Shown piece after piece: positions 1 through 64,000 of a DNA stretch of 64,000 bases; the first letter of the stretch is position 1, and each line of letters opens with the position of its first letter. The notes under the pieces were generated by a model. That model searched no databases. It worked only from the letters and a program-made list of their open reading frames with translations, and was not told where the DNA came from. Source of the DNA: an uncultured Acidobacteriota bacterium. GTDB lineage: Bacteria; Acidobacteriota; Thermoanaerobaculia; Multivoradales; UBA5704. Location of the stretch: assembly GCA_963757335.1 (NCBI GenBank), contig CAVWRJ010000011.1, forward strand, positions 71,700-135,699. Reading direction: 5' to 3'. The position numbers were made by a program, and so were the translations under genes.

Positions 1-120
1 GCTCAAGGCGAGGAGAGCGCCGGTAAGCGTGACCGCCCAGCCCTTGAGCAAAAATGAGTTGCCGGCCATACGATTGACAGTCGCTTGGATGAATTCGAGG
101 TGCTTGAGTTTCTCTTCCAT
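1..120 (-). CDS. partial ORF (N-terminus only; gene runs off window start): MEEKLKHLEFIQATVNRMAGNSFLLKGWAVTLTGALLALS..., hydrophobic segment suggests a membrane protein
   Basis: Reverse-complement translation of 1-120 gives an ATG-initiated open frame with an amphipathic/TM-like N-terminus and no stop before the window edge. Not in the ORF track because truncated. Confidence 0.3.
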   Translation of the reverse strand, partial: MEEKLKHLEFIQATVNRMAGNSFLLKGWAVTLTGALLALS

Positions 121-154
121 GGGGGTAGGTGTTCTTTCGGGTAATACGAGTGCG

Positions 155-436
155 CTAGGCTACGGGAAGCCCTTGCCAAGCGACTCCGTTGGTTAGACTA
201 GTAAGCACGGCAAAGGATCGGCCTGTTGTGGCCGCAGCATTTGCTGCTGCCGTACGGGCGCCGTCCAGGGTCCAGTCCGCAACAGCGCAATATTCCGCCC
301 AGGGAAGATGGTATATCGGGCCATCACCGCTCGCGATGGTCCGAAAATAGCCTACTCGTGCCATGGCTGCATGGAGGTTATCGTAGTCCGCCTCGCTTGC
401 GTAGTGAAGCTCGATTCGTGTGATGAATGTGTTCAT
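155..436 (-). CDS. hypothetical protein (93 aa), last gene of the lexA-DUF2188 operon
   Basis: ORF track; tightly spaced downstream of the DUF2188 gene on the same strand; no recognisable motif. Confidence 0.45.
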   Translation of the reverse strand: MNTFITRIELHYASEADYDNLHAAMARVGYFRTIASGDGPIYHLPWAEYCAVADWTLDGARTAAANAAATTGRSFAVLTSLTNGVAWQGLPVA

Positions 437-440
437 GGCG

Positions 441-674
441 TTAGTGCTTTCCGTCCTTAGGCGGATTCGGATCGTTACCGTAGGAGTCCTTGTCGACGAT
501 CCTGTTATCGCGGCCGTGGATCACTAGTTCCGAATGGTTGGCCTTGGCGAGTGGCCGGGCTGCATCGAGCGCGGCGCCCTGGGTGCGGTGACGACTGGAG
601 GCCCGGGAATCGCCTTCCCCGATTACCGCCCAGCTACCCCCCTTCCGATGCGTGACGTGAATGTTCTTACCCAT
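441..674 (-). CDS. DUF2188 family protein
   Basis: 77-aa protein MGKNIHVTHRKGGSWAVIGEG...ELVIHGRDNRIVDKDSYGNDPNPP matches the characteristic DUF2188 pattern (NIHV..GGWAV...HGRDGRI..RDSYGNDP). Its start overlaps the lexA stop. Confidence 0.75.
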   Translation of the reverse strand: MGKNIHVTHRKGGSWAVIGEGDSRASSRHRTQGAALDAARPLAKANHSELVIHGRDNRIVDKDSYGNDPNPPKDGKH

Positions 675-1347
675 GATCGTCTCCTTTGTCGTTGAGAATT
701 TGTGCGCCTTTCTTTATGACCTTCGTCACGACGCCCTGGATCGAAAAGCCGGGGCCGACGAGGATCGGGCGGTAGTGGGACTGGGAAGATTCCGGCTTCA
801 AGACCCAATAGTCCGGGAGGCGAGCCAGCTTCTTCACGGTCGCCTCGCCATCCACATGGGCGACGACGATTGCTCCGGGATCGGCTACGGTCTGTTGGCG
901 TACTAGGACAAGATCCCCGTCCTCGATCCGCTCCCCGGCAACTACGGCCCGGTCCATAGATTGGCCGTGGACACGGAGGAGGAAGAACTGGCCCGACTTC
1001 GGGGAGAGGTCCTCTACGGGAAGTTGGAGCCAGCCGTCGTAGCGCTGTTCGGCGAGGTCGAGTCCGCCGGCGGTAACGCGACCCAGGACCGGTACCGGGC
1101 GGGTCTCTGGCCCGCCAGAGGGCCGGCGGAGCACCTGGATGCCCCGAGCGCCGGGAGCGCGGCGGATGAAGCCGCCGTCTTCGAGCTCCTGGAGGTAGCG
1201 GAGGACGGTGCGGCTCGAACCAACGCCGAGGGCCTGGCGGAACTCCTCGATGGTCGGCGCTCTGCCATGCTGGATCGCATAGCGCTCCAGGGCGGCGAGG
1301 ATCTGTTCGGGTTGGTAGGTTCGTTGTCTGCCCATACGATTAGCCAT
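667..1347 (-). CDS. lexA: LexA-type transcriptional repressor (S24 peptidase, autocleaving)
   Basis: N-terminal wHTH (ILAALERYAIQHGRAPTIEEFRQALGVGSSRTVLRYLQELEDGGFIRR), catalytic Ser in GQSM and Lys in VKKL typical of LexA/S24. ORF track frame extends to 1374; likely start is MANR (1347) or MGRQ (1335). Confidence 0.85.
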   Translation of the reverse strand: MANRMGRQRTYQPEQILAALERYAIQHGRAPTIEEFRQALGVGSSRTVLRYLQELEDGGFIRRAPGARGIQVLRRPSGGPETRPVPVLGRVTAGGLDLAEQRYDGWLQLPVEDLSPKSGQFFLLRVHGQSMDRAVVAGERIEDGDLVLVRQQTVADPGAIVVAHVDGEATVKKLARLPDYWVLKPESSQSHYRPILVGPGFSIQGVVTKVIKKGAQILNDKGDDHG

Positions 1348-1646
1348 ATGACCATGGATTTGTACCACAGGCATGGTCTATTCTAGAGCACACTTCTCCC
1401 CTCGTCAAGAGACGGGAGCCGTTGTCTGTCTTGGCTGAACCGAGGATCACCTCTCCTCAAAGCATGGAAGGAGAGTCAGAGGAAGACGGTTCTAGCTGCC
1501 GCCTTGACAGCGGGCCTTTCTCCACGAAGTTCGAACCTTTTTGGCTGATACGGAGTCAGAAGAAAAGCTAGGAAAGATACGGCAATTGATGGAGGGTAGT
1601 CAAAGGAGACCAGGAAGTCGGAATCAGGGCAAGGCGGCGTGAGCTG

Positions 1647-1874
1647 CTAGAAGAGCGCCTTGAACTCGTCCTCTGTCATCCCGCTCTGGCGGATGATGGC
1701 TCGCACGGTGCCGCGGGGCAGGTCGCCATGGTGCATGGGAACCACGGTGCGGAGCTTCCGCTCGGGATGGACGAGGAGGAGGTGGCTCGTGCGGTGCTGG
1801 CGGTGTTCGATGAAGCCAGCTTGCTTCAGCGCCTTGACTATTTGCTTCGCGGTGAGGCTCCTGAGGTGCTCCAT
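1647..1874 (-). CDS. hicA: type II toxin-antitoxin system HicA family toxin
   Basis: MEHLRSLTAKQIVKALKQAGF...RQHRTSHLLLVHPERKLRTVVPMHHGDLPRGTVRAIIRQSGM matches the HicA/YcfA signature (GSHH..HP...VP.H..L..GT...I..Q.G). The upstream extension of the ORF-track frame is non-coding-like. Confidence 0.8.
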   Translation of the reverse strand: MEHLRSLTAKQIVKALKQAGFIEHRQHRTSHLLLVHPERKLRTVVPMHHGDLPRGTVRAIIRQSGMTEDEFKALF

Positions 1875-2107
1875 GCTGCCGGGGCTTGGATTTGGACAAA
1901 AGCATCGGCAGAGAGGGTGTCCTCGGGGATGGGCAGGCCGTCGTCGGCCAGGGAAGATAGGTAGAGCTCGATGGCTTCGTGGGCCATCTGGACAGAGTGC
2001 TCGTAGTCGCGGCCCCAGGTAACGCAACCCTGGAGGGCGGGAACGGTCACGGTATATCCCCCTTCGGGCTCGGGGGTAAGATGGATACGATAGGTGAGGG
2101 TGTTCAT
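1838..2107 (-). CDS. hicB: type II toxin-antitoxin system HicB family antitoxin (UPF0150)
   Basis: MNTLTYRIHLTPEPEGGYTVTVPALQGCVTWGRDYEHSVQMAHEAIELYL is classic HicB/UPF0150 N-terminal fold; 3' end overlaps the hicA start. Confidence 0.8.
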   Translation of the reverse strand: MNTLTYRIHLTPEPEGGYTVTVPALQGCVTWGRDYEHSVQMAHEAIELYLSSLADDGLPIPEDTLSADAFVQIQAPAAWSTSGASPRSK

Positions 2108-2473
2108 TGCATTCTTATTCTACCCTTCGGAGATGAAGGGTCAAGGAAGAGACGACTCTTGACGGTTTCGATAGCTTCAGCCGTTCAAAGCGAGGTACCT
2201 GCTCGCACCGCGCCATCAGGCTCGCGGGTACTCTTCAAGGGTCGAAGCCTATCGTGCGCCTGAGACTCGCCGCCCCATCTTCCCTAACAGGCTGCTGAAG
2301 ACTCAGTGCATCTCCATTACTCGATGCCAGATTGTCTCCCCAAGCACCTGCTTGTCGGACTGGCCCGACTCGGACGTGAATGCGAGTTTTCAGCAGCCTG
2401 CGACACCAAGTGTCCGGCGTCGAAAAAAGTAACAACTTATACTCACCGGCGACGCTGGCTTGGCCACCGATTA

Positions 2474-3607
2474 TCAACCTGGCTCGCCAAGAAAGAATAT
2501 CTTCGCCACCTCGCCCAAAGTCTGGTTGCACCTCCATGCATCACTAACTGGCGATGCCCCGGTTTCGAGTCGGCTTCCCGGTGCCAATCTCATTGGAACA
2601 CCACCATAGTCGCTATGAACCTTGTCGAGGCCGAGCTTGTAGATCCCGATGTTGTTAATCGCAGCACCTACGAAGTTCGCATATACACCTGGTCGAGTGT
2701 TCGTCGTCACCTCTGATAGAGGTCGAGGTTCAGAAGCGCCTCTTGCCATATCAGGAGATGAGATCCTCCCTAAAAGCACCAAAGCCGAACGATATTGTCT
2801 TACAAAGATGGATTCTGAAGCAAGTTGCACATTCGGACCTATCAAATTCGTACCTGGATGAACAGCCTTAGAGCCAAAGTCTCCGAACGCTTCATAGGCA
2901 TCAAGGTTAGCCCGAAACTTTTCGAACCGGCTGGCACTGATTAGTTCAAGCATAGATGTAAGAGCGCTGGTAACGTCCTTGGTCGTCATCTTACCGCTAA
3001 TGGAAGCACGCAGGGGGCTTTCATTTTTGACCAACTTACTTCCTTTCACGCCAACAGGCGGTGGAAGCACCCCAAGAGGAGAGCCGAGGTCAACCAGCGA
3101 CGGATTAAGATCAGTAATGCTAGCCCCAATCGGGGAAAAGATCGGTTCTGGCTTGGTCGTGGAGCTGGCTAGCCTAAGCTCAAACCCAACCTCATAGGAC
3201 ATCTTGGATTCGAGCGGAGAGACTGTGGCTCGTACTACCGAACCGTATGAAGGGCTCAGTGGATCAAGGTCTCGCAGTCGCACGTCCCAGCTTCCATCGA
3301 TGGTCCCCTCTGGATTAAATTCCTCACGACCTTCGAGGCAGATTGGGATAGAACTCTTATTGGTATTCTCGTCTCCCAAAGCAAAGAGATAGCGGAACAC
3401 TTGGTTGCTGCGAGGCTGTAGGTGATCCTTTGCACAGATATGCTCCACTCTGCTACCAGATAGTGTCACACCGTACCCGCCAACGGGTTGGCTGGAACGA
3501 TAGACTTCGATTCGATAGTAAGGATCTCCCCTCCTGAGATCAGTTACGTCTAGCTGAGATACGTTGCCATCGTTGCAGACGCTAATACCGACTTGACCAA
3601 GTCCCAT
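2474..3607 (-). CDS. hypothetical protein (377 aa), lower-GC orphan gene inside mobile element
   Basis: Long ORF in a visibly AT-richer island (about 2.3-3.7 kb); no recognisable catalytic motifs; Ser/Gly/Pro-rich. Confidence 0.55.
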   Translation of the reverse strand: MGLGQVGISVCNDGNVSQLDVTDLRRGDPYYRIEVYRSSQPVGGYGVTLSGSRVEHICAKDHLQPRSNQVFRYLFALGDENTNKSSIPICLEGREEFNPEGTIDGSWDVRLRDLDPLSPSYGSVVRATVSPLESKMSYEVGFELRLASSTTKPEPIFSPIGASITDLNPSLVDLGSPLGVLPPPVGVKGSKLVKNESPLRASISGKMTTKDVTSALTSMLELISASRFEKFRANLDAYEAFGDFGSKAVHPGTNLIGPNVQLASESIFVRQYRSALVLLGRISSPDMARGASEPRPLSEVTTNTRPGVYANFVGAAINNIGIYKLGLDKVHSDYGGVPMRLAPGSRLETGASPVSDAWRCNQTLGEVAKIFFLGEPG

Positions 3608-3814
3608 AGTGTCCTCCTTCGCCTAAGCGTTTCTCTGGCAAGGCACGATTGCCAGCCATACGTCATCACATCATTGCAACAAGTGCAACTCTAACATTCC
3701 AATATGAGCATGTGTGCCTGTCGGTTACGCCTGGCAGATTGTCTGACGTATTGAAATAAGAGGACTATGCTCCAACAAGAAAACATAGTGTTAGCATCGC
3801 TTGTTAGTTACCTG

Positions 3815-4825
3815 CTAAGGCGAAAAATCGCGGATCGAAACTGCGAGGTGAGATGGAAGTGGCTCAGGAATAAGGCGCATCTCCTCACCCCGTCCATTCA
3901 CCCACTCGTGCGCCAGGAGGTCCCCGCGGCCAAGTCTTTCCTCGTCTGTGAAGAGAAAGAGGCGCGAGCCGACGCCGAGTGACCGGCACGCCTCGACCAG
4001 GTGCCCCACCCGCTCCTTCGTCGTCGTGACTGTCAAGATCCGGAAGTTCGGGATACCGAGGTGCGTCTTGTGGAGCCCTTGCCGCCAGGTCTCCCGGTAC
4101 GCGAGGAGCTTGCGGAGGAAAGAAGTCTGCTCAAGCCCCCTCCGCGCTACCGGCATCGTACCCCGGTCCGCTTCGAGGAAGAAGAATGCCCGATTCCTGT
4201 TCTCCGGCTGCCCATCGAATCGTAGCCCGAAGACCCGATCCGGCTCCACGCCCAAGCGGTGGGTCTTTTCGTCCCTACGCACATCGACCTGCCAGCGGAA
4301 GAGAAGCTGAAGACGTTGGGTCGTTTCCGGCACCCCGGCGAGCACTTCCTCGGCCTGGATTATCCGCACCCCCTCGCGCCTCCTGCAAGCTACCTCAAGG
4401 GCCACCATGACCTGGGCGACCGCGAGCGTGTGATGGAGGAAGACGCGGGAGAGGTTCCGGTTCTTCGTGTCCCAGCGGACGCCGCCCCGGCTCACCCGGG
4501 CCTCGGGCGCGAGAATCTCCGCGCCCCGGTTTCCGAGCGCATAGACCATGGGCTCCGAGCCCCGGGCATACCAGTCTAGCTGCATCGGCGGGCGATCGAG
4601 GTAGCCATGGTGAAAGAGGAGCTGCAAGCGGCGGAGCGTCGTTTGAGGACTCCCTCCCGCAAGAGCGACGAGATGCGTGGAGCGCAGAAGCCGATGCCGG
4701 TAGACGGCGCGAAGGATATCGATGTCGCGGAGCGTAAGGACGATGCCGCGCACCGGAGCGCGCTTGAAGCGCGGCTGGCGATTCTGGAGGTGAGCCATCG
4801 GATGAGCGTACGCGCCACCCGACAC
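3815..4825 (-). CDS. replication-relaxation family protein (Replic_Relax, N-terminal wHTH)
   Basis: LTLRDIDILRAVYRHRLLRSTHLVALAGGSPQTTLRRLQLLFHHGYLDR matches the Replic_Relax N-terminal pattern (LT.RD..IL..v..hR.l...ql..L......a.rRL..L...GlldR). Sits directly downstream of the HerA/TraD-like ATPase, as in actinomycete-type integrative elements. Confidence 0.7.
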   Translation of the reverse strand: MSGGAYAHPMAHLQNRQPRFKRAPVRGIVLTLRDIDILRAVYRHRLLRSTHLVALAGGSPQTTLRRLQLLFHHGYLDRPPMQLDWYARGSEPMVYALGNRGAEILAPEARVSRGGVRWDTKNRNLSRVFLHHTLAVAQVMVALEVACRRREGVRIIQAEEVLAGVPETTQRLQLLFRWQVDVRRDEKTHRLGVEPDRVFGLRFDGQPENRNRAFFFLEADRGTMPVARRGLEQTSFLRKLLAYRETWRQGLHKTHLGIPNFRILTVTTTKERVGHLVEACRSLGVGSRLFLFTDEERLGRGDLLAHEWVNGRGEEMRLIPEPLPSHLAVSIRDFSP

Positions 4826-4843
4826 TCCAGAAAGGCGGCGGCG

Positions 4844-6124
4844 TCAGCCGCCCATCCATCTCATGATCCTCCCTTCCACCTCCTCCCTCGGCCGGCCATA
4901 CCGCTCCCTTGATTGCCGCATCACGGCCTCCTGCCGTCCCGTACTCATACCCCGGACGGGCGCGAGTGTCGTTCCCCGGAACGGCTCCATCGCCCGGCCA
5001 TGTTCGAGGATCCGCGCATAGATCTCGTGCTTCCCCAAGGAGACAAGGTTCCCCATCTTCACGTCGCCGCCGAGCTCGTCTTCCAAGAGGCGGGCGTCGG
5101 ACTGCCCCACCCGGAAGGCGATGAGGTTGCCGACATTGCCGAATACGCTTTGCCGGATCTCGTCGGTCAGCTGATCCAGGTACTGGTGGGCGAGGACGAG
5201 GGCAAGGCCGTATTTCCGGGCCTCCGCAAGGATCGAGGTCAGGGCCTCGGTCGCGAAGCTTTGGAACTCGTCTATATATAGATAGAAGGGGGTGCGGGGT
5301 GCCGCTGTCGGATTTGCCCGTTGCATTGCCGCCCATTGAAACTGCGAGAGAAGAAGGGCTCCGAGGAGCCGCGAATGGTCTTCGCCCACGACCCCTTTCG
5401 CGAGATCGGCAATCATGATCCGGCTATGGTCCATGAGGAAGCCCGCGTCGAAGCGGTTCCTCGCCTGGCCGAAGACGTTCCGGATCGGCGCATTCGCGAG
5501 GAGCCGCCCGATCTTGTTTTGGATCGGGGCGATGGCTTCGAGGCGGAAGCGGCGCTCGTAGCGCGCGTATTCCTCCCTCCAAAAAGCGCGGACGACTGGG
5601 TCCTTGATCCTGGCCGTTACGCGCTCCCGGAAGGCGTCGTCCGCGAGAAGCCGGGGCAGGGCGAGGATCGTGAGCCCGCCGTGGTCCATGAGTGCCGCGA
5701 GGGCATGCCCCAGGATGTATTCCATCCGGGGTCCCCAGCTTCCGCCCCAGATCCCGCGGAATGCGGAGAGCACGCCGGCTACGACGAGGTGCTCGTGGTC
5801 CCGCGGCACCTTGGGCAAGAGGTTCAGGCCCACGGGATGCGCGAGATCGCCCGGATTGAAGTACAAGACCTCGTTCGTCCGCGAGCGGGGTACGAAGTCC
5901 AGGATCTCCCGGGCGAGGTCGCCGTGCGGATCGAGGAGTCCCACTCCGCGCCCGGCATAGAGGTCCTGGAGGATGAGGTTCCGGAGAAGCGTGCTCTTGC
6001 CGAGGCCGGTTTTCCCCACGATATACAAGTGCTGCGCCCGGTCCTCGGGCGCGAGGAGAACGAGCTTCTCCTCGGGAGAGACCCAGTACGTGCGGGTGCC
6101 GAGCGCAATGGGAGTGTGGTCCAT
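4844..6124 (-). CDS. HerA/FtsK-superfamily (TraD/type IV coupling protein-like) DNA-translocase ATPase
   Basis: Walker A GKTGLGKSTLL, LDPHGDL motif, Walker B FYLYIDEFQ, LALVLAHQYLDQL and NLIAFRVGQSDA motifs; paralogous to the ATPase at 23509-26496. Likely start MDHT (ORF-track frame extends to 6184). Confidence 0.75.
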   Translation of the reverse strand: MDHTPIALGTRTYWVSPEEKLVLLAPEDRAQHLYIVGKTGLGKSTLLRNLILQDLYAGRGVGLLDPHGDLAREILDFVPRSRTNEVLYFNPGDLAHPVGLNLLPKVPRDHEHLVVAGVLSAFRGIWGGSWGPRMEYILGHALAALMDHGGLTILALPRLLADDAFRERVTARIKDPVVRAFWREEYARYERRFRLEAIAPIQNKIGRLLANAPIRNVFGQARNRFDAGFLMDHSRIMIADLAKGVVGEDHSRLLGALLLSQFQWAAMQRANPTAAPRTPFYLYIDEFQSFATEALTSILAEARKYGLALVLAHQYLDQLTDEIRQSVFGNVGNLIAFRVGQSDARLLEDELGGDVKMGNLVSLGKHEIYARILEHGRAMEPFRGTTLAPVRGMSTGRQEAVMRQSRERYGRPREEVEGRIMRWMGG

Positions 6125-6667
6125 GTGAGTGGTAGTTGCGCCCTGCCTCTCTTCCCCTCCCCGTGGGGAGCCAGTCCTCCCCAAGCGGGGAGGAACCGCA
6201 GAGGCCCCTGTCCTGGCGGCCGGCGGTTACGCCCGCATCAAGGAGTTGGTGACCGAGCGGGCGCGGTAAGAGAGGTGGGCGCGGGAGAGTGTGGCGCGTT
6301 TTGACCTCACGGCAAAGGCGGAGAAGTTCGACGCCGTGGCAGTAGTGGCGCCTGCGGCGCCGACCCTTCGTTTGCCAGTCCCCACCGCTGTTGGGCAGGC
6401 CGAATTTCGGCCGGTGGGCCCGACTCGCGCGCTTTGGTCGAAGGGTCCTGCGATAGCGGAAAGACCCGAGACCCGTTAGCCGTCAGGAAAACGCGCGAGT
6501 CGGGCGCAGCCCGGCAGCGGTGGGGAGCCAGTTTATGAAGCCCCGTATGGGGATTCGGCCGTCCGCCTTTGGCGGAGCCCCTACATACCTTGTATGTACC
6601 AGGGTATGTACTTGCGTGAGTGCCGTTTCCTTGAAGGATCACAACAAAGACTTGCATTTTTGTCTTG

Positions 6668-7630
6668 CTACTTAGCGTTCTTCCGCCTTGGGTTTTTTAT
6701 GTGAGGAGTCAATGTGCGGATGTAGTCCTCGACATTAGCGGCGTTTTCCTTGAGCTTGATGGGTGGTGCAATGGGTGCCTCGCTCACCCACTTACTGAAT
6801 TCCGGTATAGAAAGGTCCACCATGGCGCGGAAGGAATCCCGGTACTCACGGTAGGCGGGCAGGCTTAGCCGGTAAAAAATTACAAAAGCTGCAATCCCGA
6901 AGAGTGCGATCTGAAAGGCAAGCTTCGCACTCTCCGCCGGAATGAGCCACACATGCTCTAAGCAGCGGCCCCTAATCACATTGAATAGGAGAACCAAGAA
7001 GGCAACGATAGCGATACCAGCGCCCGCAGCGGAGCTCAAGAGTATTGATTCAGCGATGCTAGATTTCTCATCAACTTCAGCCCGGCTTTCCTCAGAAGCC
7101 AAGAAAATCAGATGGTTCCAGAAAAAAATTGTATCAATTCCGTAGATATTTTTAGGATATAGCTCATAGCTTGCGATGAGATTTCCAAGCCGAGTTGGCC
7201 TCTCCGCCTCAAAAATATAGGTGTCGCCATCGGCTCGGTAGGGAAAATCAGCGAGATAGCTCTGAATGCGTTCTACCTCGGGACTTTTTTGCTTGCCTTG
7301 GTTGTATAGTTCGCGCATTCTCTCCTGACGCAACCTTACTTGCCGAGAGTTCCAAGCCTTAGCTGGAAGAGTAAGCCAAGATAGACGAAAGCCTTCGTAA
7401 ACATAGAAAATAGGCCTCGCTGCGCTTGAGATAAGGAAACCAAACAGGATTACCTCGATCAGGAAAACGACATTCTGATCAAGGTCTATAGGCTTAGTGA
7501 ACGCAGCGACAATAGCGAGAGGCTTGTAGGAGTGAAGACCAACGGCAGCTACTAGGCCAGGCAAGAACATACGCCGCAGTTGCGCACCGCTGAATCCGGC
7601 GGAGGTACTAACTCCTTCACTTTCGGCCAC
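6668..7630 (-). CDS. hypothetical membrane protein (about 4 TM helices: 2 TM, soluble region, 2 TM), lower GC
   Basis: Hydrophobic segments LPGLVAAVGL / VVFLIEVILFGFLISSAA / AGAGIAIVAFLVLLF / LAFQIALFGIAAFVIFY; AT-richer than surroundings; last gene of a 3-gene operon. Confidence 0.55.
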   Translation of the reverse strand: MAESEGVSTSAGFSGAQLRRMFLPGLVAAVGLHSYKPLAIVAAFTKPIDLDQNVVFLIEVILFGFLISSAARPIFYVYEGFRLSWLTLPAKAWNSRQVRLRQERMRELYNQGKQKSPEVERIQSYLADFPYRADGDTYIFEAERPTRLGNLIASYELYPKNIYGIDTIFFWNHLIFLASEESRAEVDEKSSIAESILLSSAAGAGIAIVAFLVLLFNVIRGRCLEHVWLIPAESAKLAFQIALFGIAAFVIFYRLSLPAYREYRDSFRAMVDLSIPEFSKWVSEAPIAPPIKLKENAANVEDYIRTLTPHIKNPRRKNAK

Positions 7631-7976
7631 GGGTTCCCCCCGAAGACCCGGACGTCTTTTTTCCTCTCGTAGGAGTAGATCCTCCAGAAGGCACTGGCCC
7701 CTTAGCTCCTGGAGGTTTGGAAGGAGGTTCCGAAGGTCGCTTCGGGCCTGCGGCAGCTATAGCGGGAGCCCTTAGGGTCTGTCTCTCCCCTAGAGCCTTC
7801 GAAACAGGCTTTCTGGTTCGAGCCGGTACTACGATTTTTTCCACATCGCTTTTGGAAGGAACTGGTGATCGCTTCTCGGTCGTTCTCTTTCTTTTCAATT
7901 TTTTTCTAATAGTGCTTAGGTGATCGCGTCGCTTAGGCGAAGTAGTGTCCGGCGACACTTCCGAGTCGCTAGCCAT
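7617..7976 (-). CDS. hypothetical lysine/arginine-rich low-complexity (histone H1-like, probably disordered) protein
   Basis: 119-aa ORF rich in K/R/P/S/T (KKLKRKRTTEKRSPVPSKSD...GKKTSGSSGGTRGRK); 3' end overlaps the downstream membrane-protein gene by 14 nt; could also be an out-of-frame artefact. Confidence 0.35.
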   Translation of the reverse strand: MASDSEVSPDTTSPKRRDHLSTIRKKLKRKRTTEKRSPVPSKSDVEKIVVPARTRKPVSKALGERQTLRAPAIAAAGPKRPSEPPSKPPGAKGPVPSGGSTPTRGKKTSGSSGGTRGRK

Positions 7977-8260
7977 TAAGTATGCTGAAGGGCTATCACG
8001 GGAATTCCCGTTGCCTTTGAGATCTCGCTGGGACTCCGAAATTTGAGGAGTCCGTACGGGTCGCTCTCCACCTTGCGAAAGAATTTCTCCAAGTTCTTGT
8101 GCACTTTACGCAAATGAGACAAGAGGGCTAGGAACTCGTCCGCGCTAATGGTGCCGGACTGAGTCTGGCCAACTGCTAACTGCGGTCTTCCATCTTCAGG
8201 CATGGTCAAATCCTTTCGACGCTTCGTCGAAATCATAATAATTCCTGCGGGAATGCGCAA
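7976..8260 (-). CDS. hypothetical small protein, first gene of the low-GC 3-gene operon (start may be internal Met at about 8236 or 8203)
   Basis: ORF track; AGGA-type RBS before internal ATGs; stop abuts the start of the next gene. Confidence 0.4.
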   Translation of the reverse strand: MRIPAGIIMISTKRRKDLTMPEDGRPQLAVGQTQSGTISADEFLALLSHLRKVHKNLEKFFRKVESDPYGLLKFRSPSEISKATGIPVIALQHT

Positions 8261-8397
8261 CCATATACGCCCTCTCCAACATGAGGATATTTACATTACG
8301 CACAAGGCAGCCCTCTGCACCGCCTTTTGTCGCTCCTTCTCCCCCGTACTCTGAGATCCGGTCCTTCAAAACCCATTTCAGAGAAAGGAAGAGTGCG

Positions 8398-8706
8398 ATG
8401 CAGATAGTGATACCCCGGTTCCGGGTGGGATGGCTCGTCATGACACCCGCCGCGCTTTTGGCGCTCCTTGAGGCAGAAGAAGATCCAAAGACCTTCGTCG
8501 CCCGCCACCTCGCAGGCGATTGGGGCGATGTCGGCCCCGAGGAGTGGGCGAGGAATGAGTACGCCGCGACCCACGGCGAGCGGATCGTCTCGGTCTTCCA
8601 CACCCGCCACGGCCGTGAGCTCTCCCTCGTGACTGAGGGCAACCGGTACGCCACAACGATGCTCATGCCCGAGCCTGAACCTCTGGAGCGAAAGGAGAAC
8701 CCATGA
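8398..8706 (+). CDS. hypothetical small acidic Trp/Gly-rich protein (conjugative-element leading-region type)
   Basis: MQIVIPRF...MTPAALLALLEAEEDPKTFVARHLAGDWGDVGPEEWARNEYAATHGERIVSVFHTRHGRELSLVTEGNRYATTMLMPE; stop overlaps the next ORF start (ATGA); ORF-track frame opens at 8281. Confidence 0.5.
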   Translation: MQIVIPRFRVGWLVMTPAALLALLEAEEDPKTFVARHLAGDWGDVGPEEWARNEYAATHGERIVSVFHTRHGRELSLVTEGNRYATTMLMPEPEPLERKENP

Positions 8707-8951
8707 AGCCTGCGACCCGCGAAGAAGCGAACCACGAAGCCTCGAAGCTCGACAGTCTCGCGGAGACCTGCGGCCTCTCGGTCACCTCGTTCATCGAGGA
8801 GTATGCCCTCGAAGACGTAGTACCCGGGATCTGCATGAACCCGCACTGCGACTTCACGGCCGAGTACGAGCCCGACCAGCGCGAGGGCTGGTGCGAGGAG
8901 TGCGGGACCGGAAGCGTCCGGAGCGGCATCTCCCTTGCCGGCCTCATCTAG
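8703..8951 (+). CDS. hypothetical zinc-ribbon protein (CxxxxC ... CxxC)
   Basis: 82 aa with CMNPHC and CEEC pairs; translationally coupled to the upstream ORF. Confidence 0.5.
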   Translation: MKPATREEANHEASKLDSLAETCGLSVTSFIEEYALEDVVPGICMNPHCDFTAEYEPDQREGWCEECGTGSVRSGISLAGLI

Positions 8952-9002
8952 GCCCCACCCTCTCCCCCACTTCCAACCCAAGAGACAAAAGGAGGTCCGC
9001 CT

Positions 9003-9902
9003 ATGGCGACCATAGAAGCTCGTGCCGTGGCCCGCGAGAGGGTCACCGCTATCGCCCATGACATCCTCGCCGCCTTCGAGTCCGGGGAGCTGCCCCAGGC
9101 ACTCGCAAAGCTCTTCATCCACCGGAAGATCGAAGTGCCCTCGAAGCACTGGACCTGGACGAATCGCTTGATCGGCATCCGGAAGGGCCACATCTATGCC
9201 GCCGGCTTCAGGCAGTGGCAGGAGATCGGGAGGAAGGTGCGGAAGGGCCAGCACGCCTTCCATATCCTCGCCCCGAAGATCCTGAGGGCAAAACAGGACG
9301 ACGAGGAACGCGGGGTGAAGGAGGGCGACCTCCTCTGCCTCCGGTTCCTCGCAGTCCCCGTCTTCGGCTATCTCCAGACCGAGGGTGAGCCCCTGCCCGG
9401 AGCGGAAGACGAGCCGGAGTTCGTGGGTCAGCTGCCCCTCGTCGAGGTCGCCCGCTCCTGGAACCTCGCAGTCGAGGTCTACTCCCAGCCCGATGCTCCC
9501 GACCGCCTGGGCTTCTTTGCCGCCGGCCGGGGCATAGGGCTCGGGGTCCGGAACCTCCAGACCTGGACGCACGAGCTCGTGCACGCCGCCGACCATCGGC
9601 TCGGGTGCCACCCGCGGCCGGGCCTCGACGCGGAGGTGGTCGCCGAGTTAGGCGGGGCGATCCTCCTCGAATGCCTGGGGGAGACGGTCGAGAGCGACCG
9701 CGGCGGCGCCTATGAGTATCTCCGGCGGCACTGCGAAAAGGAGAAGCGGAACCTCCTCGGGGCCTGTACCGAGCTTCTCGACCGCACCTGTGCCTGCGTC
9801 ACGCTCATCCTCCAGACCGCGGATGCCCTCACGGGAGAAGCAGTCGGGCCGGAGACACCACCTCCGGCCGCGGTGCCTGCCGTGGCCGCACTCTCTGCCT
9901 AA
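9003..9902 (+). CDS. ardC: ArdC-like anti-restriction protein (ssDNA-binding ArdC-N domain plus HExxH zincin-like metallopeptidase domain)
   Basis: N-terminal KHWTWTNRLIGIRKGHIYAAGFRQWQEIGRKVRKGQHAFHI resembles the ArdC/DUF1738 ssDNA-binding domain; C-terminal HELVHAADH is an HExxH metalloprotease motif. Confidence 0.75.
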   Translation: MATIEARAVARERVTAIAHDILAAFESGELPQALAKLFIHRKIEVPSKHWTWTNRLIGIRKGHIYAAGFRQWQEIGRKVRKGQHAFHILAPKILRAKQDDEERGVKEGDLLCLRFLAVPVFGYLQTEGEPLPGAEDEPEFVGQLPLVEVARSWNLAVEVYSQPDAPDRLGFFAAGRGIGLGVRNLQTWTHELVHAADHRLGCHPRPGLDAEVVAELGGAILLECLGETVESDRGGAYEYLRRHCEKEKRNLLGACTELLDRTCACVTLILQTADALTGEAVGPETPPPAAVPAVAALSA

Positions 9903-10045
9903 AGTACCTTTCTCGCATCTCCAGCGAATCACATCTACTCCCCCAGGATCTTTCCTGGGGGTTTTCTTTTGGGAAAGCTCGCTGCCACCTGGGAAGGAAG
10001 CCTTTGCCTCTCTCGATCGGTACCCGAAAAGTGCTCGGTCCTAGG

Positions 10046-12721
10046 CTAGAACGAGAGGCGCACGCCGACCTCGTAGCTTCGGGGCTGCGTGAAGCCAATC
10101 GCGCCGCCCCAGGGTATCTCGCCGCAACCCGAGACGTTCTCGCAGACGCTTGTGACCTGCTCGGTACCGAGTAGATTCAGGACGGTAGCGATAAGCGAGC
10201 TCTTCACCGTGCCGAGCGCGAAGCCTTTGCGAATCTCGATGTTCGCGCTGTACGTGCCACTTCCGTGGAAGCTACCGCGCGGCGCGAGGTACTCGAGGTC
10301 GCCCAACGCCGGCGTCACCTTGCTGTATGGGAAGGGCGAAGAGTAGGTGCTCTGGATGCCGAGACTCCAGTCGTGCGGCAGGCGCACGTAGCCATCGAGG
10401 CGAACGCGGTGCCTCCGGTCGTCCGAGAGGTAGCCGTAGCGGTTCACGAAGAGGGTCGGATAAACGTCGAAGTCGGGGCCAGCGTTCTGGGTGTATTCGA
10501 TGCTGCCGCGCGACGTGGAATAGACGTAGGAGGCGCGGAGGTCGAGCCAGTCCGCAGGGTGGCTCACGAGAGTGAGGAGCACGCCCTCATAGTCGCGCTT
10601 TGCGGCTGGGAGGTTCGCGACCTCGAAGATCGGGCAGTTCGTTCCGTTCGGATCGGGGGTCGGACTCGGGACGTTCTCCGCGCAGGTATCCTCGAAGATG
10701 TTGTTGGTTTTCTTGTGGATGTATGACACCTCGACCGAGGTGCGGTTCCCGAGCTCACGCTCGATGCCCACCGTGTACTCGGTCGTGGTCGTGGGCTTCA
10801 GGCCAGGCTGGATGATCTCCGGAGACGATCCCATCTCGTTATATTCAAAGTATCCCAAGGGATCGCGGTGCAGCGGGTCGCTCGCGAGGTAGCCCGCCGC
10901 GCCGAAAGGGCCACCCGCCCTGCACGCGGCCGCATTCGGGAAGAAGGCCGAGCACGGCAGGTAGGTGAAGACCGGCGCGCTGTTCGTCCGGGTGTAGAAC
11001 GGCAAGGAAAGTCCGTTCGGCGACATGAAGATGCCGTAGCTCCCCCGGAGCGCGGTCTTCGCATCGCCCGTGAGGTCGAGGGCAAAGCCGAGACGGGGCG
11101 CGAGGACATGCTGACGCGCAATCTGAACTCTGGCGTCGTTCCGGAAGCTGACTTCGTCGTAGCGCATGCCGAGCTGGAGCGTGAGGGGCGCGAGCGGCCG
11201 CCAGGCATCCTGCACATAGGCGGAGTCGAGCGTGCCTGCAAAACTCGCGAAGCCGCGCGGCTCCTGGAGCATGAGAAACGCACGTTTGTCGATCGGCCCG
11301 TTGAAATCTTGATATGTCGTGCCGCCCGCAAGGTCGTTTTCCACGCGGAAGCGCAGGTTGCTCCTTCCGGCGCCGAGCTTCCATTCATGGCTCCCGGCGA
11401 GTTCCGCAACGAAACCGCTGAGGCTTGCGTGTACCTCGTCGCGGTCGCGCTGCGAGAACTGGACGTTCGCGTAATTCACCGAGGTGACACCCGTCGCCTG
11501 GTCGGCGATCCCCGGGGTCGCAAGGTCGCCGCTCTGCGGGAATCGGTTTATCGGATCGCGCTTCGCGCCGGCGAGAAGCTCCGCGAGGAGCCCCGGCCCG
11601 AGGAGGCCCGAGACCTCGGCCTGGCGGATCGGGCCGCCCTGCTCTTGGATGGCCGCCGCGGCTGGTTCGACGAATCGGTTGGCGTTGTAGTTACGGACCT
11701 CCGCCGGGTCGGCGGCGTACTTCATGACGGCGTGCCAGCGCGGATCGATTTGCCAGTTCAACTTCGCGAGCTCGTTCCGGCCCCTCGTCGTCTTCGTAAT
11801 CACCGAGCCGGTCGGCGTCGACTTGCTGCTTGCGAGGTCAAGCGCGCCGAAAAACCATAGCCGGTCGCGCAGGATCGGACCGCCAAGAGTCGCGGTCGGC
11901 TTCAGAAACGCTGTTTCGTTCGCGTCGCGATTGAAGTGGGCGCCGTTCTCATTGAATTGGCTCGCGTTGTATCGCGTGTCAAGCGTGCCGGAGAACTCAT
12001 TGCCGCCCGACTTCGTAACGATGTTTATGACACCCCCTGAAGCGTGCCCGAACTCCGCGGCGAAGCCGGCGGTCTCAAAGGAGATCTCGGCGATGGCGTC
12101 GAAATTCACGGTGGCAGAGAAGGTTGCGGTTACGGGGTCCGTGGTCTCCATGCCGTCTATGTAGTAGGCGTTCTCGCCCGCGGTCGAACCGAAGATCCGC
12201 GGATCGCCCGTGCCGTTGTCGGCGCCCGCCGCGCGGCCTACGACCGAGAGGTAGTTACGGCTCTGGGTGCCGACCGAGGTACGGTCGAGGTATTCGCCCG
12301 AGTAGACGCTGCTCATCCCGGCACGTGTGACATCGACGACCGGCGGGCCGGTCGTAACCGTTATCGATTCGGCAAGCCGGCCGAGTGCGAGGGTCGGCAG
12401 GACTTCGGTCGCACGGTCGAGGGCAACCGCGACCGCGGTGAAGTCCTTGGTCTCGAAACCCGCGAGTTCGAAGCGCACGTCGTAGGCGCCGGGAGGGAGG
12501 TGAGGGAAGGAGAAGGTGCCATCGGGTCTTGTCCGGGTCGTCTGCGGGCCGCCAATAAGGGCAGGTGAAGCGATGGCGACGGCCACGCCGGAGAGGGCGC
12601 TTCCCTCCGCGTCCCTCACCGTGCCGATGAGGCGGCCAGTCGTGCCCTGAGCCAAGACCGGGGCTACCGTCTGGAGCGCAAGCGCGGCGGCGAGAGTACC
12701 AAGGAGCAGCCAGGCTTTCAT
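10046..12721 (-). CDS. TonB-dependent outer-membrane receptor with N-terminal carboxypeptidase-regulatory-like domain
   Basis: Signal peptide MKAWLLLGTLAAALALQTVAPVLAQG, then GRLIGTVRDAEGSALSGVAV (CarboxypepD_reg-like), plug/barrel region, C-terminal aromatic (...VRLSF). Confidence 0.85.
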   Translation of the reverse strand: MKAWLLLGTLAAALALQTVAPVLAQGTTGRLIGTVRDAEGSALSGVAVAIASPALIGGPQTTRTRPDGTFSFPHLPPGAYDVRFELAGFETKDFTAVAVALDRATEVLPTLALGRLAESITVTTGPPVVDVTRAGMSSVYSGEYLDRTSVGTQSRNYLSVVGRAAGADNGTGDPRIFGSTAGENAYYIDGMETTDPVTATFSATVNFDAIAEISFETAGFAAEFGHASGGVINIVTKSGGNEFSGTLDTRYNASQFNENGAHFNRDANETAFLKPTATLGGPILRDRLWFFGALDLASSKSTPTGSVITKTTRGRNELAKLNWQIDPRWHAVMKYAADPAEVRNYNANRFVEPAAAAIQEQGGPIRQAEVSGLLGPGLLAELLAGAKRDPINRFPQSGDLATPGIADQATGVTSVNYANVQFSQRDRDEVHASLSGFVAELAGSHEWKLGAGRSNLRFRVENDLAGGTTYQDFNGPIDKRAFLMLQEPRGFASFAGTLDSAYVQDAWRPLAPLTLQLGMRYDEVSFRNDARVQIARQHVLAPRLGFALDLTGDAKTALRGSYGIFMSPNGLSLPFYTRTNSAPVFTYLPCSAFFPNAAACRAGGPFGAAGYLASDPLHRDPLGYFEYNEMGSSPEIIQPGLKPTTTTEYTVGIERELGNRTSVEVSYIHKKTNNIFEDTCAENVPSPTPDPNGTNCPIFEVANLPAAKRDYEGVLLTLVSHPADWLDLRASYVYSTSRGSIEYTQNAGPDFDVYPTLFVNRYGYLSDDRRHRVRLDGYVRLPHDWSLGIQSTYSSPFPYSKVTPALGDLEYLAPRGSFHGSGTYSANIEIRKGFALGTVKSSLIATVLNLLGTEQVTSVCENVSGCGEIPWGGAIGFTQPRSYEVGVRLSF

Positions 12722-12937
12722 GGGCTTTGCACCTCCGAGGATTGCGCTTTGACTCGCCGGGCCGACGGTCTATGAATTCTCCTCCACATTGGCGATAGGG
12801 CACGGTGTGATCGCCCCGGCACGATGCAGGCAAGTCGTATGCGCACGATTGAAGAAGAGTCTACGGAAAGGGATCTTGCTGGTCAATTGAGGGTTCGGGC
12901 GGGCATGGGACGAGACGGCCAGTGACAACACGCTTAT

Positions 12938-15697
12938 GTGCATGATTGCCTACAACTCAGGAGGTCTTTGCCCAAGCCGATCTTCAGGGATATATACTTC
13001 TATCCTCATTCTTTGGCGTGTGGCGAGCTTCCGGTGACAGAGCCTCGTGAAACAGAGTCAGTAGGACCCCTCACTGGTCCGCCTCCCGGCGGAAGATGGT
13101 CCCCAGGGCGGCTCGTCGCGGATCGCTACGAGGTCCGGAAGTATCTCGGACGCGGCGGCTTTGCGACTGTCTACCGCGCCTATGACCGCCTCGTGAAGAT
13201 CGAGGTGGCCCTCAAAGTCGTCCACCCGGAGCGGGACCCGGAACGAGCACTCGTCCGGCTTGCCCGGGAAGTGGAGATCGCGCGGCAGAGCCTCGACCCT
13301 CATCTCGTTCGGGTCTTTGATCTCGGGAGAACAAGCGAGGACATCTTCCTCACGATGGAGTTACTCCAGGGCGGGTCACTTCGAGAACGACTCGCCCATG
13401 GGCCGCTTCCGGTTCCTGAGGCCCTCCGTATCGCGGAGGCCGTGCTCCAGGGCCTCGCCGCGCTCCACGCGAGAGGCGCAGTGCATAGGGACGTGACCCC
13501 GGGGAACATCCTATTCTCGGAGACGGGCGAGGTGAAGCTCGCTGACTTTGGGCTTGCGAGGTATCTCGCGCGCGAGGAAACCCAGCTCACCTCCCTCGGC
13601 GCCGTCCTCGGGACCGCCGGCTATCGCTCGCCGGAGCAGGCCCTCGGGCGAGACATTGACCCACGGAGCGACCTCTATGCCCTGGGGGTCGTGCTCTTTG
13701 AGATGCTCGCGGGCCGCCTGCCGCACGAGGCGACCTCCGAGTTCGGGCGGCGACTTTCAGTCCTCGAACGGGCTCCAGATGTACGGAGCTACCGGAAGGA
13801 CGTTCCTCCGTGGGCGGCGAAGATCGTGGCCCGCCTCCTTGAGGTCCGGCCCGCCGATCGCTACCGCACCGCCGAGGAGGTTCTCGGGGACCTAAGGCGA
13901 GGCAGGAGCCCGCGGCGCGTGCGCTTCCGGCGGCGTCTTTTCCGCTCGATCGCGGTCCTCCTCTTTTGCTTGCCACAGGTCGGAGTGCTCGTCACGCGAG
14001 CGCGCCATGCTGCTTTTTCTCATCTTGTCCCCGCTGGCGAGACGGGCGTGAAGGCCGTAAGCGTCTCCGGCGAGACGCTCTGGACGGTCCCCGGAGTAAA
14101 TCCGGAGATCGTGAACCGCGGAGCGCTCGCGCGGATCACGCCCGGCGGCCCCCGCCTCCTCGCGATCGTCCTTTCCCGGGCGGGCGACTGGTCGATGACG
14201 GCCGTTTCGACGCTCTCCTTCCTCGATCCGGACTCCGGCCGGGTCGTGAAGGAGGTAAAGCTTCCGAGCGGTGCGGAGTCCTTCCCGAACGACCCGCCAC
14301 GGTTTTTCGCTTCCTCGGTGAAGGCCGTCGATCTCTTCCACGATGGCGTGGACGAGGTGGTCGTAAATTGCAGCCATGTTCCGGAGGCGCCCTTCTATGC
14401 CGTCCTCTACGCGCCTCGCTACGACCTGGCCCGGATCGTCTTCTACTCCCGCGGCGGACAGGACTTCCAGGGAGCCACGGACCTCGACGGCGACGGCGTC
14501 AAAGAACTCCTCTTTGCGGGGATCAATAACGGGTGGAACTGGGTAAACATCGTCGCGGCGGTGCGGCTCGATCCGCGCTCCTTCACGGAGGGAGACCGGA
14601 TGGCGACTCCCGCCGCGCCGGACACGGTAGCCACGCCCGCGCAGGGGCGCGCGCTCCTCTGGTACGCCGTCGTTCCGCGCGGCCAACTTGAGGAATTCTC
14701 CCGGCTCAGCGTTGACGAGAAGCGGCGGGAGCTCACGGTCCACTACCTCTCGGGGAAGACCTGGGTCTTGGGGTTCGACGGCTTCCCTCCGGATGCCGCG
14801 CACCCGGACAATACCCTGCGCCAAGCCGACCGGCGGGCGGTCTACGATCATCTCTGGGAAGCGGAGCGTCTCCGGCGGGCCGGCATGCTCGACCTCGCGA
14901 TGACCGAAGCGGAAGCCGCGCTCGCATCGGCAAAGCGTGCCCGGGAGACGTGGCTCGGAGAGTACGCCGAGCGGCTCGAAGCAAAGATCCTCACAGCCCA
15001 AGGGAAGACCATAGAGGCCGAGCGCCGCTTTACCTCGCTCGTTCTCCGCGCCGAGGACGCTCCCGAGGTGGCCTATGACGCCGGTGTCGCCTTTCACCTC
15101 CAGGGCGACCTCACCCGGGCCGTCGCCTGGTACGAACGGGGCATCGGCCGCGAGTCCGCGATTGGCGCCGGGAAGAGCAAACACGAATTCCTGAAGGGCG
15201 AAGTCTTGGCACTCGTCGAGGAGAAGCGGTACGAGGAAGCGCTCGCGGCGGTGGCGCGTTTCGGGGCTACCTATCCGTCCGCCGAGGGCCGCATGTGGCT
15301 CTTCCGCGAGTATGTCCGCTGGCGAGCGGGCGAGCGGCCAGAGGCGGACCCTGCCGGAGTGCGGCAAAACTGGACGGACCTCGATCGGTATTGGGCGCTG
15401 GAGTTCGCCTTCGCCGCGGGCGCCAAACCGGAGCCCCTCTTGAAGCAAGTGGATCTCTTCATCGCCGAGCGGCCGGAGACGCAAGCGGAGGCGCTCTCGC
15501 TCCGGGCCGAACTTCTTGCCCGCCTGGGGCGCAGGACGGAGGCCGCAGGAACGGCGCAGTCTGCGTTGGAGCTGGTGCGGGTAGAAAAGCCCAGGAGTAT
15601 CATCGCGCACGGCCATGAAGAACTCCTCGGCGAGCGAGCTCGCCGCCTCCGAATCGAGGGAACAGCTATGACGCCGCGCGGTCATTCCGCCCCCTAA
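12938..15697 (+). CDS. Hanks-type serine/threonine protein kinase with C-terminal beta-propeller/FG-GAP-like and TPR-like regions
   Basis: LGRGGFATVYRA (Gly loop), ALKVVHPE (beta3 Lys), HRDVTPGNILF (catalytic loop, note T in place of Lys), KLADFGLAR (DFG), SPEQ (APE); DLDGDGVKELLFAGINNGW FG-GAP-like; C-terminal helical repeats. Alternative in-frame GTG start at 13034. Confidence 0.85.
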   Translation: MHDCLQLRRSLPKPIFRDIYFYPHSLACGELPVTEPRETESVGPLTGPPPGGRWSPGRLVADRYEVRKYLGRGGFATVYRAYDRLVKIEVALKVVHPERDPERALVRLAREVEIARQSLDPHLVRVFDLGRTSEDIFLTMELLQGGSLRERLAHGPLPVPEALRIAEAVLQGLAALHARGAVHRDVTPGNILFSETGEVKLADFGLARYLAREETQLTSLGAVLGTAGYRSPEQALGRDIDPRSDLYALGVVLFEMLAGRLPHEATSEFGRRLSVLERAPDVRSYRKDVPPWAAKIVARLLEVRPADRYRTAEEVLGDLRRGRSPRRVRFRRRLFRSIAVLLFCLPQVGVLVTRARHAAFSHLVPAGETGVKAVSVSGETLWTVPGVNPEIVNRGALARITPGGPRLLAIVLSRAGDWSMTAVSTLSFLDPDSGRVVKEVKLPSGAESFPNDPPRFFASSVKAVDLFHDGVDEVVVNCSHVPEAPFYAVLYAPRYDLARIVFYSRGGQDFQGATDLDGDGVKELLFAGINNGWNWVNIVAAVRLDPRSFTEGDRMATPAAPDTVATPAQGRALLWYAVVPRGQLEEFSRLSVDEKRRELTVHYLSGKTWVLGFDGFPPDAAHPDNTLRQADRRAVYDHLWEAERLRRAGMLDLAMTEAEAALASAKRARETWLGEYAERLEAKILTAQGKTIEAERRFTSLVLRAEDAPEVAYDAGVAFHLQGDLTRAVAWYERGIGRESAIGAGKSKHEFLKGEVLALVEEKRYEEALAAVARFGATYPSAEGRMWLFREYVRWRAGERPEADPAGVRQNWTDLDRYWALEFAFAAGAKPEPLLKQVDLFIAERPETQAEALSLRAELLARLGRRTEAAGTAQSALELVRVEKPRSIIAHGHEELLGERARRLRIEGTAMTPRGHSAP

Positions 15698-15706
15698 GGA
15701 GTCCCC

Positions 15707-16630
15707 ATGCTTCGTATTCTGATCTCTCACGGTTACGAGGAGCGGGTCTTCCCTCTTCCCGAGGGTGAAGCCTTCCTTGGGAGTGCGCCCGAAAACGATA
15801 TCGTCCTGCATGTCCGCGGCGTCTCCCGTAGCCACGCGCTTTTGCGGCGATGCCCTGAGGGAGTCGAGGTCATCGACCAGGGCTCCAAAAACAAGCTCTT
15901 TGTCGGCGCTGGTCAGGTGGAACGCGCTATCCTCACGACGGGGCTTCGGGTTCAGATCGGGACCGCTTGGCTGGAGGTCGAAGAGGTCTCCTCGTCCGAG
16001 CAAGCGCTTGCTCTCCTCGTTCAGACTTCCTCGGAAGAGACAATGCCGCGATCGCTTCGTACCGAGATGGTCGGGCCGAGGAAAGACTCGCGAGACCTTT
16101 CGCCTGCCGATGGCGCTTTGGCCCTCGCCTACCATATCGCCGAGAGAGGAGCCGGCATCCCAGGGCAGCGAAATGACCTCCTCTTGAGGATCAAGGAGGC
16201 TCTTGGAGCAGAGACTTTTGGAACCTTCGATCGGCGGCTACGCGGGGGGCTCCGCCTCTGGGAGAGCGAGGGGCAGTTTCTTCCGGAGGATGTTAGGGCC
16301 TTCGGAACGCTCGCCGCCGATATACGAGGGAGCCAAGTGGTTCTGAAGCGTGCAGAGCGCCTGCTCATCGCCGGAAGAGAATCATGGTTCCTTGGGGCAA
16401 AATTCGGAGAGGATTCTCTTGCCCATGAGGGGTGGCGGAAAGACCTCCTTCGCTTCCTCGCAAGTCAGCTCTTCAAGCCGGCGCAGAGCCTCGACGAACT
16501 CGATGCGGGGGAGGCGCAGCGCGTGCTCGCCTTAAACCGTGGGAACAAGTCGAAGACCGCAAAGCTTCTCGACCGGACTCGCGGTACGCTCGACAAGCTG
16601 CTGGCAGGCGCGAACCCGGCTAAACGCTGA
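15707..16630 (+). CDS. FHA-domain protein with C-terminal Fis-type helix-turn-helix
   Basis: N-terminal FHA pattern (LPEGEAFLGSAPENDIVLHVRGVSRSHALL...NGSKNKLFV); C-terminal AQRVLALNRGNKSKTAKLLDRTRGTLDKLL resembles HTH_8/Fis; 10 bp downstream of the kinase gene. Confidence 0.8.
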   Translation: MLRILISHGYEERVFPLPEGEAFLGSAPENDIVLHVRGVSRSHALLRRCPEGVEVIDQGSKNKLFVGAGQVERAILTTGLRVQIGTAWLEVEEVSSSEQALALLVQTSSEETMPRSLRTEMVGPRKDSRDLSPADGALALAYHIAERGAGIPGQRNDLLLRIKEALGAETFGTFDRRLRGGLRLWESEGQFLPEDVRAFGTLAADIRGSQVVLKRAERLLIAGRESWFLGAKFGEDSLAHEGWRKDLLRFLASQLFKPAQSLDELDAGEAQRVLALNRGNKSKTAKLLDRTRGTLDKLLAGANPAKR

Positions 16631-16850
16631 CTTGCCCTTTCCATAGGCCACGCTCTCCGTCCCTCCTGAACAAGTTCTTAGGACCTATTGTGTCCTTCGA
16701 CGTCGAAAGTTGCTCAAAAAATAGACTGTTTTGACAGCCCGCCGATGACGCGGCACAATAAGATTAGAGGGCTGAGTAATACGCTATTGAGTTCCTCCAT
16801 CTGAGGATGTGCGGACAAAGATGGCTATGCAAGCCTCAAGGAGAATACCT

Positions 16851-17795
16851 ATGCCCATAAAAGACAGAATCATATTTTTTCTTCGCAGCCCAGGAGTGAT
16901 CGTTGCGGCTGTAGTTCTGCTACTCGTATGCGCTTCAGCCAGCCTCTTCGCGCAGCAGAAGGCTCCCCCTATCGCTCCGCCATCTTCCCTTGAAACAGCA
17001 ACGTCTTCTGATGAGATTTCTCTGCTGCCTCTCATAAAGAAGGCTTCCGAAAACACTCCTTTGCCTTCTGGCGTAATGTTGAGAAGCGCGCCAGCAAGGC
17101 CCGGCGACCTTCCGCCGAGCCCCGATGAGTTCAAGATGCTGTACGGCTACCGAGGAAGGTATTACAACGTCTCGAATCTCGATGGCCAGGTCACCGTGAT
17201 CCAAGAGTCAATCTATGCCTGGCCGACATCTACCTGGAAAGCCTCCGGACTCGTGCGGAATCAAACGCACTCTGCGATTCATATCTCAAGCCTTACTGCA
17301 CGCCTCCTCGGAGCCGGCGGAACGGTACTCGCAACTACAACCGTGACCATCCCGGTCGCTGATTTGCGGCCCGGCGAACCCGGCCCCTTCATGATCGAGG
17401 CGCCTGTCGCGAGCAGTGAAGTGAAGGCAGTGGAGTGGCACATCGACTCTGTGCCGGCCCCGCCTCAGACTCGGCCGCTCATCGTGGAGCCCGACTATGG
17501 ACCAGTCAACGTTCCGAACGAACCGAAATACTGGCTAATTGGAGAACTCCGGAATCAAGCCACGACGACGCTCCGCGATGTGCGAGTTGTAGTGGCCTGG
17601 TTGGATGACGAAAAACGGGTGCGCTACGTCGCTGCGCCCGCCTTTCGCCCCTTTCTGGATCGCCCGGCGACCGTCCCCACCATCGACCTACCAGCCGGCG
17701 GATATGTATTCTTTACGTACGAGCCGCGAGAGCCTTGGCTCGTGTCACTTTTTGAAAATACCTACGACCTTGCAACCTGGGGGATATCCAATTGA
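16851..17795 (+). CDS. hypothetical secreted protein
   Basis: AAGGAGA RBS 7 nt before ATG at 16851; signal-peptide-like MPIKDRIIFFLRSPGVIVAAVVLLLVCASASLFAQ; stop overlaps the start of the giant gene (ATGA); ORF-track frame opens at 16809. Confidence 0.6.
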   Translation: MPIKDRIIFFLRSPGVIVAAVVLLLVCASASLFAQQKAPPIAPPSSLETATSSDEISLLPLIKKASENTPLPSGVMLRSAPARPGDLPPSPDEFKMLYGYRGRYYNVSNLDGQVTVIQESIYAWPTSTWKASGLVRNQTHSAIHISSLTARLLGAGGTVLATTTVTIPVADLRPGEPGPFMIEAPVASSEVKAVEWHIDSVPAPPQTRPLIVEPDYGPVNVPNEPKYWLIGELRNQATTTLRDVRVVVAWLDDEKRVRYVAAPAFRPFLDRPATVPTIDLPAGGYVFFTYEPREPWLVSLFENTYDLATWGISN

Positions 17796-20700
17796 GAGCA
17801 AAGCGAATTCCTCCTTTGGTACTCATTCTTCTTATCGCCCAAGAGACTGGCGCCATGGCGCAAAAATTTGGTCACCTTCCTTTTGTGGACGCTATCGAGA
17901 GTGCTGCCATGAAGAACGGCAGCCGCGACCACTGCACACTCACCCCTCGCAAGCTGATGGCATACCTGCTCGCGCCCACTTGGTCGGAAGTAGCCAACAG
18001 TGACCGCACTTTAACCCCCTCGCCAATGGCACTGGGCAGAGGCGACAAAGATCTTCATTTCTTCATGGCGGGTCAAGATCAAATTGGCGCGCCCTACCAC
18101 CGCGCCTTTTGGCATCCCGGAATCGGCCTCTGGCAGCTGGATGATGGGGGGTTTGCGATGGGTCTCGGTGTGGAGAGATTCCACGCCGTGAACGCTGCGG
18201 ATAGCGCCGCCAAAATGATTGCGGATCTCTATTGCAACTGTACCGACCCAGACTCAGCACAGTGCGCCGCGATCATTTTTGGGCCGAGCACATGGGTCAG
18301 TTGTGGCAGCGATGGCAGTATCTGCTGGCAGACCTTCCAGGCTATCTATAACCCGAACGGCCCACCTCTGATCGCTGATGACTACTCCACTGATAGCCTG
18401 GGTGGCTCGGAGTACCATGTCTGCACCATCGCCGGGGCCCCAGAGAGATTTCACTGCCTTTATGTGGATACGACGCGGGTCGAGGGATATTCTCATTGGA
18501 CAACTTTCCCTGATCCGGGTGGACTATGGCCATTAGCTCAACCGTTCTATGTATATAACTATCCGCCGCTTGGCGCTGCGACATCTGAGATCCGATACTG
18601 GATGGCCGTGGACGGACCCATTGAAACCGGCCCCTTTCCCACGGACATCAGCGCAATGCGAACGTTAGGCATTAATTCGCGAGATGGTCTTATTTGGAAG
18701 CTACCTTCGGCGCCCAACGGCGACGGCCTCTGTGATCTAACTCGTCCCCATGGGGACGCATGTCTTGGCCAATATCGATCAAATGGAACGACGCCGATCG
18801 TGGTTGGCAGCGAAACGGATGAGAGTGCAGTCAAATTTCGTGCACTCATGAGCGATCCGAACGGGCAGTCAAGCAGATTAGAGATCGAACTCCGGCAGCT
18901 TAAGGAGAATAGCGGAGCCTTCAGCGATTCGCCAACGCAGACAAGCCCCATGGTCACCGCAGGTAACGTTGCCGAGGCGACGGCGAACGGCCTTATCAAA
19001 GGCTATTACCACTGGCAGGCAAGGACAGTAAACGCTACGGGGCAGAAGAGTCCATGGCAGTCGTTTGGTGGCAATCCTGACGGTGTAACGGATTTCACTG
19101 TCGGGCATGGCGGTACGCTTCAGGTCAGGGCAACCGTAGACGGCTCTCCTTATTCAGGCTTCGTTTCATATTCGGTATCAGGTCCCACATCCTTCGTCGG
19201 TACGAGCGCGGATATTTACCGCAATCTTCCTGAGGGCAACTACACGGTTCTTTATCTCTCCGGTGGCCCAGCCAATACCAATTACCACAATATTACTCCC
19301 GGCCCGAGTCAGTACGTCTCCGCAGGAAGTCCAATTTCGTGGACTCTTGCGCTCACGACAGATCAAGGGCAGTTCTGCTCGGCAAACTCCGGCGCCGACG
19401 CGCAATCAGCTTTATACACGACTTGTGGCGGCAGGCTATCCGTAATCCTTGCCGGCACCGGCAGCGGGCGCATACTGAGCAGTCCCGTCGGCATTGACTG
19501 CCCCGGAAGCTGCTCGACAAGCTTTCCGACAGCGTCGCAGGTGACCCTTTCTCCAAGTCCCTCACCGGGATCAACATTCAGCGGTTGGACGGGCGATTCG
19601 GACTGCTTCGATGGCGTGGTCACGATAAATGGCGATCGGACATGTACCGCGACATTCACGGCCACTGCTACCGCGTATCCGCTCTCCATTGCAACCTCCG
19701 GCTCGGGCACGGTAAGCAGCATCGACGGGGGCATCAACTGCGGCGCGACCTGCACTCACACCTACGTCTCTGACACTCCGGTAACGCTCACCGCATCAGC
19801 GGCTTCAGGCTGGTCATTTTCCAGCTGGTCAGGGAACTGCTCCGGAGGGCCGTCGATCCAGGTCACGATGACGAGTAGCCGCAACTGTACGGCGACCTTC
19901 GTGCAGACCGCAGGTACCACTCCCGAAACGACGACGGGGATGGCGCCGAATCCCGGCGCGACGAGCGCAACGCTGAATGGCACGGTGAATCCTCATGGGC
20001 TCGCTACCACTGCCTTCTTCGAGTACGGCCCCGACCCATTCCTTGGCTATGCGACTCCCGGAGTGGGCTTTGGCAACGGCAACTCCCCCCTGTCGTTTAG
20101 CCAACCCGTCACGGGACTCGCATGCGCGACGACCTACCGTTTCCGCACCGTGGGAGTAAGCGCCGCTGGCGAATATCGTTCGAGCAACAACACCTTTCAG
20201 ACGGCGGCCTGTCCCCCTGCCCCCTGTAACGTCCTGACGCTCACCCAAAACGGCGACGGCGCGGTGCCGGTAGCTACGCCAGCGCAGTCTTCGGGCTGTC
20301 CTTTCAGCCAGTACCATGCGGGCGAGCACATCACCCTCACGGCCTCCGCCGGAGACGGCAACATCGTGACCGGCTGGGGCGGGACGGATAACAACGCGAG
20401 CACGGCGACCGTGAACACGATGACCATGCCTGCCTCTAACTGGACGGCGTTCGCCTCTTATGGGCATATCTGCTACCACCTGAGCCTTGGATATACCGGA
20501 CAGGGCGCGGCACCCGTCGCGACGAATCCCGTGGCATCGTGTCCCGCTGACTACTTCCCCTGGGGCTACGAAGTGCGTGTGGAGTCAAGTCCCGCAACAG
20601 GATGGAGGATCGGGGGCTGGAGCGGAACGAGCAACGATGCGACCATGAGTCCCTTCAATTTTATCGTGATGCCGATCGGGAATACCACAGCGCTTGTGCA

Positions 20701-22726
20701 ATACATCCCGCTTCAATATCTGGTGCAAATTTCCAAAGGTGGGAATGGCGAAGGAACTGTCGCGAGCGACCTGCCGGGCATCAACTGCGGCCCGACATGC
20801 ACCGCCTCTTATCCCTACGGCACGACGGTGACCTTCACGGCGACCGCAGCTACGGGATCGAGTTTCGGAGGTTGGAGCGATCAGTGCGCGGGGGGCGTGG
20901 TGACGATTGATGGCGTCGGTACGAGTAAGAACTGCACGGCAACATTCGTCACCGATCCTCTTCAGGAGTGGGCGGTTGAACGCGCGGGAGGGAAGACCCT
21001 CCTTGGTGTCTATTTCTTGGACGAGAACGAAGGATGGGCGGTCGGCGGAGGGGGCACCATCCTCCATACCACGAACGGCGGTACCACATGGGAGCAGCAA
21101 ATAAGTCCTTCGCCTTATTATCAATACAATGCAGTTTACTTCGCCGATCACGGCATGGGCTGGGCTGCCGGGCTTGGTGGGGGCGATGGTAACGGCGGGG
21201 TGATCGTCCACACGACAGACGGTGGCGCCACGTGGTCGGTTCAGTACGATGGCGGCAGCAGTACGAGCAGCAGAATCTGGTGGCTTGCCGGAGTCGATCA
21301 GAATCGGCTCTGGGCGGCAGCGAGCTCCGGCTTGCTCTGGAGCACCGATGGTGGGATGAACTGGCAGCTAAGACCTATGAGCCCACTCTGGCGAGTCAGA
21401 TTTGCCGATGTCTCGAAAGGATGGGCTACCACCCAGAGCGGTGAGATCCTGAAGTCAGGGGACGGCGGGGCGACGTGGGAAACTGCCTATACCCCTCCGA
21501 ATGGAGGAGTCGTTATCGATCTGGGACTTGCCGGATCAAAGGTGTGGGGAGTTGGCTCTCTTTCCAATTTAAAAATCGTGGATACGCTCGACGGTGTGCA
21601 GTGGCAAGAGCAGTCAAGCGGGACGACGGACATTCTCCGCAGCAGCAGTTTTCTTGATGCCTGCACCGGCTGGGCTGTCGGCGGTGGGGGCACAATCCTG
21701 AAGACGCTAGATGGGGGAACGAACTGGACGGGGAGCATTCTCTCTTCATCCTTGTACGACGTATTCTTTACCCGTCGCGGAGGATGGGCAGTCGGACAGG
21801 GTGGGGTCATCCTCAAGTACATGAAGCCTATATCCCCTGGTCCTTCGCTTGCCTTCAGAAACAACCAGTTTGGTAGTTCCGGCGGCGATGGAACCATCGA
21901 TGTCACAACGCCTGCCGGGTGTGGCTGGGGTGTAGTGAGCGAGAACCCTGATTTCATTACGATCACTTCCGGAACTACAGGAGTAGGCAATGCCCGCGTC
22001 ACCTACCACGTAGCGCCGAATAGTGGGCTCCCCCGGCATGGGACTATCGATGTGGCTGGGGTGAAATTCTCGATAGAACAGGCAGGTGCTTCGTGCAATG
22101 CAGTCCTCAGTCCAATGACACAGTCGTTCGGTATCACCGGCGGCACGGGTACGTTTTCGATTTCGACTCAATCTGGATGCTCCTGGACTGCGGCGACAGA
22201 CGCTCAGTGGATAGTCGTCACTCAGAGTTCGGGCACAGGGAGCGGTACCATGTCGTTCACCCTCCAGGGTAATCCAGATTCCAGACCTCGAAGCGCGACA
22301 ATAGGCGTAAATGGATCGGTGTTTACGGTGTATCAGGCCGGTCCCGCGGTGGCGGGTGAAGCACTGAAGTTCTTTACCATAACTCCTTGTCGCGTGTACG
22401 ACACGCGGCCGGTTTCGCAGCTGGTCTCGGGCGCAAAGCGATATGTCCAGGTCACGGGGATCTGTGGAGTTCCTTCAACCGCGAAAGCGATATCAGCGAA
22501 CGTATCCATAACAGGTCCGACGGGTGGCGGATACCTTACGATCTGGCCATCCGATCTTGGAACACCGGGAACGAGCATCATCAACTTCTCCGGAGGCCAG
22601 ACCCGGACGAATAACGCGATCCTGCCCTTGGCTACCGATGGAGTCGGAGATTTGGCAGGACTCGCAAGCGTGCTGAACTCAGGCAATGTCCACCTAATCC
22701 TCGATGTCAATGGCTATTTCCAGTAG
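17792..22726 (+). CDS. giant secreted multidomain protein (1644 aa)
   Basis: Signal peptide MRAKRIPPLVLILLIAQETGAMA, then a lysozyme-like N-terminal region, InlB-B-like repeats (GTV.S.P.GI.CG..C...Y..GT.VTLTA.P..GS.F.GWSG.C), BNR/Ycf48-like repeats (GGGGTILHTTNGGTTWE) and BACON-like domains (WIVVTQSSGTGSGTMSFTLQGN); C-terminal ~125-aa domain shared with the protein at 46744-51558; GC lower than surroundings. Confidence 0.85.
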   Translation: MRAKRIPPLVLILLIAQETGAMAQKFGHLPFVDAIESAAMKNGSRDHCTLTPRKLMAYLLAPTWSEVANSDRTLTPSPMALGRGDKDLHFFMAGQDQIGAPYHRAFWHPGIGLWQLDDGGFAMGLGVERFHAVNAADSAAKMIADLYCNCTDPDSAQCAAIIFGPSTWVSCGSDGSICWQTFQAIYNPNGPPLIADDYSTDSLGGSEYHVCTIAGAPERFHCLYVDTTRVEGYSHWTTFPDPGGLWPLAQPFYVYNYPPLGAATSEIRYWMAVDGPIETGPFPTDISAMRTLGINSRDGLIWKLPSAPNGDGLCDLTRPHGDACLGQYRSNGTTPIVVGSETDESAVKFRALMSDPNGQSSRLEIELRQLKENSGAFSDSPTQTSPMVTAGNVAEATANGLIKGYYHWQARTVNATGQKSPWQSFGGNPDGVTDFTVGHGGTLQVRATVDGSPYSGFVSYSVSGPTSFVGTSADIYRNLPEGNYTVLYLSGGPANTNYHNITPGPSQYVSAGSPISWTLALTTDQGQFCSANSGADAQSALYTTCGGRLSVILAGTGSGRILSSPVGIDCPGSCSTSFPTASQVTLSPSPSPGSTFSGWTGDSDCFDGVVTINGDRTCTATFTATATAYPLSIATSGSGTVSSIDGGINCGATCTHTYVSDTPVTLTASAASGWSFSSWSGNCSGGPSIQVTMTSSRNCTATFVQTAGTTPETTTGMAPNPGATSATLNGTVNPHGLATTAFFEYGPDPFLGYATPGVGFGNGNSPLSFSQPVTGLACATTYRFRTVGVSAAGEYRSSNNTFQTAACPPAPCNVLTLTQNGDGAVPVATPAQSSGCPFSQYHAGEHITLTASAGDGNIVTGWGGTDNNASTATVNTMTMPASNWTAFASYGHICYHLSLGYTGQGAAPVATNPVASCPADYFPWGYEVRVESSPATGWRIGGWSGTSNDATMSPFNFIVMPIGNTTALVQYIPLQYLVQISKGGNGEGTVASDLPGINCGPTCTASYPYGTTVTFTATAATGSSFGGWSDQCAGGVVTIDGVGTSKNCTATFVTDPLQEWAVERAGGKTLLGVYFLDENEGWAVGGGGTILHTTNGGTTWEQQISPSPYYQYNAVYFADHGMGWAAGLGGGDGNGGVIVHTTDGGATWSVQYDGGSSTSSRIWWLAGVDQNRLWAAASSGLLWSTDGGMNWQLRPMSPLWRVRFADVSKGWATTQSGEILKSGDGGATWETAYTPPNGGVVIDLGLAGSKVWGVGSLSNLKIVDTLDGVQWQEQSSGTTDILRSSSFLDACTGWAVGGGGTILKTLDGGTNWTGSILSSSLYDVFFTRRGGWAVGQGGVILKYMKPISPGPSLAFRNNQFGSSGGDGTIDVTTPAGCGWGVVSENPDFITITSGTTGVGNARVTYHVAPNSGLPRHGTIDVAGVKFSIEQAGASCNAVLSPMTQSFGITGGTGTFSISTQSGCSWTAATDAQWIVVTQSSGTGSGTMSFTLQGNPDSRPRSATIGVNGSVFTVYQAGPAVAGEALKFFTITPCRVYDTRPVSQLVSGAKRYVQVTGICGVPSTAKAISANVSITGPTGGGYLTIWPSDLGTPGTSIINFSGGQTRTNNAILPLATDGVGDLAGLASVLNSGNVHLILDVNGYFQ

Positions 22727-22822
22727 CTGCTCGACGAGGTGACGCCGGTCGGCGGGCGCGTCGCTTGATTCGGTCAAATACGTGGTGGATGTAAACCTCC
22801 GAACGACGATGTGGAGATATTC

Positions 22823-23491
22823 ATGCCCAAACTTCCTGAAGTCGAAGGCCACTGGCACTCTTTGATCGAGGGCTTCGCGACCTCCTCCCTCGACTTCTAT
22901 ACCCTCGTCCAGGCGAATCTCGCCCGCCGCGAGATCCCCGATCTCCTCATCTATTCAGTGAAGTGGAAAGAGAGCGGCGTGGCCTCCGGGAAGCGCATCT
23001 ACCTCCGCATAAGCCGCGAGCACTTGAACTTCGACATCTGCGCCGCGCCCTTCGGCACCGGATTCTTCTTCTCCTGGTGGCTCGCGCGAATTCGGCGGAT
23101 CTTCCTTGACTTCCTCTGCCTGCTCCTTGGCCTTCTCTGCGGAGGCTTCATCGGATACGTCATCGTAAATGAAAGCCCGAATAGCACGGGACATGGCGCA
23201 GCCTTCGGCTCCCTCATCTTCTTCGGCACGCTCTTCGGCATTGGCCTCATCGTGCGCCATGCGAACCTCGGGCTCGAACCTACGGTCATCTCCATGCCCG
23301 TCACGGGTTTCCTCTACCGGTTCGTCTTCCGGCCGACGACGTACTTCAATGAGGATACCGCCCTCATGTTCCGGGAAGCGGTCCACAAGGCGGTGGTCGA
23401 GGCGATCGATACGGTGACCTCGGCGCAGGGGGTTCGCGGCCTCTCCGAGGAGGCGCGGAGGGTCACCTTCACTCCGGGCAAAGGGACGTGA
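22823..23491 (+). CDS. hypothetical membrane protein (2-3 TM)
   Basis: Hydrophobic segments FFFSWWLARIRRIFLDFLCLLLGLLCGGFIGYVIV and AAFGSLIFFGTLFGIGLIV; immediately upstream of the HerA-like fusion gene; ORF-track frame opens at 22811. Confidence 0.5.
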   Translation: MPKLPEVEGHWHSLIEGFATSSLDFYTLVQANLARREIPDLLIYSVKWKESGVASGKRIYLRISREHLNFDICAAPFGTGFFFSWWLARIRRIFLDFLCLLLGLLCGGFIGYVIVNESPNSTGHGAAFGSLIFFGTLFGIGLIVRHANLGLEPTVISMPVTGFLYRFVFRPTTYFNEDTALMFREAVHKAVVEAIDTVTSAQGVRGLSEEARRVTFTPGKGT

Positions 23492-23508
23492 CTGTGGGCT
23501 CGTAGGAG

Positions 23509-26496
23509 ATGGGTCAACCTACCCTCCCCAAGCGCCTGACTGAGCAGTTCTACGCCTTCGAACTCCGGGGCCGGGGCTACGAGGAGTTCCCCTATCCGGT
23601 AGAACTCGAACCGCCCTTCCGGCCCTTCCCCGGATACTCGCTTCCCCGCGTCGAGGACGACGGCCACCGGCCGACCATCCTCAGCCGTCTCTTCAGGCCT
23701 TCCCGCCGGAGGGTTGAAGCGCCCGAGACCCAAGAGCCAGAGCCCACGCCCTTCGAGGTCGAGGAGCCGATCACCGAGTGCGTGGTCTCCCTCCCCGAGG
23801 ACAAGGTGGTCTCCCGGGAACTCGCAGAGCGCTTCCTGCTTTCGGTCGCGGGCGCGGAGCTGCCGCTCGCCTTCGAGATCCTGGGACTCCCCGAGCGCCT
23901 TGAAGCACGGATCGCTTCCCGGGCGCCGGACACCTCCCTTCTCGCGAACGAACTCCGCGCCTTCTTCCCCGAGGTCTCGATCGGAGAAGAAGACGGCGGG
24001 CTCCGGAGCGCGTGGACAAGGGGTAAGGGCGAGACCGTCTGCCTCCACTTCGGCCTGGCCCGCGAGTTCATGCTGCCGCTCGTCTCCTTCCGCTCCCTCG
24101 ATCCCGATCCCCTTCTCCCGCTCCTTGGGGCACTCTCCGAGCTCGATCCCGGGGAGGCGGGCCTCGTCCAGGTCCTCTTCGAGCGGGTCAGGGAGCCGTG
24201 GGCCGAGAGCGTCATGCGGGCGGTCGTGACCGGGAAGGGCGAGCCCTTCTTCGCCGACTTCCCGGAACTCACAAAGCTCGCCAAGGAGAAGATTGCGAGC
24301 CCCCTCTATGCCGTCTGCCTGCGACTTGCGGCGAAGAGCAGAACCCTCGCCGGGGCCTGGCGCATCCTTCGCGATCTCGCGGGGAGCTTGACCCACTTCG
24401 GGAACCCCGTGGGAAACGAACTTCTCCCCTTGGCCTCCGAGGAGGGCGAGGAAGCCGCTACGGAGATCTTCCGCCGCACGAGCCGCCGCCCGGGGATGCT
24501 CCTCGGGCTCGACGAACTCACGGGGCTCGTCCATCTCCCGAGCGCCTCGGTAAAGATCCCGAAGCTCGTCCGCGAGGTGCGGCGGACAAAAGCAGCGCCG
24601 ATGCTCGCGGGAGGCATCCTCCTCGGGGAGAACTTGCATCACGGAAGGACCGTCCCTGTCCGACTGCCCGAGGAGCTTCGCCTCCGGCACCTGCATGTCG
24701 TCGGGGGCTCCGGGACCGGCAAGTCCACCCTCCTCCTCGACCTTATCTCGCAGGACATCGAAGCCGGCCGGGGCGTCGCCGTCCTCGATCCGCATGGCGA
24801 TCTTGTGGACGAGGTTCTCGGCCGCATCCCCGAACAGCGACTCGCGGACGTGATCCTCTTCGACCCGGCGGATACAGAGCACCCCCTCGCCTGGAACATC
24901 CTCGAAGCCCACTCCGAACTCGAACGCACCCTCCTCGCCTCGGATCTCGTGGGGCTCTTCCGCCGCTTCTCGACCTCCTGGGGCGATCAGATGACCTCGG
25001 TCCTCGGGAATGCCGTCCTCGCCCTCCTCGACTGCCCTGGTTCCACCCTCCTTGACCTCCGCGAGTTCCTCGTAGACCGCGCGTCCCGGGAGAAGCTCCT
25101 CAAGGCCGTAGAGGACCCGTACCTGCTCTCATACTTCCGGCAGGAGTTCTCTCTTGCAGCCGGGAAGAGCGTGGGGGCGATCCTCACGAGGCTCGACGGC
25201 TTCCTCCGGAGCCGGACGGTACGCGCGATCGTGGGCGCGCGCGAAAGCCGGCTCGACCTTCGGGCAGTCATGGACCGGGGGCAGATCTTCCTCGCGCGGC
25301 TCTCAGAGGGGGCGATCGGGGAGGAGAACGCCGCACTCCTCGGGAGCCTCCTCGTCTCGAAGTTCCACCAGGTAGCCATGAGCCGCCAAGAGATCCGGCG
25401 GGAGGAGCGGCGGCCCTTCTTCCTCTACGCCGACGAGTGCCAGGAGGTCGCGACCCCCTCCATGGCTCTCCTCCTTTCGGGTGGCCGGAAGTATGGCCTC
25501 GGCCTCACCCTCGCGCACCAGGATCTCCGCCAGCTCGATACCAAAGCTCCCGAAGTCGCCTCGGCGCTTATGGCGAACGCGGGGACAGGCGTTGTCTTCC
25601 GGGTCGGTGAGCGGGACGCGAAGGCGCTCGCCGAGGGCCTCTCCTACTTCGGCGCCGCCGATCTCCTGGGGCTGCGGGTCGGTGAGGCCGTGGCCCGGAT
25701 CGAAAACGCACGGGGCGATTGCAACCTCCGAACGCGGCTTCTGTCTCCTGTTCCCTCAGACATCGCCCTCCATCGCCGGGAGGCGGTCACTCTGCACTCG
25801 CGGGAGCGCTACGCCACCCGGGTCGAGGCGGTGGAAGCGCGGAGGAGAGAGGAGATACCGCCTCGCCCGGAGACAAAGGACGTGCCGGAAGTCACCGCGC
25901 CTGCCCGGGAGCCGGAAGAGCGCTCCACGACGCCGCTGCCGCCGAAGCGGGCAGCGCGGTCCCCAGTTCCCCCTCCACCCCTCGGTCGGGGCGGGCCGGA
26001 GCATCAGTACCTTCAGGAACTCGTGAAGCGCTGGGGAGAGTCCCATGGCTACCGCGCCGTGATCGAAGAAGAGATCCCGGACGGCAAGGGCAGCGTCGAT
26101 GTGTCTCTTCGGAGCGACGATTTTTCGATCGCGTGCGAGATCTCCGTCACCTCGACCGTGGCACAGGAGGTTGGGAACGCAAAGAAGTGCCTCGAAGCCG
26201 GTTTTGATGAGGTCGCGATCCTCGCCCTCGCGCGTCCGCGCCTCGCAAAAATCGAGGCGGCTCTCAAGGCAAAGCTCACAGCTGCCGACCTCGCCCGCGT
26301 GCATGTGGTCTCCTCGGAAGAACTCTTCTCCCTGCTCTCCATGAGGCCCGTGACTACGGAGACCGTGGTCGGTGGATACAAGGTGAAAGTGCGCAGGAAG
26401 ACCGTTGAGACGAGTGAAGAGGCCATCCGCTACCGCGCCCTCACCGAGGTCATCGCAAAGAGCGTGCGCCGCCTGGAGGGCAAGGAAAAGCCATAG
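23509..26496 (+). CDS. HerA/FtsK-superfamily (TraD-like) ATPase fused to ~370-aa N-terminal unknown domain and C-terminal PD-(D/E)xK-like tail
   Basis: HLHVVGGSGTGKSTLL (Walker A), LDPHGDL, FFLYADECQ (Walker B), GLGLTLAHQDLRQL and GVVFRVGERDAKAL match the ATPase at 4844-6124; C-terminal GSVDVSL...IACEISVTS...NAKK is reminiscent of restriction-endonuclease-fold residues. Confidence 0.7.
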   Translation: MGQPTLPKRLTEQFYAFELRGRGYEEFPYPVELEPPFRPFPGYSLPRVEDDGHRPTILSRLFRPSRRRVEAPETQEPEPTPFEVEEPITECVVSLPEDKVVSRELAERFLLSVAGAELPLAFEILGLPERLEARIASRAPDTSLLANELRAFFPEVSIGEEDGGLRSAWTRGKGETVCLHFGLAREFMLPLVSFRSLDPDPLLPLLGALSELDPGEAGLVQVLFERVREPWAESVMRAVVTGKGEPFFADFPELTKLAKEKIASPLYAVCLRLAAKSRTLAGAWRILRDLAGSLTHFGNPVGNELLPLASEEGEEAATEIFRRTSRRPGMLLGLDELTGLVHLPSASVKIPKLVREVRRTKAAPMLAGGILLGENLHHGRTVPVRLPEELRLRHLHVVGGSGTGKSTLLLDLISQDIEAGRGVAVLDPHGDLVDEVLGRIPEQRLADVILFDPADTEHPLAWNILEAHSELERTLLASDLVGLFRRFSTSWGDQMTSVLGNAVLALLDCPGSTLLDLREFLVDRASREKLLKAVEDPYLLSYFRQEFSLAAGKSVGAILTRLDGFLRSRTVRAIVGARESRLDLRAVMDRGQIFLARLSEGAIGEENAALLGSLLVSKFHQVAMSRQEIRREERRPFFLYADECQEVATPSMALLLSGGRKYGLGLTLAHQDLRQLDTKAPEVASALMANAGTGVVFRVGERDAKALAEGLSYFGAADLLGLRVGEAVARIENARGDCNLRTRLLSPVPSDIALHRREAVTLHSRERYATRVEAVEARRREEIPPRPETKDVPEVTAPAREPEERSTTPLPPKRAARSPVPPPPLGRGGPEHQYLQELVKRWGESHGYRAVIEEEIPDGKGSVDVSLRSDDFSIACEISVTSTVAQEVGNAKKCLEAGFDEVAILALARPRLAKIEAALKAKLTAADLARVHVVSSEELFSLLSMRPVTTETVVGGYKVKVRRKTVETSEEAIRYRALTEVIAKSVRRLEGKEKP

Positions 26497-26600
26497 TGGC
26501 AAAGGGTGCGGATTCTGCCGCCTTCCCTCCTGCGGCCGCAGTGTCCATCATGGTCGAAGTCCCTTTAGAACTCCACCCTCAAGCACCCAAAGGAGGAAAC

Positions 26601-28355
26601 CCTATGGACCGCGCCAAAGACTCGGAGGCGAAGCCCGTCGGCATCTGGATTCGGGTTTCGACCGAAGACCAGGCCAGGGGCGAGAGTCCCAAGTACCACG
26701 AGATGCGCGCAGAGAGCTACGCCGAGTCCCGGAGATGGAAGGTGATTGAGGTCTATCACCTCGAAGGCGTGTCGGGGAAGTCGGTTATGGAGCACCCCGA
26801 GACGAAGCGGATGATGGCCGACGTGCGCAAGGAGCGCATCGCGGGCCTCATCTTTTCGAAGCTCGCCCGGCTCGCGCGGAACACGAAGGAACTCCTGGAG
26901 TTCGCCGAGTACTTCCGCGAGCACGGGGCGGATCTCGTCTCCCTTCAGGAGTCGATTGATACCTCAACCCCTCACGGTCGCCTCTTCTACACCATGATCG
27001 CTGCGATGGCCGAGTGGGAGCGCGAGGAGATCGCCTCCCGGGTGGCGGCATCGATCCCCATCCGGGCAAAGCTCGGGAAGCCGATCGGCGCCCCGCCCCT
27101 CGGGTACCGCTGGCACGAGAAGCGGATGGAGATCAATCCAGACGAGGCCCCGATCCGGCGTCTCATCTACGAACTCTTCAAGGAGCACGGACGCCTCAAA
27201 ACCGTCGCCGAACTCCTGACTGCCGCCGGCTATCGCGGCCGTAAGGGCAAGCCCTTCCGGGACATGACCGTGGAGCAGATCCTCACCGACCCCTCCGCCA
27301 AGGGCCTCCGCCGCGCGAACTATACGAAGCTCGTCAAAGGGAAGAGAGTCCTGAAGCCAGAATCGGAATGGGTCTTCGTGCCGTGCCCCTCGATCGTCTC
27401 CGAGGAACTCTGGGAGGAGTGCAACGCGCTCCTTCTGCGGCGGAAGGCGTCCCACAAGCCCGTCGCGAAGCGGGCGGTCTATGTCTTCGCGGGATTCGTA
27501 TACTGCGCCTGCGGGGAGAAGATGTACGTACGCTCGAACACCCCGAAGTACGTCTGCATGGCCTGCCGGACGAAGATCCCAATCGTAGACCTCGACCAGA
27601 TCTTCCAGAACCAACTAGAGGAGTGCACTCTCAGCCCGGATGCCATCGCGGCCTACCTGACCCAAGGGAACGAGGTCAGGACCCAGAAGGAGGAACTCTT
27701 GGCCACACTTTTTCGCGAGCGGGATCGACTCATCAAGGAAGCCGACAAGCTCTACCGTCTCTACCAGGAAGATGGCCTCACGGTCGACGGGTTCCGCAAC
27801 CGCCACCGACCCCTCGAAGCTCGCCTCGCGGGGTTGGGCACCGAGATCCCCCGCCTCCAGGGCGAGATCGACTTCCTCAAAGTCCGCACGGTCATGGAAG
27901 GCGAGATCGTCGGCCGCACCCGGGGCCTCGCCCTTGAGTGGCTCCGGATGGACCTCCCAGAGAAGCGGGCCGTCGTCGAGAGCCTCGTCGAGCGGATCAC
28001 GATCGAGAAGGACACCGTGACGATCGACCTCATGGCCCTCCCGCCTCTCTCGGAGATCATGGCAAAAGGGCCACCCAGGGAGAGAGTTGCTTGGCGCTGT
28101 CGACCCGCAGGAGCAGGTGATAGTGGTTGGACAGGAAGGCGAAGGCAAAATTTTCATCTCAAAGAGACGTTGAGCCCGGCCGAGAGTACCGACGACGATC
28201 TCGTTAAGCGCCGGGCTGGGGCAAAGAAGAAGGCGGCTTTGGACGGTGCGGGTCGAGACTTCGACCAGGGTCTGGGATTCGGGGATGAAGCGGAGAGGTC
28301 GGCTCATGGAAGGGAGAGACGTAAAAAGTCCTCCCATCTTGCAAACTTCCTTTAA
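26601..28355 (+). CDS. large serine recombinase (resolvase/invertase N-terminal domain, recombinase domain, zinc ribbon)
   Basis: VGIWIRVSTEDQ catalytic-Ser motif, IAGLIFSKLARLARN, zinc ribbon CACGEKMY...CMAC, coiled-coil region. ORF frame opens at 26496 (overlapping the upstream stop); likely start MDRAKD at 26601. C-terminal end uncertain because the tail enters the repeat-rich region. Confidence 0.8.
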   Translation, partial: PMDRAKDSEAKPVGIWIRVSTEDQARGESPKYHEMRAESYAESRRWKVIEVYHLEGVSGKSVMEHPETKRMMADVRKERIAGLIFSKLARLARNTKELLEFAEYFREHGADLVSLQESIDTSTPHGRLFYTMIAAMAEWEREEIASRVAASIPIRAKLGKPIGAPPLGYRWHEKRMEINPDEAPIRRLIYELFKEHGRLKTVAELLTAAGYRGRKGKPFRDMTVEQILTDPSAKGLRRANYTKLVKGKRVLKPESEWVFVPCPSIVSEELWEECNALLLRRKASHKPVAKRAVYVFAGFVYCACGEKMYVRSNTPKYVCMACRTKIPIVDLDQIFQNQLEECTLSPDAIAAYLTQGNEVRTQKEELLATLFRERDRLIKEADKLYRLYQEDGLTVDGFRNRHRPLEARLAGLGTEIPRLQGEIDFLKVRTVMEGEIVGRTRGLALEWLRMDLPEKRAVVESLVERITIEKDTVTIDLMALPPLSEIMAKGPPRERVAWRCRPAGAGDSGWTGRRRQNFHLKETLSPAESTDDDLVKRRAGAKKKAALDGAGRDFDQGLGFGDEAERSAHGRERRKKSSHLANFL

Positions 28356-28459
28356 CTTACTTGGAATGAAGCAGATAGACTCTGAGCCGACGCAAATGAA
28401 ACTGGACGGCTGGCGAATGAAAAACGGCTGGCACTTGGAAGGGCCGGGGAGGTGGACAA

Positions 28460-29240
28460 TGCTCTGAGTGCCGCTACCTCGGCTCTCGGCACCGAGACTC
28501 GAAGACAAAGACCGGGACACTGCCTTCAACCGCCGCCATCTCGGGTCGCGGTACCGCGACTCGAAGACAGAGTCCCCGGACAATGCTTCCGGGGACCGCT
28601 CTCTCGGCTCTCGGTACCGAAACTTGACGACAGAGACTTGGACCAAGCCTTGGCTGCCGCTATTGCGGGTCTCGGGACCGGGACTCGATGACGGAGCGCC
28701 GGGACTTGGGTTCAGGGTCCCGGGACTTCGGTCCTCCGCCAGGGAGAAAGACCGTCGTCCCGCGACTCTGGGTCGTGGTCCCCGGACTCGACGTCGCAAT
28801 CCCGGGACGAAGAATCGCCGTCCCCCGGCCGAGGGTCGCGGTCCCGGGATGGCGGTCGGGGTCGCGGGACTCGGAGTCTCCGGCCCGCTACGTTGAGTCG
28901 CGGTACCGGGACTTGAGAGCGCAGCCCCGGGACGGCGGTCTTAAACCCTGGAGGCCAACCGTGGTGACGGGACGGCGACTCGTCGTCCCCGGACTACGAC
29001 TCTCCGTCCCGAGACTTCGAGTCTCGGTCCCGGGACTCGACATCGACGGTGCGGCACCGGAGACGGAGTCCAGGCAGCGAAGACGTCGTCTCCTTACCTG
29101 GCTATCGAGTCCGGGGAACGCGGAACAGAGTCCCGGGACATTGCCACTAAGTTTTGGCAGCGGTAGTAAAACCGGGGGACATCGGAACGGAGTTTGCGGA
29201 CGGCGACTCTCGGTGCGGGGACAACAAGCGTTTCGGCGAG
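28460..29240. repeat. array of about 12 degenerate tandem repeats with about 62-bp period, each containing short palindromes (e.g. TCGCGGTACCGCGA, TCTCGGCACCGAGA, GGTCCCGGGACTCG)
   Basis: Direct reading: recurring CTCGG(T/C)ACCG(A/G)GACT(C/T)GA(A/C)GACAGAG..CCGGGACA units; fills the convergent intergenic region between the recombinase and the SDR gene; overlapping ORFs in all frames. Confidence 0.75.
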
Positions 29241-29248
29241 TCGATACC

Positions 29249-29941
29249 TCAAAACCCCGGCACCGTCACGCTCTTGCCATTGTCCGCCACCCCCAGGCCA
29301 AGGAGGAACGGCGCGGCGCGGAGCGCCCAGCGGTCGGGGCCGGGGTAGGTCTGGGCGGCGCGGCCGAAGCAGCTCTCGAGCATGGCGGTGTTGATGAGGC
29401 CGGGGTTGACCGCGACCGCCGCCAGGCCGAGCGGCAGCTCCTGGGCGAGGGATCGGGTCAGCCCCTCGATCGCCCACTTGGCGGCGCAGTAGGGGGCGAC
29501 CTCGGGGGCCGCCGAACGCCCCCAGGCGGAGCTGACGTTGACCACCACCCCGCTGCCGCGCGCCACCATCAGGGGGAGGAAGGCCCGCGACACGTGGAAG
29601 GTGCCCGCCACGCAGCTGTCGAGCACCGCCTGAAACTCCGCCACCGGCACCTCCCAGAGCGGGGCGTTGGCGTTGATCTGCCCGGCGTTGTTGATCACGA
29701 GGTCGGGCGGCAGGTGGACGGCGAGGAGCCGGACCGCCCAGGCGTGGACGGCCGCGGGGTCGGCGACATCGACCGCGGCGACATCGTGCGGCTCGCCCAA
29801 GAGCGCCGCAAGCTCGGCGACCGCTTCGGGCGAGCGGCCGCAGGCGAGGACGGTGTTCCCCAGCTCCGCCAGGCGAAGGGCGAGCGAGCGCCCGAGACCG
29901 CGGGTCGCCCCGGTGAGAACGACGATCTTGCCCTGGCTCAA
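29249..29941 (-). CDS. SDR family oxidoreductase (short-chain dehydrogenase/reductase)
   Basis: TGATRGLGRS Rossmann motif, NNAG, YCAAK catalytic Tyr/Lys. Confidence 0.8.
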   Translation of the reverse strand: MSQGKIVVLTGATRGLGRSLALRLAELGNTVLACGRSPEAVAELAALLGEPHDVAAVDVADPAAVHAWAVRLLAVHLPPDLVINNAGQINANAPLWEVPVAEFQAVLDSCVAGTFHVSRAFLPLMVARGSGVVVNVSSAWGRSAAPEVAPYCAAKWAIEGLTRSLAQELPLGLAAVAVNPGLINTAMLESCFGRAAQTYPGPDRWALRAAPFLLGLGVADNGKSVTVPGF

Positions 29942-29960
29942 CGGCGGAGTCCCATGGCGG

Positions 29961-31801
29961 TCATTCTGCGCCGAGCGGTGCCAGGAGCGGCAGCTCCTCG
30001 TCAGTCGGCTGGAAAAGGACGGCGCCGACGGTGCCGGGCCCGGCGTGGGTCCCCACCACCGGCCCCATCTCGGTGACCAGCAGCTCGCGGATGTCGAAGG
30101 CCCCGGCGAGGAGCTCGCGGAGGCGGTCGGCCCAGACCGGCGCCTTGGCGTGGGCGACCCCGGCGAGCACCGGCCGGTCCGCGGCGACCCGCTCCCGGAA
30201 GAGCTCCAGGAGGCGCGGGTGCGCCGCCCGGCCGCCCCGCACCCGGTCGACCGCTACCACCTCCCCTCCCACGACGCCGAGGATCGGTTTGATCCCCAGG
30301 AGGTTGCCGAACACCGCCCGCGCCCGGCCGATGCGGCCGCCGCGCGCCAGGTACTCCAGGGTGTCGACGACGAAGAGGACGTGCAGCCGAGGGCGGATGG
30401 TGGCGAGCCGGTCGGCGATCTCCGCCGCCGGCACCCCGCGCCGGGCGAGCCGGGCGGCGAAGAGGGCGAGAAGGCCGAGACCGAGGCTCACCGAACCGCT
30501 GTCGACCACCCGCGGCGAGGTATGCCCCACCTCGTGCCCCGCGCACCCCTCGTGCTCAGAGCCGGCACCCAGGCCGTCCGCGGCGGCCCGGGCATGGACG
30601 ACGGTCTGCGACAGCTTCTCCGAGAGGTGAACCGAGATCAGCTCGCCGCGGCCGGCGAGCCCCTGGTAGGCGGCGGCGAGCTCCTCTGGCGACGGGGGCC
30701 GGGTGCTCGGCGGCAGGGGGCCGTGCTCCAGGCGTTGGTAGAACTCGCGGGGGGTGAGGTCGATCCCGTCCCGGAGGTCCTCCTCGCCGAACAGGACGTG
30801 GATGGGCACCACCTCGATGCCGTGGGCGCGGGCCAGCTCGGCCGGCAGGTCGGCGGCCGAATCGGTGACGACGCCGACCGGCGTCCGCGGCTCCTCGAAG
30901 ACGACGAGCCCACGGTCGTGGAAAGCCAGGAGGTCGCGGAGGATCTCGCCGTCGGTGCCGGGGAGGGTGTCCAGGAGGTGGCCGACGCTCGGCCCGTCGG
31001 CGAGGACTCCCAGAAGTCGCCGCTCGGAGAGGGAGAACGGGGTGGCGAAGTAGCCGGGACCGGTCGACAGGTGGACCCGGACCGCCGGCCCCGGGGCGCC
31101 GTGGACGACGTCCTCGATGGCGAGGATGAGGAGCGCGGAGAGGTCGCTCTCGATCTCTCTCCCCATCTCCTTAGTCCCCTGGCTCACCTCGGGGCCGGCG
31201 GGGAGGAGATGGAACGGACCGGCCTCCTTCCTGGCGAGGCGGAGGAAGGCCTTCTCGCCGCGCACCCCCGCCGCCGTCGTCACCCGCGCGGCGACCACCT
31301 CGCCCGCCGCGAGGGCGACCTCCCCCCCTCCAGCACGACGGACCCGGAGACCTGGGCCCGGTTCAAGGCCCGCAGCAGCTCGAGCAGGGGGAAGAGGGCC
31401 AGGTCGCCGACCAGGGTCTCCAGGCGGGCGTCGGGCTCGACCCCGATCTCGCTCCCCAGGAGGACCAGCCGCACCCGCCGCACGAGATCGTCCCCGGCGA
31501 GCCCGCGGGCGACGAGGAAGAGGACCTCCGCTGGCAGCTCGCGAGCCTCCTCCTCGCTCCGGCCGAGGAGGAGGAGGGTGCGCGCCGACCCGGGGCCGGC
31601 GGCGAAACCCGCCCAGTCGGTGATCCCGGGGAGGTCGGCGGCCGCCACCACGACGGCGGGGCCGAGGCTGGCGGCGAAGCGCCGCCCCTCGGCGGCGTCG
31701 ACCGCCGGCACCACCTCGTAGCCGAAGCCGGACAGGCCGCGGGCGAGCTCCCGCCGGCGGGAGCTGTCCGGGTCGACCACCAGCAGGGCGGGACGGGCCA
31801 T
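29961..31801 (-). CDS. receiver (REC)-DUF4388-DegV fusion protein, interrupted by an apparent frameshift at a G7 run (about 31326-31332)
   Basis: 31801-31280 frame: MARPALLVVDPD...AADLPG (CheY-like receiver) then LVGDLALFPLLELLRALNRAQVSGSVVLEGG (DUF4388 start). It continues in another frame as EVALAAGEVVAARVTTAAGVRGEKAFLRLARKEAGPFHLLP (DUF4388 core). C-terminal DegV (VGVVTDSAADLP...GIEVVPIHV...). Adding one G to the C7/G7 homopolymer restores a single frame. Confidence 0.55.
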
Positions 31802-31979
31802 CGTGCCTCTCTCGAAGAAGCTCGCGCGTTGTACTTCGGGCAGCCAAGCATAGACCGAACCCCGCCGAAAGTCCCGAGGCGGGCGCTTCTGCTATTCTTG
31901 AGGCGGTCAGACTCAGCATAGACATCAACACGACGCCCGAGGCCGGTGGTCCGGAAGGGTGGCGCAAAGGAGGCGAACC

Positions 31980-32600
31980 TTGAGAGGAAAGGTGACGGCG
32001 ACCCTGACGGTGGCGGCATGCCTGCTGCTGCTCGGCAACCCCGTGCACGCACAGGACCGCGCGGACGACGATCGGTCCGACGCCCAGGAACACCGGGGGA
32101 AGGAGAGCTTCGCCCTGGCGGTCGGCGCCGGCTTGGCCGACGTCAACAGTGTGGCCGAGCCCTACCTGACGGCGGCTCTCCGCATCCGCATCGGCGGGCG
32201 GCGCCAGGAAGAGGAGGCCCCCGACTGGCGCGGCCGGGCGCCGGAGGGCGGGATGCGCGGCTATCTGGAGCCCGAGATCGGCTACTGGAAGGCGAGCGGC
32301 AACAACGGCAACGGCAGCGACCTCCTCCTGGGGGTCAATCTGGTGGGGGTCGTGCCCGTGGGCGCGGTCGACACCTACATCGGCGCCGGCCTCGGCGCCC
32401 ACCGCTTGGACGCCGACCTGCTGAGCGCCCCGACCAGCACCAGCAAGCAGACCAAGCTCGGGGTCAACGCCCAGTTCGGGCTCGACGTCTACGTCACCCA
32501 CTCGGTGAGCCTCTTTGGGACCGGCCGCTTCGACATCGTGCAGGATGCCAGAAAAAGCGTCCAGGCCAAGGCCTATCTGGGCCTCCGCGCCCGCTTCTGA
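31980..32600 (+). CDS. outer-membrane beta-barrel protein (OmpW/OmpA-like small barrel)
   Basis: AAGGAGG RBS 6 nt before TTG at 31980; signal peptide LRGKVTATLTVAACLLLLGNPVHAQ; alternating amphipathic beta-strands; C-terminal ...LGLRARF aromatic terminus. Confidence 0.6.
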   Translation: MRGKVTATLTVAACLLLLGNPVHAQDRADDDRSDAQEHRGKESFALAVGAGLADVNSVAEPYLTAALRIRIGGRRQEEEAPDWRGRAPEGGMRGYLEPEIGYWKASGNNGNGSDLLLGVNLVGVVPVGAVDTYIGAGLGAHRLDADLLSAPTSTSKQTKLGVNAQFGLDVYVTHSVSLFGTGRFDIVQDARKSVQAKAYLGLRARF

Positions 32601-32655
32601 TCCGCCCGCGGCTCACCCGGTGGCGCGCCGTCCCAGCGCGCCACCGGGAGGGTCG

Positions 32656-33399
32656 TCACCCCAACTGAAATTCCGCGATCACCGGCAGATGGTCGCTCGC
32701 CACCCGTGAGACCTGCAGGCGGCAGGAGCGGACGCTCGCGAGCGCCAGCGGCCCGCGGTAGTAGATCCGGTCGAGGCCGCCCTGGGGCGAGAACGAGGGA
32801 TAGGTGCGCAGAGCCCCCGCCGAGCCCTTCTTGCGGTCGGTCGCGCAGCGGAAGCCGAAGACCTCGGTGAAGATGGGGCGCAGCAGCGAGCGCCAGTCGT
32901 TGAAATCGCCCCCTACGAGGAGCGGGACGTCCGGCCCGACGCGGCGGAACTCCGCCGAGTTGACGAGCAGGCCGATCTGCTTCTCGCGCTCACGCGCCGA
33001 GAGCCCGAGGTGGAGGTTGAAGGCCTCCAGGGTGCCGCCCTCGGGGAGTGCCAGGGTGGTGTGCTGGCAGCCACGCCGGATGAGACTGCCGATCGCCGAG
33101 GAGTCGATGGTGAGATCGATGTTGGTCTCGCGGAGGATGGGGAACCGCGAGAGGGTGGCGTTGCCGTAGCGCCCCTTCCTCAGGGTGACGTTGTGGCCCA
33201 CCGCGAAGTGGGGGTAGCCGAGGGTGCGGGCGAGCTCCCTGGCGAGGTCGAGCTCGCGCGAGCGCGGAGCCCCCTCGTCCACCTCCTGGAGGAGGACCAC
33301 GTCAGCGCCGTAGTGGCCGAGGATGGTGGCGATCCGCTCCGGGCGGAAGCGGCGATCGACGCCGATCGCCCGGTGAATGTTGTAGGTGATGATTCGCAT
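32656..33399 (-). CDS. endonuclease/exonuclease/phosphatase (EEP) family protein
   Basis: MRIITYNIH...VVLLQEV...GGDFNDW...SDHLPVIAEF are classic EEP motifs. Confidence 0.8.
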   Translation of the reverse strand: MRIITYNIHRAIGVDRRFRPERIATILGHYGADVVLLQEVDEGAPRSRELDLARELARTLGYPHFAVGHNVTLRKGRYGNATLSRFPILRETNIDLTIDSSAIGSLIRRGCQHTTLALPEGGTLEAFNLHLGLSAREREKQIGLLVNSAEFRRVGPDVPLLVGGDFNDWRSLLRPIFTEVFGFRCATDRKKGSAGALRTYPSFSPQGGLDRIYYRGPLALASVRSCRLQVSRVASDHLPVIAEFQLG

Positions 33400-33606
33400 G
33401 CGCACGCTTCGAGCCGATCTCCGTTCCTTCCTGGGGTGAGCTTTAGGAGGACTATAGTAGATGGAGCATGTCTCCCGGCATCGAAAGCCTCCCCATCTAC
33501 ACCCTCGGTCACTCGACCCGCACAACCCCTGGACCGTCGCCGCCCCGGGTTGCCACCGGGCCGGCGTTTCTCTAGCATCGGGGGCTCAACTGTATCGGAG
33601 GTGAGA

Positions 33607-34113
33607 ATGAGCGTCGCCCAGATGTTGCTCCCCGAGTTCGACAACGAGATGAAGACCACCCGCCGCGTCCTGGAGCGGGTTCCCGAGGATAAGTTGGACT
33701 GGCAGCCCCATACCAAGTCGATGACCCTGGGCCGCCTGGCGAGCCACCTGGCCGAGCTGGCGGGCTGGGGGGAGTACACCCTGGCCAACGACTCCCTGAA
33801 CCTCTCTCCTCCGGGCGGCCCCCCCTTTACGCCCTTCGATTCGCGGTCGCGCCAGGAGATTCTGGAAACCTTCGACGCCAACGTCCAGAAGACCCGCGCC
33901 GCCCTCGAACAGGCGACCGACGACGCCGCCTTCGCCAAGCCCTGGACGCTCGAGTTCGGGGAGCGCGTGATCTTCACCATGCCGCGCGCCGCCGTGCTCC
34001 GCGGCACGATGTTCAGCCACATCGTCCACCACCGCGGGCAGCTTTCCGTCTATCTGAGACTCAACGACGTGCCGGTGCCGTCGATCTACGGCCCCTCCGC
34101 CGACGAGCAGTAG
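33607..34113 (+). CDS. DinB/YfiT-like (DinB_2) four-helix-bundle protein
   Basis: KLDWQPHTKSMTLGRLASHLAE...MFSHIVHHRGQLSVYLRLNDVPVPSIYGPS is the typical DinB_2 signature (His triad). Confidence 0.8.
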   Translation: MSVAQMLLPEFDNEMKTTRRVLERVPEDKLDWQPHTKSMTLGRLASHLAELAGWGEYTLANDSLNLSPPGGPPFTPFDSRSRQEILETFDANVQKTRAALEQATDDAAFAKPWTLEFGERVIFTMPRAAVLRGTMFSHIVHHRGQLSVYLRLNDVPVPSIYGPSADEQ

Positions 34114-34141
34114 GAGAAAAGAGCCCGGGCCGGCCTCGCCG

Positions 34142-35284
34142 CTACGCCTTCAGCACCTCGCGGCGCACGGCGAGGGCCGCCACCCGCTCGACGTCGACCG
34201 CCACCCCCATCCCGGGGCGGTCGAAGGGGACGGTCACGTACCCCTCGGCATCCATCGTCCACTCGGGATCGACGATGTCCCGCTCCCAGTAGCGCCGGCT
34301 GGGCGAGAGGTCGCCGGGGAGGGTGAAGTTGGGGAGTGAGGCGAGCGCCACGTTGTGCGCCCGGCCGACCCCGCTCTCGAGCATCCCCCCGCACCAGACC
34401 GGCAGGCCGTGCCGGGCGCAGACGTCGTGGACGGCCTTCGCCTGGCGGAAGCCGCCCACCCGGCCGGCCTTGATGTTGACGATCCGGCCGCTGCCGAGGG
34501 CGATGGCGTCCTCGGCGCGGTCGGCGCTGGTGATCGACTCGTCGAGGCAGATCGGGGTCTTGAGCGCCTTCTGGAGGGTGGCATGGCGGAGGAGGTCGTC
34601 CCAGGCGAGCGGCTGCTCGATCATCAGGAAGCCGAGCTCGTCCAACGCCTGGAGCTGCGGCAGGTCGGCCAGGGTGTAGGCGTTGTTGGCGTCGGCCATG
34701 AGCGGCGCGGCCGCCCCCAGCGCCTCGCGCACCGGCCGCACGTAGTCGAGATCGGCCCCCGGCTCGATCTTCATCTTGAGCTTGCGATAGCCCTCGGCAA
34801 GGCAGCGCCGCGCCTTCTCGACCAGCGCCTCCGGGCTCGCCTGGATGCCGATCGAGATCCCCACCGGGATGCGCCGCTGGGTGCCGCCCAAAAGAGACGC
34901 CAGGGAGACGCCGCGGAGACGCGCCGCAAGCTCCCAGGCGCCCATCTCGAGCGCCGCCTTGGCCATGTTGTGACCGCGGAAGTTGACGTCCAGATGGGGC
35001 TGGATCTCTTCCGGGCCGTCGAAGCGGCGGCCGAGGACCCGCGGGGCGACCCACTCGCGGAGAGCGAGCCAGGCGGTGTCGGTCGTCTCCGAGCTGTAGT
35101 TGGGGCCCTCGCCGGCCACGCATTCGCCCCACCCCTCCGCCCCCTCGGCCGAGAAGAGATGAAGGAGCAGAATGCGCCGGGTCGTCACCACCCCCGAGGA
35201 GATGCGGAACGGCTCGACCAGGGGGAGGGAGATCTCGGTAAGCTCGATGCGGTCGATTCTCAGCATGGTCTCCTCAAGACTCAT
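34142..35284 (-). CDS. menC: enolase-superfamily o-succinylbenzoate synthase / N-succinylamino-acid racemase (OSBS/NSAR)
   Basis: KLKMKIEP (KxK), DANNAY, MIEQPL, CLDESI, NIKAGRVGG metal-ligand and catalytic Lys motifs of the MR/MLE/OSBS subgroup; alternative start MLRIDRI at 35266. Confidence 0.8.
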   Translation of the reverse strand: MSLEETMLRIDRIELTEISLPLVEPFRISSGVVTTRRILLLHLFSAEGAEGWGECVAGEGPNYSSETTDTAWLALREWVAPRVLGRRFDGPEEIQPHLDVNFRGHNMAKAALEMGAWELAARLRGVSLASLLGGTQRRIPVGISIGIQASPEALVEKARRCLAEGYRKLKMKIEPGADLDYVRPVREALGAAAPLMADANNAYTLADLPQLQALDELGFLMIEQPLAWDDLLRHATLQKALKTPICLDESITSADRAEDAIALGSGRIVNIKAGRVGGFRQAKAVHDVCARHGLPVWCGGMLESGVGRAHNVALASLPNFTLPGDLSPSRRYWERDIVDPEWTMDAEGYVTVPFDRPGMGVAVDVERVAALAVRREVLKA

Positions 35285-36118
35285 CCGGCGTCTTCGCCGC
35301 CATGACCCCGTAGAAACACCGGCCGGTCTCCCGGTCGCGGTAGAACGCCGTCACTTTGTAGCCGGCGCCCAGGTAGTGCTCGAAGGCCCGGCGGGTGAGG
35401 GCGCGCCAGGCGGCCGCTTCGTCGGGGTGCTCCGCCTTCACCTCTTGAATGCTCGCCGGCACCTCGATCCGTACCCGCTCTGCCTCGGGGAGGGGGTCGG
35501 CGACGCTCTGGAGCCCCACGACCCCCCTCCCCCCACGATCGGCGCCGTCGCGAAGCCCTCCCCACCCCCACCGAGCTCCCCGGCGAGCGCCCGGCGCACC
35601 CGTTCGCCACCGATCCGCCAGTCGACGATGAAGCGGTCGGTGCCGATCCCCTCCGCGAGCTCGCTCCCCATCTCTCCGGCGTACATGTCCTCCACGTACT
35701 CGGCGACCTTCGCCCCGAGGCGGTTGAGGTTCAAATGAGCGTTCCGCGCCTCCAGGGGGTCGTAGGTCCAGAGCACCGACTCGATCCCCAGGGGGAGCAG
35801 CAGGTCGCGCTGGAAGCGCTTGAGACGGGCGCCGATGCCGAGGTCCCGCGCGCCGGGCGCCACCGCCAGCATGTGCGACCAGTGGGCGAGACGGCCGCCG
35901 CGCACCCCGGTGAGGCCGAAAACGAAGCCGAGGAGCCGCCCTTCCGGATCGAAGGCCCCGGCCGCCACCCCCCCCACCTTCTGGCAGATCTTGAGGATGC
36001 TCCCCGGCACCGCCTCGGCGAAGCCCTGCCCCCAGGTGGCGCGCTGGAGCTCGACGCAGGCGGCGTAGTCCGCCGTCGAGCTGAGCGGGCGCAGCTCGAC
36101 GGCCGGCAGGGACCCCAC
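35274..36118 (-). CDS. GNAT-fold acyltransferase (candidate N-succinyltransferase partner of NSAR), interrupted by an apparent frameshift at a G6-A-G6 run (about 35522-35536)
   Basis: 36118-35540 frame: VGSLPAVELRPLSSTADYAACVELQRATWG...LAHWSHMLAVAPGARDLGIGARLKRFQRDLL (GNAT acyl-CoA motif region). The 3' part continues in a -1 frame (VRIEVPASIQEVKAEHPDEAAAWRALTRRAFEHYLGAGYKVTAFYRDRETGRCFYGV). GTG start overlaps the stop of the upstream gene (TAGGCGTG). Confidence 0.5.
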
Positions 36119-36120
36119 GC

Positions 36121-36714
36121 CTAGCGGCCTGCCTGGCCCTGGCTCCACGGCGGCACGACGCCGTTCGAGCGGGCGTAGGCGATCGACTGCCCGAGGTGCT
36201 CGTGCATATGGTTGGCGATGACGAACATCGCCTCCCGCACCGTCCCCTCGTGGCCGAAGATCTTGATCGTCCGGTCGAGGTCGGAGTCGGGCGTCGAGTC
36301 GACCACCCGGCGGATGTGGGCGAACGACTGCTGCAGGGCCTCGGCCACTTTGGCCTTGTCGCCCCCCTGCTTCTCCAGATTGGGCACGTCGATGTCCGCC
36401 GGCGGCTTGACGCCCCAGAGCGTCGGCAGGAAGAAGTTGGCGCTCGCGAGATGCATGTAGACCTCCCCCACCGAGCGCACGCCCGGGGCCGGGCGCCAGG
36501 AGTACTTGTCGGCGGGCACCGCCGCGGCCAGGCTCAGGACCTTCTTCTGCACGTCGTCCAGCTGGTGGAGGAACTCGGCGCGGAAGCCGGTCTGCACCTG
36601 CGGCTTCTGGACCGGCGTGACGCTCTTCTGTTGCGGCGTCTGCGCGATAGCCGCGGCGGCGCAGAGGAGAGCGGCGGCGACGGTGGCGAGGGCGGTCTGC
36701 GACTTTATCCTCAT
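36121..36714 (-). CDS. secreted DinB_2-family protein
   Basis: Signal peptide MRIKSQTALATVAAALLCAAAAIAQ; MHLASANFF...NHMHEHLGQSIAYAR His-rich DinB_2 motifs. Confidence 0.75.
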   Translation of the reverse strand: MRIKSQTALATVAAALLCAAAAIAQTPQQKSVTPVQKPQVQTGFRAEFLHQLDDVQKKVLSLAAAVPADKYSWRPAPGVRSVGEVYMHLASANFFLPTLWGVKPPADIDVPNLEKQGGDKAKVAEALQQSFAHIRRVVDSTPDSDLDRTIKIFGHEGTVREAMFVIANHMHEHLGQSIAYARSNGVVPPWSQGQAGR

Positions 36715-36904
36715 GACGGATTCCTCCAATGGGTAGCGATCGGCTGCGGATTCTAGCAGCCCTGGCGGTACTGGGTTCGTTTAAATCCGAGGACGGACGA
36801 CTGGCTGCGCGGAGCGCCCGAAGGAGACCGCCCGCAGGTTCAAACGGGCCCAGGACCGCCCGGCCGTCCTGAGCGCCGCCGCACACCTGTACTAGAATCA
36901 GGAG

Positions 36905-38194
36905 GTGCATCTGACCCTGGCCCTCCTGGCGAGCCTCGGCGCCGCTGGGCTGCTGATCGCCCTCGTCCTGACGCTCGGCCGCGCCGCCTTTCTCGTCCGC
37001 CAGCTCACCTTCCCGCTCTACGTCGCGGCGGCGGCGGCCGGCGTCTACGTCTTCACCCTCTTCCCAGCGGGGCGGAGCCCGGAGGCCGGGCGCGCCCTCG
37101 CCTGGATGCTCCTCTTCCTCGCCGCGGCGGTCGTCCTCCGCCTCCTCGGTCTGTTCGTCTTCGACGTCCACCTGCAGAGCCGCAAGGGGGTGCGCCTGCC
37201 GCCGCTCCTGCCGGCGGTGTCGATGCTCGTCGTCTACCTGCTGGCGGCCCTCATCACCCTGCGGGTGAGCTTCCCGCAGCTCGACATCGCGCCGCTCCTG
37301 GCGACCAGCGCGGTCACCTCGCTCGTTCTCGGCCTCGCCCTCCAGCCGATCCTCGGCAACTTCTTCGCCGGCATCGTCATCACCCTCGAAAAGCCGTTCC
37401 GCTTGAACGACTGGATCAAGGTCGGCGACCACGAGGGGCGGGTGGTGGCGATCAACTGGCGGACCACCCACCTGCGGACGCGCGACAACGACAACATCGT
37501 CATCCCCAACGGCAGGATCGCCGACGACCGGGTCCTCAACTACTACTATCCGCACCCCATGCACCTGGAGAAGGTGCGGGTGGGGATCTCCTACGACACG
37601 CCGCCCTACCGCGCCCGGCGGGCCCTCCTCGAATGTCCCCCGGGGATCGCCGGCGTCCTCGACAAGCCGACCCCCGAGGTCTACGTCGCGAGCTTCGACG
37701 ACAGCGCCGTCCTCTACGAACTGCGGGTCTGGATCGAGGACGTCGCCCAGTCCAACCGGATCGCGAGCGACCTCCGGGCGCGGATCTGGGAGGAGCTGAC
37801 CCGGGCGGGGATCGCCATCCCCTACCCCACCCGCACCGTGAAGCTCGCCCGCCGCGAGCGGCCGGTCCAGCAGGAGCTCCCGAGCGGCGCGCCGCGGCCG
37901 GCCCGGCTCTACGTCGCCGAGGGGGCCGAGCGCGGCCGTACGGTCGAGCTCGACGGCCAAGCGATAATCGTCGGCCGCTCCCGCTCCTCCCACCTCGCCC
38001 TCGCCGACGCCAATGCCAGCAAGGAGCACCTGCGCATCGAATGGACCCCGGAAGGCTACGTCCTGACCGACCTCGGCAGCAGCTTCGGGACCCGGGTCAA
38101 CGGCCAGGCGGCGAGCCGGGTGGTTCTCCACCCCCTCGACCGGATCGCCATCGGCGATACCCTGCTCATCTTCGAAAGTGAAACCCATGCCTGA
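36905..38194 (+). CDS. mechanosensitive ion channel (MscS family) with C-terminal FHA domain
   Basis: Three N-terminal TM helices, MscS core (SLVLGLALQPILGNFFAGIVITLEKPFRLNDWIKVGDHEGRVVAINWRTTHLRT), C-terminal FHA (GRTVELDGQAIIVGRSRSSHLAL...NGTRVNGQ). Confidence 0.85.
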   Translation: MHLTLALLASLGAAGLLIALVLTLGRAAFLVRQLTFPLYVAAAAAGVYVFTLFPAGRSPEAGRALAWMLLFLAAAVVLRLLGLFVFDVHLQSRKGVRLPPLLPAVSMLVVYLLAALITLRVSFPQLDIAPLLATSAVTSLVLGLALQPILGNFFAGIVITLEKPFRLNDWIKVGDHEGRVVAINWRTTHLRTRDNDNIVIPNGRIADDRVLNYYYPHPMHLEKVRVGISYDTPPYRARRALLECPPGIAGVLDKPTPEVYVASFDDSAVLYELRVWIEDVAQSNRIASDLRARIWEELTRAGIAIPYPTRTVKLARRERPVQQELPSGAPRPARLYVAEGAERGRTVELDGQAIIVGRSRSSHLALADANASKEHLRIEWTPEGYVLTDLGSSFGTRVNGQAASRVVLHPLDRIAIGDTLLIFESETHA

Positions 38195-39158
38195 CGAGAC
38201 CTTCCCTGCCACCCTCGGTCCCTACCGCCTCGGCGGCCTCGCCGGCCGCGAGGGTCGCCGCCACTCCGCGACCGCCTATCAGGCGACCGCCCCGGACGGC
38301 CGGGCGGTGGTGGTCGAGGTGATGTCGCGCGCGCTCGCCGCCGACCCGGCGGCGGTCGAGCGCTTCAACCGCGAGGTCGAGAAGCTCGCCGCCATCGAGC
38401 ACCCCAACCTCCTCCGGGTCTTTTCGAGCAGCGAGGACGCCGGCCGGGTCTACCTGGTGCGCGAGGCCTGGGACTGCCCGGCGCTCGGCGACCTCCTCCG
38501 CGAGCGGCGCCCCACGGTCCCGGAGTCGCTCGCGGCGTTCAAGGGGATCTTGAAAGGCTTGGGCCAGCTCCATCAACGGGGGATCGTGCACCGCGACTTG
38601 AACCCCACGACCGTCTTCGTCTCCCACGACCTCTCCCAGGTCAAGCTCGCCGGCTACGGCCTCGGCAAGGCCGACGCCTTGAGTGGGACGACGGGGACCC
38701 TCTCGACCGGCGAGGTGAGCCTCGCCAACATCTACTATCTGGCGCCGGAGCAGGCCGAGGGGAAGCCCTCCGACGCCCGCTCGGACCTCTACTCGGCCGG
38801 GGTCCTCTTCCATCAGCTCTTGACCGGCCGCGCCCCGAGCGCCAAGTTCGGCCTGCCGAGCCAGCTCAACCCGGAGCTGCCGCCCGAGGTCGACAGCCTC
38901 GTCCTGAAGTGTCTGGCCCGCCGGCCGGAGGACCGCTACTCGAACGTCCCCCACCTCCTGGGCGACCTCCTCCAGCTGGAGGAGACCCTCCGCCTGCGCC
39001 TCCTCTCCCAGATCCAGGGGATCTCCCGCTCGACCTCCCGCCTGCTCGGCCAGGAGGAGGGGGGAACGACGAAAAAGAACCCCGCCCTCCTCTGGGTGGG
39101 GATCGGGGTGGTCGTCGTCCTCGTGGCGGCGGTGGCGTTCTTCCTGCTTCACCACTGA
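38178..39158 (+). CDS. membrane-anchored Hanks-type pseudokinase
   Basis: Kinase fold retained (ERFNREVEKLAAIEHPNL, YLAPEQ, DLYSAGV, RPEDRY) but beta3 Lys absent (VVVEVM), catalytic loop HRDLNPTT (Lys to Asn, Asn to Thr), DFG replaced by GYG; C-terminal TM LLWVGIGVVVVLVAAVAFFLL; start overlaps the mscS-FHA gene by 17 nt. Confidence 0.8.
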   Translation: MKPMPDETFPATLGPYRLGGLAGREGRRHSATAYQATAPDGRAVVVEVMSRALAADPAAVERFNREVEKLAAIEHPNLLRVFSSSEDAGRVYLVREAWDCPALGDLLRERRPTVPESLAAFKGILKGLGQLHQRGIVHRDLNPTTVFVSHDLSQVKLAGYGLGKADALSGTTGTLSTGEVSLANIYYLAPEQAEGKPSDARSDLYSAGVLFHQLLTGRAPSAKFGLPSQLNPELPPEVDSLVLKCLARRPEDRYSNVPHLLGDLLQLEETLRLRLLSQIQGISRSTSRLLGQEEGGTTKKNPALLWVGIGVVVVLVAAVAFFLLHH

Positions 39159-39271
39159 GGGCCTGCAAGACGCATATCCATGGGTTGCTATTCCTCTATC
39201 TTCGCGGTAAGGTCAGATTTCGCTCGGCCCGCCTCGGCGGGCTACCCACTGACTGAGAAAAGGAGTTCACC

Positions 39272-39538
39272 ATGGAGCGAGCCAATATCGCCTCAAACCG
39301 CACCTCGAAGTTCCGCCTTGCCATCGCCTTGACCGGAGTCCTCGGGGCCGGCAGTCTCGCGTTCGCCGCTACCGCCCCAGCCGCGACCCCGGCCGCCAGG
39401 TGCGTCCCCAACCCGAACCCCATCTGCTACCAGATCTACAAGCCGGTGATCTGCAGCAACGGCAAGGTGTACACCAACCAGTGCTACGCCGACGCGGATT
39501 GCGCGAAGAACTGCGTGCCCTACACTCCCCCGGCGTAG
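39272..39538 (+). CDS. small secreted Cys-rich protein with Kazal-like protease-inhibitor motif
   Basis: Signal peptide, then C..NP.C.....PVICSNGKVYTNQCYADADCAKNC matching the Kazal core (C-x-[ST]-[DN]-G-x-[TV]-Y-x-N-x-C ... C). Confidence 0.55.
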   Translation: MERANIASNRTSKFRLAIALTGVLGAGSLAFAATAPAATPAARCVPNPNPICYQIYKPVICSNGKVYTNQCYADADCAKNCVPYTPPA

Positions 39539-39613
39539 CGTCGTAGCTCGATTGTCCGGGACCCCGGGAGCCGGGGTCCCGGCCTTCCCCCACCTTCGGC
39601 TAGACTACCCCGC

Positions 39614-40435
39614 ATGGCAGACCTCAAAGGCAAGACCCTGTTCATCACCGGCGGCAGCCGCGGCATCGGCCTCGCGATCGCGCTCCGCGCCGCTGCCGAC
39701 GGCGCCAACGTCGCCATCGCCGCCAAGACCGCCGAGCCCAATCCGAAGCTCCCGGGGACGATCCACACCGCCGCCCGGGAGGTCGAGGCGGCGGGCGGCA
39801 GGGCCCTGCCACTCCAGATCGACATCCGCGACGAGGAGCAGGTGCGGGCCGGGATCGAGAAGACGGTCGAGACCTTCGGCGGGCTCGACATCCTGGTCAA
39901 CAACGCGAGCGCCATCTTCCTCGCCGGGACGCTCGAAACCCCCATGAAGCGCTTCGACCTCATGTGGTCGGTCAACGGGCGCGGCACCTTCGCCTGCTCG
40001 CAGGCCGCGATCCCCCACTTGAAGCGCTCGGCCAACCCCCACATCCTCAGCCTCTCGCCGCCGCTCAACCTGAACCCCAAGTGGTTCGCCAACCACTGCG
40101 CCTACACCATGGCGAAGTACGGCATGAGCCTCGCCGTCCTCGGAATGGCGGCGGAGTGGAAGGACGACGGCATCGCCGTCAACGCCCTCTGGCCGCGCAC
40201 CGCCATCGCCACCGCCGCCCTCGCCATGCTGGGGGGGATGGTCAAGCCCGAGAACTGCCGGAAGCCCGAGATCGTCGCCGACGCCGCGCACGTCGTCCTC
40301 ACCCGGGACAGCCGCTGCTGCACGGGGAACTTCTACATCGACGACGAGGTGCTGGCGTCGGCGGGGGTCAAAGATCTCGATCGCTACGCCGTCCAGCCGG
40401 GAACCCCGCTCTTCAACGACTTCTTCGTCGACTAG
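39614..40435 (+). CDS. SDR family NAD(P)-dependent oxidoreductase
   Basis: TGGSRGIG, NNAS, YTMAK catalytic motif. Confidence 0.85.
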   Translation: MADLKGKTLFITGGSRGIGLAIALRAAADGANVAIAAKTAEPNPKLPGTIHTAAREVEAAGGRALPLQIDIRDEEQVRAGIEKTVETFGGLDILVNNASAIFLAGTLETPMKRFDLMWSVNGRGTFACSQAAIPHLKRSANPHILSLSPPLNLNPKWFANHCAYTMAKYGMSLAVLGMAAEWKDDGIAVNALWPRTAIATAALAMLGGMVKPENCRKPEIVADAAHVVLTRDSRCCTGNFYIDDEVLASAGVKDLDRYAVQPGTPLFNDFFVD

Positions 40436-40615
40436 CGCTGACCGGCGCTTCTGGGGGGGGAGGAGCTTCCCCGGGAAGCCATAAAGATGTCGTAAAGACT
40501 CGCATAGCTCTATATCAATACGCACCCGATCGGAGCTACAGTAGGTTCCAGCCAATCCGCCGTAGTACTTAAGGATGCCCGCGGGAGATCCCGTGGGATT
40601 TTGGAGGGAGAACCT

Positions 40616-41146
40616 ATGTGGACCCGGGTGAGGGACCGCCAGCGGGGTTTCACCTTGATCGAGCTGCTGATCGTCGTCGCCATCATCGGGATCATCGCCG
40701 CCCTGCTCATTCCGAACTTCCTGGACGCGCTCCAGAAGGCGAAGCAGAAGCGGACGGTGGCCGACATGCGAAACGCCGGTACCGCCATGTTCTCCTGGCT
40801 GACCGACCAGGTCGGCGCCGCCGCCGCGGGCGCCGCCGCCACCACGGTCGACCTGACGAGCTACGGCACGGTGACGGACGGCAGCAACCTGCTCTCGGTC
40901 CTCGTCCCGCAGTATCTCCAGGCGGTGCCCGAGGTGGACGGCTGGAAGACCAACTACGACTACTACATGAAGACCGCCACCCCGCTCGATCCGCAGGTCA
41001 TGGCCATCCACAGCTACGGCCGCGACAAGAAAAAGCAGCTGACGACCGCGATCAACGTCACCTCCTTCGATCCCACCGACTACGACCAGGACATCCTCTG
41101 GGCCGACGGCTTCTTCGTCCGCTGGCCGCAGAAGGTCACCCCCTGA
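40616..41146 (+). CDS. type II secretion / type IV pilus pseudopilin (prepilin-type N-terminal cleavage/methylation domain)
   Basis: GGAGGGAG RBS; MWTRVRDRQRGFTLIELLIVVAIIGIIAALLIPNF is a class III signal peptide; ORF-track frame opens at 40601. Confidence 0.8.
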   Translation: MWTRVRDRQRGFTLIELLIVVAIIGIIAALLIPNFLDALQKAKQKRTVADMRNAGTAMFSWLTDQVGAAAAGAAATTVDLTSYGTVTDGSNLLSVLVPQYLQAVPEVDGWKTNYDYYMKTATPLDPQVMAIHSYGRDKKKQLTTAINVTSFDPTDYDQDILWADGFFVRWPQKVTP

Positions 41147-41147
41147 T

Positions 41148-41390
41148 TTAAGGCCTGAACGCCGCGACAGACAGGGCGCCCCGCGACGCCTCGACAGGCA
41201 CCTCCACAGACGCTGGCCTCGGCCGCGCTCCGTCCAGCTTCACCAGCTGGGTGGGCGGCCGCAGGCCCGCGGGCGAGACATGCCCCGGGACCACGAAGTG
41301 CCAGAGCCCGGCCACGACCAACGCCAGGATCAGAGTCCCGCAGCCGAACGGGATTCCACAGCAGCAACCACGTACCTGGACGTTCGACAT
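41148..41390 (-). CDS. hypothetical small membrane protein (Cys cluster CCCGIPFGCG)
   Basis: ORF track only; TM-like LILALVVAGLWHFVV. Confidence 0.25.
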   Translation of the reverse strand: MSNVQVRGCCCGIPFGCGTLILALVVAGLWHFVVPGHVSPAGLRPPTQLVKLDGARPRPASVEVPVEASRGALSVAAFRP

Positions 41391-41470
41391 GGCGGGAGAG
41401 CTCCTTCCTCAAAGAGGCCGTACCGCTACGGCCGCCGAGATCCGATGCAAGAGCAGCTCCACGCCCCCCC

Positions 41471-41550
41471 CGATGTCGACGATGTCGGACTCTGTCGGAC
41501 GATGTCGGGAGGTGTCGAACGGTGTCGGTTTATGTCGATTATGTCGGTCA
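41471..41550 (+). promoter_or_regulatory. eight direct repeats of NNTGTCG(G/A)NN at 9-10 bp (helical) spacing, candidate transcription-factor/enhancer binding array
   Basis: cgATGTCGac gATGTCGgac tcTGTCGgac gaTGTCGgga ggTGTCGaac ggTGTCGgtt taTGTCGatt aTGTCGgtca, followed by inverted repeat CTGCCGG-N13-CCGGCAG. Confidence 0.6.
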
Positions 41551-41598
41551 CTGCCGGTTTTTCACCGACGCCGGCAGGCGCCCCCCGCGGAGCCAGCC

Positions 41599-41614
41599 GG
41601 GCACGGCCCTTGCT
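41599..41614 (+). promoter_or_regulatory. candidate sigma-54 (-24/-12) promoter GGGCACG-N4-TTGCT
   Basis: Matches TGGCACG-N4-TTGCW with correct GG/GC spacing; about 85 bp upstream of ATG 41700 and 50-130 bp downstream of the TGTCG repeat array. Confidence 0.45.
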
Positions 41615-41699
41615 TTTTCAGCTTTTCGATTCGTTGTTCCATCTCTGTCGTAAGTGTTACTGAGAGACCATTCTCAGAATCGAAAGGAAGGGGTGCACC

Positions 41700-42929
41700 A
41701 TGAAGATTCGTTTCGCTGTGTTGGTATTGACCGTCGCGGCGAGCTCGCTCTGGCTCGCCGGGAGCGGTGGTTCGCAGCCGGTGCTCGCCGCGACCGCCGG
41801 GAGGGTCGCCGCGCCGGCCGCCTGCCAGTTTCCGCTCGGCTGGGTGGGTACGCCGGCGGAGACCGCCTGGCGGCTCTTCGTCGCGACGAACTGCCCGGCT
41901 GGCGGCACTCAGCTCGTCTGGGAGACCTGGATCGAGCAGGACGCCCTCTATCCCGCGAGCGGATCGGCAGCGCAGAAGGGCGCCAAGGCCAAGCGCCTCC
42001 ACGGGAGCCCGCTGTTCAAGGCTTTGATGGCCCGGAAGAACGGCATGACGGCCGAGCTCTCCCCGGCCACGGAGTGCAACAAGATGGGGAGCCCGCCGTC
42101 AAACGTCGTCCCCAACGCCACGGTCTGCGAGGAGGTGCGGCTCAACCCCTCGGCCCGGACGTTCGTCCAGACCAAGGGCTACCAGGTGCGCTCCGGCCAG
42201 ATCAAGGCCGCCCAGTCCGGCACCAACATCCAGTTCCCGACCGCCGGGATCGAGGTCAAGGTGGACTGGATTCCCGCCACCGACTTCGCGACGCCTTTCA
42301 CCTGCGCCAACCCGCCCCAGGGCGTGCACGTCGAGACGATCGACGGCGCCTGCTACGCCATGGCCGGCATGCACCTGATCTCGAAGATCGCGCCGAACTG
42401 GATCTGGGCGACCTTCGAGCCCCAGAGCATGGAAACCAACCCCAATCGCTGCATCACGTTCGGAGCGTGCAACGACCCCTGGGGCTCGGTCCCGCCGACG
42501 AGCAGCGGCGGCGCCGGCGGCTTCACTCAGCTGACCCCCGCTCTCCAGGCCCTCATGAAGAGCGCCAACCTCGCGCCGGAATTCCTCAACTACCGCCTGG
42601 ACGGCGTCCAGACCCAGTTCGGCACCGCCGCCAACCCGACCCTCCTCGGCAACTCGATCATCGAGGGCGAGAACGTCGGCATGACGACCGGCACGGCGTC
42701 CTGCATCACCTGCCACTCGGTCTCCACCGTCAAGACCGACGGCACGGACGGGATCACCATTCTGGGGAGCTTGCCGACGCCGCCGGTCGGGCCGGAGTAC
42801 GTCGTCCCCCAGGGCTGGATCGCGCGGGACTTCGTCTGGTCGCTGGCGCTCGCCTGCCCCGGTGGGATCCAGAACTGCTCGTCGTCCGTAGCGGCGGCGA
42901 AACCGGCGAAGAAAACGAAGACGAAGTAA
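41700..42929 (+). CDS. secreted protein with a single CxxCH heme-binding motif (putative c-type cytochrome domain), Lys-rich C-terminus
   Basis: GGAAGGGG RBS; signal peptide MKIRFAVLVLTVAASSLWLAGSGG; ASCITCHSV (CxxCH); many conserved Cys. Confidence 0.6.
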   Translation: MKIRFAVLVLTVAASSLWLAGSGGSQPVLAATAGRVAAPAACQFPLGWVGTPAETAWRLFVATNCPAGGTQLVWETWIEQDALYPASGSAAQKGAKAKRLHGSPLFKALMARKNGMTAELSPATECNKMGSPPSNVVPNATVCEEVRLNPSARTFVQTKGYQVRSGQIKAAQSGTNIQFPTAGIEVKVDWIPATDFATPFTCANPPQGVHVETIDGACYAMAGMHLISKIAPNWIWATFEPQSMETNPNRCITFGACNDPWGSVPPTSSGGAGGFTQLTPALQALMKSANLAPEFLNYRLDGVQTQFGTAANPTLLGNSIIEGENVGMTTGTASCITCHSVSTVKTDGTDGITILGSLPTPPVGPEYVVPQGWIARDFVWSLALACPGGIQNCSSSVAAAKPAKKTKTK

Positions 42930-42939
42930 CGATGGACGT

Positions 42940-43420
42940 CCGGGCGGGATCGGCGGTGCCGGTCCCGCTGCCACGGCGCGAGACACGAACGGCTCCAGCG
43001 AGACACTAGCGACCCTCCACGAGACACGAAGCGTCGACGGCGAGACACGATGTGTTGGCGGTGGGACGCGAAGTTCCGACGGTGGGACACGAAGCGTCGG
43101 CGGTGGGACACGAAGCTTCGGCGGTGGGACACGCGCGTCCTGCCGCGAGACACAGCCGGCCGGCAGCGAGACACAGCCGGCCGGCAGCGAGACACAGCCG
43201 GCCGGCAGCGAGACACAGCCGGCCGGCACGCCGTGGCCCGCGGCAGGCGCGTGGTGACTCGCAGCAGGCGCGTAGTGACTCGCGGCAGGCACGTAGTGAC
43301 TCGCGGCAGGCGCGTCGTGACTCGCGGCAGGCGCGTCGTGGCCCGCGGCAGGCGCGTGGTGGCCCGCGGCAGGCATCTGGTGTCTCGGTCCAACCGAGGG
43401 GTCTTACCTGCCGCGCTCGC
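42940..43420. repeat. about 23 tandem 21-bp repeats in three sub-families: GCGAGACACAGCCGGCCGGCA x4 (perfect), GGTGGGACACGAAGCGTCGGC-like x4, CGCGGCAGGCGCGTNGTGACT-like x7
   Basis: Direct reading; occupies the convergent intergenic region between the CxxCH-protein gene and etfA; stop-free in several frames, producing artefactual heptad-repeat ORFs. Confidence 0.8.
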
Positions 43421-43507
43421 GACAACCCTTCCTACCGTCATCCTGAGAGGAGCCCTAGCGACCGAAGGACCTGGGCGGGGGAGAAGGTGCGCCCAGGCCG
43501 CGCTGCA

Positions 43508-44494
43508 CTATCCCTTGGCTTCCTTGATCGCCGCGGTGAGCGCCGGCAGGATCTCGTGCAGGTCGCCGACGATGCCGTAGTCGGCGACGGTGAAGATCGG
43601 GGCGCCGGGGTCCTTGTTGATGGCGACGATGGTCGTCGAGCCCTTCATCCCCACCAGGTGCTGGATGGCGCCGGAGATCCCCGCCGCCAAGTAGAGCTTG
43701 GGGGCCACGGTCTGACCGGAGGAGCCGATCTGGCGGTCGCGCGGCAGCCAGCCGTTGTCGATCACCGGCCGGCTGGCGCCGATCTCGGCCCCGAGGGCCT
43801 TGGCGAGCTCCTCGATCACCCCCATCTTGTCGGCCCCGCCCACCCCGCGGCCCACGGCGACGATGATCTCCGCCTTGGTGAGGTCGATCTTCTCCCCCCC
43901 CACCTGCTCGACACCGAGGACCTCGCGATCGGGCTTGACCGCCGAGAGGTCGACCGCGAGCGGTTGAATCGGCGCTGGAGCCGCCCCTAAAGCCGCGCCC
44001 CCCTGGAAGGCGCCGGACTGGACCGAGACGAGAACCGTGCCAGGACCCTTGACCCGCACCTTCGCCTGCATCTTGCCGCCGAGGATGGGCCGACTCCAGA
44101 GCAGATCATCCGCCCCTCCGGAGAAGCCGGTCACCTCGGGGAGGAGCCCCGCCCCCACCTCCTGCGCCAGCCGGGGGACGTAGTCGACCGACTGGTAGCT
44201 GTGGGGGAAGACGACGAAATCGGGCGCCGCCGCCCGGATCGCCGGGGCGAGGGCCGCCACGTAGGCGCCAGGGGTGTAGGTGCCGAGCGCCGGGGCGTCC
44301 GCCAGGTGGACGGCGGCGAGATCGCGCTTCGCCACCTCCGCCGCGGCGCCCTCCAGACCCGCTCCGAGGAGCACCGCCTCGGCCTTCCCGCCGCCGAGCT
44401 CCGCCGCCAGCTTCTGAGCGGCGGCGATCGCCTCCCAGGACATCCGCGCGATCTGGCCCTCGCGCTGCTGCAAGACCACCCAGATCTTCGCCAT
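43508..44494 (-). CDS. etfA: electron transfer flavoprotein subunit alpha
   Basis: Full-length match to EtfA including the FAD-binding C-terminal domain ([37 protein letters not shown]). Confidence 0.9.
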
Positions 44495-45289
44495 CTAGAA
44501 AATCCTCGCTTCGGTGCGCAGTTTCTGGACGAGGGCCGCCGCCTGCTGCTTCGGGTCGCCCTCGAGCATCTGGGCCCCGGTGCCGCTGTCGGGCAGGGCC
44601 ACGGAGACGATCTCCAGCCGCGAGCCGGCCGCCCCCAGCTGACCGGGGTCGAGCCCGAGATCGCCGGGGGACACCTCGGCGATCTCCTTTTTCTTCGCCG
44701 CCATGATCCCCTTGAGCGAGGCGTAGCGCGGATGGTTGATGCCAGCCTGGATTTCGAGCACCGCCGGGAGCTGGATACGGACGATCTCGTTCATCCCGCT
44801 CTCCATCTCCCGGGTCACCCTGGCGCTCTTGCCGTCCGCTTCGAGCTCGACCCCCATGACCAGCCAGACATGGGGCCAGCCCAGCTCGCCGGCTAAAACC
44901 GAGCCGGTCCCGGCGTAGCCGACATCGTCCGACTGCGAGCCGGTGAGGACGAGGTCGAAGCTCTCCCGCTTCATGGCGGCGGCCAGGGCCCGGCCGGTCG
45001 CCAGGGCGTCGCCACCGAGGAAAGCCGGATCTTTGAGGTGGATCGCCCGCGCCGCGCCGACGGCGAGGCCCTTGCGGATCGCCTCCCGGACCCGCTCCGG
45101 ACCGAGGCTCACGAGGACCACCTCGCCGCCGGTCTTCTCGGCCAGGGCGAGCCCCTCCTCCAGGGCATACTCGTCGCTCTCGTTGATGACGAAGGGCAGG
45201 TCCTCCTCCTCCAGCCACCGCCCGTCGCGGCTGACGCGGAGCCGCGCCTCGGTGTCGGGGACCTGTTTGATGCAGACCGCGATCCTCAT
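44495..45289 (-). CDS. etfB: electron transfer flavoprotein subunit beta
   Basis: MRIAVCIKQVPDTEARLRV... canonical EtfB N-terminus; adjacent to etfA. Confidence 0.9.
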   Translation of the reverse strand: MRIAVCIKQVPDTEARLRVSRDGRWLEEEDLPFVINESDEYALEEGLALAEKTGGEVVLVSLGPERVREAIRKGLAVGAARAIHLKDPAFLGGDALATGRALAAAMKRESFDLVLTGSQSDDVGYAGTGSVLAGELGWPHVWLVMGVELEADGKSARVTREMESGMNEIVRIQLPAVLEIQAGINHPRYASLKGIMAAKKKEIAEVSPGDLGLDPGQLGAAGSRLEIVSVALPDSGTGAQMLEGDPKQQAAALVQKLRTEARIF

Positions 45290-45339
45290 GGGAACCTCTC
45301 CTCGGAACGAAAGGGAACGGCGGCAAGCCCGCCTCTAGC

Positions 45340-45846
45340 TCAGGATATCAGCGCCTGGCCGTCGAGGAGACGGCGGAGCAGCGGCGGGTCGGGGTTGAAG
45401 GCCCACAAGCGGTCGTCGAAGAGCAGGGTGGGGATCACCCGCCGGCCGCCGCTCCGTTCGAGGACCGTGGCCTCGGCCCGCGGATCGCGGTCGATATCGA
45501 CCTCGTCGTAGGAGGTGTCGGCCTCGTCGAGGACCCGCTTGGCGCGCCGGCAGTCGGGGCACCAGGCGGCGCTGTAGACCACCCGGCGCGAGGTGGGGAA
45601 TCCCGCGCCGCCGGCGAGCCGCGCCGCCTCCTCGGGGGAGAGGCGCAGGCCCACCACCCGGATCTTGCCGCCGGGCTCGCGGAGCAGCACCGCCGGCAGG
45701 TCGTGACGGGGGGAGATCCCGAGCTTGATCAGCTGATGGGCCGCCGCCGGATCGGCGGCGACGTCGACCGGCTCGCCACAGGGGACGAGGGGCGCCTCCT
45801 GCTCCGTCGAGTTGAAATAGACCTTGCAATCGAGATTCTGGTACAT
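45340..45846 (-). CDS. glutaredoxin-like (thioredoxin-fold, CPDC active site) protein with N-terminal extension
   Basis: VVYSAAWCPDCRRAKRVLDEADTSYDEVDIDRD...VIPTLLFDD glutaredoxin/NrdH-like pattern; start MYQNLD. Confidence 0.6.
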   Translation of the reverse strand: MYQNLDCKVYFNSTEQEAPLVPCGEPVDVAADPAAAHQLIKLGISPRHDLPAVLLREPGGKIRVVGLRLSPEEAARLAGGAGFPTSRRVVYSAAWCPDCRRAKRVLDEADTSYDEVDIDRDPRAEATVLERSGGRRVIPTLLFDDRLWAFNPDPPLLRRLLDGQALIS

Positions 45847-45854
45847 GGCCCTCG

Positions 45855-46553
45855 TCAGAGACCCGGACCCGGCACGCGGACGGCAGCGCCGTTGACGGCG
45901 GCCGAGGCGGGGGTCGTCAAGTAGTGGATGATCTCCGCCACGGCCGCGGTCGACACCCACTTCGCGGGGTCGGCTTCAGGCATGCCGGCGCGGTTCGCGG
46001 GGGTGTCCATGGTGCCGGGGAGGACGGCGTTGGCGCGGGCACCGAAGGGCGCGAGCTCGCGGGCGAAGGATTCGATCAGGCGGAGCATCCCGGCCTTGGT
46101 GGCGGCGTAGCCCCCCACCCCGGCCTCGCCGAGGAGGCCGGCGGGCGCCGCCACGGCAACCAGGACCCCGGCCCTGGCGCGCTCGAAGGCACGGGCGCTC
46201 TCGCGGAAGACCCGGAAGGTGGTTTCGAGGTTGACCGAGACGAGGAAGCTCCAGTCGCGGTCGCTCATCTCGGCGAGCCGGGCGTAGCGGAAGCCGCCCA
46301 CCAGATGGACGACGGCCGGAAACACCCCCGAGGCCGCCTCGGCGTCGGCGAAGAGCCGCGCCACCTCGCTGCTGTCGGTCAAGTCGACGCGGCGGAGCGA
46401 AAGGGCGTCCGACGGGGCGAGCGGCGTCAGCTCGGCGAGCGCCGCCTCGTCGGTCCCCACCGCCAGCACCCGCTCGCCCGCGGCGAGGAATCGGGCGACG
46501 ACGCTCTGCCCCAGGGCGCCCGAGGCGCCGGTGATGAGGACGCGCCCGTTCAT
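45855..46553 (-). CDS. SDR family oxidoreductase
   Basis: MNGRVLITGASGALGQSV Rossmann motif, YAATKAG catalytic pair. Confidence 0.75.
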   Translation of the reverse strand: MNGRVLITGASGALGQSVVARFLAAGERVLAVGTDEAALAELTPLAPSDALSLRRVDLTDSSEVARLFADAEAASGVFPAVVHLVGGFRYARLAEMSDRDWSFLVSVNLETTFRVFRESARAFERARAGVLVAVAAPAGLLGEAGVGGYAATKAGMLRLIESFARELAPFGARANAVLPGTMDTPANRAGMPEADPAKWVSTAAVAEIIHYLTTPASAAVNGAAVRVPGPGL

Positions 46554-46659
46554 CGAGGTTGGGCCGAACGAAGGGGATCGGGGTAGCGCATCGGAGAGGC
46601 CCGCATACCGCAACTGGTGCGGCAGCCGAGCGCGCGCGAGACTATCACGGCGGGTGGGT

Positions 46660-46694
46660 TCCCTCCCCCAGGCGGGGGCGGTTGGGGCAGGGGT
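46660..46694 (+). repeat. copy A of an about 35-bp direct repeat (ccctcccccaGGCGGgGGCGGTTGGGGCAGGGG) flanking the giant gene
   Basis: Near-identical copy at 51697-51736 in the same orientation. Confidence 0.6.
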
Positions 46695-46743
46695 TGCCCG
46701 TCGCCCCGAGCGTGAAAGGTCCGGTCTGCTCAGGCGGCACGTC

Positions 46744-49700
46744 CTAGAGCTTGAAGGAGTAGGTGCCAACGAAGTCGTTACTGGGGCTCCCCACGGTCAG
46801 GCTATAGGTGCCGCCCTTGGTGAGGGTGATGTTCCCGACGTCCCCTTCGAACGGAGCGCTGAAAACCTGCTGACCGCTGTCGTCGGTCAACGTCCAGCTG
46901 ATCCGGAAGGTGCCGCCGGCCAGGTAGTCGAAGTAGACCGTCTGCCCCGCAGCCGCGGTGAACGTGTAGACGTCCATCGTCCCCGGAGTCTCGATCCGCC
47001 CTGCCCCCGCGACCGGCACCCCGTCCGCGACCGTGTCGCCGATCGAGATCGCGAAGGTCTGCGGCGGCGGCACGTCCCAGAGCTTGAAGGAGTAGGTGCC
47101 AGAGAAGTCGTTACCGGGGCTCCCCACGGTCAGGCTATAGGTGCCGCCCTTGGTGAGGGTGATGTTCCCGACGTCGCCTTCGAACGGAGCGCTGAAGACC
47201 TGATGTCCGCTGTCGTCGGTCAAGATCCAGCTGATACGGAAGGTGCCGCCGGCCAGGTAGTCGAAGTAGACCGTCTGCCCCGGGGCGGCGGTGAACGTGT
47301 AGACGTCCATCGTCCCCGGAGTCTCGATCCGCCCCGCCCCCGCGGCCGGCACCCCGTCCGCGACCGTGTCGCCGATCGAGATCGCGAAGGTCTGCGGCGG
47401 CGGCACGTTCCAGAGCTTGAAGGAGTAGGTGCCCGTGAAGGCATTGTTAGGGCTCCCCACGATCAGGGTATAGGTGCCGCCCTTGGCGAGGGTGATGTTG
47501 CCGACATCGCCTTCGAACGGAGCGCTGAAGACCTGCTGCCCGGTATCGTCGGTCAATATCCAGGCGATCCGGAAGGTGCCGCCGGCCAGGTACTCGAAAT
47601 AGACCGTCTGCCCCGCGGCGGCGCTGAAGGTATAGGCGTCCATCGTCCCCGGAGTCTCGATCCGCCCCGCGCCCGCAGCCGGCATCCCGTCCGCGACCGT
47701 GTCGCCGATCGAGATGGCGAAGGTCCGCGGCGGCGGCACGTCCCAGAGCTTGAAGGAGTAGGTGCCCGTGAAGGCATTGTTAGGGCTCCCCACGGTCAGG
47801 GTATAGGTGCCGCCCTTGGCGAGGGTGAAATTCCCGACGTCGCCTTCGAACGGAGCGCTGAAGACCTGCTGCCCGGTATCGTCGGTCAATGTCCAGGCGA
47901 TCCGGAAGGTGCCGCCGGCCAGGTACTGGAAGTAGACCGTCTGCCCCGCGGCGGCGCTGAAGGTATAGGCGTCCATCGTCCCCGGAGTCTCGATCCGCCC
48001 CGCCCCCGCAGCCGGCATCCCGTCCGCGACGGTGTCGCCGATCGAGATGGCGAAGGTCCGCGGCGGCGGCACGTCCCAGAGCTTGAAGGAGTAGGTGCCC
48101 GTGAAGGCGTTGTTGGGGCTCCCCACGGTCAGGGTATAGGTGCCGCCCTTGGCGAGGGTGAAATTCCCGACGTCGCCTTCGAACGGAGCGCTGAAGACCT
48201 GCTGCCCGGTATCGTCGGTCAATGTCCAGGCGATCCGGAAGGTGCCGCCGGCCAGGTACTGGAAGTAGACCGTCTGCCCCGCGGCGGCGGTGAAGGTATA
48301 GGCGTCCATCGTCCCCGGAGTCTCGATCCGCCCCGCCCCCGCGGCCGGCACCCCGTCCGCGACGGTGTCGCCGATCGCGATCGCGAAGGTCTGCGGCGGC
48401 GGCACGTCCCAGAGCTTGAAGGAGTAGGTGCCGACGAAGCCGCTGCTGGAGCTCCCTACGGTCAGGGTATAGGTGCCGCCCTTCCTGAGGGTGATGTTGC
48501 CGACGTCGCCTTCGAACGGAGCGCTGAAGACCTGCTGCCCGCTGTCGTCGGTCAACGTCCAGGCGATCCGGAAGGTGCCGCCGGCCAGGTACTGGAAGTA
48601 GACCGTCTGCCCCGCGGCGGCGGTGAACGAATAGCGATCGATTTCCCCGGCGACGGCGATCGCGGCGTCGATCTCCTGGCCGATCGCGATGTTGCGGCCC
48701 AGGGGATCGGTCCCCTGGGCGACCTCGGTGCCGTCGTTCACCCCGTCGCCGTCGGTGTCGGGGTTGTGCGGGTCGGTACCCAGGATCGTCTCGGCCACGT
48801 CCGGCAGGCCGTCGCCGTCGCTGTCGAGCGGATCGGGATCGCCCAGGTGAGCCTTCGGCAGCTCCATGCTCGTGCCGTTCGCTCCGGCGAGGAAGTAGGT
48901 AGTCGCGACCTGGAGCGGCTGCGTCTGGAGGTACGAAACCCGGTAGAACGTGGTCGGCTGGAGGACCATGGTGTCGAAAACTCCGGTCCCCCCCAGCCGG
49001 CCGCGCTGCACGGTGGTGCCGTTGACCGGCGCGAGCGCGTAGTAGAAACGGGTGGGGGCGGGCATCAGAGCGGTCAGGTCGCCGATGAACTGGGGCCCCT
49101 TGATATAGCCGTCCCAGGCGCTCTGCCAACCGCGGCGCGCCAGCTCGGCGCTGGTGTCGGACAGGTTCTGACCGGCGGTCACGATGGCGTCGTAGTCGGC
49201 CTGCGGCAGCTGGCTCGCGGCGATCTGGTTCATCCGATCGACCAGGGCGGAGACGTCGGCCGACGTGAGCGTCGCCGGCAGGGGCACGGCGAGGAGGGTT
49301 GCCCGCTCGGCCGTGGTGATCTGGCGGCCCCCGGGGCTCGCGGGTGCGAGAGCCTGCCCGAGGGCAGCGACGAACGGATCGAGCTCGGGGGTCATGGCCT
49401 TCCGCCACTTCGGCGAGCCGTTGACGGTGTCGAACAGCGTGGCGAGCGCGGCATTGAGAGCGTCCTGCTCCGAGAACGGATCGGCGGCGACCGTCGCCTG
49501 CACCCGTGGCTGGAGGCGCTCGCGGACCCGGTGGATGCCGGAGCAGGACTGGTCGACGCAGCTCTGGAAGGTATTGATGGGTCCGGCGACGTCCATGGCG
49601 CAGTCCACGGCATCCATCACGCTGGTGATCGCGATCCCCAACGGGCCGGAGAGGGGGACGCATCCCAGGCCGGAACTGCCGACATTCCAAGCGATCGAGC

Positions 49701-51558
49701 CCCAGCCGCAACCCTCCGCGGACCGGCACTGCGCCGCGATGGAGCCGATTCCGTTGCCGACGCTCAGCGCACAGCCGATCCCTGGAATGCTCCTCGCGAG
49801 GCTCTTCCCCACCGCGTCCTCGACACGCGAGATGACTAGCGAGGAGGAGCAATCCCCGAAGCCCCGGAAAATATCCAGCGCTTTCGGGACACAGCCCGGG
49901 CAAGGGCCGCTGCCGTCGCCCGCCCCACCGCCGTTCGCGCTGCTGCCCGGCTGCGCGGCGTGCCAGCCCGGGGTCAGGATGCCGTAGCCCGGGTCCGAGC
50001 AGACGAGAGTGCCGTCGGCAGAGATGGTCATGGGGCCCACGACCTCCCAGCGGCCGGCCGCGTGGTTGAAGCTCCAGAGGGCGCTCTTGGCGCCGGCCGC
50101 CAGAGTCTGGCCGGTCTTGGGATCGGGTAGATTGGGGAAGCATACCGGGGCCGGGGCGTCGAAGTTCGAGGGCCCGTCGGTCTGGACGGTGATGACGAGC
50201 GGGAAGGTGAGGCCGGGCGGCAGCTTGCCGGGCAGACGGTCGGGCGGCACCGGCGCGATCCCCGCCTGGCCGCCGTGGGTGCCGTCGTTGGCGAAGAGCG
50301 AGCCTGCCGGCACGGTCAGCTGCACGCTCGCAAACTGCGGATACTGGGCGAGGATCGAGGGCGCGAAGTGGAGCACCGTGGGCGCCGTGTTGCTCACCGG
50401 CTGCAGGGTGCCGGGGACGATCAGCGGCAGGTAGGAGGTGCCGATGTTCGTCGACTGTCCGGGGACCGGGTCCCAGGCCTTGCCCACGTAGGGATAGTAG
50501 GCCCCCGGAGGCACCCCGTTGGTCGCCGTCCGGCCGTCGACGTGGACGAAGAACCGCTGGCCCGGTGCCGGGTCGAGGCAGAAGTTGCCGTCGGCACCGG
50601 TCGTGGCCCGGAGGGTCGCCTCGGCGCCGTCGACCGTGATCGTCGCGCCCTGAAGCGGGTTGTCGACCGAGTTGCCGCTGCCGTCGACCGCGAGCTCGGA
50701 GGCCACCACCCGGCCGCAGACCGAGGTGCCGGGGACGACGGTCAAGTCCAGGGTGCGGAAGGAGAGGACGCGAGTGCCCCCCGGAGCGCCGTCGGCGTCG
50801 GCGTCGACCGGGCGGCCACGGCGGTCGCGCAACTGGCTGCCATCGATCGTGACATCGACCTCCGCCGCGGTAGGGAGGAGGTCGTGGTAGAAGAGGGTGA
50901 CGCTCTTGGCGTCGGTCGAGATGTAGAGCCGGGCCGGCAGGTCGGTCCCTCCCGAGCGGGCGTGGATCGCGGCGGTGGTGACGCTCGTGGGATCGAGGGT
51001 GCCGTTGAAGTGAAGGATCGTCTCTCGCGTCATCGCCACGTCGGCCTCGGAGTCGGTCGGGCTGCTGGTGGCGAGGGTGACCAGGGGCTCGGGGGCGAAG
51101 TAGCCGTAGATGTCGAAGACGAGATGGACCGTCCCCGCCCCGGTGACGACCGGGTAGGCCTGCACGGTGCCGGAGCCATCGGCCGCGAGCGGCAGGATGG
51201 CGTTGTTGGTGCGCGTCAGGCCCCGCTTGAGGTTGATGGAGCTGGCGAGCGGACGGGTCCCGTCGCCCGGGAAAAGGGTGATGAAGCCGTCGCCGCTGGG
51301 AGAGACCACGGCGAGGTTCGCCACCACGGCGGTAGCGTCGGCGGGGACCCCGCATCGGCCGGTGACGGTGAAATTGCGCGGGATACCCGAGATCAGGGCA
51401 GGGCCACCGAAAGGCCCGTCCACGTAGCGGGTGTCGAGAAGCCGACAGGGGGAAACGGTATAGAGGGAGACACCGCCATCCGCCTTCGCCCAGTCAGCGA
51501 GCCCCATCCAGTGCAGAAAAGCCAGCGCAAAGACGACCGCCCAACGACGTCCCGCCAT
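46744..51558 (-). CDS. giant secreted repeat protein (1604 aa): N-terminal ~125-aa domain shared with the 17792-22726 protein, acidic Ca-binding (thrombospondin-type-3-like) repeats, about 7 C-terminal tandem PPC-like (pre-peptidase C-terminal) domains
   Basis: Signal peptide MAGRRWAVVFALAFLHWMGLADWAKA; DSDGDGLPD...DTDGDGVNDGTE; repeated GRIETPGTMDAYTFTAAAGQTVYFQYLAGGTFRIAWTLTDDTGQQVFSAPFEGDVGN..LAKGGTYTLTVGSPNNAFTGTYSFKLWD units. Confidence 0.85.
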   Translation of the reverse strand: MAGRRWAVVFALAFLHWMGLADWAKADGGVSLYTVSPCRLLDTRYVDGPFGGPALISGIPRNFTVTGRCGVPADATAVVANLAVVSPSGDGFITLFPGDGTRPLASSINLKRGLTRTNNAILPLAADGSGTVQAYPVVTGAGTVHLVFDIYGYFAPEPLVTLATSSPTDSEADVAMTRETILHFNGTLDPTSVTTAAIHARSGGTDLPARLYISTDAKSVTLFYHDLLPTAAEVDVTIDGSQLRDRRGRPVDADADGAPGGTRVLSFRTLDLTVVPGTSVCGRVVASELAVDGSGNSVDNPLQGATITVDGAEATLRATTGADGNFCLDPAPGQRFFVHVDGRTATNGVPPGAYYPYVGKAWDPVPGQSTNIGTSYLPLIVPGTLQPVSNTAPTVLHFAPSILAQYPQFASVQLTVPAGSLFANDGTHGGQAGIAPVPPDRLPGKLPPGLTFPLVITVQTDGPSNFDAPAPVCFPNLPDPKTGQTLAAGAKSALWSFNHAAGRWEVVGPMTISADGTLVCSDPGYGILTPGWHAAQPGSSANGGGAGDGSGPCPGCVPKALDIFRGFGDCSSSLVISRVEDAVGKSLARSIPGIGCALSVGNGIGSIAAQCRSAEGCGWGSIAWNVGSSGLGCVPLSGPLGIAITSVMDAVDCAMDVAGPINTFQSCVDQSCSGIHRVRERLQPRVQATVAADPFSEQDALNAALATLFDTVNGSPKWRKAMTPELDPFVAALGQALAPASPGGRQITTAERATLLAVPLPATLTSADVSALVDRMNQIAASQLPQADYDAIVTAGQNLSDTSAELARRGWQSAWDGYIKGPQFIGDLTALMPAPTRFYYALAPVNGTTVQRGRLGGTGVFDTMVLQPTTFYRVSYLQTQPLQVATTYFLAGANGTSMELPKAHLGDPDPLDSDGDGLPDVAETILGTDPHNPDTDGDGVNDGTEVAQGTDPLGRNIAIGQEIDAAIAVAGEIDRYSFTAAAGQTVYFQYLAGGTFRIAWTLTDDSGQQVFSAPFEGDVGNITLRKGGTYTLTVGSSSSGFVGTYSFKLWDVPPPQTFAIAIGDTVADGVPAAGAGRIETPGTMDAYTFTAAAGQTVYFQYLAGGTFRIAWTLTDDTGQQVFSAPFEGDVGNFTLAKGGTYTLTVGSPNNAFTGTYSFKLWDVPPPRTFAISIGDTVADGMPAAGAGRIETPGTMDAYTFSAAAGQTVYFQYLAGGTFRIAWTLTDDTGQQVFSAPFEGDVGNFTLAKGGTYTLTVGSPNNAFTGTYSFKLWDVPPPRTFAISIGDTVADGMPAAGAGRIETPGTMDAYTFSAAAGQTVYFEYLAGGTFRIAWILTDDTGQQVFSAPFEGDVGNITLAKGGTYTLIVGSPNNAFTGTYSFKLWNVPPPQTFAISIGDTVADGVPAAGAGRIETPGTMDVYTFTAAPGQTVYFDYLAGGTFRISWILTDDSGHQVFSAPFEGDVGNITLTKGGTYSLTVGSPGNDFSGTYSFKLWDVPPPQTFAISIGDTVADGVPVAGAGRIETPGTMDVYTFTAAAGQTVYFDYLAGGTFRISWTLTDDSGQQVFSAPFEGDVGNITLTKGGTYSLTVGSPSNDFVGTYSFKL
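47000..48650. repeat. about 5-6 near-identical (over 90%) 330-bp tandem DNA repeats within the giant gene, encoding the PPC-like domains
   Basis: Visible long exact matches, e.g. ccagagcttgaaggagtaggtgcc...gatccgccccgcccccgc recurring every about 330 bp. Confidence 0.8.
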
Positions 51559-51696
51559 TCCTTATCTCCTCTTCTTGCGTGCCTCTAGGAGAATCCATCC
51601 AGCCGGGCTTGCCCGGCGATCCAACGGTCTTCACTCAACCCAGACCTCTAACTTAGAATCCGAAAACGGACTGTAGATTAGCATCGATTTAGCCGA

Positions 51697-51736
51697 TCCC
51701 CCTCCCCCTGGGCGGAGGCGGTTGGGGCAGGGGGGA
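51697..51736 (+). repeat. copy B of the about 35-bp direct repeat (cccctccccctGGGCGGaGGCGGTTGGGGCAGGGGgg) upstream of the giant gene
   Basis: Shares the 17-nt core GGCGGTTGGGGCAGGGG plus C-rich leader with 46660-46694. Confidence 0.6.
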
Positions 51737-51782
51737 GGTTAGGAGATTTAGGAAGGGGGGTGCCTCGCTGAACCGCCGACCT

Positions 51783-52160
51783 TCAGCTGGCGCGGGCCCG
51801 GCTGGAGCGCTCCTCGGCCTGGCTGCGGGCGATGAGCGAGGAGAGGAGCTCGCGGTCCGACGGGTGGAGGCGGAGGAACTCGACCCCCACCTGATGCACC
51901 TGGTGCTCCCGCTCCTTCTTGGGGACCTCGTAGGCGACCCGGGCGTCGGCCCGGATGACCCGCCCCTCGACGGAGATCAGGAGCTCCATCAGCGAGCCGT
52001 AGCCGAGCGACTCCCGGTTGACGAACATGCAGCCGCCGAGCCCGATCACCCGGGTCTTGGCGAACCCCTCGAAGTGCGGCCCACCGAGCAGCCGGACCAT
52101 CACCGCATGCTCCGCCGGGATGCGAGGAAACCGCCGATCCTTCCGGTACCCCTGGCCCAT
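51783..52160 (-). CDS. PilZ-domain (c-di-GMP-binding) protein
   Basis: RKDRRFPRI (RxxxR) and RVIGLGGCMF (D/NxSxxG-like) PilZ motifs; ORF-track frame opens at 52178. Confidence 0.65.
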   Translation of the reverse strand: MGQGYRKDRRFPRIPAEHAVMVRLLGGPHFEGFAKTRVIGLGGCMFVNRESLGYGSLMELLISVEGRVIRADARVAYEVPKKEREHQVHQVGVEFLRLHPSDRELLSSLIARSQAEERSSRARAS

Positions 52161-52298
52161 GGGCCCCTCCGATCTCAATCTATCGACAAGAGTCTATAGC
52201 TAACTGTACACCCGCCGGGAGCCGCCGTCGAGAGGCAACGGGTACCGGCCCCACCGAGGGCGGTTGACGGCCGCGGCCCGCTGGTGTCTATTGCCGGG

Positions 52299-53504
52299 AT
52301 GGACTTCACGATTCCCCCCAGGGCCCGAGAGGCCGCCGACGCCGCCCGCGCCTTCCTCGATGCCTTCGTTCTGCCGGTCGAGCGCACCTTCCTGGAGCAC
52401 GGCTTCGCTGCCGTCCTTGGCGATTTGGATCGCCTGCGCCAGAGGGCGCGCGACCAGGGGCTCGCCGCCCTCCACATGCCGCGCGACCTCGGGGGCGCCG
52501 GGCTGCCGCTCGCCGAGTTCGCCCATGTCGGCGAGGTCCTCGGCCGGAGCCCCCTCGGACACTATGTCTTCAACTGCCAGGCGCCCGACGCCGGCAACAT
52601 GGAGCTCCTCCTCCACCACGGCTCGGCCGAACAGCGGGAGCGCTGGCTCGCCCCCCTCGTCCGCGGCGAGCTGCGGAGCTGCTTCGCCATGACCGAGCCC
52701 GAGTTCCCCGGCTCGAACCCGGTACTCCTGGCGACCACCGCCCGCGCCGAGGGCGACGACTATGTCTTAGACGGGCACAAGTGGTTCACCTCCGCGGCCG
52801 ACGGCGCCGCCTTCGCCATCGTCATGGCGGTCACCGACCCCCACGCCGCCCTCCATGCTCGGGCGAGCCAGATCCTCGTCCCCACCGACACCCCGGGCTT
52901 CACCGTCGTCCAGAACCTCTCGGTCATGGGCGAGCGCGGCTCCGGCTGGGCGAGCCACGCCGAGGTGCGCCTCGCAGGCGTGCGGGTGCCAAAGACGAAC
53001 CGCATCGGCCCCGAGGGAGCGGGCTTCGCCCTCGCCCAGGAGCGCCTCGGCCCCGGGCGTATCCACCACTGCATGCGCTGGATCGGCATCTGCGAGCGCG
53101 CTTTCGACCTCCTCTGCCAGCGCGCCGCCTCGCGCCTCCTCGCCCCCGGCGAGCTTTTGGGGAGCCGCCAGCTCGTCCAGGCCTGGATCGCCGAGAGCCG
53201 GGCCGAGATCGACGCCGCCCGGCTCCTCGTCCTTCACACCGCCTGGCGGATCGACCACGAGGGGGCGCGGGCGGCCAGGAACGACATCTCGCTGATCAAG
53301 TTTCACGTCGCCGGGGTGCTCCAGCAGGTGCTCGACCGCGCCATCCAGGCCCATGGCGCCCTCGGGATCACCGACGCCACCCCCCTGGCCTTCTGGTGGC
53401 GGCACGAGCGCGGGGCGAGGATCTACGACGGGCCGGACGAGGTCCACAAGACGAGCGTCGCCCGCCACATCCTCCAGGGCTACGGGATGGAGAAGCTGCG
53501 GTGA
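52299..53504 (+). CDS. acyl-CoA dehydrogenase
   Basis: MDFTIPPRAREAADAARAF..., conserved ACAD middle domain, catalytic Glu region IYDGPDEVHKTSVARHI; ORF-track frame opens at 52284. Confidence 0.85.
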   Translation: MDFTIPPRAREAADAARAFLDAFVLPVERTFLEHGFAAVLGDLDRLRQRARDQGLAALHMPRDLGGAGLPLAEFAHVGEVLGRSPLGHYVFNCQAPDAGNMELLLHHGSAEQRERWLAPLVRGELRSCFAMTEPEFPGSNPVLLATTARAEGDDYVLDGHKWFTSAADGAAFAIVMAVTDPHAALHARASQILVPTDTPGFTVVQNLSVMGERGSGWASHAEVRLAGVRVPKTNRIGPEGAGFALAQERLGPGRIHHCMRWIGICERAFDLLCQRAASRLLAPGELLGSRQLVQAWIAESRAEIDAARLLVLHTAWRIDHEGARAARNDISLIKFHVAGVLQQVLDRAIQAHGALGITDATPLAFWWRHERGARIYDGPDEVHKTSVARHILQGYGMEKLR

Positions 53505-54658
53505 GCGCTTCCGGGGCGTTCCAGGATCGGGCGCGGCCGGTGCGCCCGGGCGAGGAGGTGGACCCCGAACGGCTCGCCGCCTGGCTCGCCGACCACCTGT
53601 GGGACGCCGCCCCGCCGGCCGGCACCCCGCTCACCCCGCTCGCCCCTCTCTCCCCGCTAGATATCGAGCAGTTCCCCGGCGGGCACTCGAACCTCACCTA
53701 TCTGGTCCGCTGGGGCGACCGCGAGCTGGTCCTCCGCCGGCCACCGGTCGGCTCGGCGGTCAAGACCGCCCACGACATGGGCCGGGAGTACCGGGTGCTG
53801 TCGCGCCTCGGTCCTCACTACCCCCAGGCGCCACGGGCGCTCGCCGCCTGCGACGACCCGGCGGTTTTGGGGGCCCCGTTCTACGTCATGGAGCGGGTGC
53901 GCGGGGTGATCCTCCGCCACCCTGCCCTGCCGCCCGGCCTCGACCTCCCGCCGGAGCGGATGCGGCGCTTGAGCGAGGCCGCGGTCGACGGCCTGGCCGC
54001 GCTCCACGCCGTCGACTACCGGGCCGCCGGGCTCGCCGACTTCGGACATCCGGCCGGGTACGTGGAGCGCCAGGTCGGCGGCTGGAGCGAGCGCTGGCGA
54101 AAGGCGAGGACCGACGACGTCCCCGACCTCGACCGCGCCGCGGCCTGGCTCACCGAGCACCTCCCCAGCGACCCGGGAGACTCGGGCGACCGCGGAGAGG
54201 CCGGAGCGACGCTCCTCCACAACGACTACAAGTACGACAACCTGGTCTTGGCGCCCGACGACTTGACCCGCATCGTCGCCGTCCTCGACTGGGAGATGGC
54301 GACCGTCGGCGATCCCCTGATGGATCTCGGCACCAGCCTCGGCTACTGGATCGACCCCGACGATCCCCCCGCCGCTCGCCACCTTCCCACCGGCCCCACC
54401 ACCCAGCCCGGGAACCTCTCCCGCGCCGAGCTGGTCGAGCGCTACGCGCAGGTGACCGGCCGCGACGTCGCTCAAATCCTTTTCTATTATGTCTACGGTG
54501 TTTTCAAGATCGCGGTCATCGCCCAGCAGATCTACTACCGCTACCGGCAGGGCCTGACGAAAGACGAGCGTTTCGCGGCCCTCGGCGGCGCCGTCCGCCT
54601 CCTCGGCTGGACGGCGGCGCGGGCGATCGAGGTGGGACGGATCGATCGGCTGGGGTAG
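53501..54658 (+). CDS. phosphotransferase-family (APH/choline-kinase-like) protein coupled to the acyl-CoA dehydrogenase
   Basis: GTG start overlapping the ACAD stop (GTGA); HSNLTYLV, LLHNDYKYDNLVL (Brenner motif), DWEMATVGDPLMDLG; ORF-track frame opens further upstream at 52781. Confidence 0.8.
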   Translation: MSASGAFQDRARPVRPGEEVDPERLAAWLADHLWDAAPPAGTPLTPLAPLSPLDIEQFPGGHSNLTYLVRWGDRELVLRRPPVGSAVKTAHDMGREYRVLSRLGPHYPQAPRALAACDDPAVLGAPFYVMERVRGVILRHPALPPGLDLPPERMRRLSEAAVDGLAALHAVDYRAAGLADFGHPAGYVERQVGGWSERWRKARTDDVPDLDRAAAWLTEHLPSDPGDSGDRGEAGATLLHNDYKYDNLVLAPDDLTRIVAVLDWEMATVGDPLMDLGTSLGYWIDPDDPPAARHLPTGPTTQPGNLSRAELVERYAQVTGRDVAQILFYYVYGVFKIAVIAQQIYYRYRQGLTKDERFAALGGAVRLLGWTAARAIEVGRIDRLG

Positions 54659-54739
54659 GCGTTCGACTATACTTGACGTCTGCCGTGACATCGATGCCGT
54701 AATAAGCCGTCAGACGCCTATCCTCAAAAAGGAGACGGA

Positions 54740-55138
54740 ATGTTCTGTCCCAGCTGCGGGTCCGAGTACCGCGAGGGTTTCTCGCGCTGTGCCGACTGCG
54801 AGGTGTCCTTGGTCGACACTCTTCCCTCACCGGCAGAGGCCCATCCGGATCCCGGTGATGTCGAGACCGTCTTCGCCACCGGCGATCCGGTCCTTCTCAT
54901 GACGGCGACGTCCCTCCTCGACGCCGCCGGCATCCCCTACTTCACTCGCGGCGAGGGCACCCAGGACCTCCTGGGCCTGGGCCGCCTGGGCACCGGCTTC
55001 AGCATCCTTGCCGGCCCCATGGAGATCCGGGTCGGCGCCCGGCGCTCCCAGGAAGCCGCGGACCTCCTGCGCGAGGCCGAGATCGAGCCCGCGGAGGTCG
55101 ACGGGGACCAGGAATCGGATGGCCTGGAAGAAGAATAA
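54740..55138 (+). CDS. zinc-ribbon plus DUF2007-like small protein
   Basis: MFCPSCGSEYREGFSRCADCE zinc ribbon; C-terminal acidic tail. Confidence 0.55.
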   Translation: MFCPSCGSEYREGFSRCADCEVSLVDTLPSPAEAHPDPGDVETVFATGDPVLLMTATSLLDAAGIPYFTRGEGTQDLLGLGRLGTGFSILAGPMEIRVGARRSQEAADLLREAEIEPAEVDGDQESDGLEEE

Positions 55139-55163
55139 TAGAACCCGAACCGCGCCGGTCTCT

Positions 55164-56093
55164 ATGTCCGAGGAGAGCGAAGAAGGCGTGATGTTCTGTC
55201 CGGGCTGCGGCGGCGAGTACCGCGCCGGCTTCTCGCGCTGCGTCGACTGCGAGCTCGACCTCATCCCCGAGCGCCCGCTCCCACCCGAGCCGGTCGAAGC
55301 CGGTCTGGCGCCTTTTGAGCAGGGGGCTGGAGAAGAGGATTGGGACGACGAAGAAGAGCTGGAAGAGGCCGCTGTCGCTGCCGCGCCGTACCCGCACCCC
55401 GTTCCGCGGGACCTCCCCGAAAATCGGCTGCGCGCCTGGGAGCTGGCGCTGGTCCTCCTCGTCGCCTTCAGCTCCTCCCTCTTTTCCTCGACCCGGGATT
55501 GGTGGACCGGCAGGACCGGGGCCGGGGAACTGACCGTCCTCGGTGCCCTCTATGGAATTCAGAAGCAGCTGGTCTGCCTGGGCCTCCTGGCCTACGTTCT
55601 CTCGCGCCGCAAACGCGGCTTCCGGGACCTCGGCCTCGACTTTCGCCCGGCCGACATCCCGGCGGGGGTCCTGCTGACAGTGGCGGTTTTCCTCGCGCGA
55701 CTCCTCGCCTTTCGCGGGATGCACTGGGTCGCGATCGTGTTCACCGGTCATCCGGCGGTCGCGCACAGCCACCGGGCCGAGCCGATCCCGGGGCTGATGT
55801 TCGGCTCGCTCAATCTTCTCTACAGCGTGATCGATCCCATCTACGAAGAGATGATTGCCCGCGCCTTCGTCATGACCGAGGTCGAAGCTCTGACCGGCAG
55901 CACGGGCATTGCCATCCTGGCGAGCGTCGCCCTCCAAACCTCCTACCATTTGTACCAGGGAACCACGAGCGCCCTCTCCGCGGGAGCGATGTTCCTGGTC
56001 TATGCCTGTTTCTACGCGCGGTTCCGCCGCATCACGCCGGTGATTCTTTCTCACATCTGCTGGGACCTCGTGCTGACTTTGAAGCAGCTCTGA
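55164..56093 (+). CDS. zinc-ribbon-fused CPBP-family intramembrane glutamic endopeptidase (CAAX protease / Abi-like)
   Basis: N-terminal MFCPGCGGEYRAGFSRCVDCE (paralogous to the upstream gene); TM core with EEMIARAF (EExxxR), SYHLYQG (FxxxH-like) and HICWD motifs; ORF-track frame opens at 55008. Confidence 0.7.
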   Translation: MSEESEEGVMFCPGCGGEYRAGFSRCVDCELDLIPERPLPPEPVEAGLAPFEQGAGEEDWDDEEELEEAAVAAAPYPHPVPRDLPENRLRAWELALVLLVAFSSSLFSSTRDWWTGRTGAGELTVLGALYGIQKQLVCLGLLAYVLSRRKRGFRDLGLDFRPADIPAGVLLTVAVFLARLLAFRGMHWVAIVFTGHPAVAHSHRAEPIPGLMFGSLNLLYSVIDPIYEEMIARAFVMTEVEALTGSTGIAILASVALQTSYHLYQGTTSALSAGAMFLVYACFYARFRRITPVILSHICWDLVLTLKQL

Positions 56094-56113
56094 CTGGAAC
56101 CGCTTTCCTGCCC

Positions 56114-56485
56114 CTACCGCGACTGGATCAGCACGAAACCATTGCCGTCGGGGTCCTTGAACTGCGCGAGCTTCATCCCCCAGGGCTGGAGTTGGGGCGG
56201 CTGGGTGAACTCGACGCCCTTGGCGGTCAGGTCGCGGTAGGTTCCCTCGATGTCGTCGCAGTCGAAGACGAGGCCGGAAAAGGTTCCGATCTTGTCCTCG
56301 GAGCCCCGCGGGGTGAAAGGAACGAGGACCGTCTCGGCGCCCGGCGGCGCGAGCTCGATCCAGCGGCCTTCCGGTCCCATGGGCTCGTCGCGACGCTTCT
56401 CGAAGCCGAGCTTGCCGACGTAGAAGTCGACCGCCTGCTGCTGGTCGCGGACGAATAAAGTGATCGATCGGGCACAGGTAATCAT
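56114..56485 (-). CDS. VOC-family (glyoxalase/bleomycin-resistance fold) protein
   Basis: ITLFVRDQQQAVDFYVGKLGFEKR...FKDPDGNGFVLIQ. Confidence 0.8.
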   Translation of the reverse strand: MITCARSITLFVRDQQQAVDFYVGKLGFEKRRDEPMGPEGRWIELAPPGAETVLVPFTPRGSEDKIGTFSGLVFDCDDIEGTYRDLTAKGVEFTQPPQLQPWGMKLAQFKDPDGNGFVLIQSR

Positions 56486-56739
56486 GGTGATCCTCCCTCT
56501 TGAGTCATCTCAGGCCGAGGCCGCCTCGGCAGCGTCCAAGCTCCGTCAGCCGTCGATCAGGCCCGGAGCCTTCGACTCTATTGTATCGTAATTCAGGCGG
56601 AAGTCCGCGCTCCGCGAATGCCCTCGCCTGTCGGGTGCCGCCGCGTCCTAGAGGGCGACGAGGATATCGACCTCGCTCGGGATCCGTAACATCGCCACCT
56701 CTACGGCGTAGGCAAGGGAGACGTTACCGAGGAGACCCC

Positions 56740-58230
56740 ATGGCCCAGCGCCCGCTCCCCCCGATCGCGAAGCTCGCCCTCGTCGCCCTCCTCCTGCTGG
56801 CCGCCACCGTCCGGGCGCAAGCGCCCGTGGTGCCGCCCGCCGTGCCGATGCCGGCTTCTCGCTGGCAGGGCAAGCTCTCTCCCTGTCCCCTGCCGGGCGG
56901 AGCGGGAGAGGCGCTCTGCGGGACGTATGAGGTCTTCGAGAACCGGGAGGCCCGTTCCGGGCGGAAGATCCCCCTGCGGATCGTCCTCCTCCCGGCGCCG
57001 GGTCCCGACCGGGCACCCGACCCCGTCTTCTTCCTCGCCGGAGGGCCCGGCCAGGGGGAGACGCCGGAGGCGCCGGATCTCGCCCACTTCCCCCGGGGGC
57101 GGCGCGACCTCGTCCTCGTCGACACCCGCGGCACGGGCGGTTCGAATCCCCTCTCCTGCCGTCTTTGGGGCGACGGCACCCGGCTCGACCACCTTTTTCC
57201 CCTCGACGCCGTCACCGCCTGCCGGAATGAGTTGGAGAAGAAGGCCGACCTGACGCGCTACACGACCGCCGCCGCCATGGACGACCTCGACGAGGTGCGG
57301 CGCTACCTGGGGTACGGGGCGGTAAACCTGGTGGGCGTCTCCTATGGCACCTACGCCGCGCAAATTTTCCTCGTCCGGCATCCTCAGGCGGTGCGGAGCG
57401 TCGTCCTCTCCGGAGTGGTGAAGCCGGGCGATCCGTCCCCCCTCTACCACGCCCGCAACGCTCAGCACGCCCTCACGCTTCTCGCCCGCGACTGCACGGC
57501 CGAGCCGGCCTGCCATGCCGCCTTCCCCCGCTTTGAGGAAGAGGTCTCGGCCGCGCTCGGCCGGCTGGCCCGGAAACCGGTCCGGGTGAAGTTGACTCAC
57601 CCCGAGACTGGCAAGCCGGTGGAAGTCGAGCTCACCCGCTCCGCCGCGGCGGACGCCCTCCGCTGGGCCCTCTACAATCCGCAAGAAGCGAGAGCGGTAC
57701 CCCTCTTCATCCACCAGGCGGCAGAGGGGGACTATCGGGAGCTCGCCCGCGGTGCGATCCAGAGCCGGGCCGGGCTCCAGGAGGGGCTCGCGCTCGGGCT
57801 CCTCTTCTCGGTCACCTGCGCCGAGGACCTGTCGCGGATCGACCCCAAGGAGATCCCCGCCGCCACGAAAGGGACCTTCTACGGCGACGACCGGGTCCGC
57901 GATCAGCTCGCCGTCTGCGGCATCTGGCCGCACGCGCCGCTGCCGCCGGGCTCGGGCGATCTCGTCCACTCGAACGTCCCCGTCCTCCTCCTCTCCGGCG
58001 AGCGCGACCCGGTCACCCCGCCCGCAGACGCCGCCGAGGTCGCCAAGGGCTTTCCGCATGGCCTCTGGGTCCAGATCCCGCACGGATCTCATGGCGGCGG
58101 CGGCGATTGCGCGAACCGGGTGATCGCGGATTTCATCGAGCGGGGGTCGATCCAGGGACTGGACGTCGGCTGCCTCAAGACCTCGCAGGCGGTGCCGTTC
58201 GTCACCAAGGCGGCGAAAGGAGAGAACTGA
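56740..58230 (+). CDS. secreted alpha/beta-hydrolase, peptidase S33-like (TAP-type aminopeptidase)
   Basis: Signal peptide MAQRPLPPIAKLALVALLLLAATVRAQA; nucleophile elbow GVSYGT; C-terminal TAP-like region; ORF-track frame opens at 56500. Confidence 0.8.
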   Translation: MAQRPLPPIAKLALVALLLLAATVRAQAPVVPPAVPMPASRWQGKLSPCPLPGGAGEALCGTYEVFENREARSGRKIPLRIVLLPAPGPDRAPDPVFFLAGGPGQGETPEAPDLAHFPRGRRDLVLVDTRGTGGSNPLSCRLWGDGTRLDHLFPLDAVTACRNELEKKADLTRYTTAAAMDDLDEVRRYLGYGAVNLVGVSYGTYAAQIFLVRHPQAVRSVVLSGVVKPGDPSPLYHARNAQHALTLLARDCTAEPACHAAFPRFEEEVSAALGRLARKPVRVKLTHPETGKPVEVELTRSAAADALRWALYNPQEARAVPLFIHQAAEGDYRELARGAIQSRAGLQEGLALGLLFSVTCAEDLSRIDPKEIPAATKGTFYGDDRVRDQLAVCGIWPHAPLPPGSGDLVHSNVPVLLLSGERDPVTPPADAAEVAKGFPHGLWVQIPHGSHGGGGDCANRVIADFIERGSIQGLDVGCLKTSQAVPFVTKAAKGEN

Positions 58231-58329
58231 GAAGAATGGAGTCTAGATGGATCGCTGCCGGCTGGGGAATAAACCCTCAGCCGGCGCCGAAGATCCGTTC
58301 GTACACGGACCTAAAGCCGCGGAAACTCG

Positions 58330-58575
58330 TCAGGCCGGAGGAAGCTTGGCGAGCTCCTCGTCCAAGAAGGCGAGACCCAGCTCCAGGGAGGTCCTGCGAA
58401 CCGGCGACCGCGCCGCCTCGATGTCCTGGAGGACCCGTCGCCGAGATAGCTCCAAACTCTCCCGTTTGTGCCGGACCTCGCGCTCCTCGGGTGTGAGCAG
58501 CCCGCTCTGCTCCCTCCCGGCGGCTCGATCCTCGATCTGGGATTCGACCGATTTGCTCTCCCAACCACGCGCCAT
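58330..58575 (-). CDS. hypothetical small charged protein
   Basis: ORF track only; coiled-coil-like. Confidence 0.3.
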   Translation of the reverse strand: MARGWESKSVESQIEDRAAGREQSGLLTPEEREVRHKRESLELSRRRVLQDIEAARSPVRRTSLELGLAFLDEELAKLPPA

Positions 58576-58695
58576 GGTCCGACCTCCTTCTTACTTCCCA
58601 ACCCTCCACAGTCCGAGAAGATTCCTCGAAAGCCGGCCGGGAGATCTCGGGAGTATCATGGCCCGCGCACCTCCTCACCTGCTACGGAGTGAAAA

Positions 58696-59925
58696 ATGAC
58701 GAACAGATCCCGAAGCATCGTACTCGCAGCGATCCTCCTCGCCCTCCTGACCGCCGGGGCGGCTGCCGCCGTCCCCTACCAGATCACCGGCTCCCACCAG
58801 AGCCGGGAGGGCAGCCTCGTCCGCACCGACTTCGTCGTACAGGCCGGCCCGAGCCCGCTCGATCGTTTCAAGATGGTCCGGCTGACCCGGGACGTCCCCG
58901 CGTCCCACTTGCGCGGCTCGATCCTCTTTCTCCCCCCGCTGGGGACGACCTTCGCCTTCTACGAGCAGCGCGACCCGAGCGGCGCTCCCGGCTCTTCGAT
59001 CGCCGAATACTTCGCGCTCCGCGACTTCGACGTCTACGGCTATTCGCCGCGCTACGAGGCGATCCCCGCCGGCTCGTGTGAATCCCACGTTCTCGATTGC
59101 TCGGTAATGGCCGGCTGGAACCTCGCCTCGATGGTGGACGACATCACCTTCGTCCGCTCGCGAATCGCGGTCCTCCACCCCGGCGGCAAAGTCGTCACCG
59201 GCGGCAACTCCCTGGGCGGCATTCTCGCTCTCGCCGTGGCCAACGCCCATCCCACCGACTACGCCGGGATCATCCCCTGGGAGGGCATGCTCTTCAGCAA
59301 CGACTCCCAGGTGCGGAGCTTGAACCAGGGCTACTGCGCCGCCGAGGAGGCGCAGATCGCCGCCGGCGTCGTCTACGACGGTCTGATGTCGAACGTCTTC
59401 AAGGACGTCACCAAGTTCGCCAAGACCGCGCCGGACGGGCTCAACATCATCCCCCTCTTCCCGTCCACGTTGACCAGCCACCAGCTCTTCGTCACCCTGC
59501 TCTCGGTGACCGCGCCGGGGCCGATCAGCATGCCGGTGCCCAACTACATCCTGATGAACGGCAGTCCCGCCCAAGACCGGCTCTTCTTCGCCTCCGAGCG
59601 GCGGGCGTTCGAGAGCTTCCTCGCCACTTTCAACAGCTACGTTCCGACGGTGATCGAACGCGACGTGAGCTGCTCGCTCGCAGGGAGCGAGAACCGTTAC
59701 TTCAATCACGCCGGAGCCTTCAAGGGCTCGGTCCTCGCGATCGGCGGCAGTCGCGGTTTCGGCCCCTACATGTCCGATCACCTGGCCCTCCTGGGCTCGA
59801 CGGACAAGACCTTCCTCCTGGAACCCGACTTCGGGCACATCGACCACTTCATGACGCCCCATCACCGGGATTTCGTGGAACGGCCGATCTTCGAGTGGGC
59901 GCTTCGGGTGTTCGGCGAACGGTAG
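58696..59925 (+). CDS. secreted alpha/beta-hydrolase (lipase/esterase-like)
   Basis: Signal peptide MTNRSRSIVLAAILLALLTAGAAAA; GNSLGG nucleophile elbow. Confidence 0.75.
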   Translation: MTNRSRSIVLAAILLALLTAGAAAAVPYQITGSHQSREGSLVRTDFVVQAGPSPLDRFKMVRLTRDVPASHLRGSILFLPPLGTTFAFYEQRDPSGAPGSSIAEYFALRDFDVYGYSPRYEAIPAGSCESHVLDCSVMAGWNLASMVDDITFVRSRIAVLHPGGKVVTGGNSLGGILALAVANAHPTDYAGIIPWEGMLFSNDSQVRSLNQGYCAAEEAQIAAGVVYDGLMSNVFKDVTKFAKTAPDGLNIIPLFPSTLTSHQLFVTLLSVTAPGPISMPVPNYILMNGSPAQDRLFFASERRAFESFLATFNSYVPTVIERDVSCSLAGSENRYFNHAGAFKGSVLAIGGSRGFGPYMSDHLALLGSTDKTFLLEPDFGHIDHFMTPHHRDFVERPIFEWALRVFGER

Positions 59926-60047
59926 GAGGGGGATTGCCGAGAGCTGGCGGTCACCGCCGGACTGCCGGCGACGACCGCCAGGCTCCCGGCGAAGGCCGCC
60001 GGTAGCCCGGCGAAGATCCCCAGAACTGCCTTTTCTCCCTGGGACCG

Positions 60048-60077
60048 CCGGCGTCCCCGCCGGCTCTTCTGCTTTTT
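60048..60077 (+). terminator. candidate intrinsic terminator (CCGGCG-TCCC-CGCCGG hairpin followed by CTCTTCTGCTTTTTC)
   Basis: GC hairpin plus T-rich tract about 120 bp after the hydrolase gene stop. Confidence 0.4.
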
Positions 60078-60259
60078 CAGTCCGACCCCGCCGCGTCGGT
60101 CCCTACGATCAGGCTTGTTGTTGAATATTCTTTCAATTTGTTGTACATTAGATTTGATTAAGCGCCGGCTTGAGACCGGCCCGGCTCCGACAGCTGCCTC
60201 ACCAGCTGTGGCGGTAGCTGCCGAGTTGCCGATCCAAGGTAACCGACAGGAGAATCAAC

Positions 60260-60844
60260 ATGCGACAGACTCGCCTTTTCCTCCTCGTGACAGTGCTTCT
60301 TCTCGCCGCTGTTCCTAGCTTCGGTACCACCACCTGCATCTCTCGTACGAGCGGAATTTACTCCTGGTACGAATGCATCAGCAATGGCGATTTCTCCAGT
60401 GGTACGACGAGCTGGAGCGTGTCTCCGTCGGGCAACGTCGACACTACCCATAGCGGGCAGCATATGTGCGGTAGCGGTTGGACCAGCTACGCCAAGTCGA
60501 CCGGCGCTTACGGCTTCGCCGATATCTCTCAGTCGTTCACGACCGACAGCGGCGCGAAGTCGGCGTTCGACATCACTCTGACGATTGACCTGCTCCACTC
60601 TCACTCCTCCTCTGCGAACCGGCTGGGGGTGATCGTTTACAACCTCACAGACAATACCTCGGAGACCCTCGCCACGATTGACGGCTCTGGAGGCGATATC
60701 TGCAGCACCACCTATTCCTACTCCGTCTCCAGGCCGGCGTGGAAGGGGAAGAACATGAAGCTCTTGATCACCGAAGACTTCTGGGATTCCGATGCGCAGT
60801 TCAACGTCTCTGCGGTCTCGTTCATCCAAAATATCTTCCCCTGA
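60260..60844 (+). CDS. hypothetical secreted Ser/Thr-rich protein in an AT-richer islet
   Basis: Signal peptide MRQTRLFLLVTVLLLAAVPSFG; local GC clearly below neighbours. Confidence 0.55.
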   Translation: MRQTRLFLLVTVLLLAAVPSFGTTTCISRTSGIYSWYECISNGDFSSGTTSWSVSPSGNVDTTHSGQHMCGSGWTSYAKSTGAYGFADISQSFTTDSGAKSAFDITLTIDLLHSHSSSANRLGVIVYNLTDNTSETLATIDGSGGDICSTTYSYSVSRPAWKGKNMKLLITEDFWDSDAQFNVSAVSFIQNIFP

Positions 60845-60982
60845 GATCTCAGTCGGTAAGCGTGGGCTAGTGTAGCGCGTCTAACAAATGGGATCTTATC
60901 CACCCTAAGAGCTCTTTTCTCATGGATACTTCTCCAACTGCCTCGAGACGACGAAGCTGGGGAGCTAGTCGCACATCTCCGA

Positions 60983-61549
60983 TCAGCCGTCGCCGAAGAC
61001 CCGCTCGTAGACGGCGGCCAAGGATAGCTCGCAGCCGATTGAGGGCAAGGGCAGGTGGTCTTCGAGCCGCTTTGCCTCGGAGAGCAGCCAGTCGCCGTTC
61101 GGTTGGCGCGAGAAGCGTTCGACGTCGATGCGATCTTGGGAAACGAGGACCACCTCCTGGAGTGTCTCGATGGTCCGGTAATGCCCGAACTTCTTGCCGC
61201 GGTCGTAGGCCTCGGTCGAGGGGGACAAGACCTCGATGATCAGGATGGGGTTGAGCAGCGTGTCGAGCTCGGCGAACCGGCGTTCCCCGCAGGCGACGAC
61301 GATGTCCGGGTAGGTATAAAGGCCCGTCGCGGTGACCCGGAGCCGCATGTCAGCGATCGAGGCCCGGCAGGGGCGACCGCGTAGCTGGGCATGCAGGATA
61401 GCCGCGATATTCCAGACGATGTCGTTGTGCTCGGCACTGGCGCCAGACATCGCGAACATCTCACCGTCTAAAAACTCGTGCTTCTCTTCCGACTGGCGCT
61501 CCAGGGCCAGGTACTCCTCGGCGGTTATTTTGCGCTGAGGCTCTGACAT
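60983..61549 (-). CDS. Uma2-family (DUF820, PD-(D/E)xK-like) endonuclease
   Basis: ITAEEYLALERQSEEKHEFLDGEMFAMSGASAEHNDIVWNIAAILHAQLRGRPCRA... matches the Uma2 family pattern. Confidence 0.8.
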   Translation of the reverse strand: MSEPQRKITAEEYLALERQSEEKHEFLDGEMFAMSGASAEHNDIVWNIAAILHAQLRGRPCRASIADMRLRVTATGLYTYPDIVVACGERRFAELDTLLNPILIIEVLSPSTEAYDRGKKFGHYRTIETLQEVVLVSQDRIDVERFSRQPNGDWLLSEAKRLEDHLPLPSIGCELSLAAVYERVFGDG

Positions 61550-61609
61550 GGGGTCAGGGTACCACGGCTCAATCGGTGCCGTTGGTCGGACCTGGGAAGG
61601 TGCCTTTCT

Positions 61610-63481
61610 TCATTCGACCTTCTCCACCTCTACCGGTTCCGGGATCGGCCCCGAGTTGGTCAGAGGCTGAATCTCGGCCTCCTCCCCCGCCCGCAACTGC
61701 TCGAACACCTTCCTCCCCATCCCCGGACCCAGCGCCGCCTGCAGCTCTTCGAGCGGCGCTTCCTTCACTCCGGTCACGCTGCCGAAGCGCTGGAGCAACA
61801 GCTTCCGTCGCCGCGGGCCGATCCCGGCGAGCTCGTCGAGTTTGCTGTGGAGGGTCCGTACCGATCTCCGGGCCCGGTGTTTGGAGACGGCGAAGCGGTG
61901 GGACTCGTCGCGGATCTGCTGGAGGAGCCTCAAGCCCGCATCCTCCCTGGAGAGCCGCAGGGGCTCGGGGAGACCGGGGACGTAGACCTCCTCCTCCCGC
62001 TTGGCGAGCGAGATGATCGGCGTCTCCTCCACTCCCAGATTCGCCAGTGCATCCATGGCGGCATTCAGCTGGCCGCGGCCGCCGTCGATCAGGATCAGGT
62101 CGGGCATGGCTCCCAGCTCTTCGAGGCGCCTCTTGTAGCGGCGGGCGACCGCTTCGTGCATGGAGGCGAAGTCGTCCGGCATGCCCTCGGCGATCTTGAT
62201 GTTGAAGCTCCGATACTCGGACTTCCGCATCTTCCCCTCCTCCCAGACGACGAGCGAGGCCACGGTCTCGCCGCCCTGGAAGTGGGAGATGTCGAAGCCC
62301 TCGATCCGGCGCGGCGGCTCGGAGAGGTCGAGATGGCGTTCCAGGGCGATGGCGCCGGGCGACTCGACGGCGTCGGCGCGGAAACGGCGGTGGTGGGCGA
62401 GTTGGGCGTTGTGGTGGGCGAGGGCCACCCGGTCGGCCTTGTCGCCGCGCGACGGCATGCGGACGTAGACCCGCTCCCCCTTCTTCTCGCAGAGCCATTC
62501 GAGGAGCGCCTCCTCCCCCTCGATCGGCACCGGCAGGTGGATCTCCTTGGGGATGAAGGTCGTGCGGTCGTAGAGCTGGGGCAGAAGCTCGGAGAGGAGC
62601 TGCTCGGGGGTGATCTCCCCCACCGCTTCCCAGAAGAGCTCGCGCCGGTCGAGCACCTGGCCGCCCCGCATGACGAGCACCGCCACCGCGGCGTTGCCGC
62701 CGGAGACGTAGGCGCCGAAAACGTCGACGTCCTCGCCGCCGACGGAGGAGAGCTTGCGGCGCTGGCTGATCGACTCGATCTCGGCCAGAGTGTCTCTCAG
62801 CTGCGCCGCCTTCTCATAGTCGGTCGCCTCGGCGGCTTCCCACATTTGCCGCTTGAGATCTTTCACCAGCGGCTCGTTTTTCCCCGCCAGGAAGAGCTTG
62901 GCCTGGTGCACCGACCGGTCGTAGGCCTCTTTCGTCGTCAGGCGCTCGACGCAGGGGCCGAGGCAACGGTGCATGTCGTAGTAGAGGCAGGGGCGCGGCA
63001 GACTGCCGTCGATCTCGATGTGGCAGACCCGGATCCCGAAGAGCTTCTGCACCAGCTTGATCGCCTTGCGCGCCAGGCCGCCGGGGAGGAAGGGGCCGAA
63101 GTAGTCGGCGCGGTCCTCCCGGATACGGCGGGTGAAGGCGATGCGCGGGAACTCCTCGCGGGTGAGCTTTAAATACGGGTAGGTCTTATCGTCCTTCAAG
63201 AGGACGTTGTAGCGCGGCTTCTTTTTCTTGATCCAGTTGTTTTCTAGGAGGAGCGCCTCGGACTCGGTGTCGGTCGCCACGAACTCCAGATCCGCCGCCT
63301 CGGCGACCATCGCCGCCAGCCGCGGCTCGTGATCGCGCACCAGGTAGGAGGAGGCGCGCTTCTTGAGCGATTTCGACTTGCCGACGTAGAGGACCTTCCC
63401 CTCCGCATCCTTGAAGATGTAGATGCCCGGGCGGTCGGGAAGGTCGCGGATGCGCTGGACTAAGAGGTCGGCGTACGGCAT
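61610..63481 (-). CDS. uvrC: excinuclease ABC subunit C
   Basis: N-terminal GIY-YIG (PGIYIFKD...LYVGKSKSLKKR), UvrBC-interaction, RNase H-like endonuclease and C-terminal HhH domains. Confidence 0.9.
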   Translation of the reverse strand: MPYADLLVQRIRDLPDRPGIYIFKDAEGKVLYVGKSKSLKKRASSYLVRDHEPRLAAMVAEAADLEFVATDTESEALLLENNWIKKKKPRYNVLLKDDKTYPYLKLTREEFPRIAFTRRIREDRADYFGPFLPGGLARKAIKLVQKLFGIRVCHIEIDGSLPRPCLYYDMHRCLGPCVERLTTKEAYDRSVHQAKLFLAGKNEPLVKDLKRQMWEAAEATDYEKAAQLRDTLAEIESISQRRKLSSVGGEDVDVFGAYVSGGNAAVAVLVMRGGQVLDRRELFWEAVGEITPEQLLSELLPQLYDRTTFIPKEIHLPVPIEGEEALLEWLCEKKGERVYVRMPSRGDKADRVALAHHNAQLAHHRRFRADAVESPGAIALERHLDLSEPPRRIEGFDISHFQGGETVASLVVWEEGKMRKSEYRSFNIKIAEGMPDDFASMHEAVARRYKRRLEELGAMPDLILIDGGRGQLNAAMDALANLGVEETPIISLAKREEEVYVPGLPEPLRLSREDAGLRLLQQIRDESHRFAVSKHRARRSVRTLHSKLDELAGIGPRRRKLLLQRFGSVTGVKEAPLEELQAALGPGMGRKVFEQLRAGEEAEIQPLTNSGPIPEPVEVEKVE

Positions 63482-63972
63482 GGGTCAGATGATAACGGCC
63501 GGCGGTGGTGGTTGGGAGACCTTCCCGGTGCCTGAACGTGTCCTGCCGCGGTTCTCAGGTCGAGCTTCAGCCTCCCTCTCTCGACCACATGCTCGCGCGT
63601 CGAGTCGGTCACCCGGATGTTGCCACGCCCGAGACGGACGCCGATGCGCTCGAGCTCGCCCACCGGCACGCGAGCCAGGGCGGCGCCGTCCAGGTCCGTG
63701 AACCAGCCGTGTTGCTCGATGCGGTAGCGCAGCGTCGGGACTGGCTCGAGGTCGAAGTCGACGTGCGTCTCGAGCCGGCTCGTCGGCAGGCCAAACCCGT
63801 GCAGCTCGCCGGTGACCGAAAGCTCGGTTGCCGGCGCATCGACGACCACGATCTCGACGTTCGCCGTACGCGCCGTGATTTCAAAGGCTCGCGGTGCGCG
63901 CGGCAACGAGGAGAGCGGGATGTTCGCCGTGAGCTCGGTGCCGTGAGGAGTCGCGAACAGGGCGAGGAGCAC
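63460..63972 (-). CDS. hypothetical protein, possibly secreted beta-strand-repeat (DUF4097-like), may extend beyond the window
   Basis: ORF track; N-terminal hydrophobic segment; 3' end overlaps the uvrC start. Confidence 0.35.
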   Translation of the reverse strand: MLLALFATPHGTELTANIPLSSLPRAPRAFEITARTANVEIVVVDAPATELSVTGELHGFGLPTSRLETHVDFDLEPVPTLRYRIEQHGWFTDLDGAALARVPVGELERIGVRLGRGNIRVTDSTREHVVERGRLKLDLRTAAGHVQAPGRSPNHHRRPLSSDPCRTPTS

Positions 63973-64000
63973 GACCGCTCCGCCGAGCGCAGCAGCCGCC

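Follow-up and report, generated by a model that had tools for sequence, protein, structure and literature searches.

What does a solitary gene of 377 codons do when it sits between a toxin–antitoxin pair and the transfer genes of a mobile element? The gene lies in a 64,000-nt stretch of acidobacterial DNA, hereafter the window. An earlier note, made from the sequence alone, had described it as an orphan in a low-GC island and placed it in a mobile-element cargo slot, where it might serve an anti-phage or exclusion function. We asked which of these claims hold and which function best fits the gene, its family and its carrier.

The cargo slot and its carrier

The low-GC island is real. Nucleotides 2300–3700 have a GC content of 51.6% (0.516), compared with 65.5% for the entire window, and fall among the lowest 1.6% of 1401-bp windows, which together make just two islands (1951–4202 and 6301–8602). 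The earlier figure of about 68% GC for the flanks fits the host chromosome beyond 29 kb (0.689 over 29–64 kb), but not the immediate flanks, which are at 62–66% (0.617 and 0.656). The open reading frame (2474–3607, minus strand; GC 0.512) starts with an ATG at 3607–3605, preceded 4 nt upstream by a strong Shine–Dalgarno sequence read from the DNA, AAGGAGGA (3612–3619, minus strand).

The neighbours on both sides were also correctly described. Upstream is the gene previously called relaxase-like, which encodes a Replic_Relax protein (3815–4825, minus strand; PF13814, E 2.9e-24). It is preceded by a TraD/TrwB-type, T4CP-like coupling ATPase (4844–6184, minus strand; Pfam TrwB_AAD_bind, TraG-D_C and AAA_22; NCBIfam TraD). 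Downstream is the toxin–antitoxin pair hicBA (1647–2107, minus strand), comprising hicB (1838–2107; PF15919, HicB_lk_antitox, 6.5e-10) and hicA (~1647–1874; PF07927, HicA_toxin, 3.4e-16); a promoter scan placed a promoter-like site of its own at 2144–2117. A LexA/CI-like S24 repressor follows (667–1374, minus strand; Pfam Peptidase_S24 6e-22, LexA_DNA_bind). Other backbone genes encode an ArdC-like protein, a second T4CP-like ATPase and a large serine recombinase.

This gene set is best explained as an integrated mobilisable element in a Thermoanaerobaculia (Acidobacteriota) chromosome. It resembles integrative mobilisable elements with Replic_Relax in that protein, the coupling-type ATPases, the large serine recombinase and the toxin–antitoxin pair. 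The likeness concerns the carrier and not the 377-aa gene, which most such elements lack. We found no paper on Replic_Relax relevant to this element type.

Comparing the window by tblastx with four sister elements (L017, L046, L047 and L048) delimited the slot directly. Backbone homology ends at ~3860–3960 and restarts at ~2126, bounding an interval from the Replic_Relax stop to the hicB start (2108–3814; GC 0.516) that here holds the 377-aa gene alone. On one side the coupling ATPase and Replic_Relax are conserved (81–91% and 73–78% amino acid identity in the sister elements). On the other are hicB and hicA (74–90% identical in L046 and L047) or the LexA-like gene, whose counterpart in L048, directly after Replic_Relax, is 56% identical to the repressor of the window.

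Between these borders, five elements hold four different contents, and only the window and L017 share the 377-aa gene. L017 adds a 90-aa ORF and a HEPN_RES_NTD1–RES protein. L046 instead carries a 222-aa ORF and a neprosin-type peptidase, and L047 carries three unknown genes and a 987-aa SMC_N/ABC ATPase that matches the PADLOC models for Ppl (3.8e-27), GajA and AriA. In L048, two CBASS operons (CD-NTase, E2, SAVED–HNH, patatin; PADLOC effector E 1.6e-140) lie just beyond the LexA-like gene, outside the identical interval. Because a conserved backbone bounds an interval whose content differs from element to element, the slot is a variable cargo region, one that carries known anti-phage systems in relatives. 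On this point the earlier note was right.

Whatever the gene does, the comparison defines a clean Replic_Relax-to-hicB hotspot in a very abundant acidobacterial mobile-element family. Homologues of the Replic_Relax protein number more than 1,782, a good many of them under a Thermoanaerobaculia label, and with over 1,700 related proteins the hotspot could be mined systematically for new cargo.

A mobile, constrained family without known relatives

The gene is not an orphan. We identified ~117 homologue clusters at E ≤ 1e-36 (38–86% identity, most full length), all annotated hypothetical. They are scattered over at least nine bacterial phyla, with hosts that include Chitinophaga, Shouchella, Brevibacillus, Citrobacter, Nitrosomonas, Phycisphaerales, Nitrospiraceae, Chloroflexota and a Mycolicibacterium megaplasmid, and extend to one haloarchaeon, Natrarchaeobius. 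The gene has thus been exchanged among distant phyla and into an archaeon.

Family members tend to occupy the edges of mobile elements. Homologues are found after a prophage lysis cassette, beside the end of a Mu-like prophage, beside Tn3, beside integrases, and between an integrase and a TrwC relaxase, with AbiGi and a Bub-type ubiquitin-like system also among their neighbours. Their GC content is equal to or below that of the flanks in 14 of 15 loci, and truncated copies are present. Conservation as a core gene outside mobile contexts, which would have contradicted the earlier note, did not emerge. The only stable chromosomal locus, shared by several Shouchella strains of two species, adjoins an IS605 remnant and an AimR gene.

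When the ORFs of 38 non-redundant loci were compared all against all, no neighbour gene proved to be shared except an AlkZ-like gene in four of the loci. Searches of the flanks (blastn, tblastx and repeat searches) found no conserved DNA or small ORF, and an Rfam search returned no match. We conclude that the gene moves by itself and that neither a partner gene nor an RNA is conserved beside it. On the same grounds, the lack of a conserved partner, small ORF or flanking DNA in the 38 loci, we rejected a toxin–antitoxin module. The adjacent hicBA pair was likewise rejected as a partner, being backbone that is kept in sister elements lacking the 377-aa gene.

Several lines of evidence establish a real gene under purifying selection: the Shine–Dalgarno sequence and ATG, the 117 homologue clusters, and a low dN/dS. 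Compared with its closest relative, in L017, dN/dS is 0.087 at a dS of 0.92 and falls to 0.034 in the C-terminal domain, whereas backbone genes range higher, from 0.14 to 0.22. The family is thus rare, horizontally moving and strongly constrained.

The protein is soluble by hydropathy and pI calculation (pI 6.2, no transmembrane segment). It comprises an N-terminal beta-meander domain (residues ~1–205), a hypervariable middle segment (~176–230) and a highly conserved C-terminal helical domain (~233–373), with mean identities across the family of 51%, 27% and 62%, respectively. The hypervariable segment is under relaxed constraint (omega 0.24); as omega does not exceed 1, we rejected positive selection there. 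The C-terminal domain carries the motifs GDFxxKxxHPGTNLxGP and LGLDKVHSDYGG(I/V)PMxLAPGSRLE. The homologue alignment has 30 invariant columns, and the C-terminal domain has an invariant polar cluster: D243, K247, H250, N254, Y272, R273, Y309, D328, K329, H331, S332, D333, Y334, S345 and E348. AlphaFold returned a confident, compact model (pLDDT 87.6, pTM 0.90).

The claim that the product has no recognisable motifs withstood wider searching. No Pfam, NCBIfam or PHROGs family matched at its curated threshold, the best sub-threshold matches being Phage_blade (E 0.06; 13.8 bits against a cut-off of 27) and phrog_1976 (E 0.053). PADLOC-DB v2.0.0 (5,027 models) gave no family at E ≤ 0.1, a Pfam scan of 50 family members gave no recurrent family, and a sequence-profile search of the PDB gave no match. 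An exhaustive profile search of 1.84 billion representatives recovered solely family members and fragments; two weakly matching long proteins (P0170 and P0173) were set aside as TPR-repeat proteins that share the string YERLGD by chance. Nowhere did homology to a housekeeping enzyme appear, and a literature search by family accession numbers returned no papers.

Structure comparison gave the same answer. The predicted model had no significant superposition on solved folds or viral predicted folds and no counterpart among known effector folds, and its conserved C-terminal domain had no structural match at all. The best matches, BF3112 (PDB 3msw) and DUF3836 proteins (4r03, 4r8o) of Bacteroidales, whose own functions are unknown, cover only the N-terminal third at 5–15% identity. 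Their scores lie in the range of generic beta-sheet matches such as porins, Rhs shells and OspA, and so are not evidence of homology. The family is therefore without a detectable relative in sequence or structure.

Carriage by phages was searched separately. Neither tblastn against the 50,697 phage records of INPHARED nor a search of IMG/VR found the family, and 5,426 complete E. coli genomes contain no copy. With no match in phage records, IMG/VR or PHROGs, we rejected a phage structural or lysis gene.

Candidate functions

Prophages, satellites and ICEs are known for defence hotspots, with single-gene anti-phage and abortive-infection systems among their cargo. The 377-aa gene resembles such systems, as catalogued in PADLOC-DB and DefenseFinder, in several respects. 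It too is a single gene that stands by itself and is equipped with expression signals of its own, in a variable slot bounded by backbone, and it is low in GC compared with its host. Its family shares their patchy spread across phyla and frequent truncation or loss, and the company it keeps is similar (HicBA, the RES protein, AbiGi, the Bub-type system and CBASS). It differs from them in having no PADLOC or effector-structure match and only weak enrichment of defence genes near its homologues (raw counts): about 7 of 106 further neighbouring ORFs matched genuine defence models, and many of the others are housekeeping or transport genes.

A second comparison is with cargo of the sister elements, whose backbone proteins are 73–91% identical to those of the window. 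In L047, the Ppl/GajA/AriA-like ATPase lies in this same interval between backbone genes, downstream of Replic_Relax. The CBASS operons of L048 lie just downstream of the corresponding interval, after the LexA-like gene, whereas the slot in the window precedes hicB. These systems comprise several domains or several genes and show recognisable domains of defence, whereas the 377-aa protein is single and shows none.

Weighing these likenesses, we rate as most likely, with a probability of roughly 40%, that the protein acts on its own to protect its host or its element against invasion by phages or other DNA. The region itself is best read as a cassette of one cargo gene, lodged in a variable hotspot of the integrated mobilisable element, and the gene's product as a soluble cytoplasmic protein of two domains. 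In the C-terminal helical domain, the invariant polar cluster (D243 to E348) is a putative catalytic effector site, with nuclease and nucleotide hydrolase activity among the possibilities. The N-terminal beta-sheet domain and the hypervariable segment could serve target recognition or regulation. More tentatively, the protein may be the founding member of a structurally novel family of single-protein immune (or other nucleic-acid-conflict) systems in bacteria and archaea, with a predicted catalytic helical domain and beta-sheet sensor unrelated to described defence effectors.

The earlier suggestion of an anti-phage or exclusion role for the gene itself did not gain direct backing, as PADLOC gave no match and neighbourhoods elsewhere are mixed, with few defence genes. 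Further points that count against a protective role are the missing effector-fold match, the heterogeneity of neighbourhoods outside the carrier-element family, the stable Shouchella locus, the position of the L048 CBASS operons past the LexA-like gene, and a hypervariable segment that is relaxed and not positively selected.

A protective role would make it a compact system of one gene (~1.1 kb) whose fold, and presumably chemistry, would be new, active in groups as distant as Acidobacteriota, Bacillota, Pseudomonadota and Halobacteria. Homologues in Citrobacter, Shouchella and Brevibacillus make the family testable in E. coli and B. subtilis.

The main rival, which we consider unlikely, is an accessory enzyme for tolerance of DNA damage or genotoxins. 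The substrate of such an enzyme would be DNA that is damaged or modified, or else a small molecule that reacts with DNA, and the enzyme would work with an AlkZ/YcaQ-type DNA glycosylase where the two genes adjoin. Four of the 38 loci (L035, L036, L038 and L045) have an AlkZ-like glycosylase gene (PF06224, E 3e-52) directly downstream of the homologue, at a spacing of anything from a 31-nt overlap to ~105 nt, and AlkZ-like is the commonest Pfam family among the 106 neighbours. Across these four loci the family proteins are 54–63% identical to one another and the AlkZ-like proteins 25–42%, a deep divergence implying that the adjacency is either ancient or arose repeatedly. A metal-dependent hydrolase would be in keeping with the invariant His/Asp/Glu/Lys cluster. 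However, no AlkZ-like gene adjoins the family member in the remaining 34 loci, among them the window and its closest relative, and the four loci that do have one are all short metagenomic contigs from one family subclade. In three of the four, the genes converge tail to tail and so are not co-transcribed. The LexA-like gene of the window belongs to the element backbone and is not a partner of the 377-aa gene.

Equally improbable, in our estimate, is a function that serves the mobile element itself, whether anti-defence (anti-restriction-like), entry exclusion, or an accessory to transfer or establishment together with Replic_Relax and the coupling ATPase. The window, L017 and one 3.4-kb contig do have the gene directly downstream of those two genes and on their strand. 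Its dS relative to L017 matches that of the backbone (0.73–0.98), so it has travelled with the backbone genes for some time, and the element also bears the ArdC-like gene. Yet the association is narrow. At >80% identity the gene forms only ~3 clusters, whereas closely related Replic_Relax proteins form >120, which means that the gene is present in few such elements. Three of the four sister elements (L046–L048) lack it, none of 35 other loci has a Replic_Relax or T4CP neighbour, and the setting of many copies is not conjugative at all, being for instance a prophage end, Tn3 or plain chromosome. With adjacency confined to three places, the consistent co-occurrence expected of a relaxosome or T4CP accessory is absent. 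The absence of a transmembrane segment speaks against a classical membrane exclusion protein.

Somewhat more doubtful still is niche-adaptive cargo outside nucleic-acid conflict, for example a small-molecule modifying or detoxifying enzyme that sometimes works with an efflux transporter. An MFS_3 transporter gene adjoins the homologue on the same strand in Shouchella (65-nt gap), at the stable locus, and in the haloarchaeon. MFS genes also lie nearby in Nitrosomonas and on the Mycolicibacterium megaplasmid, in the latter amid metal and mercury resistance genes. However, the adjacent MFS proteins are not orthologues of each other (23% identity, E 0.02), and MFS genes are so common that they could plausibly adjoin it by chance. 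The 377-aa protein showed no known fold of an enzyme or of a small-molecule binder, and conflict genes typically have the kind of spread, over phyla and the edges of mobile elements, that its family has. As ordinary accessory cargo, the gene would be a well-delimited case of hotspot turnover, of modest interest.

A chance ORF or decaying remnant in AT-rich junk DNA, suggested by the low-GC, intergenic-like composition and missing database annotation, is refuted to near certainty by the strong Shine–Dalgarno sequence, full-length homologues in many phyla, low dN/dS at substantial dS, invariant columns and confident compact model.

Signals flanking the gene

Just 5' of the Shine–Dalgarno sequence, a perfect 7-bp inverted repeat, CTGGCAA-N7-TTGCCAG (3635–3655, minus strand), could be an operator or a 5'-UTR hairpin, judging by its letters and position. 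It is not conserved in L017, where homology begins ~24 nt upstream of the ATG. Downstream, a short GC hairpin (~2402–2421) directly follows a six-T run, 29 nt from the stop codon. A repeat search also detected a long hairpin (2288–2400, minus strand; 17-nt arms, 94% complementary, 79-nt interior) 75–185 nt downstream of the stop, in a region without homology in L017. RNA folding of the latter gave −84.5 kcal/mol (z = −3.15), and the two downstream hairpins possibly form the 3' end of the transcript or a boundary structure.

A constrained, mobile single-gene cassette

The ORF list places a gene of 377 aa on the minus strand (2474..3607), starting at an ATG (3607–3605) with AAGGAGGA just before it (3619–3612). 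The gene lies in an AT-rich interval. In a 300-nt sliding profile, GC falls from 0.58–0.69 to 0.48–0.55 between ~2250 and 3900. The 2300–3700 interval averages 0.516; the window as a whole has 0.655, its 29–64 kb part 0.689, and the sequences directly on either side 0.617 and 0.656. GC as low as this occurs in just 1.6% of 1,401-bp windows, which form two islands (1951–4202 and 6301–8602). The gene's neighbours, all on the minus strand, include hicB (1838–2107; PF15919), hicA beside it (PF07927) and a LexA/S24 repressor (667–1374) on one side, and a Replic_Relax protein (3815–4825; PF13814, E 3e-24) and a TraD/TrwB-type coupling ATPase (4844–6184) on the other. The earlier note was thus right about the composition, the ORF and, as Pfam matches to HicB, HicA and Replic_Relax confirm, its position between hicBA and a relaxase-like gene. 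It was also right that the product has no recognisable motifs, as Pfam, NCBIfam, PADLOC and PHROGs gave no significant match.

Its description of the gene as an orphan does not hold. Searching 5.8 billion protein clusters returned 117 homologues, mostly full length (362–394 aa), with 38–86% identity and E values down to 1e-212, every one named "hypothetical protein". When 50 of them are aligned, 30 columns are invariant and ~65 more at least 90% conserved, among them the blocks GDFxxKxxHPGTNLxGP and LGLDKVHSDYGG(I/V)PMxLAPGSRLE. Named bacterial hosts include Chloroflexota, Chitinophaga/Chitinophagaceae, Shouchella, Brevibacillus, Citrobacter braakii, Nitrosomonas, Phycisphaerales and Nitrospiraceae; one homologue is on a 615-kb Mycolicibacterium plasmid, and another in the haloarchaeon Natrarchaeobius. 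No copy was found in 50,697 phage records, IMG/VR or 5,426 E. coli genomes. The window itself belongs to a 299-kb Thermoanaerobaculia (Acidobacteriota) contig, whose UvrC has 88–89% identity to proteins carrying that label.

The closest relative, at 86% amino-acid identity in a gap-free alignment, is carried by a sister element, L017. Between the two copies dN is 0.082, dS 0.92 and omega 0.087. By region, omega is lowest in the C-terminal domain (0.034), equals the overall value in the N-terminal domain (0.087) and is highest across residues 161–232 (0.24). Backbone genes of the same two elements give omega 0.14–0.17 at dS 0.73–0.98. Because omega is lower in the cargo gene at similar dS, it is more tightly constrained than the element machinery while having diverged for about as long. 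DNA homology between the window and L017 covers the backbone (6610–3861, 78%) and the target ORF (3631–2483, 82%), with none in the intergenic spacers or 3' of the target stop codon.

The gene also travels alone. All-versus-all ORF comparison across 17 and then 38 non-redundant loci, disregarding out-of-frame shadows of the target, found no neighbour family common to different lineages save an AlkZ-like gene. The 900-nt flanks on each side had nothing in common by blastn and tblastx, except between the window and L017, and Rfam gave no match at E <= 1 in window 1–10,000. In 14 of 15 loci, homologue GC was at or below that of the flanks. The gene is a genuine, strongly constrained and horizontally mobile single-gene cassette.

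Shortened family copies were seen as well: 164-aa forms in several Shouchella clausii strains (proteins P0182, P0185 and P0188), and C-terminal fragments in Nitrospiraceae and one metagenome contig (L016 4859–5146; L045 2955–3251). They indicate recurrent inactivation of the family. Two local features of the window are not kept in L017, namely a long hairpin 3' of the target stop codon (2288–2400; 17-nt arms, z = -3.15) and a perfect 7-bp inverted repeat, CTGGCAA-N7-TTGCCAG, just 5' of the target SD (3635–3655).

A variable slot in an integrated mobilisable element

Over 1,782 proteins are related to the window's Replic_Relax protein; more than 120 clusters are at least 71% identical to it, several labelled Thermoanaerobaculia. 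We took three such elements on long contigs, all lacking the target (L046–L048), and mapped all elements onto the window by tblastx. A common backbone order emerged: an 82-aa gene (8703–8951), a highly conserved non-coding block (~6395–6625), the coupling ATPase, Replic_Relax and hicB/hicA. Identity to the window is 90% for hicB and 74% for hicA in L046, and 83% for hicB in L047; in L048 a LexA-like gene (56%) directly follows Replic_Relax instead of hicB/hicA.

Contents of the slot bounded by these genes differ in every element. The window carries the target only, in 1.7 kb, whereas L017 has a 90-aa ORF and a RES protein in addition to it. L046 has a 222-aa ORF and a neprosin-type peptidase. 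L047 has ORFs of 591, 185 and 327 aa and a 987-aa SMC_N/ABC ATPase, with PADLOC matches to Ppl (3.8e-27, partial), mad3, PDC-M49A, GajA and AriA. In L048 the slot is empty up to the LexA-like gene, and beyond it lie two CBASS operons (effector E 1.6e-140, plus E2, cyclase and patatin components). The L017 backbone is no nearer to the window than those of L046–L048, which implies that cargo turns over on the same timescale as the backbone diverges. The target thus occupies a slot of variable content between backbone genes of this integrated mobilisable element. The earlier note had argued from position for anti-phage or exclusion cargo; comparison of sister elements supports that positional argument but does not show what the target does.

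An isolated protein with a possible protective role

The protein is soluble (pI 6.2), with no transmembrane segment (top 19-residue hydropathy 0.93) and no signal-peptide-like N-terminus to the eye. A confident AlphaFold2 model from the 50-sequence alignment (mean pLDDT 87.6, pTM 0.90) shows two domains: some twelve beta strands make up the N-terminal one (residues 3–204), and some ten helices form a bundle in the C-terminal one (209–373). Compared with the window protein, homologues average 51% identity over residues 1–160, 27% over 161–232 and 62% over 233–373; residues ~181–220 are nearly unalignable and vary in length among homologues. Invariant or near-invariant polar residues group in loops of the C-terminal domain (D243, K247, H250, N254, Y272, R273, Y309, D328, K329, H331, S332, D333, Y334, S345, E348), a cluster that we infer to resemble an active site.

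Searches for outside relatives were negative. The model had no significant match by Foldseek among 350,542 PDB chains (best E 0.028, TM 0.12) or in BFVD (best E 0.058), a PDB sequence-profile search found none (best E 0.088), and a Pfam scan over all 50 aligned members found no recurrent family. HMMER profile search of all 1.84 billion representatives returned 71 matches, all family members or fragments; a few long proteins with TPR repeats sharing one short string were rejected as relatives. With nothing outside it in these searches, the family is small, isolated and structurally unmatched.

Homologues keep varied company. Mobile-element genes adjoin several: prophage holin/lysin genes directly before and IS3 after in Brevibacillus (L001), a Mu-like prophage end (L008), a caspase-like peptidase and Tn3 transposase on either side (L009), a following integrase fragment in Citrobacter (L006), a preceding tyrosine integrase in Nitrosomonas (L012), and a flanking integrase and TrwC relaxase (L037). 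Elsewhere the homologue precedes AbiGi in Chitinophaga (L010) or a GH25 lysozyme (L014), adjoins a Bub-type ubiquitin-like system and HTH-M78 gene in Chloroflexota (L018–20), or neighbours a HEPN_RES_NTD1-RES protein and serine recombinase (L017). In Shouchella (L003–5, L011) its position is fixed, with ABC transporters and an MFS gene flanking it and an IS605 remnant and an AimR gene close by. Another 106 neighbouring ORFs, scanned in bulk, were a mixture of genes from mobile elements (IstB, integrases, TrwC, T4SS coupling protein, DUF2924), a handful of defence matches (AbiGi, DrmD twice, viperin-like, PDC-S68, PDC-S53, PDC-M16A) and plain housekeeping genes.

Our preferred reading, at a probability of roughly 40%, is that the protein protects its host or element against phage or other mobile elements; the C-terminal domain would be the catalytic part, and the beta domain and hypervariable segment would serve recognition. 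The main rival, an enzyme linked to DNA damage, is unlikely. It draws on an AlkZ/YcaQ-like DNA glycosylase (PF06224, E 3e-52 for the full-length copy) that is the next downstream gene in four deeply diverged loci (L035 1973–2443, L036 5613–6905, L038 1218–1499, L045 3346–3750), with spacing from a 31-nt overlap to a ~105-nt gap, convergent in three and co-directional in one. Homologues there are 54–63% identical to each other and the glycosylases only 25–42%. The adjacency appears too deep for trivial synteny; it is limited to short contigs from a single subclade, and the glycosylase gene is absent at 34 of 38 loci. An element-selfish function is about equally improbable. Some other adaptive cargo is slightly less probable still; MFS transporters adjoin homologues in Shouchella and the haloarchaeon, and the two are not orthologous. 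We reserve the remaining probability for functions other than these. The target is a good candidate for experiment, yet one among many uncharacterised hotspot genes, and the present results give no sign of an unusual mechanism.

Other features of the element

The coupling ATPase (4844–6184) matches the PADLOC model mad8 (mads_8, E 9e-20); we take the match as generic FtsK/HerA/TraD ATPase similarity rather than a sign of a MADS defence system. The ~230-nt non-coding block 5' of this gene (6395–6625, minus strand) is 80–93% identical across five elements (L046 5185–5400, L047 5186–5404, L017 ~7050–7290, L048 ~5190–5440), more conserved than the flanking genes, and has no Rfam match. Its predicted multi-hairpin fold has 92 pairs (-121 kcal/mol), 7 of them with compensatory double changes in just five sequences, for example GACTCGCGCG/CGCGCGAGTC versus GACCCGCGTG/CCCGCGGGTC versus GACTGGCGTG/CACGCCAGTC. 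The block is a candidate oriT, structured leader or ncRNA of the element family.

Just one further island falls to GC values as low as those around the target (6650–8280, GC 0.46–0.52); it lies between two conserved backbone blocks and holds minus-strand ORFs at 6668–7630, 7617–7976 and 7976–8260. Its 320-aa, multi-TM-looking protein has no match in Pfam, PADLOC, NCBIfam or PHROG, and is 64% identical over 192 aa to the 327-aa gene in the Replic_Relax-to-hicB slot of L047 (10604–11587). It looks like another mobile cargo gene moving between slots.

Further along, a second T4CP/TrwB-like ATPase (995 aa) precedes a large serine recombinase of 619 aa (23509–28355), after which GC rises from ~0.62 to 0.70–0.75 at ~29 kb. 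The integrated element probably ends here on one side; it would then cover at least 1–28.4 kb and continue past the window's left end. Other island genes (9003–9902, 10046–12721, 12938–16630, 17792–22726) encode an ArdC-N-like protein, a CarboxypepD_reg/TonB-type outer-membrane protein, a Ser/Thr kinase with TPR followed by an FHA protein, and a 1,644-aa surface-repeat protein (BACON, BNR). Since L046 and L047 also have a Pkinase-TPR gene on the same backbone side, the kinase may recur among such elements.

What the first reader, a model, noticed from the sequence alone, without database searches (positions are those of the whole stretch)
6668..8260. Low-GC three-gene operon: small protein, histone-H1-like K/R-rich disordered protein, 4-TM membrane protein
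The three genes are tightly overlapping on the minus strand in an AT-richer islet inside the element. Their architecture pairs a small possible regulator or DNA-binding protein and a highly basic low-complexity protein with a membrane protein of 2 TM, about 120 soluble residues, then 2 TM. That resembles membrane-effector abortive-infection or entry-exclusion modules but matches no family I can name.
Basis: inference. Interest (0 to 1): 0.55.

Follow-up and report, generated by a model that had tools for sequence, protein, structure and literature searches.

The report
Split adaptor gene plus membrane protein cassette
The three small overlapping genes are really a two-gene cassette, with the first gene split by a one-base deletion: a DNA-binding, very basic protein carrying a short proline-rich motif, and a four-helix membrane protein from a large family that no database describes, riding as fast-evolving cargo on a mobilisable element, with its function still untested.

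Summary
Three minus-strand ORFs (8203/8260..7976, 7976..7617, 7630..6668) overlap by 1 and 14 nt in an islet of GC 0.51, against 0.65 for the flanks. ORF2 is 25% K+R (pI 11.7). ORF3 is 2 TM, a 115-aa cytoplasmic domain, then 2 TM.

ORF1 and ORF2 are halves of one gene. Relatives on the same element family encode a single 185-188 aa protein: a MerR-type HTH plus a basic Pro-rich tail. The window lacks the G of a conserved CGA codon, giving ...CAG C-A TAC TTA ATG. An independent assembly shows the same split.

ORF3 belongs to a large unannotated family (716 clusters at 50% identity, several phyla). It has no Pfam, NCBIfam, PADLOC or PDB match, despite a confident AlphaFold model.

Almost every family member follows a small gene. 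That gene's head varies (basic peptide, H1-like repeats, cold-shock domain, HTH, TerD, M4 peptidase, zinc ribbon), but it keeps a short motif: GPHRPPKPP, GPKRP, PHGxGGG or GHTSPGP. The motif lies upstream in 22 of 26 loci, against 5% expected.

The cassette has low GC, diverges far faster than the element backbone, and sometimes sits beside toxin-antitoxin, Lamassu or caspase/CHAT genes. My best reading is a variable adaptor docking on a constant membrane effector, as a conflict or addiction module. This is inferred, not shown.

The parts
7976..8203 (-). ORF1: the N-terminal fragment (75 aa from ATG 8203; alternative starts are ATG 8236 and TTG 8260) of the adaptor gene. It carries helix 1 and a truncated recognition helix of a MerR/Xis-type HTH (…SEISKATGIPVIALQHT*).
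   Evidence: Searches give the ORF. It aligns with the N-terminal halves of the single 185-188 aa proteins of L001 and L003. The L003 protein hits Pfam MerR_1 at 22.9 bits against a cut-off of 21.6. An AAGGA Shine-Dalgarno sequence lies 7 nt before ATG 8203. Gene callers produced 75-aa and 86-aa versions in two assemblies.
7983..7984 (-). Frameshift site. One base is missing between these two positions: the G of a CGA Arg codon in the conserved L-Q/H-R-Y-K motif. This creates the stop TAA at 7978-7976.
   Evidence: L003 reads CTTCAGCGATATAAG and L001 reads TTGCACCGATATAAG. The window reads CTTCAGC-ATACTTAATG. Restoring one base gives a protein collinear with both relatives over its whole length. 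There is no slippery heptamer or homopolymer at the site. The same split is present in a Logan assembly of run ERR11571141.
7617..7976 (-). ORF2: the C-terminal half of the adaptor (119 aa). It is a disordered, basic, Pro/Ser/Gly-rich tail. Its ATG overlaps the ORF1 stop (TAATG), so it can still be made by termination-reinitiation.
   Evidence: It is homologous to the C-terminal halves of the L001 and L003 partners (AAAGPKRPSEPPSKPP vs AAAAKRPPTPLNRPP vs AASPKRPQSPFSHAP). No own Shine-Dalgarno sequence is visible. Neither public annotation calls it as a gene.
7710..7748 (-). Family motif inside ORF2: G77-P-K-R-P-S-E-P-P-S-K-P-P89. This is the window's version of the G-P-[H/K/R]-R-P-P-x-P-P motif, the proposed docking peptide.
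   Evidence: P[HKR]RP occurs in the 300 nt upstream of the membrane gene in 22 of 26 non-redundant loci, against 5% of random windows (binomial P = 4e-25). Between L015 and L032 the motif is kept through synonymous changes (13 synonymous-only vs 7 non-synonymous codon differences in 52 codons).
6668..7630 (-). ORF3: a 320-aa inner-membrane protein (GTG start, GGGGGA Shine-Dalgarno). It is the constant component of the cassette and belongs to a large unannotated family.
7061..7405 (-). Cytoplasmic helical domain of ORF3 (residues 76-190), between TM2 and TM3. It is aromatic-rich (18 F/W/Y).
   Evidence: Hydropathy, charge distribution (K+R 16 in this loop and 12 in the C-tail, against 1-2 in the short loops) and AlphaFold helices support it. 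The topology is N-in, loop-in, C-in by the positive-inside rule (inference).
7112..7198 (-). Most conserved segment of the family (residues 145-173): PTRLGNLIASYELYPKNIYGIDTIFFWNH. It is the proposed binding cradle for the partner's polyproline motif.
   Evidence: Invariant or near-invariant residues are T146, G149, N150, E156, Y158, Y163, D166 and W171 in 21 close sequences and 73 distant sequences. Its role as a binding site is inference.
6185..6667 (-). Context, not part of the cassette: a conserved non-coding spacer between ORF3 and the T4CP gene. It contains the hairpin/repeat TACATACC-CTGG-TACATAC-AAG-GTATGTA at about 6578-6610. It marks the boundary of the cargo slot and may be an oriT or a promoter.
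   Evidence: It is 84% identical to the equivalent spacer of L003. There is no Rfam match.

Best explanation
The locus is a two-gene cassette carried as cargo on a small mobilisable element.

**Gene 1, the adaptor.** It has a MerR/Xis-type helix-turn-helix head and a histone-H1-like basic, proline-rich disordered tail. The tail contains the short family motif G-P-K/H-R-P..P-P. In this window a 1-nt deletion has cut the gene into ORF1 (a crippled HTH) and ORF2 (tail plus motif). ORF2 can still be translated through the TAATG stop-start overlap, and it then resembles the head-less 'basic peptide + motif' partners seen in most relatives.

**Gene 2, ORF3.** This is a four-helix inner-membrane protein. 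Its large, aromatic-rich loop between TM2 and TM3 and its C-tail face the cytoplasm.

**Proposed mechanism.** The partner's polyproline motif docks on the conserved YE.YP..YG.D..FxW surface of ORF3. A nucleic-acid-binding protein is thereby coupled to a membrane protein with conserved acidic or polar residues in TM2 and TM3. I think the membrane protein is the constant effector and the variable partner is its sensor or inhibitor. Nucleic acid from an invader, or loss of the unstable partner, would release or activate the effector and perturb the membrane. That would make it an abortive-infection or addiction-type conflict module.

**Shown:** gene structure, frameshift, family size, motif conservation, variable-head/constant-tail layout, topology prediction, cargo-like composition and divergence.

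**Inferred:** physical docking, membrane-effector activity, and a role in defence or addiction.
For: **Single-gene ancestry**
- L001 and L003 encode one 185-188 aa protein where the window has ORF1 plus ORF2.
- The deletion is pinpointed, and the repaired protein is collinear with both relatives.
- The split is seen in a second assembly.

**Cassette conservation**
- A small same-strand gene ends between 4 nt inside and 73 nt before the membrane gene in nearly all loci.
- The motif is present in 22 of 26 loci against a 5% background.
- The small ORF shows coding-level constraint.

**Variable head, constant tail**
- Heads include basic peptides, H1-like AKKA repeats (L040, L043), a cold-shock domain (L041; CSD E = 9e-27), MerR HTH (L003), TerD and an M4 peptidase.
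- In Streptomyces, a helical protein, the TerD protein and the M4 peptidase all end in GHTSPGP..D..DEW.
- The tail type tracks the membrane-protein clade in the loci examined (PHRPP in the Acidobacteriota clade; PHG.GGG in the two loci read from the MKLPF clade; GHTSPGP in the three Streptomyces plasmid loci with an upstream partner gene). This fits co-evolving contact partners.

**Membrane protein**
- The model is confident, and the charge distribution puts the conserved aromatic domain in the cytoplasm.

**Conflict-like behaviour**
- GC is lower than the rest of the locus in 8 of 9 loci.
- Between the window and L001/L003 the backbone is 71-94% identical (T4CP 90/83%, relaxase 78%). ORF3 is only 61-64% identical and the partner about 27%.
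- Neighbours include HicAB, BrnTA, PIN, IS110, integrases, Lamassu-like SMC proteins and a UvrD/GajB-like helicase.
- CHAT or caspase genes lie directly downstream, or nearby, in actinobacterial and Nostoc plasmids.
Against: - No member hits any PADLOC model, and no homologue is found in phage collections.
- Several loci sit among ordinary metabolic genes. No third gene recurs.
- The defence-neighbour signal rests on a minority of 17 distinct loci, has no formal background control, and is partly inflated by a duplicate locus (L008 = L017).
- Binding of the motif to ORF3 was not tested. Complex prediction was not possible with the tools available.
- Heads such as the M4 peptidase or TerD do not bind nucleic acid, so 'nucleic-acid sensing' cannot be the general rule.
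- The window copy carries a frameshift and may be partly or wholly inactive.
- Fast divergence could reflect cassette exchange rather than diversifying selection.
Confidence: 0.4

Rival explanations
1. Classical toxin-antitoxin (addiction) module. ORF3 would be a membrane toxin. The upstream protein would be a labile antitoxin: its HTH autoregulates the operon and its disordered tail wraps the toxin. The role would be to stabilise the mobile element rather than to defend against phage.
For: - The order is antitoxin-like gene first, with overlapping stop and start codons.
- A DNA-binding head plus a disordered tail is the canonical type II antitoxin layout (established knowledge). L003 has a MerR_1 HTH.
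- The cassette sits on mobile elements next to other TA pairs: HicAB in the window and L001, BrnTA and PIN in L038.
- It has low GC and a patchy distribution.
Against: - Partners of 30-40 aa with no DNA-binding fold, and partners that are a 389-aa M4 peptidase, a TerD protein or a cold-shock protein, are not antitoxin-like.
- A frameshift that truncates the antitoxin head would be expected to be lethal or strongly selected against if ORF3 were a potent toxin. Yet ORF3 is intact.
- There is no hit to any TA family in Pfam or NCBIfam.
Confidence: 0.2
2. Transfer accessory of the element. The DNA-binding adaptor and the membrane protein would tether the element's DNA or relaxosome, and its TM-less coupling ATPase, to the membrane. 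Alternatively they would act in entry exclusion.
For: - In the window and in L003 the cassette lies on the same strand, directly upstream of the conserved spacer and the T4CP-relaxase genes.
- The T4CP has no N-terminal transmembrane segment (sequence). Its Walker A motif lies at about residue 57.
- L042/L043 sit beside a T4SS gene set.
Against: - Most family members are not on conjugative or mobilisable elements and have non-DNA-binding partners.
- In L001 the cassette has moved to a different place in the element.
- It evolves far faster than the transfer genes and has a different GC.
- The element encodes no mating-pore genes, so classical entry exclusion has nothing to act on.
Confidence: 0.12
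3. The small upstream ORF would be a cis-acting leader peptide rather than a partner protein. Its proline-rich motif would stall ribosomes (EF-P-dependent or arrest-peptide-like) and so tune translation of the membrane gene.
For: - Many partners are only 30-60 aa and contain PP and PPP runs (one locus has PPPPPPPPPPP). They end 0-70 nt before, or overlap, the membrane gene start.
- The amino-acid sequence of the motif is under constraint.
- Polyproline stalling and RAPP-type arrest peptides are established phenomena (general knowledge).
Against: - In distant clades the motif sits at the C-terminus of full-size folded proteins (CSD, TerD, M4 peptidase) and is Gly-rich or acidic rather than polyproline: PHGPGGG, GHTSPGPENDPDDDW.
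- The distance from the motif to the downstream start varies from about 40 to 130 nt.
- The basic H1-like and HTH heads have no role in this model.
Confidence: 0.08
4. Peptide export or immunity. The cationic proline-rich peptides would be antimicrobial-peptide-like products, comparable to PrAMPs, and the membrane protein would be their exporter or immunity factor.
For: - Peptides such as MAKRKGSRKNGGAHRPPRPPKRPPKPPKKRSS resemble proline-rich antimicrobial peptides in composition (the resemblance is recalled from general knowledge).
- One protein with the shared tail is an M4 peptidase, a class that is often extracellular.
Against: - There is no signal peptide, leader-cleavage motif, ABC or peptidase partner, or modification enzyme.
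- The conserved domain of ORF3 is predicted to be cytoplasmic.
- Cold-shock, HTH and TerD heads are cytoplasmic proteins.
- The Foldseek match to the PrAMP importer SbmA is not significant (E = 0.46, TM 0.2).
Confidence: 0.06
5. In this particular window the cassette would be a decaying remnant. The frameshift has inactivated the adaptor, and the locus has no current function.
For: - The 1-nt deletion truncates the HTH recognition helix.
- ORF2 has no Shine-Dalgarno sequence of its own, and no gene caller predicts it.
Against: - ORF3 is full-length with every family-invariant residue intact.
- ORF2 keeps an ATG exactly overlapping the ORF1 stop (TAATG), has an open frame to the normal C-terminus, and retains an intact motif.
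- Head-less basic partners are the norm elsewhere in the family, so the split product is a viable architecture.
Confidence: 0.12

Closest known systems
Type II toxin-antitoxin modules with an HTH antitoxin and a disordered toxin-binding tail (e.g. HigBA, HipBA, MqsRA)
   Same: It is a two-gene operon with a small DNA-binding gene first and overlapping stop and start codons. The tail is intrinsically disordered. It sits on mobile elements among other TA pairs, and its distribution is patchy with atypical GC.
   Different: The downstream protein is a 320-aa four-helix membrane protein with no similarity to any toxin family. The partner heads are extremely diverse (peptide, H1-like, CSD, TerD, M4 peptidase). 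Toxicity and neutralisation are untested.
MotA/ExbB/TolQ/PomA stator proteins and the Zorya defence protein ZorA
   Same: MotA shares the layout of two TM helices, a roughly 100-aa cytoplasmic helical domain, two more TM helices and a cytoplasmic tail. These proteins are the top, though non-significant, Foldseek hits. There are conserved acidic or polar residues in the membrane helices.
Membrane-associated conflict systems of Kaur, Burroughs, Iyer and Aravind 2020 (PMC7159879), e.g. 'System 4' EACC1 + caspase, and SLATT 2TM effectors
   Same: The logic is a constant membrane component paired with a highly variable partner. A subfamily recurs next to caspase or CHAT genes on actinobacterial and cyanobacterial plasmids. 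TerD and peptidase domains appear among the partners.
   Different: EACC1 is a single-TM domain encoded 5' of the caspase. Here the constant part is a 4-TM protein encoded 3' of the variable gene. There is no Pfam hit to SLATT, EACC1 or EAD families. The family was not found in the passages of that paper that I searched by keyword.
Encapsulin cargo-loading peptides (a functional analogy only)
   Same: Unrelated upstream proteins share a short conserved terminal peptide, and the constant partner is encoded immediately downstream. This suggests a portable docking tag.
   Different: The constant partner here is a membrane protein, not a capsid-like shell. There is no sequence or fold relationship. 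This analogy is recalled from general knowledge and was not tested.
Histone-H1-like lysine/alanine/proline repeat tails (chlamydial Hc2, PhaF/AlgP-type tails)
   Same: The composition and likely non-specific nucleic-acid binding of ORF2 match, as do those of partners such as L040 (AKKAAPAKKAA repeats) and L043.
   Different: The best Pfam HC2 score is 23.3 bits against a cut-off of 40, so the resemblance is compositional only. These tails additionally carry the family motif and are coupled to a membrane-protein gene.
Entry-exclusion proteins of conjugative elements (Eex, TraS)
   Same: They are inner-membrane proteins on mobile elements that diverge much faster than the backbone.
   Different: The element lacks mating-pore genes. 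Most family members are not on conjugative elements, and there is no sequence similarity.

Membership tests
MotA/ExbB/TolQ stator family (and ZorA) | Sequence match to the MotA_ExbB profile | tested here: not met
   There is no Pfam or NCBIfam hit for ORF3 or for 73 diverse family members.
MotA/ExbB/TolQ stator family (and ZorA) | Significant structural similarity to solved stator subunits | tested here: not met
MotA/ExbB/TolQ stator family (and ZorA) | Adjacent MotB/ExbD/ZorB-type single-TM partner with a conserved Asp | tested here: not met
   The adjacent partner has no hydrophobic segment.
Type II toxin-antitoxin module | A bicistronic, translationally coupled operon with a small upstream gene | tested here: met
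   The window has 1-nt and 14-nt overlaps. In relatives the gaps range from -4 to +73 nt.
Type II toxin-antitoxin module | The upstream protein has a DNA-binding domain plus a toxin-binding tail | tested here: inconclusive
   A MerR_1 HTH is detected only in L003 (22.9 bits vs 21.6). L001 and the window score below threshold. Most family partners lack any DNA-binding fold.
Type II toxin-antitoxin module | The downstream protein is toxic and is neutralised by the upstream protein | not testable with these tools
   This requires expression experiments.
Known anti-phage defence systems (PADLOC-DB v2) | A match of any component to a defence-system profile | tested here: not met
   There are no hits for the three ORFs. 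Among the 73 family members the only hit is a single weak match (Csx27, E = 0.0069) in one member.
Known anti-phage defence systems (PADLOC-DB v2) | Enrichment in defence islands | tested here: inconclusive
   Lamassu-, MADS-, SEFIR/TIR-, GajB- and DRT-type hits occur among 142 neighbouring ORFs from 17 distinct loci. They are in a minority of loci, there is no background control, and one locus is duplicated.
SLATT / EACC1 membrane components of conflict systems | A match to SLATT_1-6 or EACC1 profiles, with a 2-TM or 1-TM architecture | tested here: not met
   There are no Pfam hits. ORF3 has 4 TM helices. The EACC1 description comes from PMC7159879.
MerR / HTH_17 (excisionase-like) DNA-binding domain, for ORF1 | A profile match above the gathering threshold, with an intact recognition helix and wing | tested here: not met
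   Neither window ORF1 nor the repaired ORF1+2 has an HTH hit. The homologue L003 does. ORF1 stops inside the recognition helix.
Histone H1-like nucleoprotein HC2 (PF07382), for ORF2 | A profile match above the gathering threshold | tested here: not met
   ORF2 has no hit. The related partner in L040 scores 23.3 bits against a cut-off of 40. The resemblance is compositional.
   There is no Pfam, NCBIfam or PDB profile hit. Transporter structures appear in Foldseek only at E > 0.4.

The most novel reading that the evidence does not exclude
The cassette would represent an undescribed, phylum-spanning class of membrane-linked conflict system built on a portable docking tag.

- A short P-H/K-R/G-P peptide could be appended to almost any sensor or effector head: H1-like DNA binder, cold-shock domain, HTH, TerD, metallopeptidase or zinc ribbon.
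- The tag would recruit that head to the aromatic cytoplasmic cradle of a MotA-like four-helix ion-conducting protein.
- Engagement of the head, for example by invading nucleic acid or caspase/CHAT proteolysis, would then gate membrane depolarisation.
- In that reading the window shows the system in evolutionary transition. A single-base deletion would convert an HTH-headed adaptor into the minimal basic-peptide form.
Probability: 0.22. Interest if true: 0.8.

Novelty: new variant of a known kind. Interest (0 to 1): 0.58.

Why it matters
- **Family size.** The membrane protein defines a family of at least several hundred 50%-identity clusters. It occurs in Acidobacteriota, Actinomycetota, Pseudomonadota, Cyanobacteriota and Chloroflexota, including Ralstonia solanacearum megaplasmids and Streptomyces plasmids. 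It has no entry in Pfam, NCBIfam, PADLOC or the PDB.
- **The linked gene.** Nearly every member is preceded by a gene whose only constant feature is a short proline-, histidine- or glycine-rich peptide. This 'variable head, constant tag, constant membrane partner' arrangement is testable. It would add a new way of wiring sensors to membrane effectors in mobile-element and phage conflicts.
- **Annotation.** The small partner genes are systematically missed or mis-framed by gene callers. ORF2 is uncalled, ORF3 is called 104 residues short, and P0025 appears to be translated off-frame.
- **If it is only a toxin-antitoxin variant.** The result is then ordinary but still useful, because it names a new membrane-toxin family.

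Tried and rejected
- **Family scans.** Pfam, NCBIfam and PADLOC scans of the three ORFs gave nothing. Scans of 73 diverse family members gave only single-member chance-level hits. NCBIfam scans of eight partner peptides also gave nothing.
- **Homologue search for the adaptor.** A search with the repaired adaptor found nothing at E <= 0.01 in the 5.8-billion-protein set; it is too low in complexity and too divergent. A PDB profile search with the three-sequence adaptor alignment gave only weak hits, with SoxR (MerR family) at E = 0.8.
- **Viral and phage searches.** None found a relative. The broad alignment A3 was too diverse for pattern-based locus retrieval.
- **Programmed frameshifting.** I rejected this. 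A -1 shift would be needed, and there is no slippery heptamer or homopolymer at the site.
- **Assembly artefact.** I rejected this as the sole cause of the split. A Logan assembly of ERR11571141 shows the same 86-aa call, the same 345-nt uncalled gap and the same 320-aa gene. The two assemblies may share reads, however.
- **Signals in the DNA.** No sigma-70-like promoter was found. Terminator-like sites were at chance level. There are no tRNA genes, no Rfam match in 1-12000 and no flanking direct repeats that would define att sites.
- **Literature.** Searches for the motif strings and for combinations of CHAT, TM, zinc ribbon and defence terms returned nothing relevant.
- **Complex prediction.** Predicting the ORF2-ORF3 complex was not possible.
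Full report
**What is in the sequence**

The three ORFs are present on the minus strand as described: 8260..7976 (94 aa from TTG), 7976..7617 (119 aa) and 7630..6668 (320 aa). ORF1's stop and ORF2's start share a base (TAATG). ORF2 and ORF3 overlap by 14 nt.

The stretch 6668-8260 has GC 0.509, against 0.648 and 0.668 in the flanking genes and 0.655 for the window. Its GC3 is 0.44-0.61, against 0.77-0.81 in the adjacent T4CP and relaxase genes.

ORF2 is 25% K+R and 13% Pro, with pI 11.65. ORF3 has four hydrophobic helices with a 115-residue loop between the second and third.

**Setting**

The islet lies in a small mobilisable element. The element comprises:
- a LexA-like S24 repressor (667-1374);
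- HicA/HicB (1647-2107);
- a second low-GC ORF of unknown family (2474-3607);
- a Replic_Relax protein (3815-4825);
- a TraD/TrwB-like coupling ATPase without transmembrane helices (4844-6184);
- the three ORFs;
- a divergent operon of two small proteins and an ArdC-N-like protein (8281-9902).

A TonB-dependent-type outer-membrane protein gene follows at 10046. There are no tRNA genes and no Rfam matches.

**ORF1 and ORF2 are one gene split by a single-base deletion**

Two related elements were found through homologues of ORF3. They are L001 (an 88.8-kb metagenome contig) and L003 (8.2 kb). Each encodes, directly upstream of the membrane gene, one protein of 185 or 188 aa.
- The N-terminal half resembles ORF1 (…FLRKVHKEL…AEVSQQTGISLPTLQRYK…).
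- The C-terminal half resembles ORF2 (…AAAAKRPPTPLNRPP…).
- The L003 protein passes the Pfam MerR_1 threshold (22.9 vs 21.6 bits) and also touches HTH_17.

At the junction both relatives read C(A/T)(G/C) CGA TAT AAG (Q/H-R-Y-K). The window reads CAG C-A TAC TTA ATG. The G of the CGA codon is missing between positions 7984 and 7983. This turns …ALQRYL… into …ALQHT-stop and shifts the remainder into the ORF2 frame.

With that base restored, the protein is collinear with both relatives from the first to the last residue. There is no slippery sequence or homopolymer at the site, so programmed frameshifting is unlikely.

The same split appears in a Logan assembly of run ERR11571141: an 86-aa call, a 345-nt uncalled gap, then a 320-aa gene. 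Misassembly alone is therefore an unlikely cause.

Two annotation errors follow. The public annotation calls ORF3 as only 216 aa (P0001), although the full N-terminus is conserved in homologues. ORF2 is not called at all.

**ORF3 belongs to a large, unannotated family**

| Search | Result |
|---|---|
| Word-indexed homologue search | 21 full-length relatives at 35-64% identity |
| Exhaustive HMMER scan of 1.84 billion cluster representatives | 716 hits at E <= 1e-3; 253 at 1e-10 |
| Profile search (488 hits at E <= 1e-5; best 120 listed) | every source-given name among those listed is 'hypothetical protein'; source names include Gammaproteobacteria, Sphingomonadales, Hyphomonadaceae and Anaerolineales MAGs |
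| tblastn against plasmids | members on Streptomyces, Rhodococcus and Nostoc plasmids and on Ralstonia solanacearum megaplasmids |
| Species-representative genomes (close relatives) | all Acidobacteriota |

None of 73 diverse members matches a common family in Pfam, NCBIfam or PADLOC; only single-member chance-level hits appear. A family profile finds nothing in PDB sequences.

By charge distribution, the N-terminus, the big loop (16 K+R, 18 aromatic residues) and the C-tail are cytoplasmic. The family's most conserved block lies in that loop: PTRLGN..A.YE.YP...YG.D..F.W, with T146, G149, N150, E156, Y158, Y163 and W171 nearly invariant even across 73 distant members.

**The real constant of the upstream gene is a short motif**

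In nearly every locus with upstream sequence, a small same-strand ORF ends between 4 nt inside and 73 nt before the membrane gene.

In the Acidobacteriota clade these are tiny, very basic peptides built around G-P-H-R-P-P-K/R-P-P. Examples:
- MAKRKGSRKNGGAHRPPRPPKRPPKPPKKRSS (L008)
- MAKKVKRGGKKGSGPHRPPKLPKPTKKVSKSR (L019)
- MAKKGRGIKKAGRPHRPPKPPKKGG… (L016)

Some loci have the motif twice in one ORF (L015, L031, L032), and some have two tandem ORFs (L005, L018, L021).

The window's subclade has G/S-P-K/R-R-P. ORF2 carries AAGPKRPSEPPSKPP at nt 7710-7748.

P[HKR]RP occurs in the 300 nt upstream in 22 of 26 non-redundant loci, against 5% of random 306-nt windows from the same loci (binomial P = 4e-25).

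Between the related loci L015 and L032 the small ORF shows 13 synonymous-only against 7 non-synonymous codon differences in 52 codons. Both PHRPP repeats are preserved through synonymous changes, and the ratio is similar to the adjacent membrane gene at 47:36. The K/R-rich ORF is therefore a real, selected coding sequence.

**The head of the partner is interchangeable**

| Locus or organism | Partner head | Tail or motif |
|---|---|---|
| L040 | H1-like AKKA repeats | …GARRPPPLPPRPPARKK |
| L038 | acidic protein | …DRPKRPIPPP… |
| L041 (28% identity to ORF3) | bona fide cold-shock protein (CSD, E = 9e-27), start overlapping | …SGPHGPGGGVDD |
| Hyphomonadaceae conjugative element (L042/L043) | H1-like, 69 aa | …VPHGSGGGPND |
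| Three Streptomyces plasmids | helical protein, TerD protein, protealysin-like M4 peptidase | all three end in …PGHTSPGP(E/G)..D..DEW |
| Rhodococcus, Nostoc | zinc-ribbon protein; a CHAT or caspase gene follows the membrane gene | …CPTHG… |
| S. goshikiensis | 141-aa protein, sequence not examined; a CHAT gene lies two genes downstream of the membrane gene | not examined |

In Streptomyces sp. NBC_00158 a CHAT gene instead lies upstream of the membrane gene. In the loci examined, the tail type follows the clade of the membrane protein. A portable tail shared by unrelated heads, always next to the same membrane protein, most simply indicates a docking peptide and its receptor. An aromatic-rich conserved surface is what polyproline-binding domains typically use (general knowledge). 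The docking itself was not tested.

**Cargo-like behaviour**

The window, L001 and L003 share a backbone:

| Component | Identity, window vs L001 / L003 |
|---|---|
| T4CP | 90% / 83% |
| Relaxase | 78% (L001) |
| The 82-aa protein | 94% / 71% |
| HicAB | 84-94% (L001) |
| ORF3 | 61% / 64% |
| Adaptor | about 27% |

- The non-coding spacer between ORF3 and the T4CP gene is 84% identical to that of L003, so it is better conserved than the cassette's proteins.
- In L001 the cassette sits at a different position in the element.
- Cassette GC is below the rest of the locus in 8 of 9 loci.
- Neighbours differ from locus to locus and no third gene recurs.
- Some loci have TA pairs (HicAB, BrnTA, PIN), IS110, integrases, a Lamassu-type SMC protein, a UvrD/GajB-like helicase, SEFIR/TIR or MADS components.
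- Other loci sit among metabolic genes.
- This neighbourhood signal is suggestive only. It has no background control, and L008 and L017 are the same locus.

**Interpretation**

*Securely established:*
- the cassette is two genes;
- the frameshift is real in the assemblies;
- ORF2 is coding;
- the family and the motif are conserved;
- the partner has a variable head and a constant tail;
- nothing matches a described family.

*Most likely mechanism (confidence about 0.4).* The adaptor docks through its proline-rich motif on the cytoplasmic domain of the membrane protein. The pair acts as a conflict module. The membrane protein is the constant effector and the partner is its sensor or inhibitor. 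In this element the partner is a DNA-binding one.

The split in the window removes a functional HTH. It leaves a product (ORF2) equivalent to the head-less basic partners that are the norm in Acidobacteriota. The cassette may therefore still work.

*Rivals:*
- a classical addiction-type TA pair (0.2);
- a transfer or membrane-tethering accessory, or entry exclusion (0.12);
- a decaying remnant in this genome (0.12);
- a cis-acting proline-stalling leader peptide (0.08);
- cationic-peptide export or immunity (0.06).

The leader-peptide model is weakened by clades where the motif ends full-size folded proteins and is not polyproline. The transfer model is weakened by the family's wide occurrence off mobile elements and by its divergence from the backbone.

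**Comparison with known systems, and novelty**

The cassette works most like a TA or abortive-infection pair with a membrane effector. It also resembles the 'constant membrane component plus variable partner' systems catalogued by Kaur et al. 2020 (PMC7159879). It fails every membership test I could run: MotA/ExbB, SLATT/EACC1, PADLOC systems, transporter families, and HC2 for ORF2. Searches for the motif strings and related keyword combinations in the paper library found no description of the motif or of the pairing.

I rate it a new variant of a known kind. It is moderately interesting because the family is large, phylum-spanning and unannotated, and because the docking-tag idea is directly testable. 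The function remains inferred.

Noticed in passing
window 6185-6667 (hairpin at about 6578-6610, minus strand): The non-coding spacer between ORF3 and the T4CP gene is 84% identical to the equivalent spacer in L003, so it is better conserved than the cassette's proteins. It contains TACATACC-CTGG-TACATAC-AAG-GTATGTA, a direct repeat plus a hairpin. It is a candidate oriT or the promoter/operator of the T4CP-relaxase operon. There is no Rfam match.
   Followed up: partly
window 4844-6184 (-): The TraD/TrwB-like coupling ATPase has its Walker A motif at about residue 57 and no N-terminal transmembrane helices. The element encodes a Replic_Relax protein but no mating-pore genes, so it looks like a mobilisable element dependent on a helper T4SS.
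   Followed up: partly
window 2474-3607 (-): A second low-GC islet (GC 0.51, GC3 0.49) encodes a 377-aa protein with no Pfam, NCBIfam or PADLOC hit. It may be another cargo gene. L001 carries an unrelated 591-aa unknown protein in its cargo region.
   Followed up: no
window 667-2107 (-): A LexA-like S24 repressor lies at 667-1374. A HicA/HicB toxin-antitoxin pair lies at 1647-2107 and is 84-94% identical to the pair in L001. In L001 that pair sits next to a serine recombinase, which may be the family's integrase. No recombinase was found in the first 12 kb of the window.
   Followed up: partly
window 6668-6760 (ORF3 C-terminal tail): ORF3's own disordered C-tail reads …LTPHIKNPRRKNAK. Close homologues have APHRK, APHKRIPRP and VPHRRK. 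This resembles the partner's P-H/K-R motif and could be an intramolecular mimic (autoinhibition), or it could be coincidence.
   Followed up: no
window 6668-7976; proteins P0001, P0170, P0171: There are three public gene-calling problems. ORF3 is annotated as 216 aa instead of 320 aa. ORF2 is not called in either assembly. The 516-aa family member P0025 has an N-terminal 'EEGRANEDPREEGRAEE' repeat that looks like an off-frame translation of an upstream AKKA-repeat (H1-like) partner gene.
   Followed up: partly
L044, L045 and L047 (Streptomyces plasmids NZ_CP108072.1, NZ_CP108868.1, NZ_CP108710.1): Three unrelated proteins share the C-terminal tail GHTSPGP followed by an acidic stretch: a helical 165-aa protein and a TerD protein ending identically in GHTSPGPENDPDDDWP.ES, and a signal-peptide-less protealysin-like M4 metallopeptidase ending GHTSPGPGGVGDEDEDEDEW. 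Each is encoded 3 nt upstream of a family member. An S8 peptidase or a caspase gene lies nearby.
   Followed up: partly
L048 (Rhodococcus opacus pRho-VOC14-C342), L049 (Nostoc sp. C052 pC052_A), L050 (S. goshikiensis plasmid): A subfamily forms a recurrent cluster: a small upstream protein (a zinc-ribbon protein in L048 and L049; not examined in L050), then the 4-TM family member, then a CHAT or caspase protein of 900-1500 aa. The CHAT or caspase gene follows directly in L048 and L049, and after one intervening gene in L050. This links the superfamily to caspase-based conflict systems.
   Followed up: partly
L042/L043 (Hyphomonadaceae MAG JANRIP010000049.1): Here the cassette lies between a T4SS gene set (TrbI, CagX, VirB8, TrbL, VirB4) and genes with the Pfam CTD6 and MC2 domains.
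   Followed up: no
window 8186-8392: The divergent intergenic region between ORF1 and the plus-strand operon contains a perfect 8-nt palindrome, TTTCGACG-N3-CGTCGAAA, at 8214-8232, which lies inside the 5' end of the longer ORF1 versions. It also has weaker inverted repeats. These could be operator sites for the HTH adaptor. No sigma-70-like promoter was detected.
   Followed up: no

Follow-up and report, generated by a model that had tools for sequence, protein, structure and literature searches.

An unnamed, widespread domain of secreted bacterial proteins and its possible role as a three-fold binding or anchoring head

Introduction

The heads of C1q and TNF proteins are jelly-roll beta-sandwiches that form compact trimers, with the binding sites located on the assembled head. 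A three-fold arrangement is also found in SLH and CWB2, the modules that anchor Gram-positive surface proteins to the cell wall, where three tandem copies make up a pseudo-three-fold unit placed at the N- or C-terminus of many unrelated exoproteins per genome, while proteins with a single SLH copy assemble as trimers. The SLH fold is helical and that of CWB2 is alpha/beta. CBMs are, to our knowledge, monomers that follow no multiple-of-three rule; CBM35, CBM36 and CBM6 are beta-sandwiches, like the predicted fold of the domain described here, but lack any sequence or profile match to it.

The closest solved structure is the C-terminal tip of Bd2133, a "mosaic adhesive trimer" (MAT) of Bdellovibrio bacteriovorus (PDB 8OK3 and 8OND), which by superposition appears to have the same fold as the model of our domain. 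In Bd2133, the tip domain is carried on a trimeric beta-helix fibre, and no ligand is identified for it in the available part of the report (PMC10769870). This was the only relevant paper in a literature search that returned no description of the domain itself. The tip and the domain are only 9–14% identical, with no detectable sequence homology, and three family profiles found no significant match among PDB sequences. The carriers differ as well. Unlike Bd2133, the proteins considered here are non-fibrous and multidomain, with the domain at either terminus, in tandem triplets within one chain, or alone. According to Pfam, no beta-helix fibre is present in the two carriers that gave rise to this study, which contain InlB B-repeat, BNR/Ycf48-like, BACON, Big_5, TSP3 and PPC-like regions instead.

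Two Copies in Two Unrelated Proteins

The window, i.e., the whole stretch of 64,000 nucleotides analysed, encodes two giant, putatively secreted proteins (protein 1 and protein 2) that share the domain. The relevant features are the following:

17792..22726, + strand: gene for protein 1 (1644 aa, TTG start), from the ORF list, translation and Pfam
17792..17860, + strand: LRAKRIPPLVLILLIAQETGAMA, a probable Sec signal peptide (protein 1), from visual inspection of the translation
22340..22723, + strand: domain copy 1, residues 1517–1644 of protein 1, from BLASTP, HMM and AlphaFold
46744..51558, − strand: gene for protein 2 (1604 aa), from the ORF list, translation and Pfam
51481..51558, − strand: MAGRRWAVVFALAFLHWMGLADWAKA, a putative Sec signal peptide (protein 2), from visual inspection of the translation
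51088..51480, − strand: domain copy 2, residues 27–157 of protein 2, directly after the signal peptide, from BLASTP and HMM

Protein 1 starts with an unassigned stretch of about 330 aa, followed by InlB B-repeat-like domains, a Ycf48/BNR-like propeller, two BACON domains and, finally, the shared domain. Its N-terminus probably acts as a Sec signal peptide, judging from a basic n-region, a hydrophobic core and an AMA cleavage motif. Pfam gave no match for residues 1–353, nor for the two ORFs adjoining the gene. Copy 1 (HMM envelope at residues 1518–1644, E 2e-53) ends in ...LDVNGYFQ, which abuts the stop codon at 22724–22726, and its Cys codons lie at 22388–22390 and 22463–22465 (+ strand). In protein 2, what reads by eye as a Sec signal peptide is followed by the shared domain and by Big_5 / carboxypeptidase-regulatory-like domains, and then by an unassigned Cys-rich region, TSP3 repeats and about six PPC-like repeats of 111 aa. 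Copy 2 has its HMM envelope at residues 22–155 (E 2e-56) and its Cys codons at 51445–51447 and 51352–51354 (− strand). An orthologue of protein 2, 88% identical over 1153 aa, is encoded in the Acidobacteriota MAG BP_61 (L053).

The two copies are identical at 59 of 131 positions (45%, E 1e-36, BLASTP), while every other segment gave E ≥ 1.8 when the full-length proteins were compared. A preliminary description had noted an alignable segment of about 125 aa, with two Cys per copy, at opposite termini of two giant secreted proteins that are otherwise unrelated. This picture holds, frames and positions included: copy 1 is C-terminal up to the stop codon, copy 2 comes right after the signal peptide, both Cys codons were located in each copy, and the domain is the sole significant match between the full-length proteins. 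The motif RTNNAILPLA, regarded there as invariant, has to be read more narrowly: the block TRTNNAILPLA occurs in both copies, but it is the local form of the motif [AT]N[NA]A[IV] found across the family. Neither tblastn nor five profile HMMs detected a third copy in the window. A weak tblastn match at 57169–57363 (E 0.09), located inside an alpha/beta-hydrolase-like ORF, was dismissed as due to chance.

A Very Large Family without a Name

The preliminary description had proposed an HMM search of sequence databases, and an exhaustive search with a profile seeded from the window's family revealed a domain that is far from rare: with a cutoff of E ≤ 1e-3, the matches comprise at least 36,197 representative clusters, of which 12,555 reach E ≤ 1e-30. 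Members occur in at least three phyla (Acidobacteriota, Actinomycetota and Chloroflexota). Both window copies are matched by an exclusively actinobacterial profile, A4 (E ~1e-27), and by the position-specific profiles of triplicated proteins discussed below (E 1e-31 to 1e-37). The family is marked by the motif series PCRxxDTR ... [AT]N[NA]A[IV] ... DxNGYF. The two Cys residues tend to come and go together: 433 copies have both, 55 have neither and 5 are discordant; since the 55 Cys-less copies belong to only 11 proteins, this co-occurrence represents few independent events. In the acidobacterial lineage, the pair probably forms a disulfide.

The domain had also been described as not assignable to any known family, and no named-family match in Pfam-A and NCBIfam contradicts this. 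Copies 1 and 2 matched none of their families even at E ≤ 10, and the profiles of both libraries recognised no named family where the domain lies in 52 triplicated or 70 single-copy relatives. No significant match was obtained in PHROGs. Two matches to PDB entries at E ~1, one a PKS-NRPS and the other an acid phosphatase, are attributable to noise. In the PGAP and JGI annotations, relatives are "hypothetical protein" or are named for other domains. Going by its sequences, the domain is a real, unnamed and very widespread extracellular family.

A phage receptor-binding domain was also considered as an identity and dropped: a tblastn search of 50,697 phage records gave no match, and IMG/VR yielded no relative either. 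Comparison with a viral structure library returned a generic jelly-roll likeness (TM about 0.2), with a phage "C1q domain-containing protein" as the top match.

Copy Number and Predicted Fold

The number of copies per protein follows a simple rule, i.e., one copy or a multiple of three. Among the best 150 matches, a list ordered by summed score that favours multi-copy proteins and may not reflect the true ratio of single to triplicated forms, 129 proteins have three copies, 15 have six and 1 has nine. Only 5 of these 150 have 4, 5 or 8 copies, and none has 2 or 7; moreover, several off-rule proteins show a gap about one copy long between copies, consistent with a missed copy. The single-copy state is found in all 103 ORFs identified in 80 loci of Thermoanaerobaculia, Holophagales and Acidobacteriota. 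Each position of a triplet has a sequence identity of its own: among other proteins, a copy's nearest relative occupies the same triplet position in 401 of 486 cases.

Structure prediction, also proposed in the preliminary description, yielded for copy 1 an eight-strand beta-sandwich of moderate confidence (AlphaFold, pLDDT 75.6, from 14 sequences), so that the roughly 125 residues are predicted to adopt the fold of a jelly-roll beta-sandwich. A whole triplet was modelled as one compact body with pLDDT 94.5 and pTM 0.91, values at which the three domains are confidently placed relative to each other. This triplet model can be aligned with engineered single-chain trimers, namely those of C1q (5hzf, 191 residues), Cbln1 (5kca, 191) and APRIL-BAFF (4zch, 178), in alignments that each span more than one domain. 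Both the compact triplet and these structural likenesses are predictions, and the Pfam profiles of C1q (PF00386) and TNF (PF00229) do not match the domain.

A beta-sandwich on secreted proteins could also be a monomeric CBM, similar to CBM6, CBM35 or CBM36, each copy of which would bind sugar, with tandem copies providing avidity and the window copies being monomers. We consider this unlikely, if still deserving some weight. Avidity alone does not account for copy numbers of 1, 3, 6 and 9, nor does it offer a reason for the position-specific identity within triplets or the pTM of 0.91 of the triplet model. Moreover, no CBM family of Pfam matches, and the best structural match is the tip of a trimeric fibre.

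These data are better accommodated by a working unit that would be a three-fold assembly. Three tandem copies in one chain would pack as a compact pseudo-trimer, while in the single-copy proteins of the window's Thermoanaerobaculia-like lineage the domain would assemble as a homotrimer. For the two window proteins, a homotrimer is suggested by the copy-number rule and by analogy with the Bd2133 tip and with the heads of C1q and TNF, which assemble in this way.

Position, Partners and Function of the Domain

The shuffled occurrences, a further point raised in the preliminary description, comprise many unrelated partner domains and both termini. Single-copy relatives combine the domain with TIG, M12B metallopeptidases, FG-GAP, PKD, propellers, glyoxal/galactose oxidase and trypsin-like domains, and further partners are GH10, Vgb lyase, GSDH, RCC1, BACON, cutinase and RHS toxins. 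The domain is flush with the stop codon in about 85% of the 103 single-copy ORFs, a few of which have it right after the signal peptide. This last arrangement is found in protein 2 and its orthologues, in one further locus (L047) and in 10 of the best 150 matches. Internal double triplets also occur, as do stand-alone secreted forms composed of a signal peptide and the domain only, which show that it can also occur on its own. As to the surrounding DNA, an all-against-all BLAST of flanking ORFs returned mostly spurious alternative-frame ORFs of high-GC DNA.

The frequent C-terminal location, together with the conserved ...LDVNGYFQ end and the many paralogues per genome with unrelated partners, is what would be expected if the domain, like the C-terminal domain of T9SS substrates, were a signal at the protein end for sorting or secretion, read and possibly cleaved by a dedicated export or attachment machinery. 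This seems very improbable to us, as the N-terminal, internal and stand-alone occurrences indicate that the extreme C-terminal place is not obligatory, the domain is found in monoderm Actinomycetota, no sorting-domain model of Pfam or NCBIfam matches, and both window proteins already appear to have ordinary Sec signal peptides.

That very long multidomain proteins carry the domain at their very end could, on the other hand, reflect an oligomerisation or folding nucleus that trimerises and registers the attached protein without binding any ligand, a role played in trimeric fibres by C-terminal tips and chaperone domains. The likeness to the Bd2133 tip agrees with this, given that the tip is placed where other MAT fibres carry an S74 chaperone domain (PMC10769870). 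However, most relatives seen have three copies in one chain, an arrangement in which nothing is oligomerised; the partners, such as Ig-like domains, propellers and globular enzymes, fold as monomers and not as fibrous trimers; and the stand-alone secreted forms are devoid of anything to oligomerise. Hence, we give this possibility little credence.

A three-fold binding or anchoring head fits these observations best. A trimer made of three copies in one chain cannot oligomerise the rest of the protein and, taken together with the terminal place on very different secreted proteins, this makes a binding or anchoring head the most likely function. We therefore propose, with moderate confidence, that this unnamed jelly-roll domain has a three-fold working unit and serves as a multivalent binding or anchoring head on secreted proteins. 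Such a head would fix the attached protein to a surface or direct it to a target, and single-copy proteins would, in addition, be trimerised by it. The ligand is probably a glycan or an envelope polymer. In its triplets, its occurrence at either terminus and its diverse partners, the domain resembles the SLH and CWB2 modules, a likeness that we regard as a functional analogy, since the fold is unrelated and there is no sequence similarity.

A Possible Split Trimer

The positional identity of the triplet copies also bears on how single-copy domains may assemble. Of 71 copies from large proteins ("type I"), among them both window copies, 67 were matched best by the position-1 profile, whereas six stand-alone "type II" proteins were matched best by the profile of position 2 or 3 and never by that of position 1, with small score differences (5–12 bits). 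The stand-alone type II genes directly follow a type I gene, a gene pair kept in at least 4 MAGs, and elsewhere three or four domain-bearing genes are found side by side. From the positional identity, the type I and type II preferences and these gene pairs, it can be speculated that single-copy domains are a split trimer, in which paralogues and small stand-alone proteins would co-assemble as heterotrimers. We see only a slim chance that this is so; profile HMMs detected no type II gene in the window. If true, different enzymes and adhesins could be mixed on one three-fold hub, and a jelly-roll trimer would have given rise to a docking system.

Concluding Remarks

The domain is present in tens of thousands of clusters from at least three phyla, yet it has no model, name or structure in the libraries searched. 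As there is no family model, many large surface proteins of soil Acidobacteriota and Actinomycetota, among them those of Streptomyces, have ends that are labelled "hypothetical" in annotations. A curated model of the family is warranted at the least and would benefit the annotation of many genomes. The rule of ones or multiples of three leads to a concrete and testable idea, namely that of a trimeric head. If this head binds a polymer of the envelope or the environment, it would explain how proteases, oxidases, glycosidases and toxins are displayed on surfaces by these little-studied bacteria and would provide trimeric display with a new modular tag.

The Shared Domain in Two Giant Proteins

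The segment reported in the preliminary description as common to both giant secreted proteins is confirmed here: residues 24–154 of protein 2 align with the last 128 residues of protein 1 with 59/131 identities (45%; BLASTP, E 1e-36), and in a full-length comparison this domain is the sole significant similarity between them.

17792-22726, + strand: protein 1 gene, 1644 aa, TTG start
22340-22723, + strand: domain copy 1, the last 128 residues of protein 1
46744-51558, - strand: protein 2 gene, 1604 aa
51088-51480, - strand: domain copy 2, N-terminal in protein 2

The two copies do occupy opposite termini. Copy 1 ends in ...LDVNGYFQ, directly followed by the stop codon, whereas copy 2 starts right behind the N-terminus of protein 2 (MAGRRWAVVFALAFLHWMGLADWAKA), which, read by eye, is a clear Sec signal peptide; the N-terminus of protein 1 from its TTG start (LRAKRIPPLVLILLIAQETGAMA) is likewise signal-peptide-like by eye. 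A codon check found the two described Cys residues and the motif TRTNNAILPLA in both copies. The supposed invariance of RTNNAILPLA holds for this pair but not for the family, in which the central motif reads [AT]N[NA]A[IV] and RTNNAILPLA is the form of the window's subfamily. No third copy was found within the 64 kb by tblastn and five profile HMMs. A weak match at 57169-57363 was rejected as chance; it sits in a 576-aa ORF (56500-58230, + strand) resembling a secreted alpha/beta-hydrolase, with a GVSYG nucleophile-elbow-like motif and a long Arg/Pro-rich stretch that precedes its probable true start, and unrelated to the shared domain.

The remainder of protein 1 carries InlB B-repeat-like, Ycf48/BNR-like, and BACON domains, and that of protein 2 carries Big_5, TSP3, and PPC-like repeats (Pfam). 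The first ~350 residues of protein 1 (17792-18850, + strand) gave no Pfam hit at a cut-off as lax as E ≤ 1, and contain ...WHPGIGLWQLDDGGF..., which may resemble lytic-transglycosylase motifs. Protein 2 has an orthologue, 88% identical over 1153 aa, in the Acidobacteriota MAG BP_61 (locus L053), to which the source of the window is closely related. Within its gene, a 333-bp tandem repeat (46733-48634, - strand; 5.7 copies at 94% identity) encodes the 111-aa PPC-like repeats of the C-terminus. Repeats so long and so alike suggest that the array expanded recently or is still being homogenised, and they carry a risk of assembly collapse. Protein 1 is flanked by regulatory and mobile-element-like genes (12938-17795 and 22811-28355, + strand), and may border an integrative element:

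12938-15697, + strand: Ser/Thr kinase with TPR, upstream of protein 1
15707-16630, + strand: FHA/HTH_8 protein, upstream of protein 1
upstream, + strand: 328-aa ORF without Pfam match, sharing its last 4 bp with the start of protein 1
downstream of protein 1, + strand: 226-aa ORF without Pfam match
23509-26496, + strand: VirD4/TraG-like coupling protein, downstream of protein 1
26496-28355, + strand: large serine recombinase, downstream of protein 1

A Very Large Family without a Name

The domain had been described as unassignable to any known family, and neither copy matches a family in Pfam-A or NCBIfam at E ≤ 10. In its relatives, too, the domain region is covered by no model of Pfam or NCBIfam, and searches of the PDB by sequence with three different profiles returned nothing significant. 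Database names are equally uninformative about the domain. A word-indexed homologue search gave 12 close relatives, all with the domain at the extreme C-terminus and labelled 'hypothetical protein' or after another domain, and the PGAP labels on actinobacterial plasmids ('hypothetical', 'PKD domain-containing', 'LamG-like', 'cutinase family', 'RHS repeat-associated core') always derive from domains other than the shared one. The HMM search proposed in the preliminary description, run exhaustively over 1.84 billion representatives, recovered a family of 36,197 proteins at E ≤ 1e-3 (26,528 at 1e-10 and 12,555 at 1e-30). Their sources include Thermoanaerobaculia, Holophagales, and other Acidobacteriota, as well as Streptomyces, Kitasatospora, Pedococcus, Curtobacterium, Arthrobacter, and Chloroflexota including Limnocylindrales, while phage and IMG/VR searches yielded no relatives. 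On these searches, the family is best described as new, very large, and unnamed, although it may have an obscure entry in InterPro beyond Pfam and NCBIfam.

Sequence Anatomy, Copy Number, and Placement

The family consensus reads ...F.P.TPCR..DTR...G.....R.F.....CG[IV]P..A.A...N.T.......G[YF]L...P......S..N...G....[AT]N[NA]A[IV].......G..........D[IV]NGYF. Of the copies, 433 have both Cys and 55 have neither, while 5 are discordant; this pattern fits a disulfide, with few independent events behind it since the 55 Cys-less copies come from 11 proteins only. An N-x-T tripeptide (e.g., SLNVTVV) is conserved in ~90% of the family, from which the window copies deviate (NVS/NLA); it may have a structural role or be a modification site.

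Among the 150 best matches, 129 proteins carry three tandem copies, 15 carry six, and one carries nine, in blocks that are flush with the C-terminus or right behind the signal peptide. Five proteins have 4, 5, or 8 copies and none has 2 or 7; in several of the former, a gap about one copy long is consistent with a missed copy. The ranking by summed score favours multi-copy proteins, but it is unable to yield a restriction to multiples of three. Moreover, the triplet positions are, judged by sequence, not interchangeable: 401 of 486 copies have their closest relative in another protein at the same position.

MAGs of Thermoanaerobaculia, Holophagales, and other Acidobacteriota supplied 80 loci with 103 domain-bearing ORFs. 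Every one of these ORFs holds a single copy, which directly abuts the stop codon in ~85% and lies right behind the signal peptide in a few (the protein 2 relatives of L037, L049, and L053, and a different protein in L047). At least two domain-bearing ORFs occur within ~6 kb in 16 of the 80 loci, including stretches of three or four neighbouring genes that each end in one copy (L066, 1-5185; L054, 783-5465; L052, 130-3203; L041, 2-6379), which could reflect tandem duplication or co-assembling partners. Small proteins of a signal peptide and the domain alone also exist. A sorting or secretion signal would fit the flush C-terminal placement on many paralogues, yet the domain also occurs N-terminally, internally, on its own, and in monoderms, which contradicts this reading. 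No sorting-domain model of Pfam or NCBIfam matched, and we consider such a signal very improbable.

Predicted Fold and Structural Resemblances

Structure prediction, also proposed earlier, was run on the single domain and on the triplet of P0056, a triplicated relative, and points to a jelly-roll beta-sandwich. The single-domain model has eight strands (pLDDT 75.6; 14 sequences), and the triplet model reaches pLDDT 94.5 and pTM 0.91 (45 sequences). Since a high pTM for three domains means confident mutual placement, the triplet is predicted to be a compact body rather than beads on a string, with a probable three-fold symmetry. It aligns over 178–191 residues, more than one domain, with engineered single-chain trimers (C1q head 5hzf, Cbln1 5kca, and APRIL-BAFF 4zch), and in a library of viral structures it is best matched by a phage protein with a C1q domain, with TM-scores of only ~0.2.

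The nearest structure to the predicted domain, at just 9–14% identity, is the trimeric tip of Bd2133, a Bdellovibrio bacteriovorus fibre protein. When described, this tip lacked a PDB homologue (PMC10769870). The predicted domain would also resemble the trimeric jelly-roll heads of C1q/TNF in architecture, with no profile match. Anchoring triplets of the SLH and CWB2 types follow a similar logic of deployment, but the domain matches none of their profiles. It is best described as a family of its own with a tandem-triplet form within the known trimeric jelly-roll terminal heads, and membership in the C1q/TNF, Bd2133-type, or SLH/CWB2 groups is not demonstrable from profile matches or sequence identity. 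The Bd2133 analogy would suit a pure trimerisation or folding nucleus, a role that fails for one-chain triplets, stand-alone forms, and non-fibrous partner domains and that seems to us quite improbable.

Partner Domains and Stand-Alone Proteins

The 70 complete single-copy ORFs contain TIG (12), reprolysin-like M12B metallopeptidases (8), FG-GAP (4), PKD (4), glyoxal/galactose oxidase (2), trypsin-like peptidases (2), and several propellers, while the partners in 45 triplicated proteins include PKD, InlB B-repeat, DUF11, BACON, GH10, Vgb lyase, RCC1, and glucose/sorbosone dehydrogenase. On Curtobacterium plasmids, a triplet lies near the N-terminus of an RHS polymorphic toxin next to a MobF relaxase gene (NZ_CP126276.1; L082:5476-10065), where it is possibly a targeting module for the toxin, and another near the N-terminus of a 1069-aa 'cutinase family' protein adjoining conjugation genes (NZ_CP126253.1; L083:2692-5901). 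A monomeric CBM-like module accords with the fold class and some of the enzyme partners; it leaves the copy-number rule, the positional identity, and the pTM unexplained, and is in our judgement unlikely.

Six stand-alone proteins (L020:3370-3927, L024:1246-1737, L045:478-1062, L079:1248-1769, L052:2751-3203, and L057:5294-5797) form the subtype AGEPA[IL]ANGAIVPL...LDVTGYF. Each is encoded downstream of a large protein whose end is of the window's subtype, five of them within ~160 bp and that of L057 at ~1.9 kb, and the gene pair is conserved, because the upstream genes of L020, L024, L057, and L079 show full-length homology. Among position-specific profiles, the best-scoring one is that of triplet position 1 in 67/71 cases of the window's subtype, both window copies included, and that of position 2 or 3 for each of the six stand-alone proteins, in a small sample with small score differences (5–12 bits). 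Heteromeric 'split trimers', in which a single hub would dock different proteins, are conceivable but decidedly doubtful; profile HMMs found no stand-alone gene in the 64 kb.

Proposed Mode of Action

Copy numbers in multiples of three, the separate identity of each triplet position, the compact model of the triplet, and a nearest structure that is trimeric jointly argue that the functional unit of the family is a three-fold assembly of the jelly-roll, which we regard as probable. Since three copies in one chain cannot oligomerise what they are attached to, the assembled head itself must act. The domain caps the extreme end of very varied secreted proteins (enzymes, toxins, and arrays of Ig-like domains or propellers) in monoderms as well as diderms. 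The most economical reading, by analogy, would be a head that binds or anchors multivalently, with a glycan or envelope polymer as the probable target. Proteins 1 and 2 would be exported by Sec, their domain would fold with a putative disulfide, and each protein would then homotrimerise through it, the trimer being tethered or targeted in turn. Taken as a whole, a three-fold unit with this predicted role has in our view an even chance of being right. While such a mechanism would be unsurprising, the family represents a large annotation gap with a clear and directly testable structural hypothesis.
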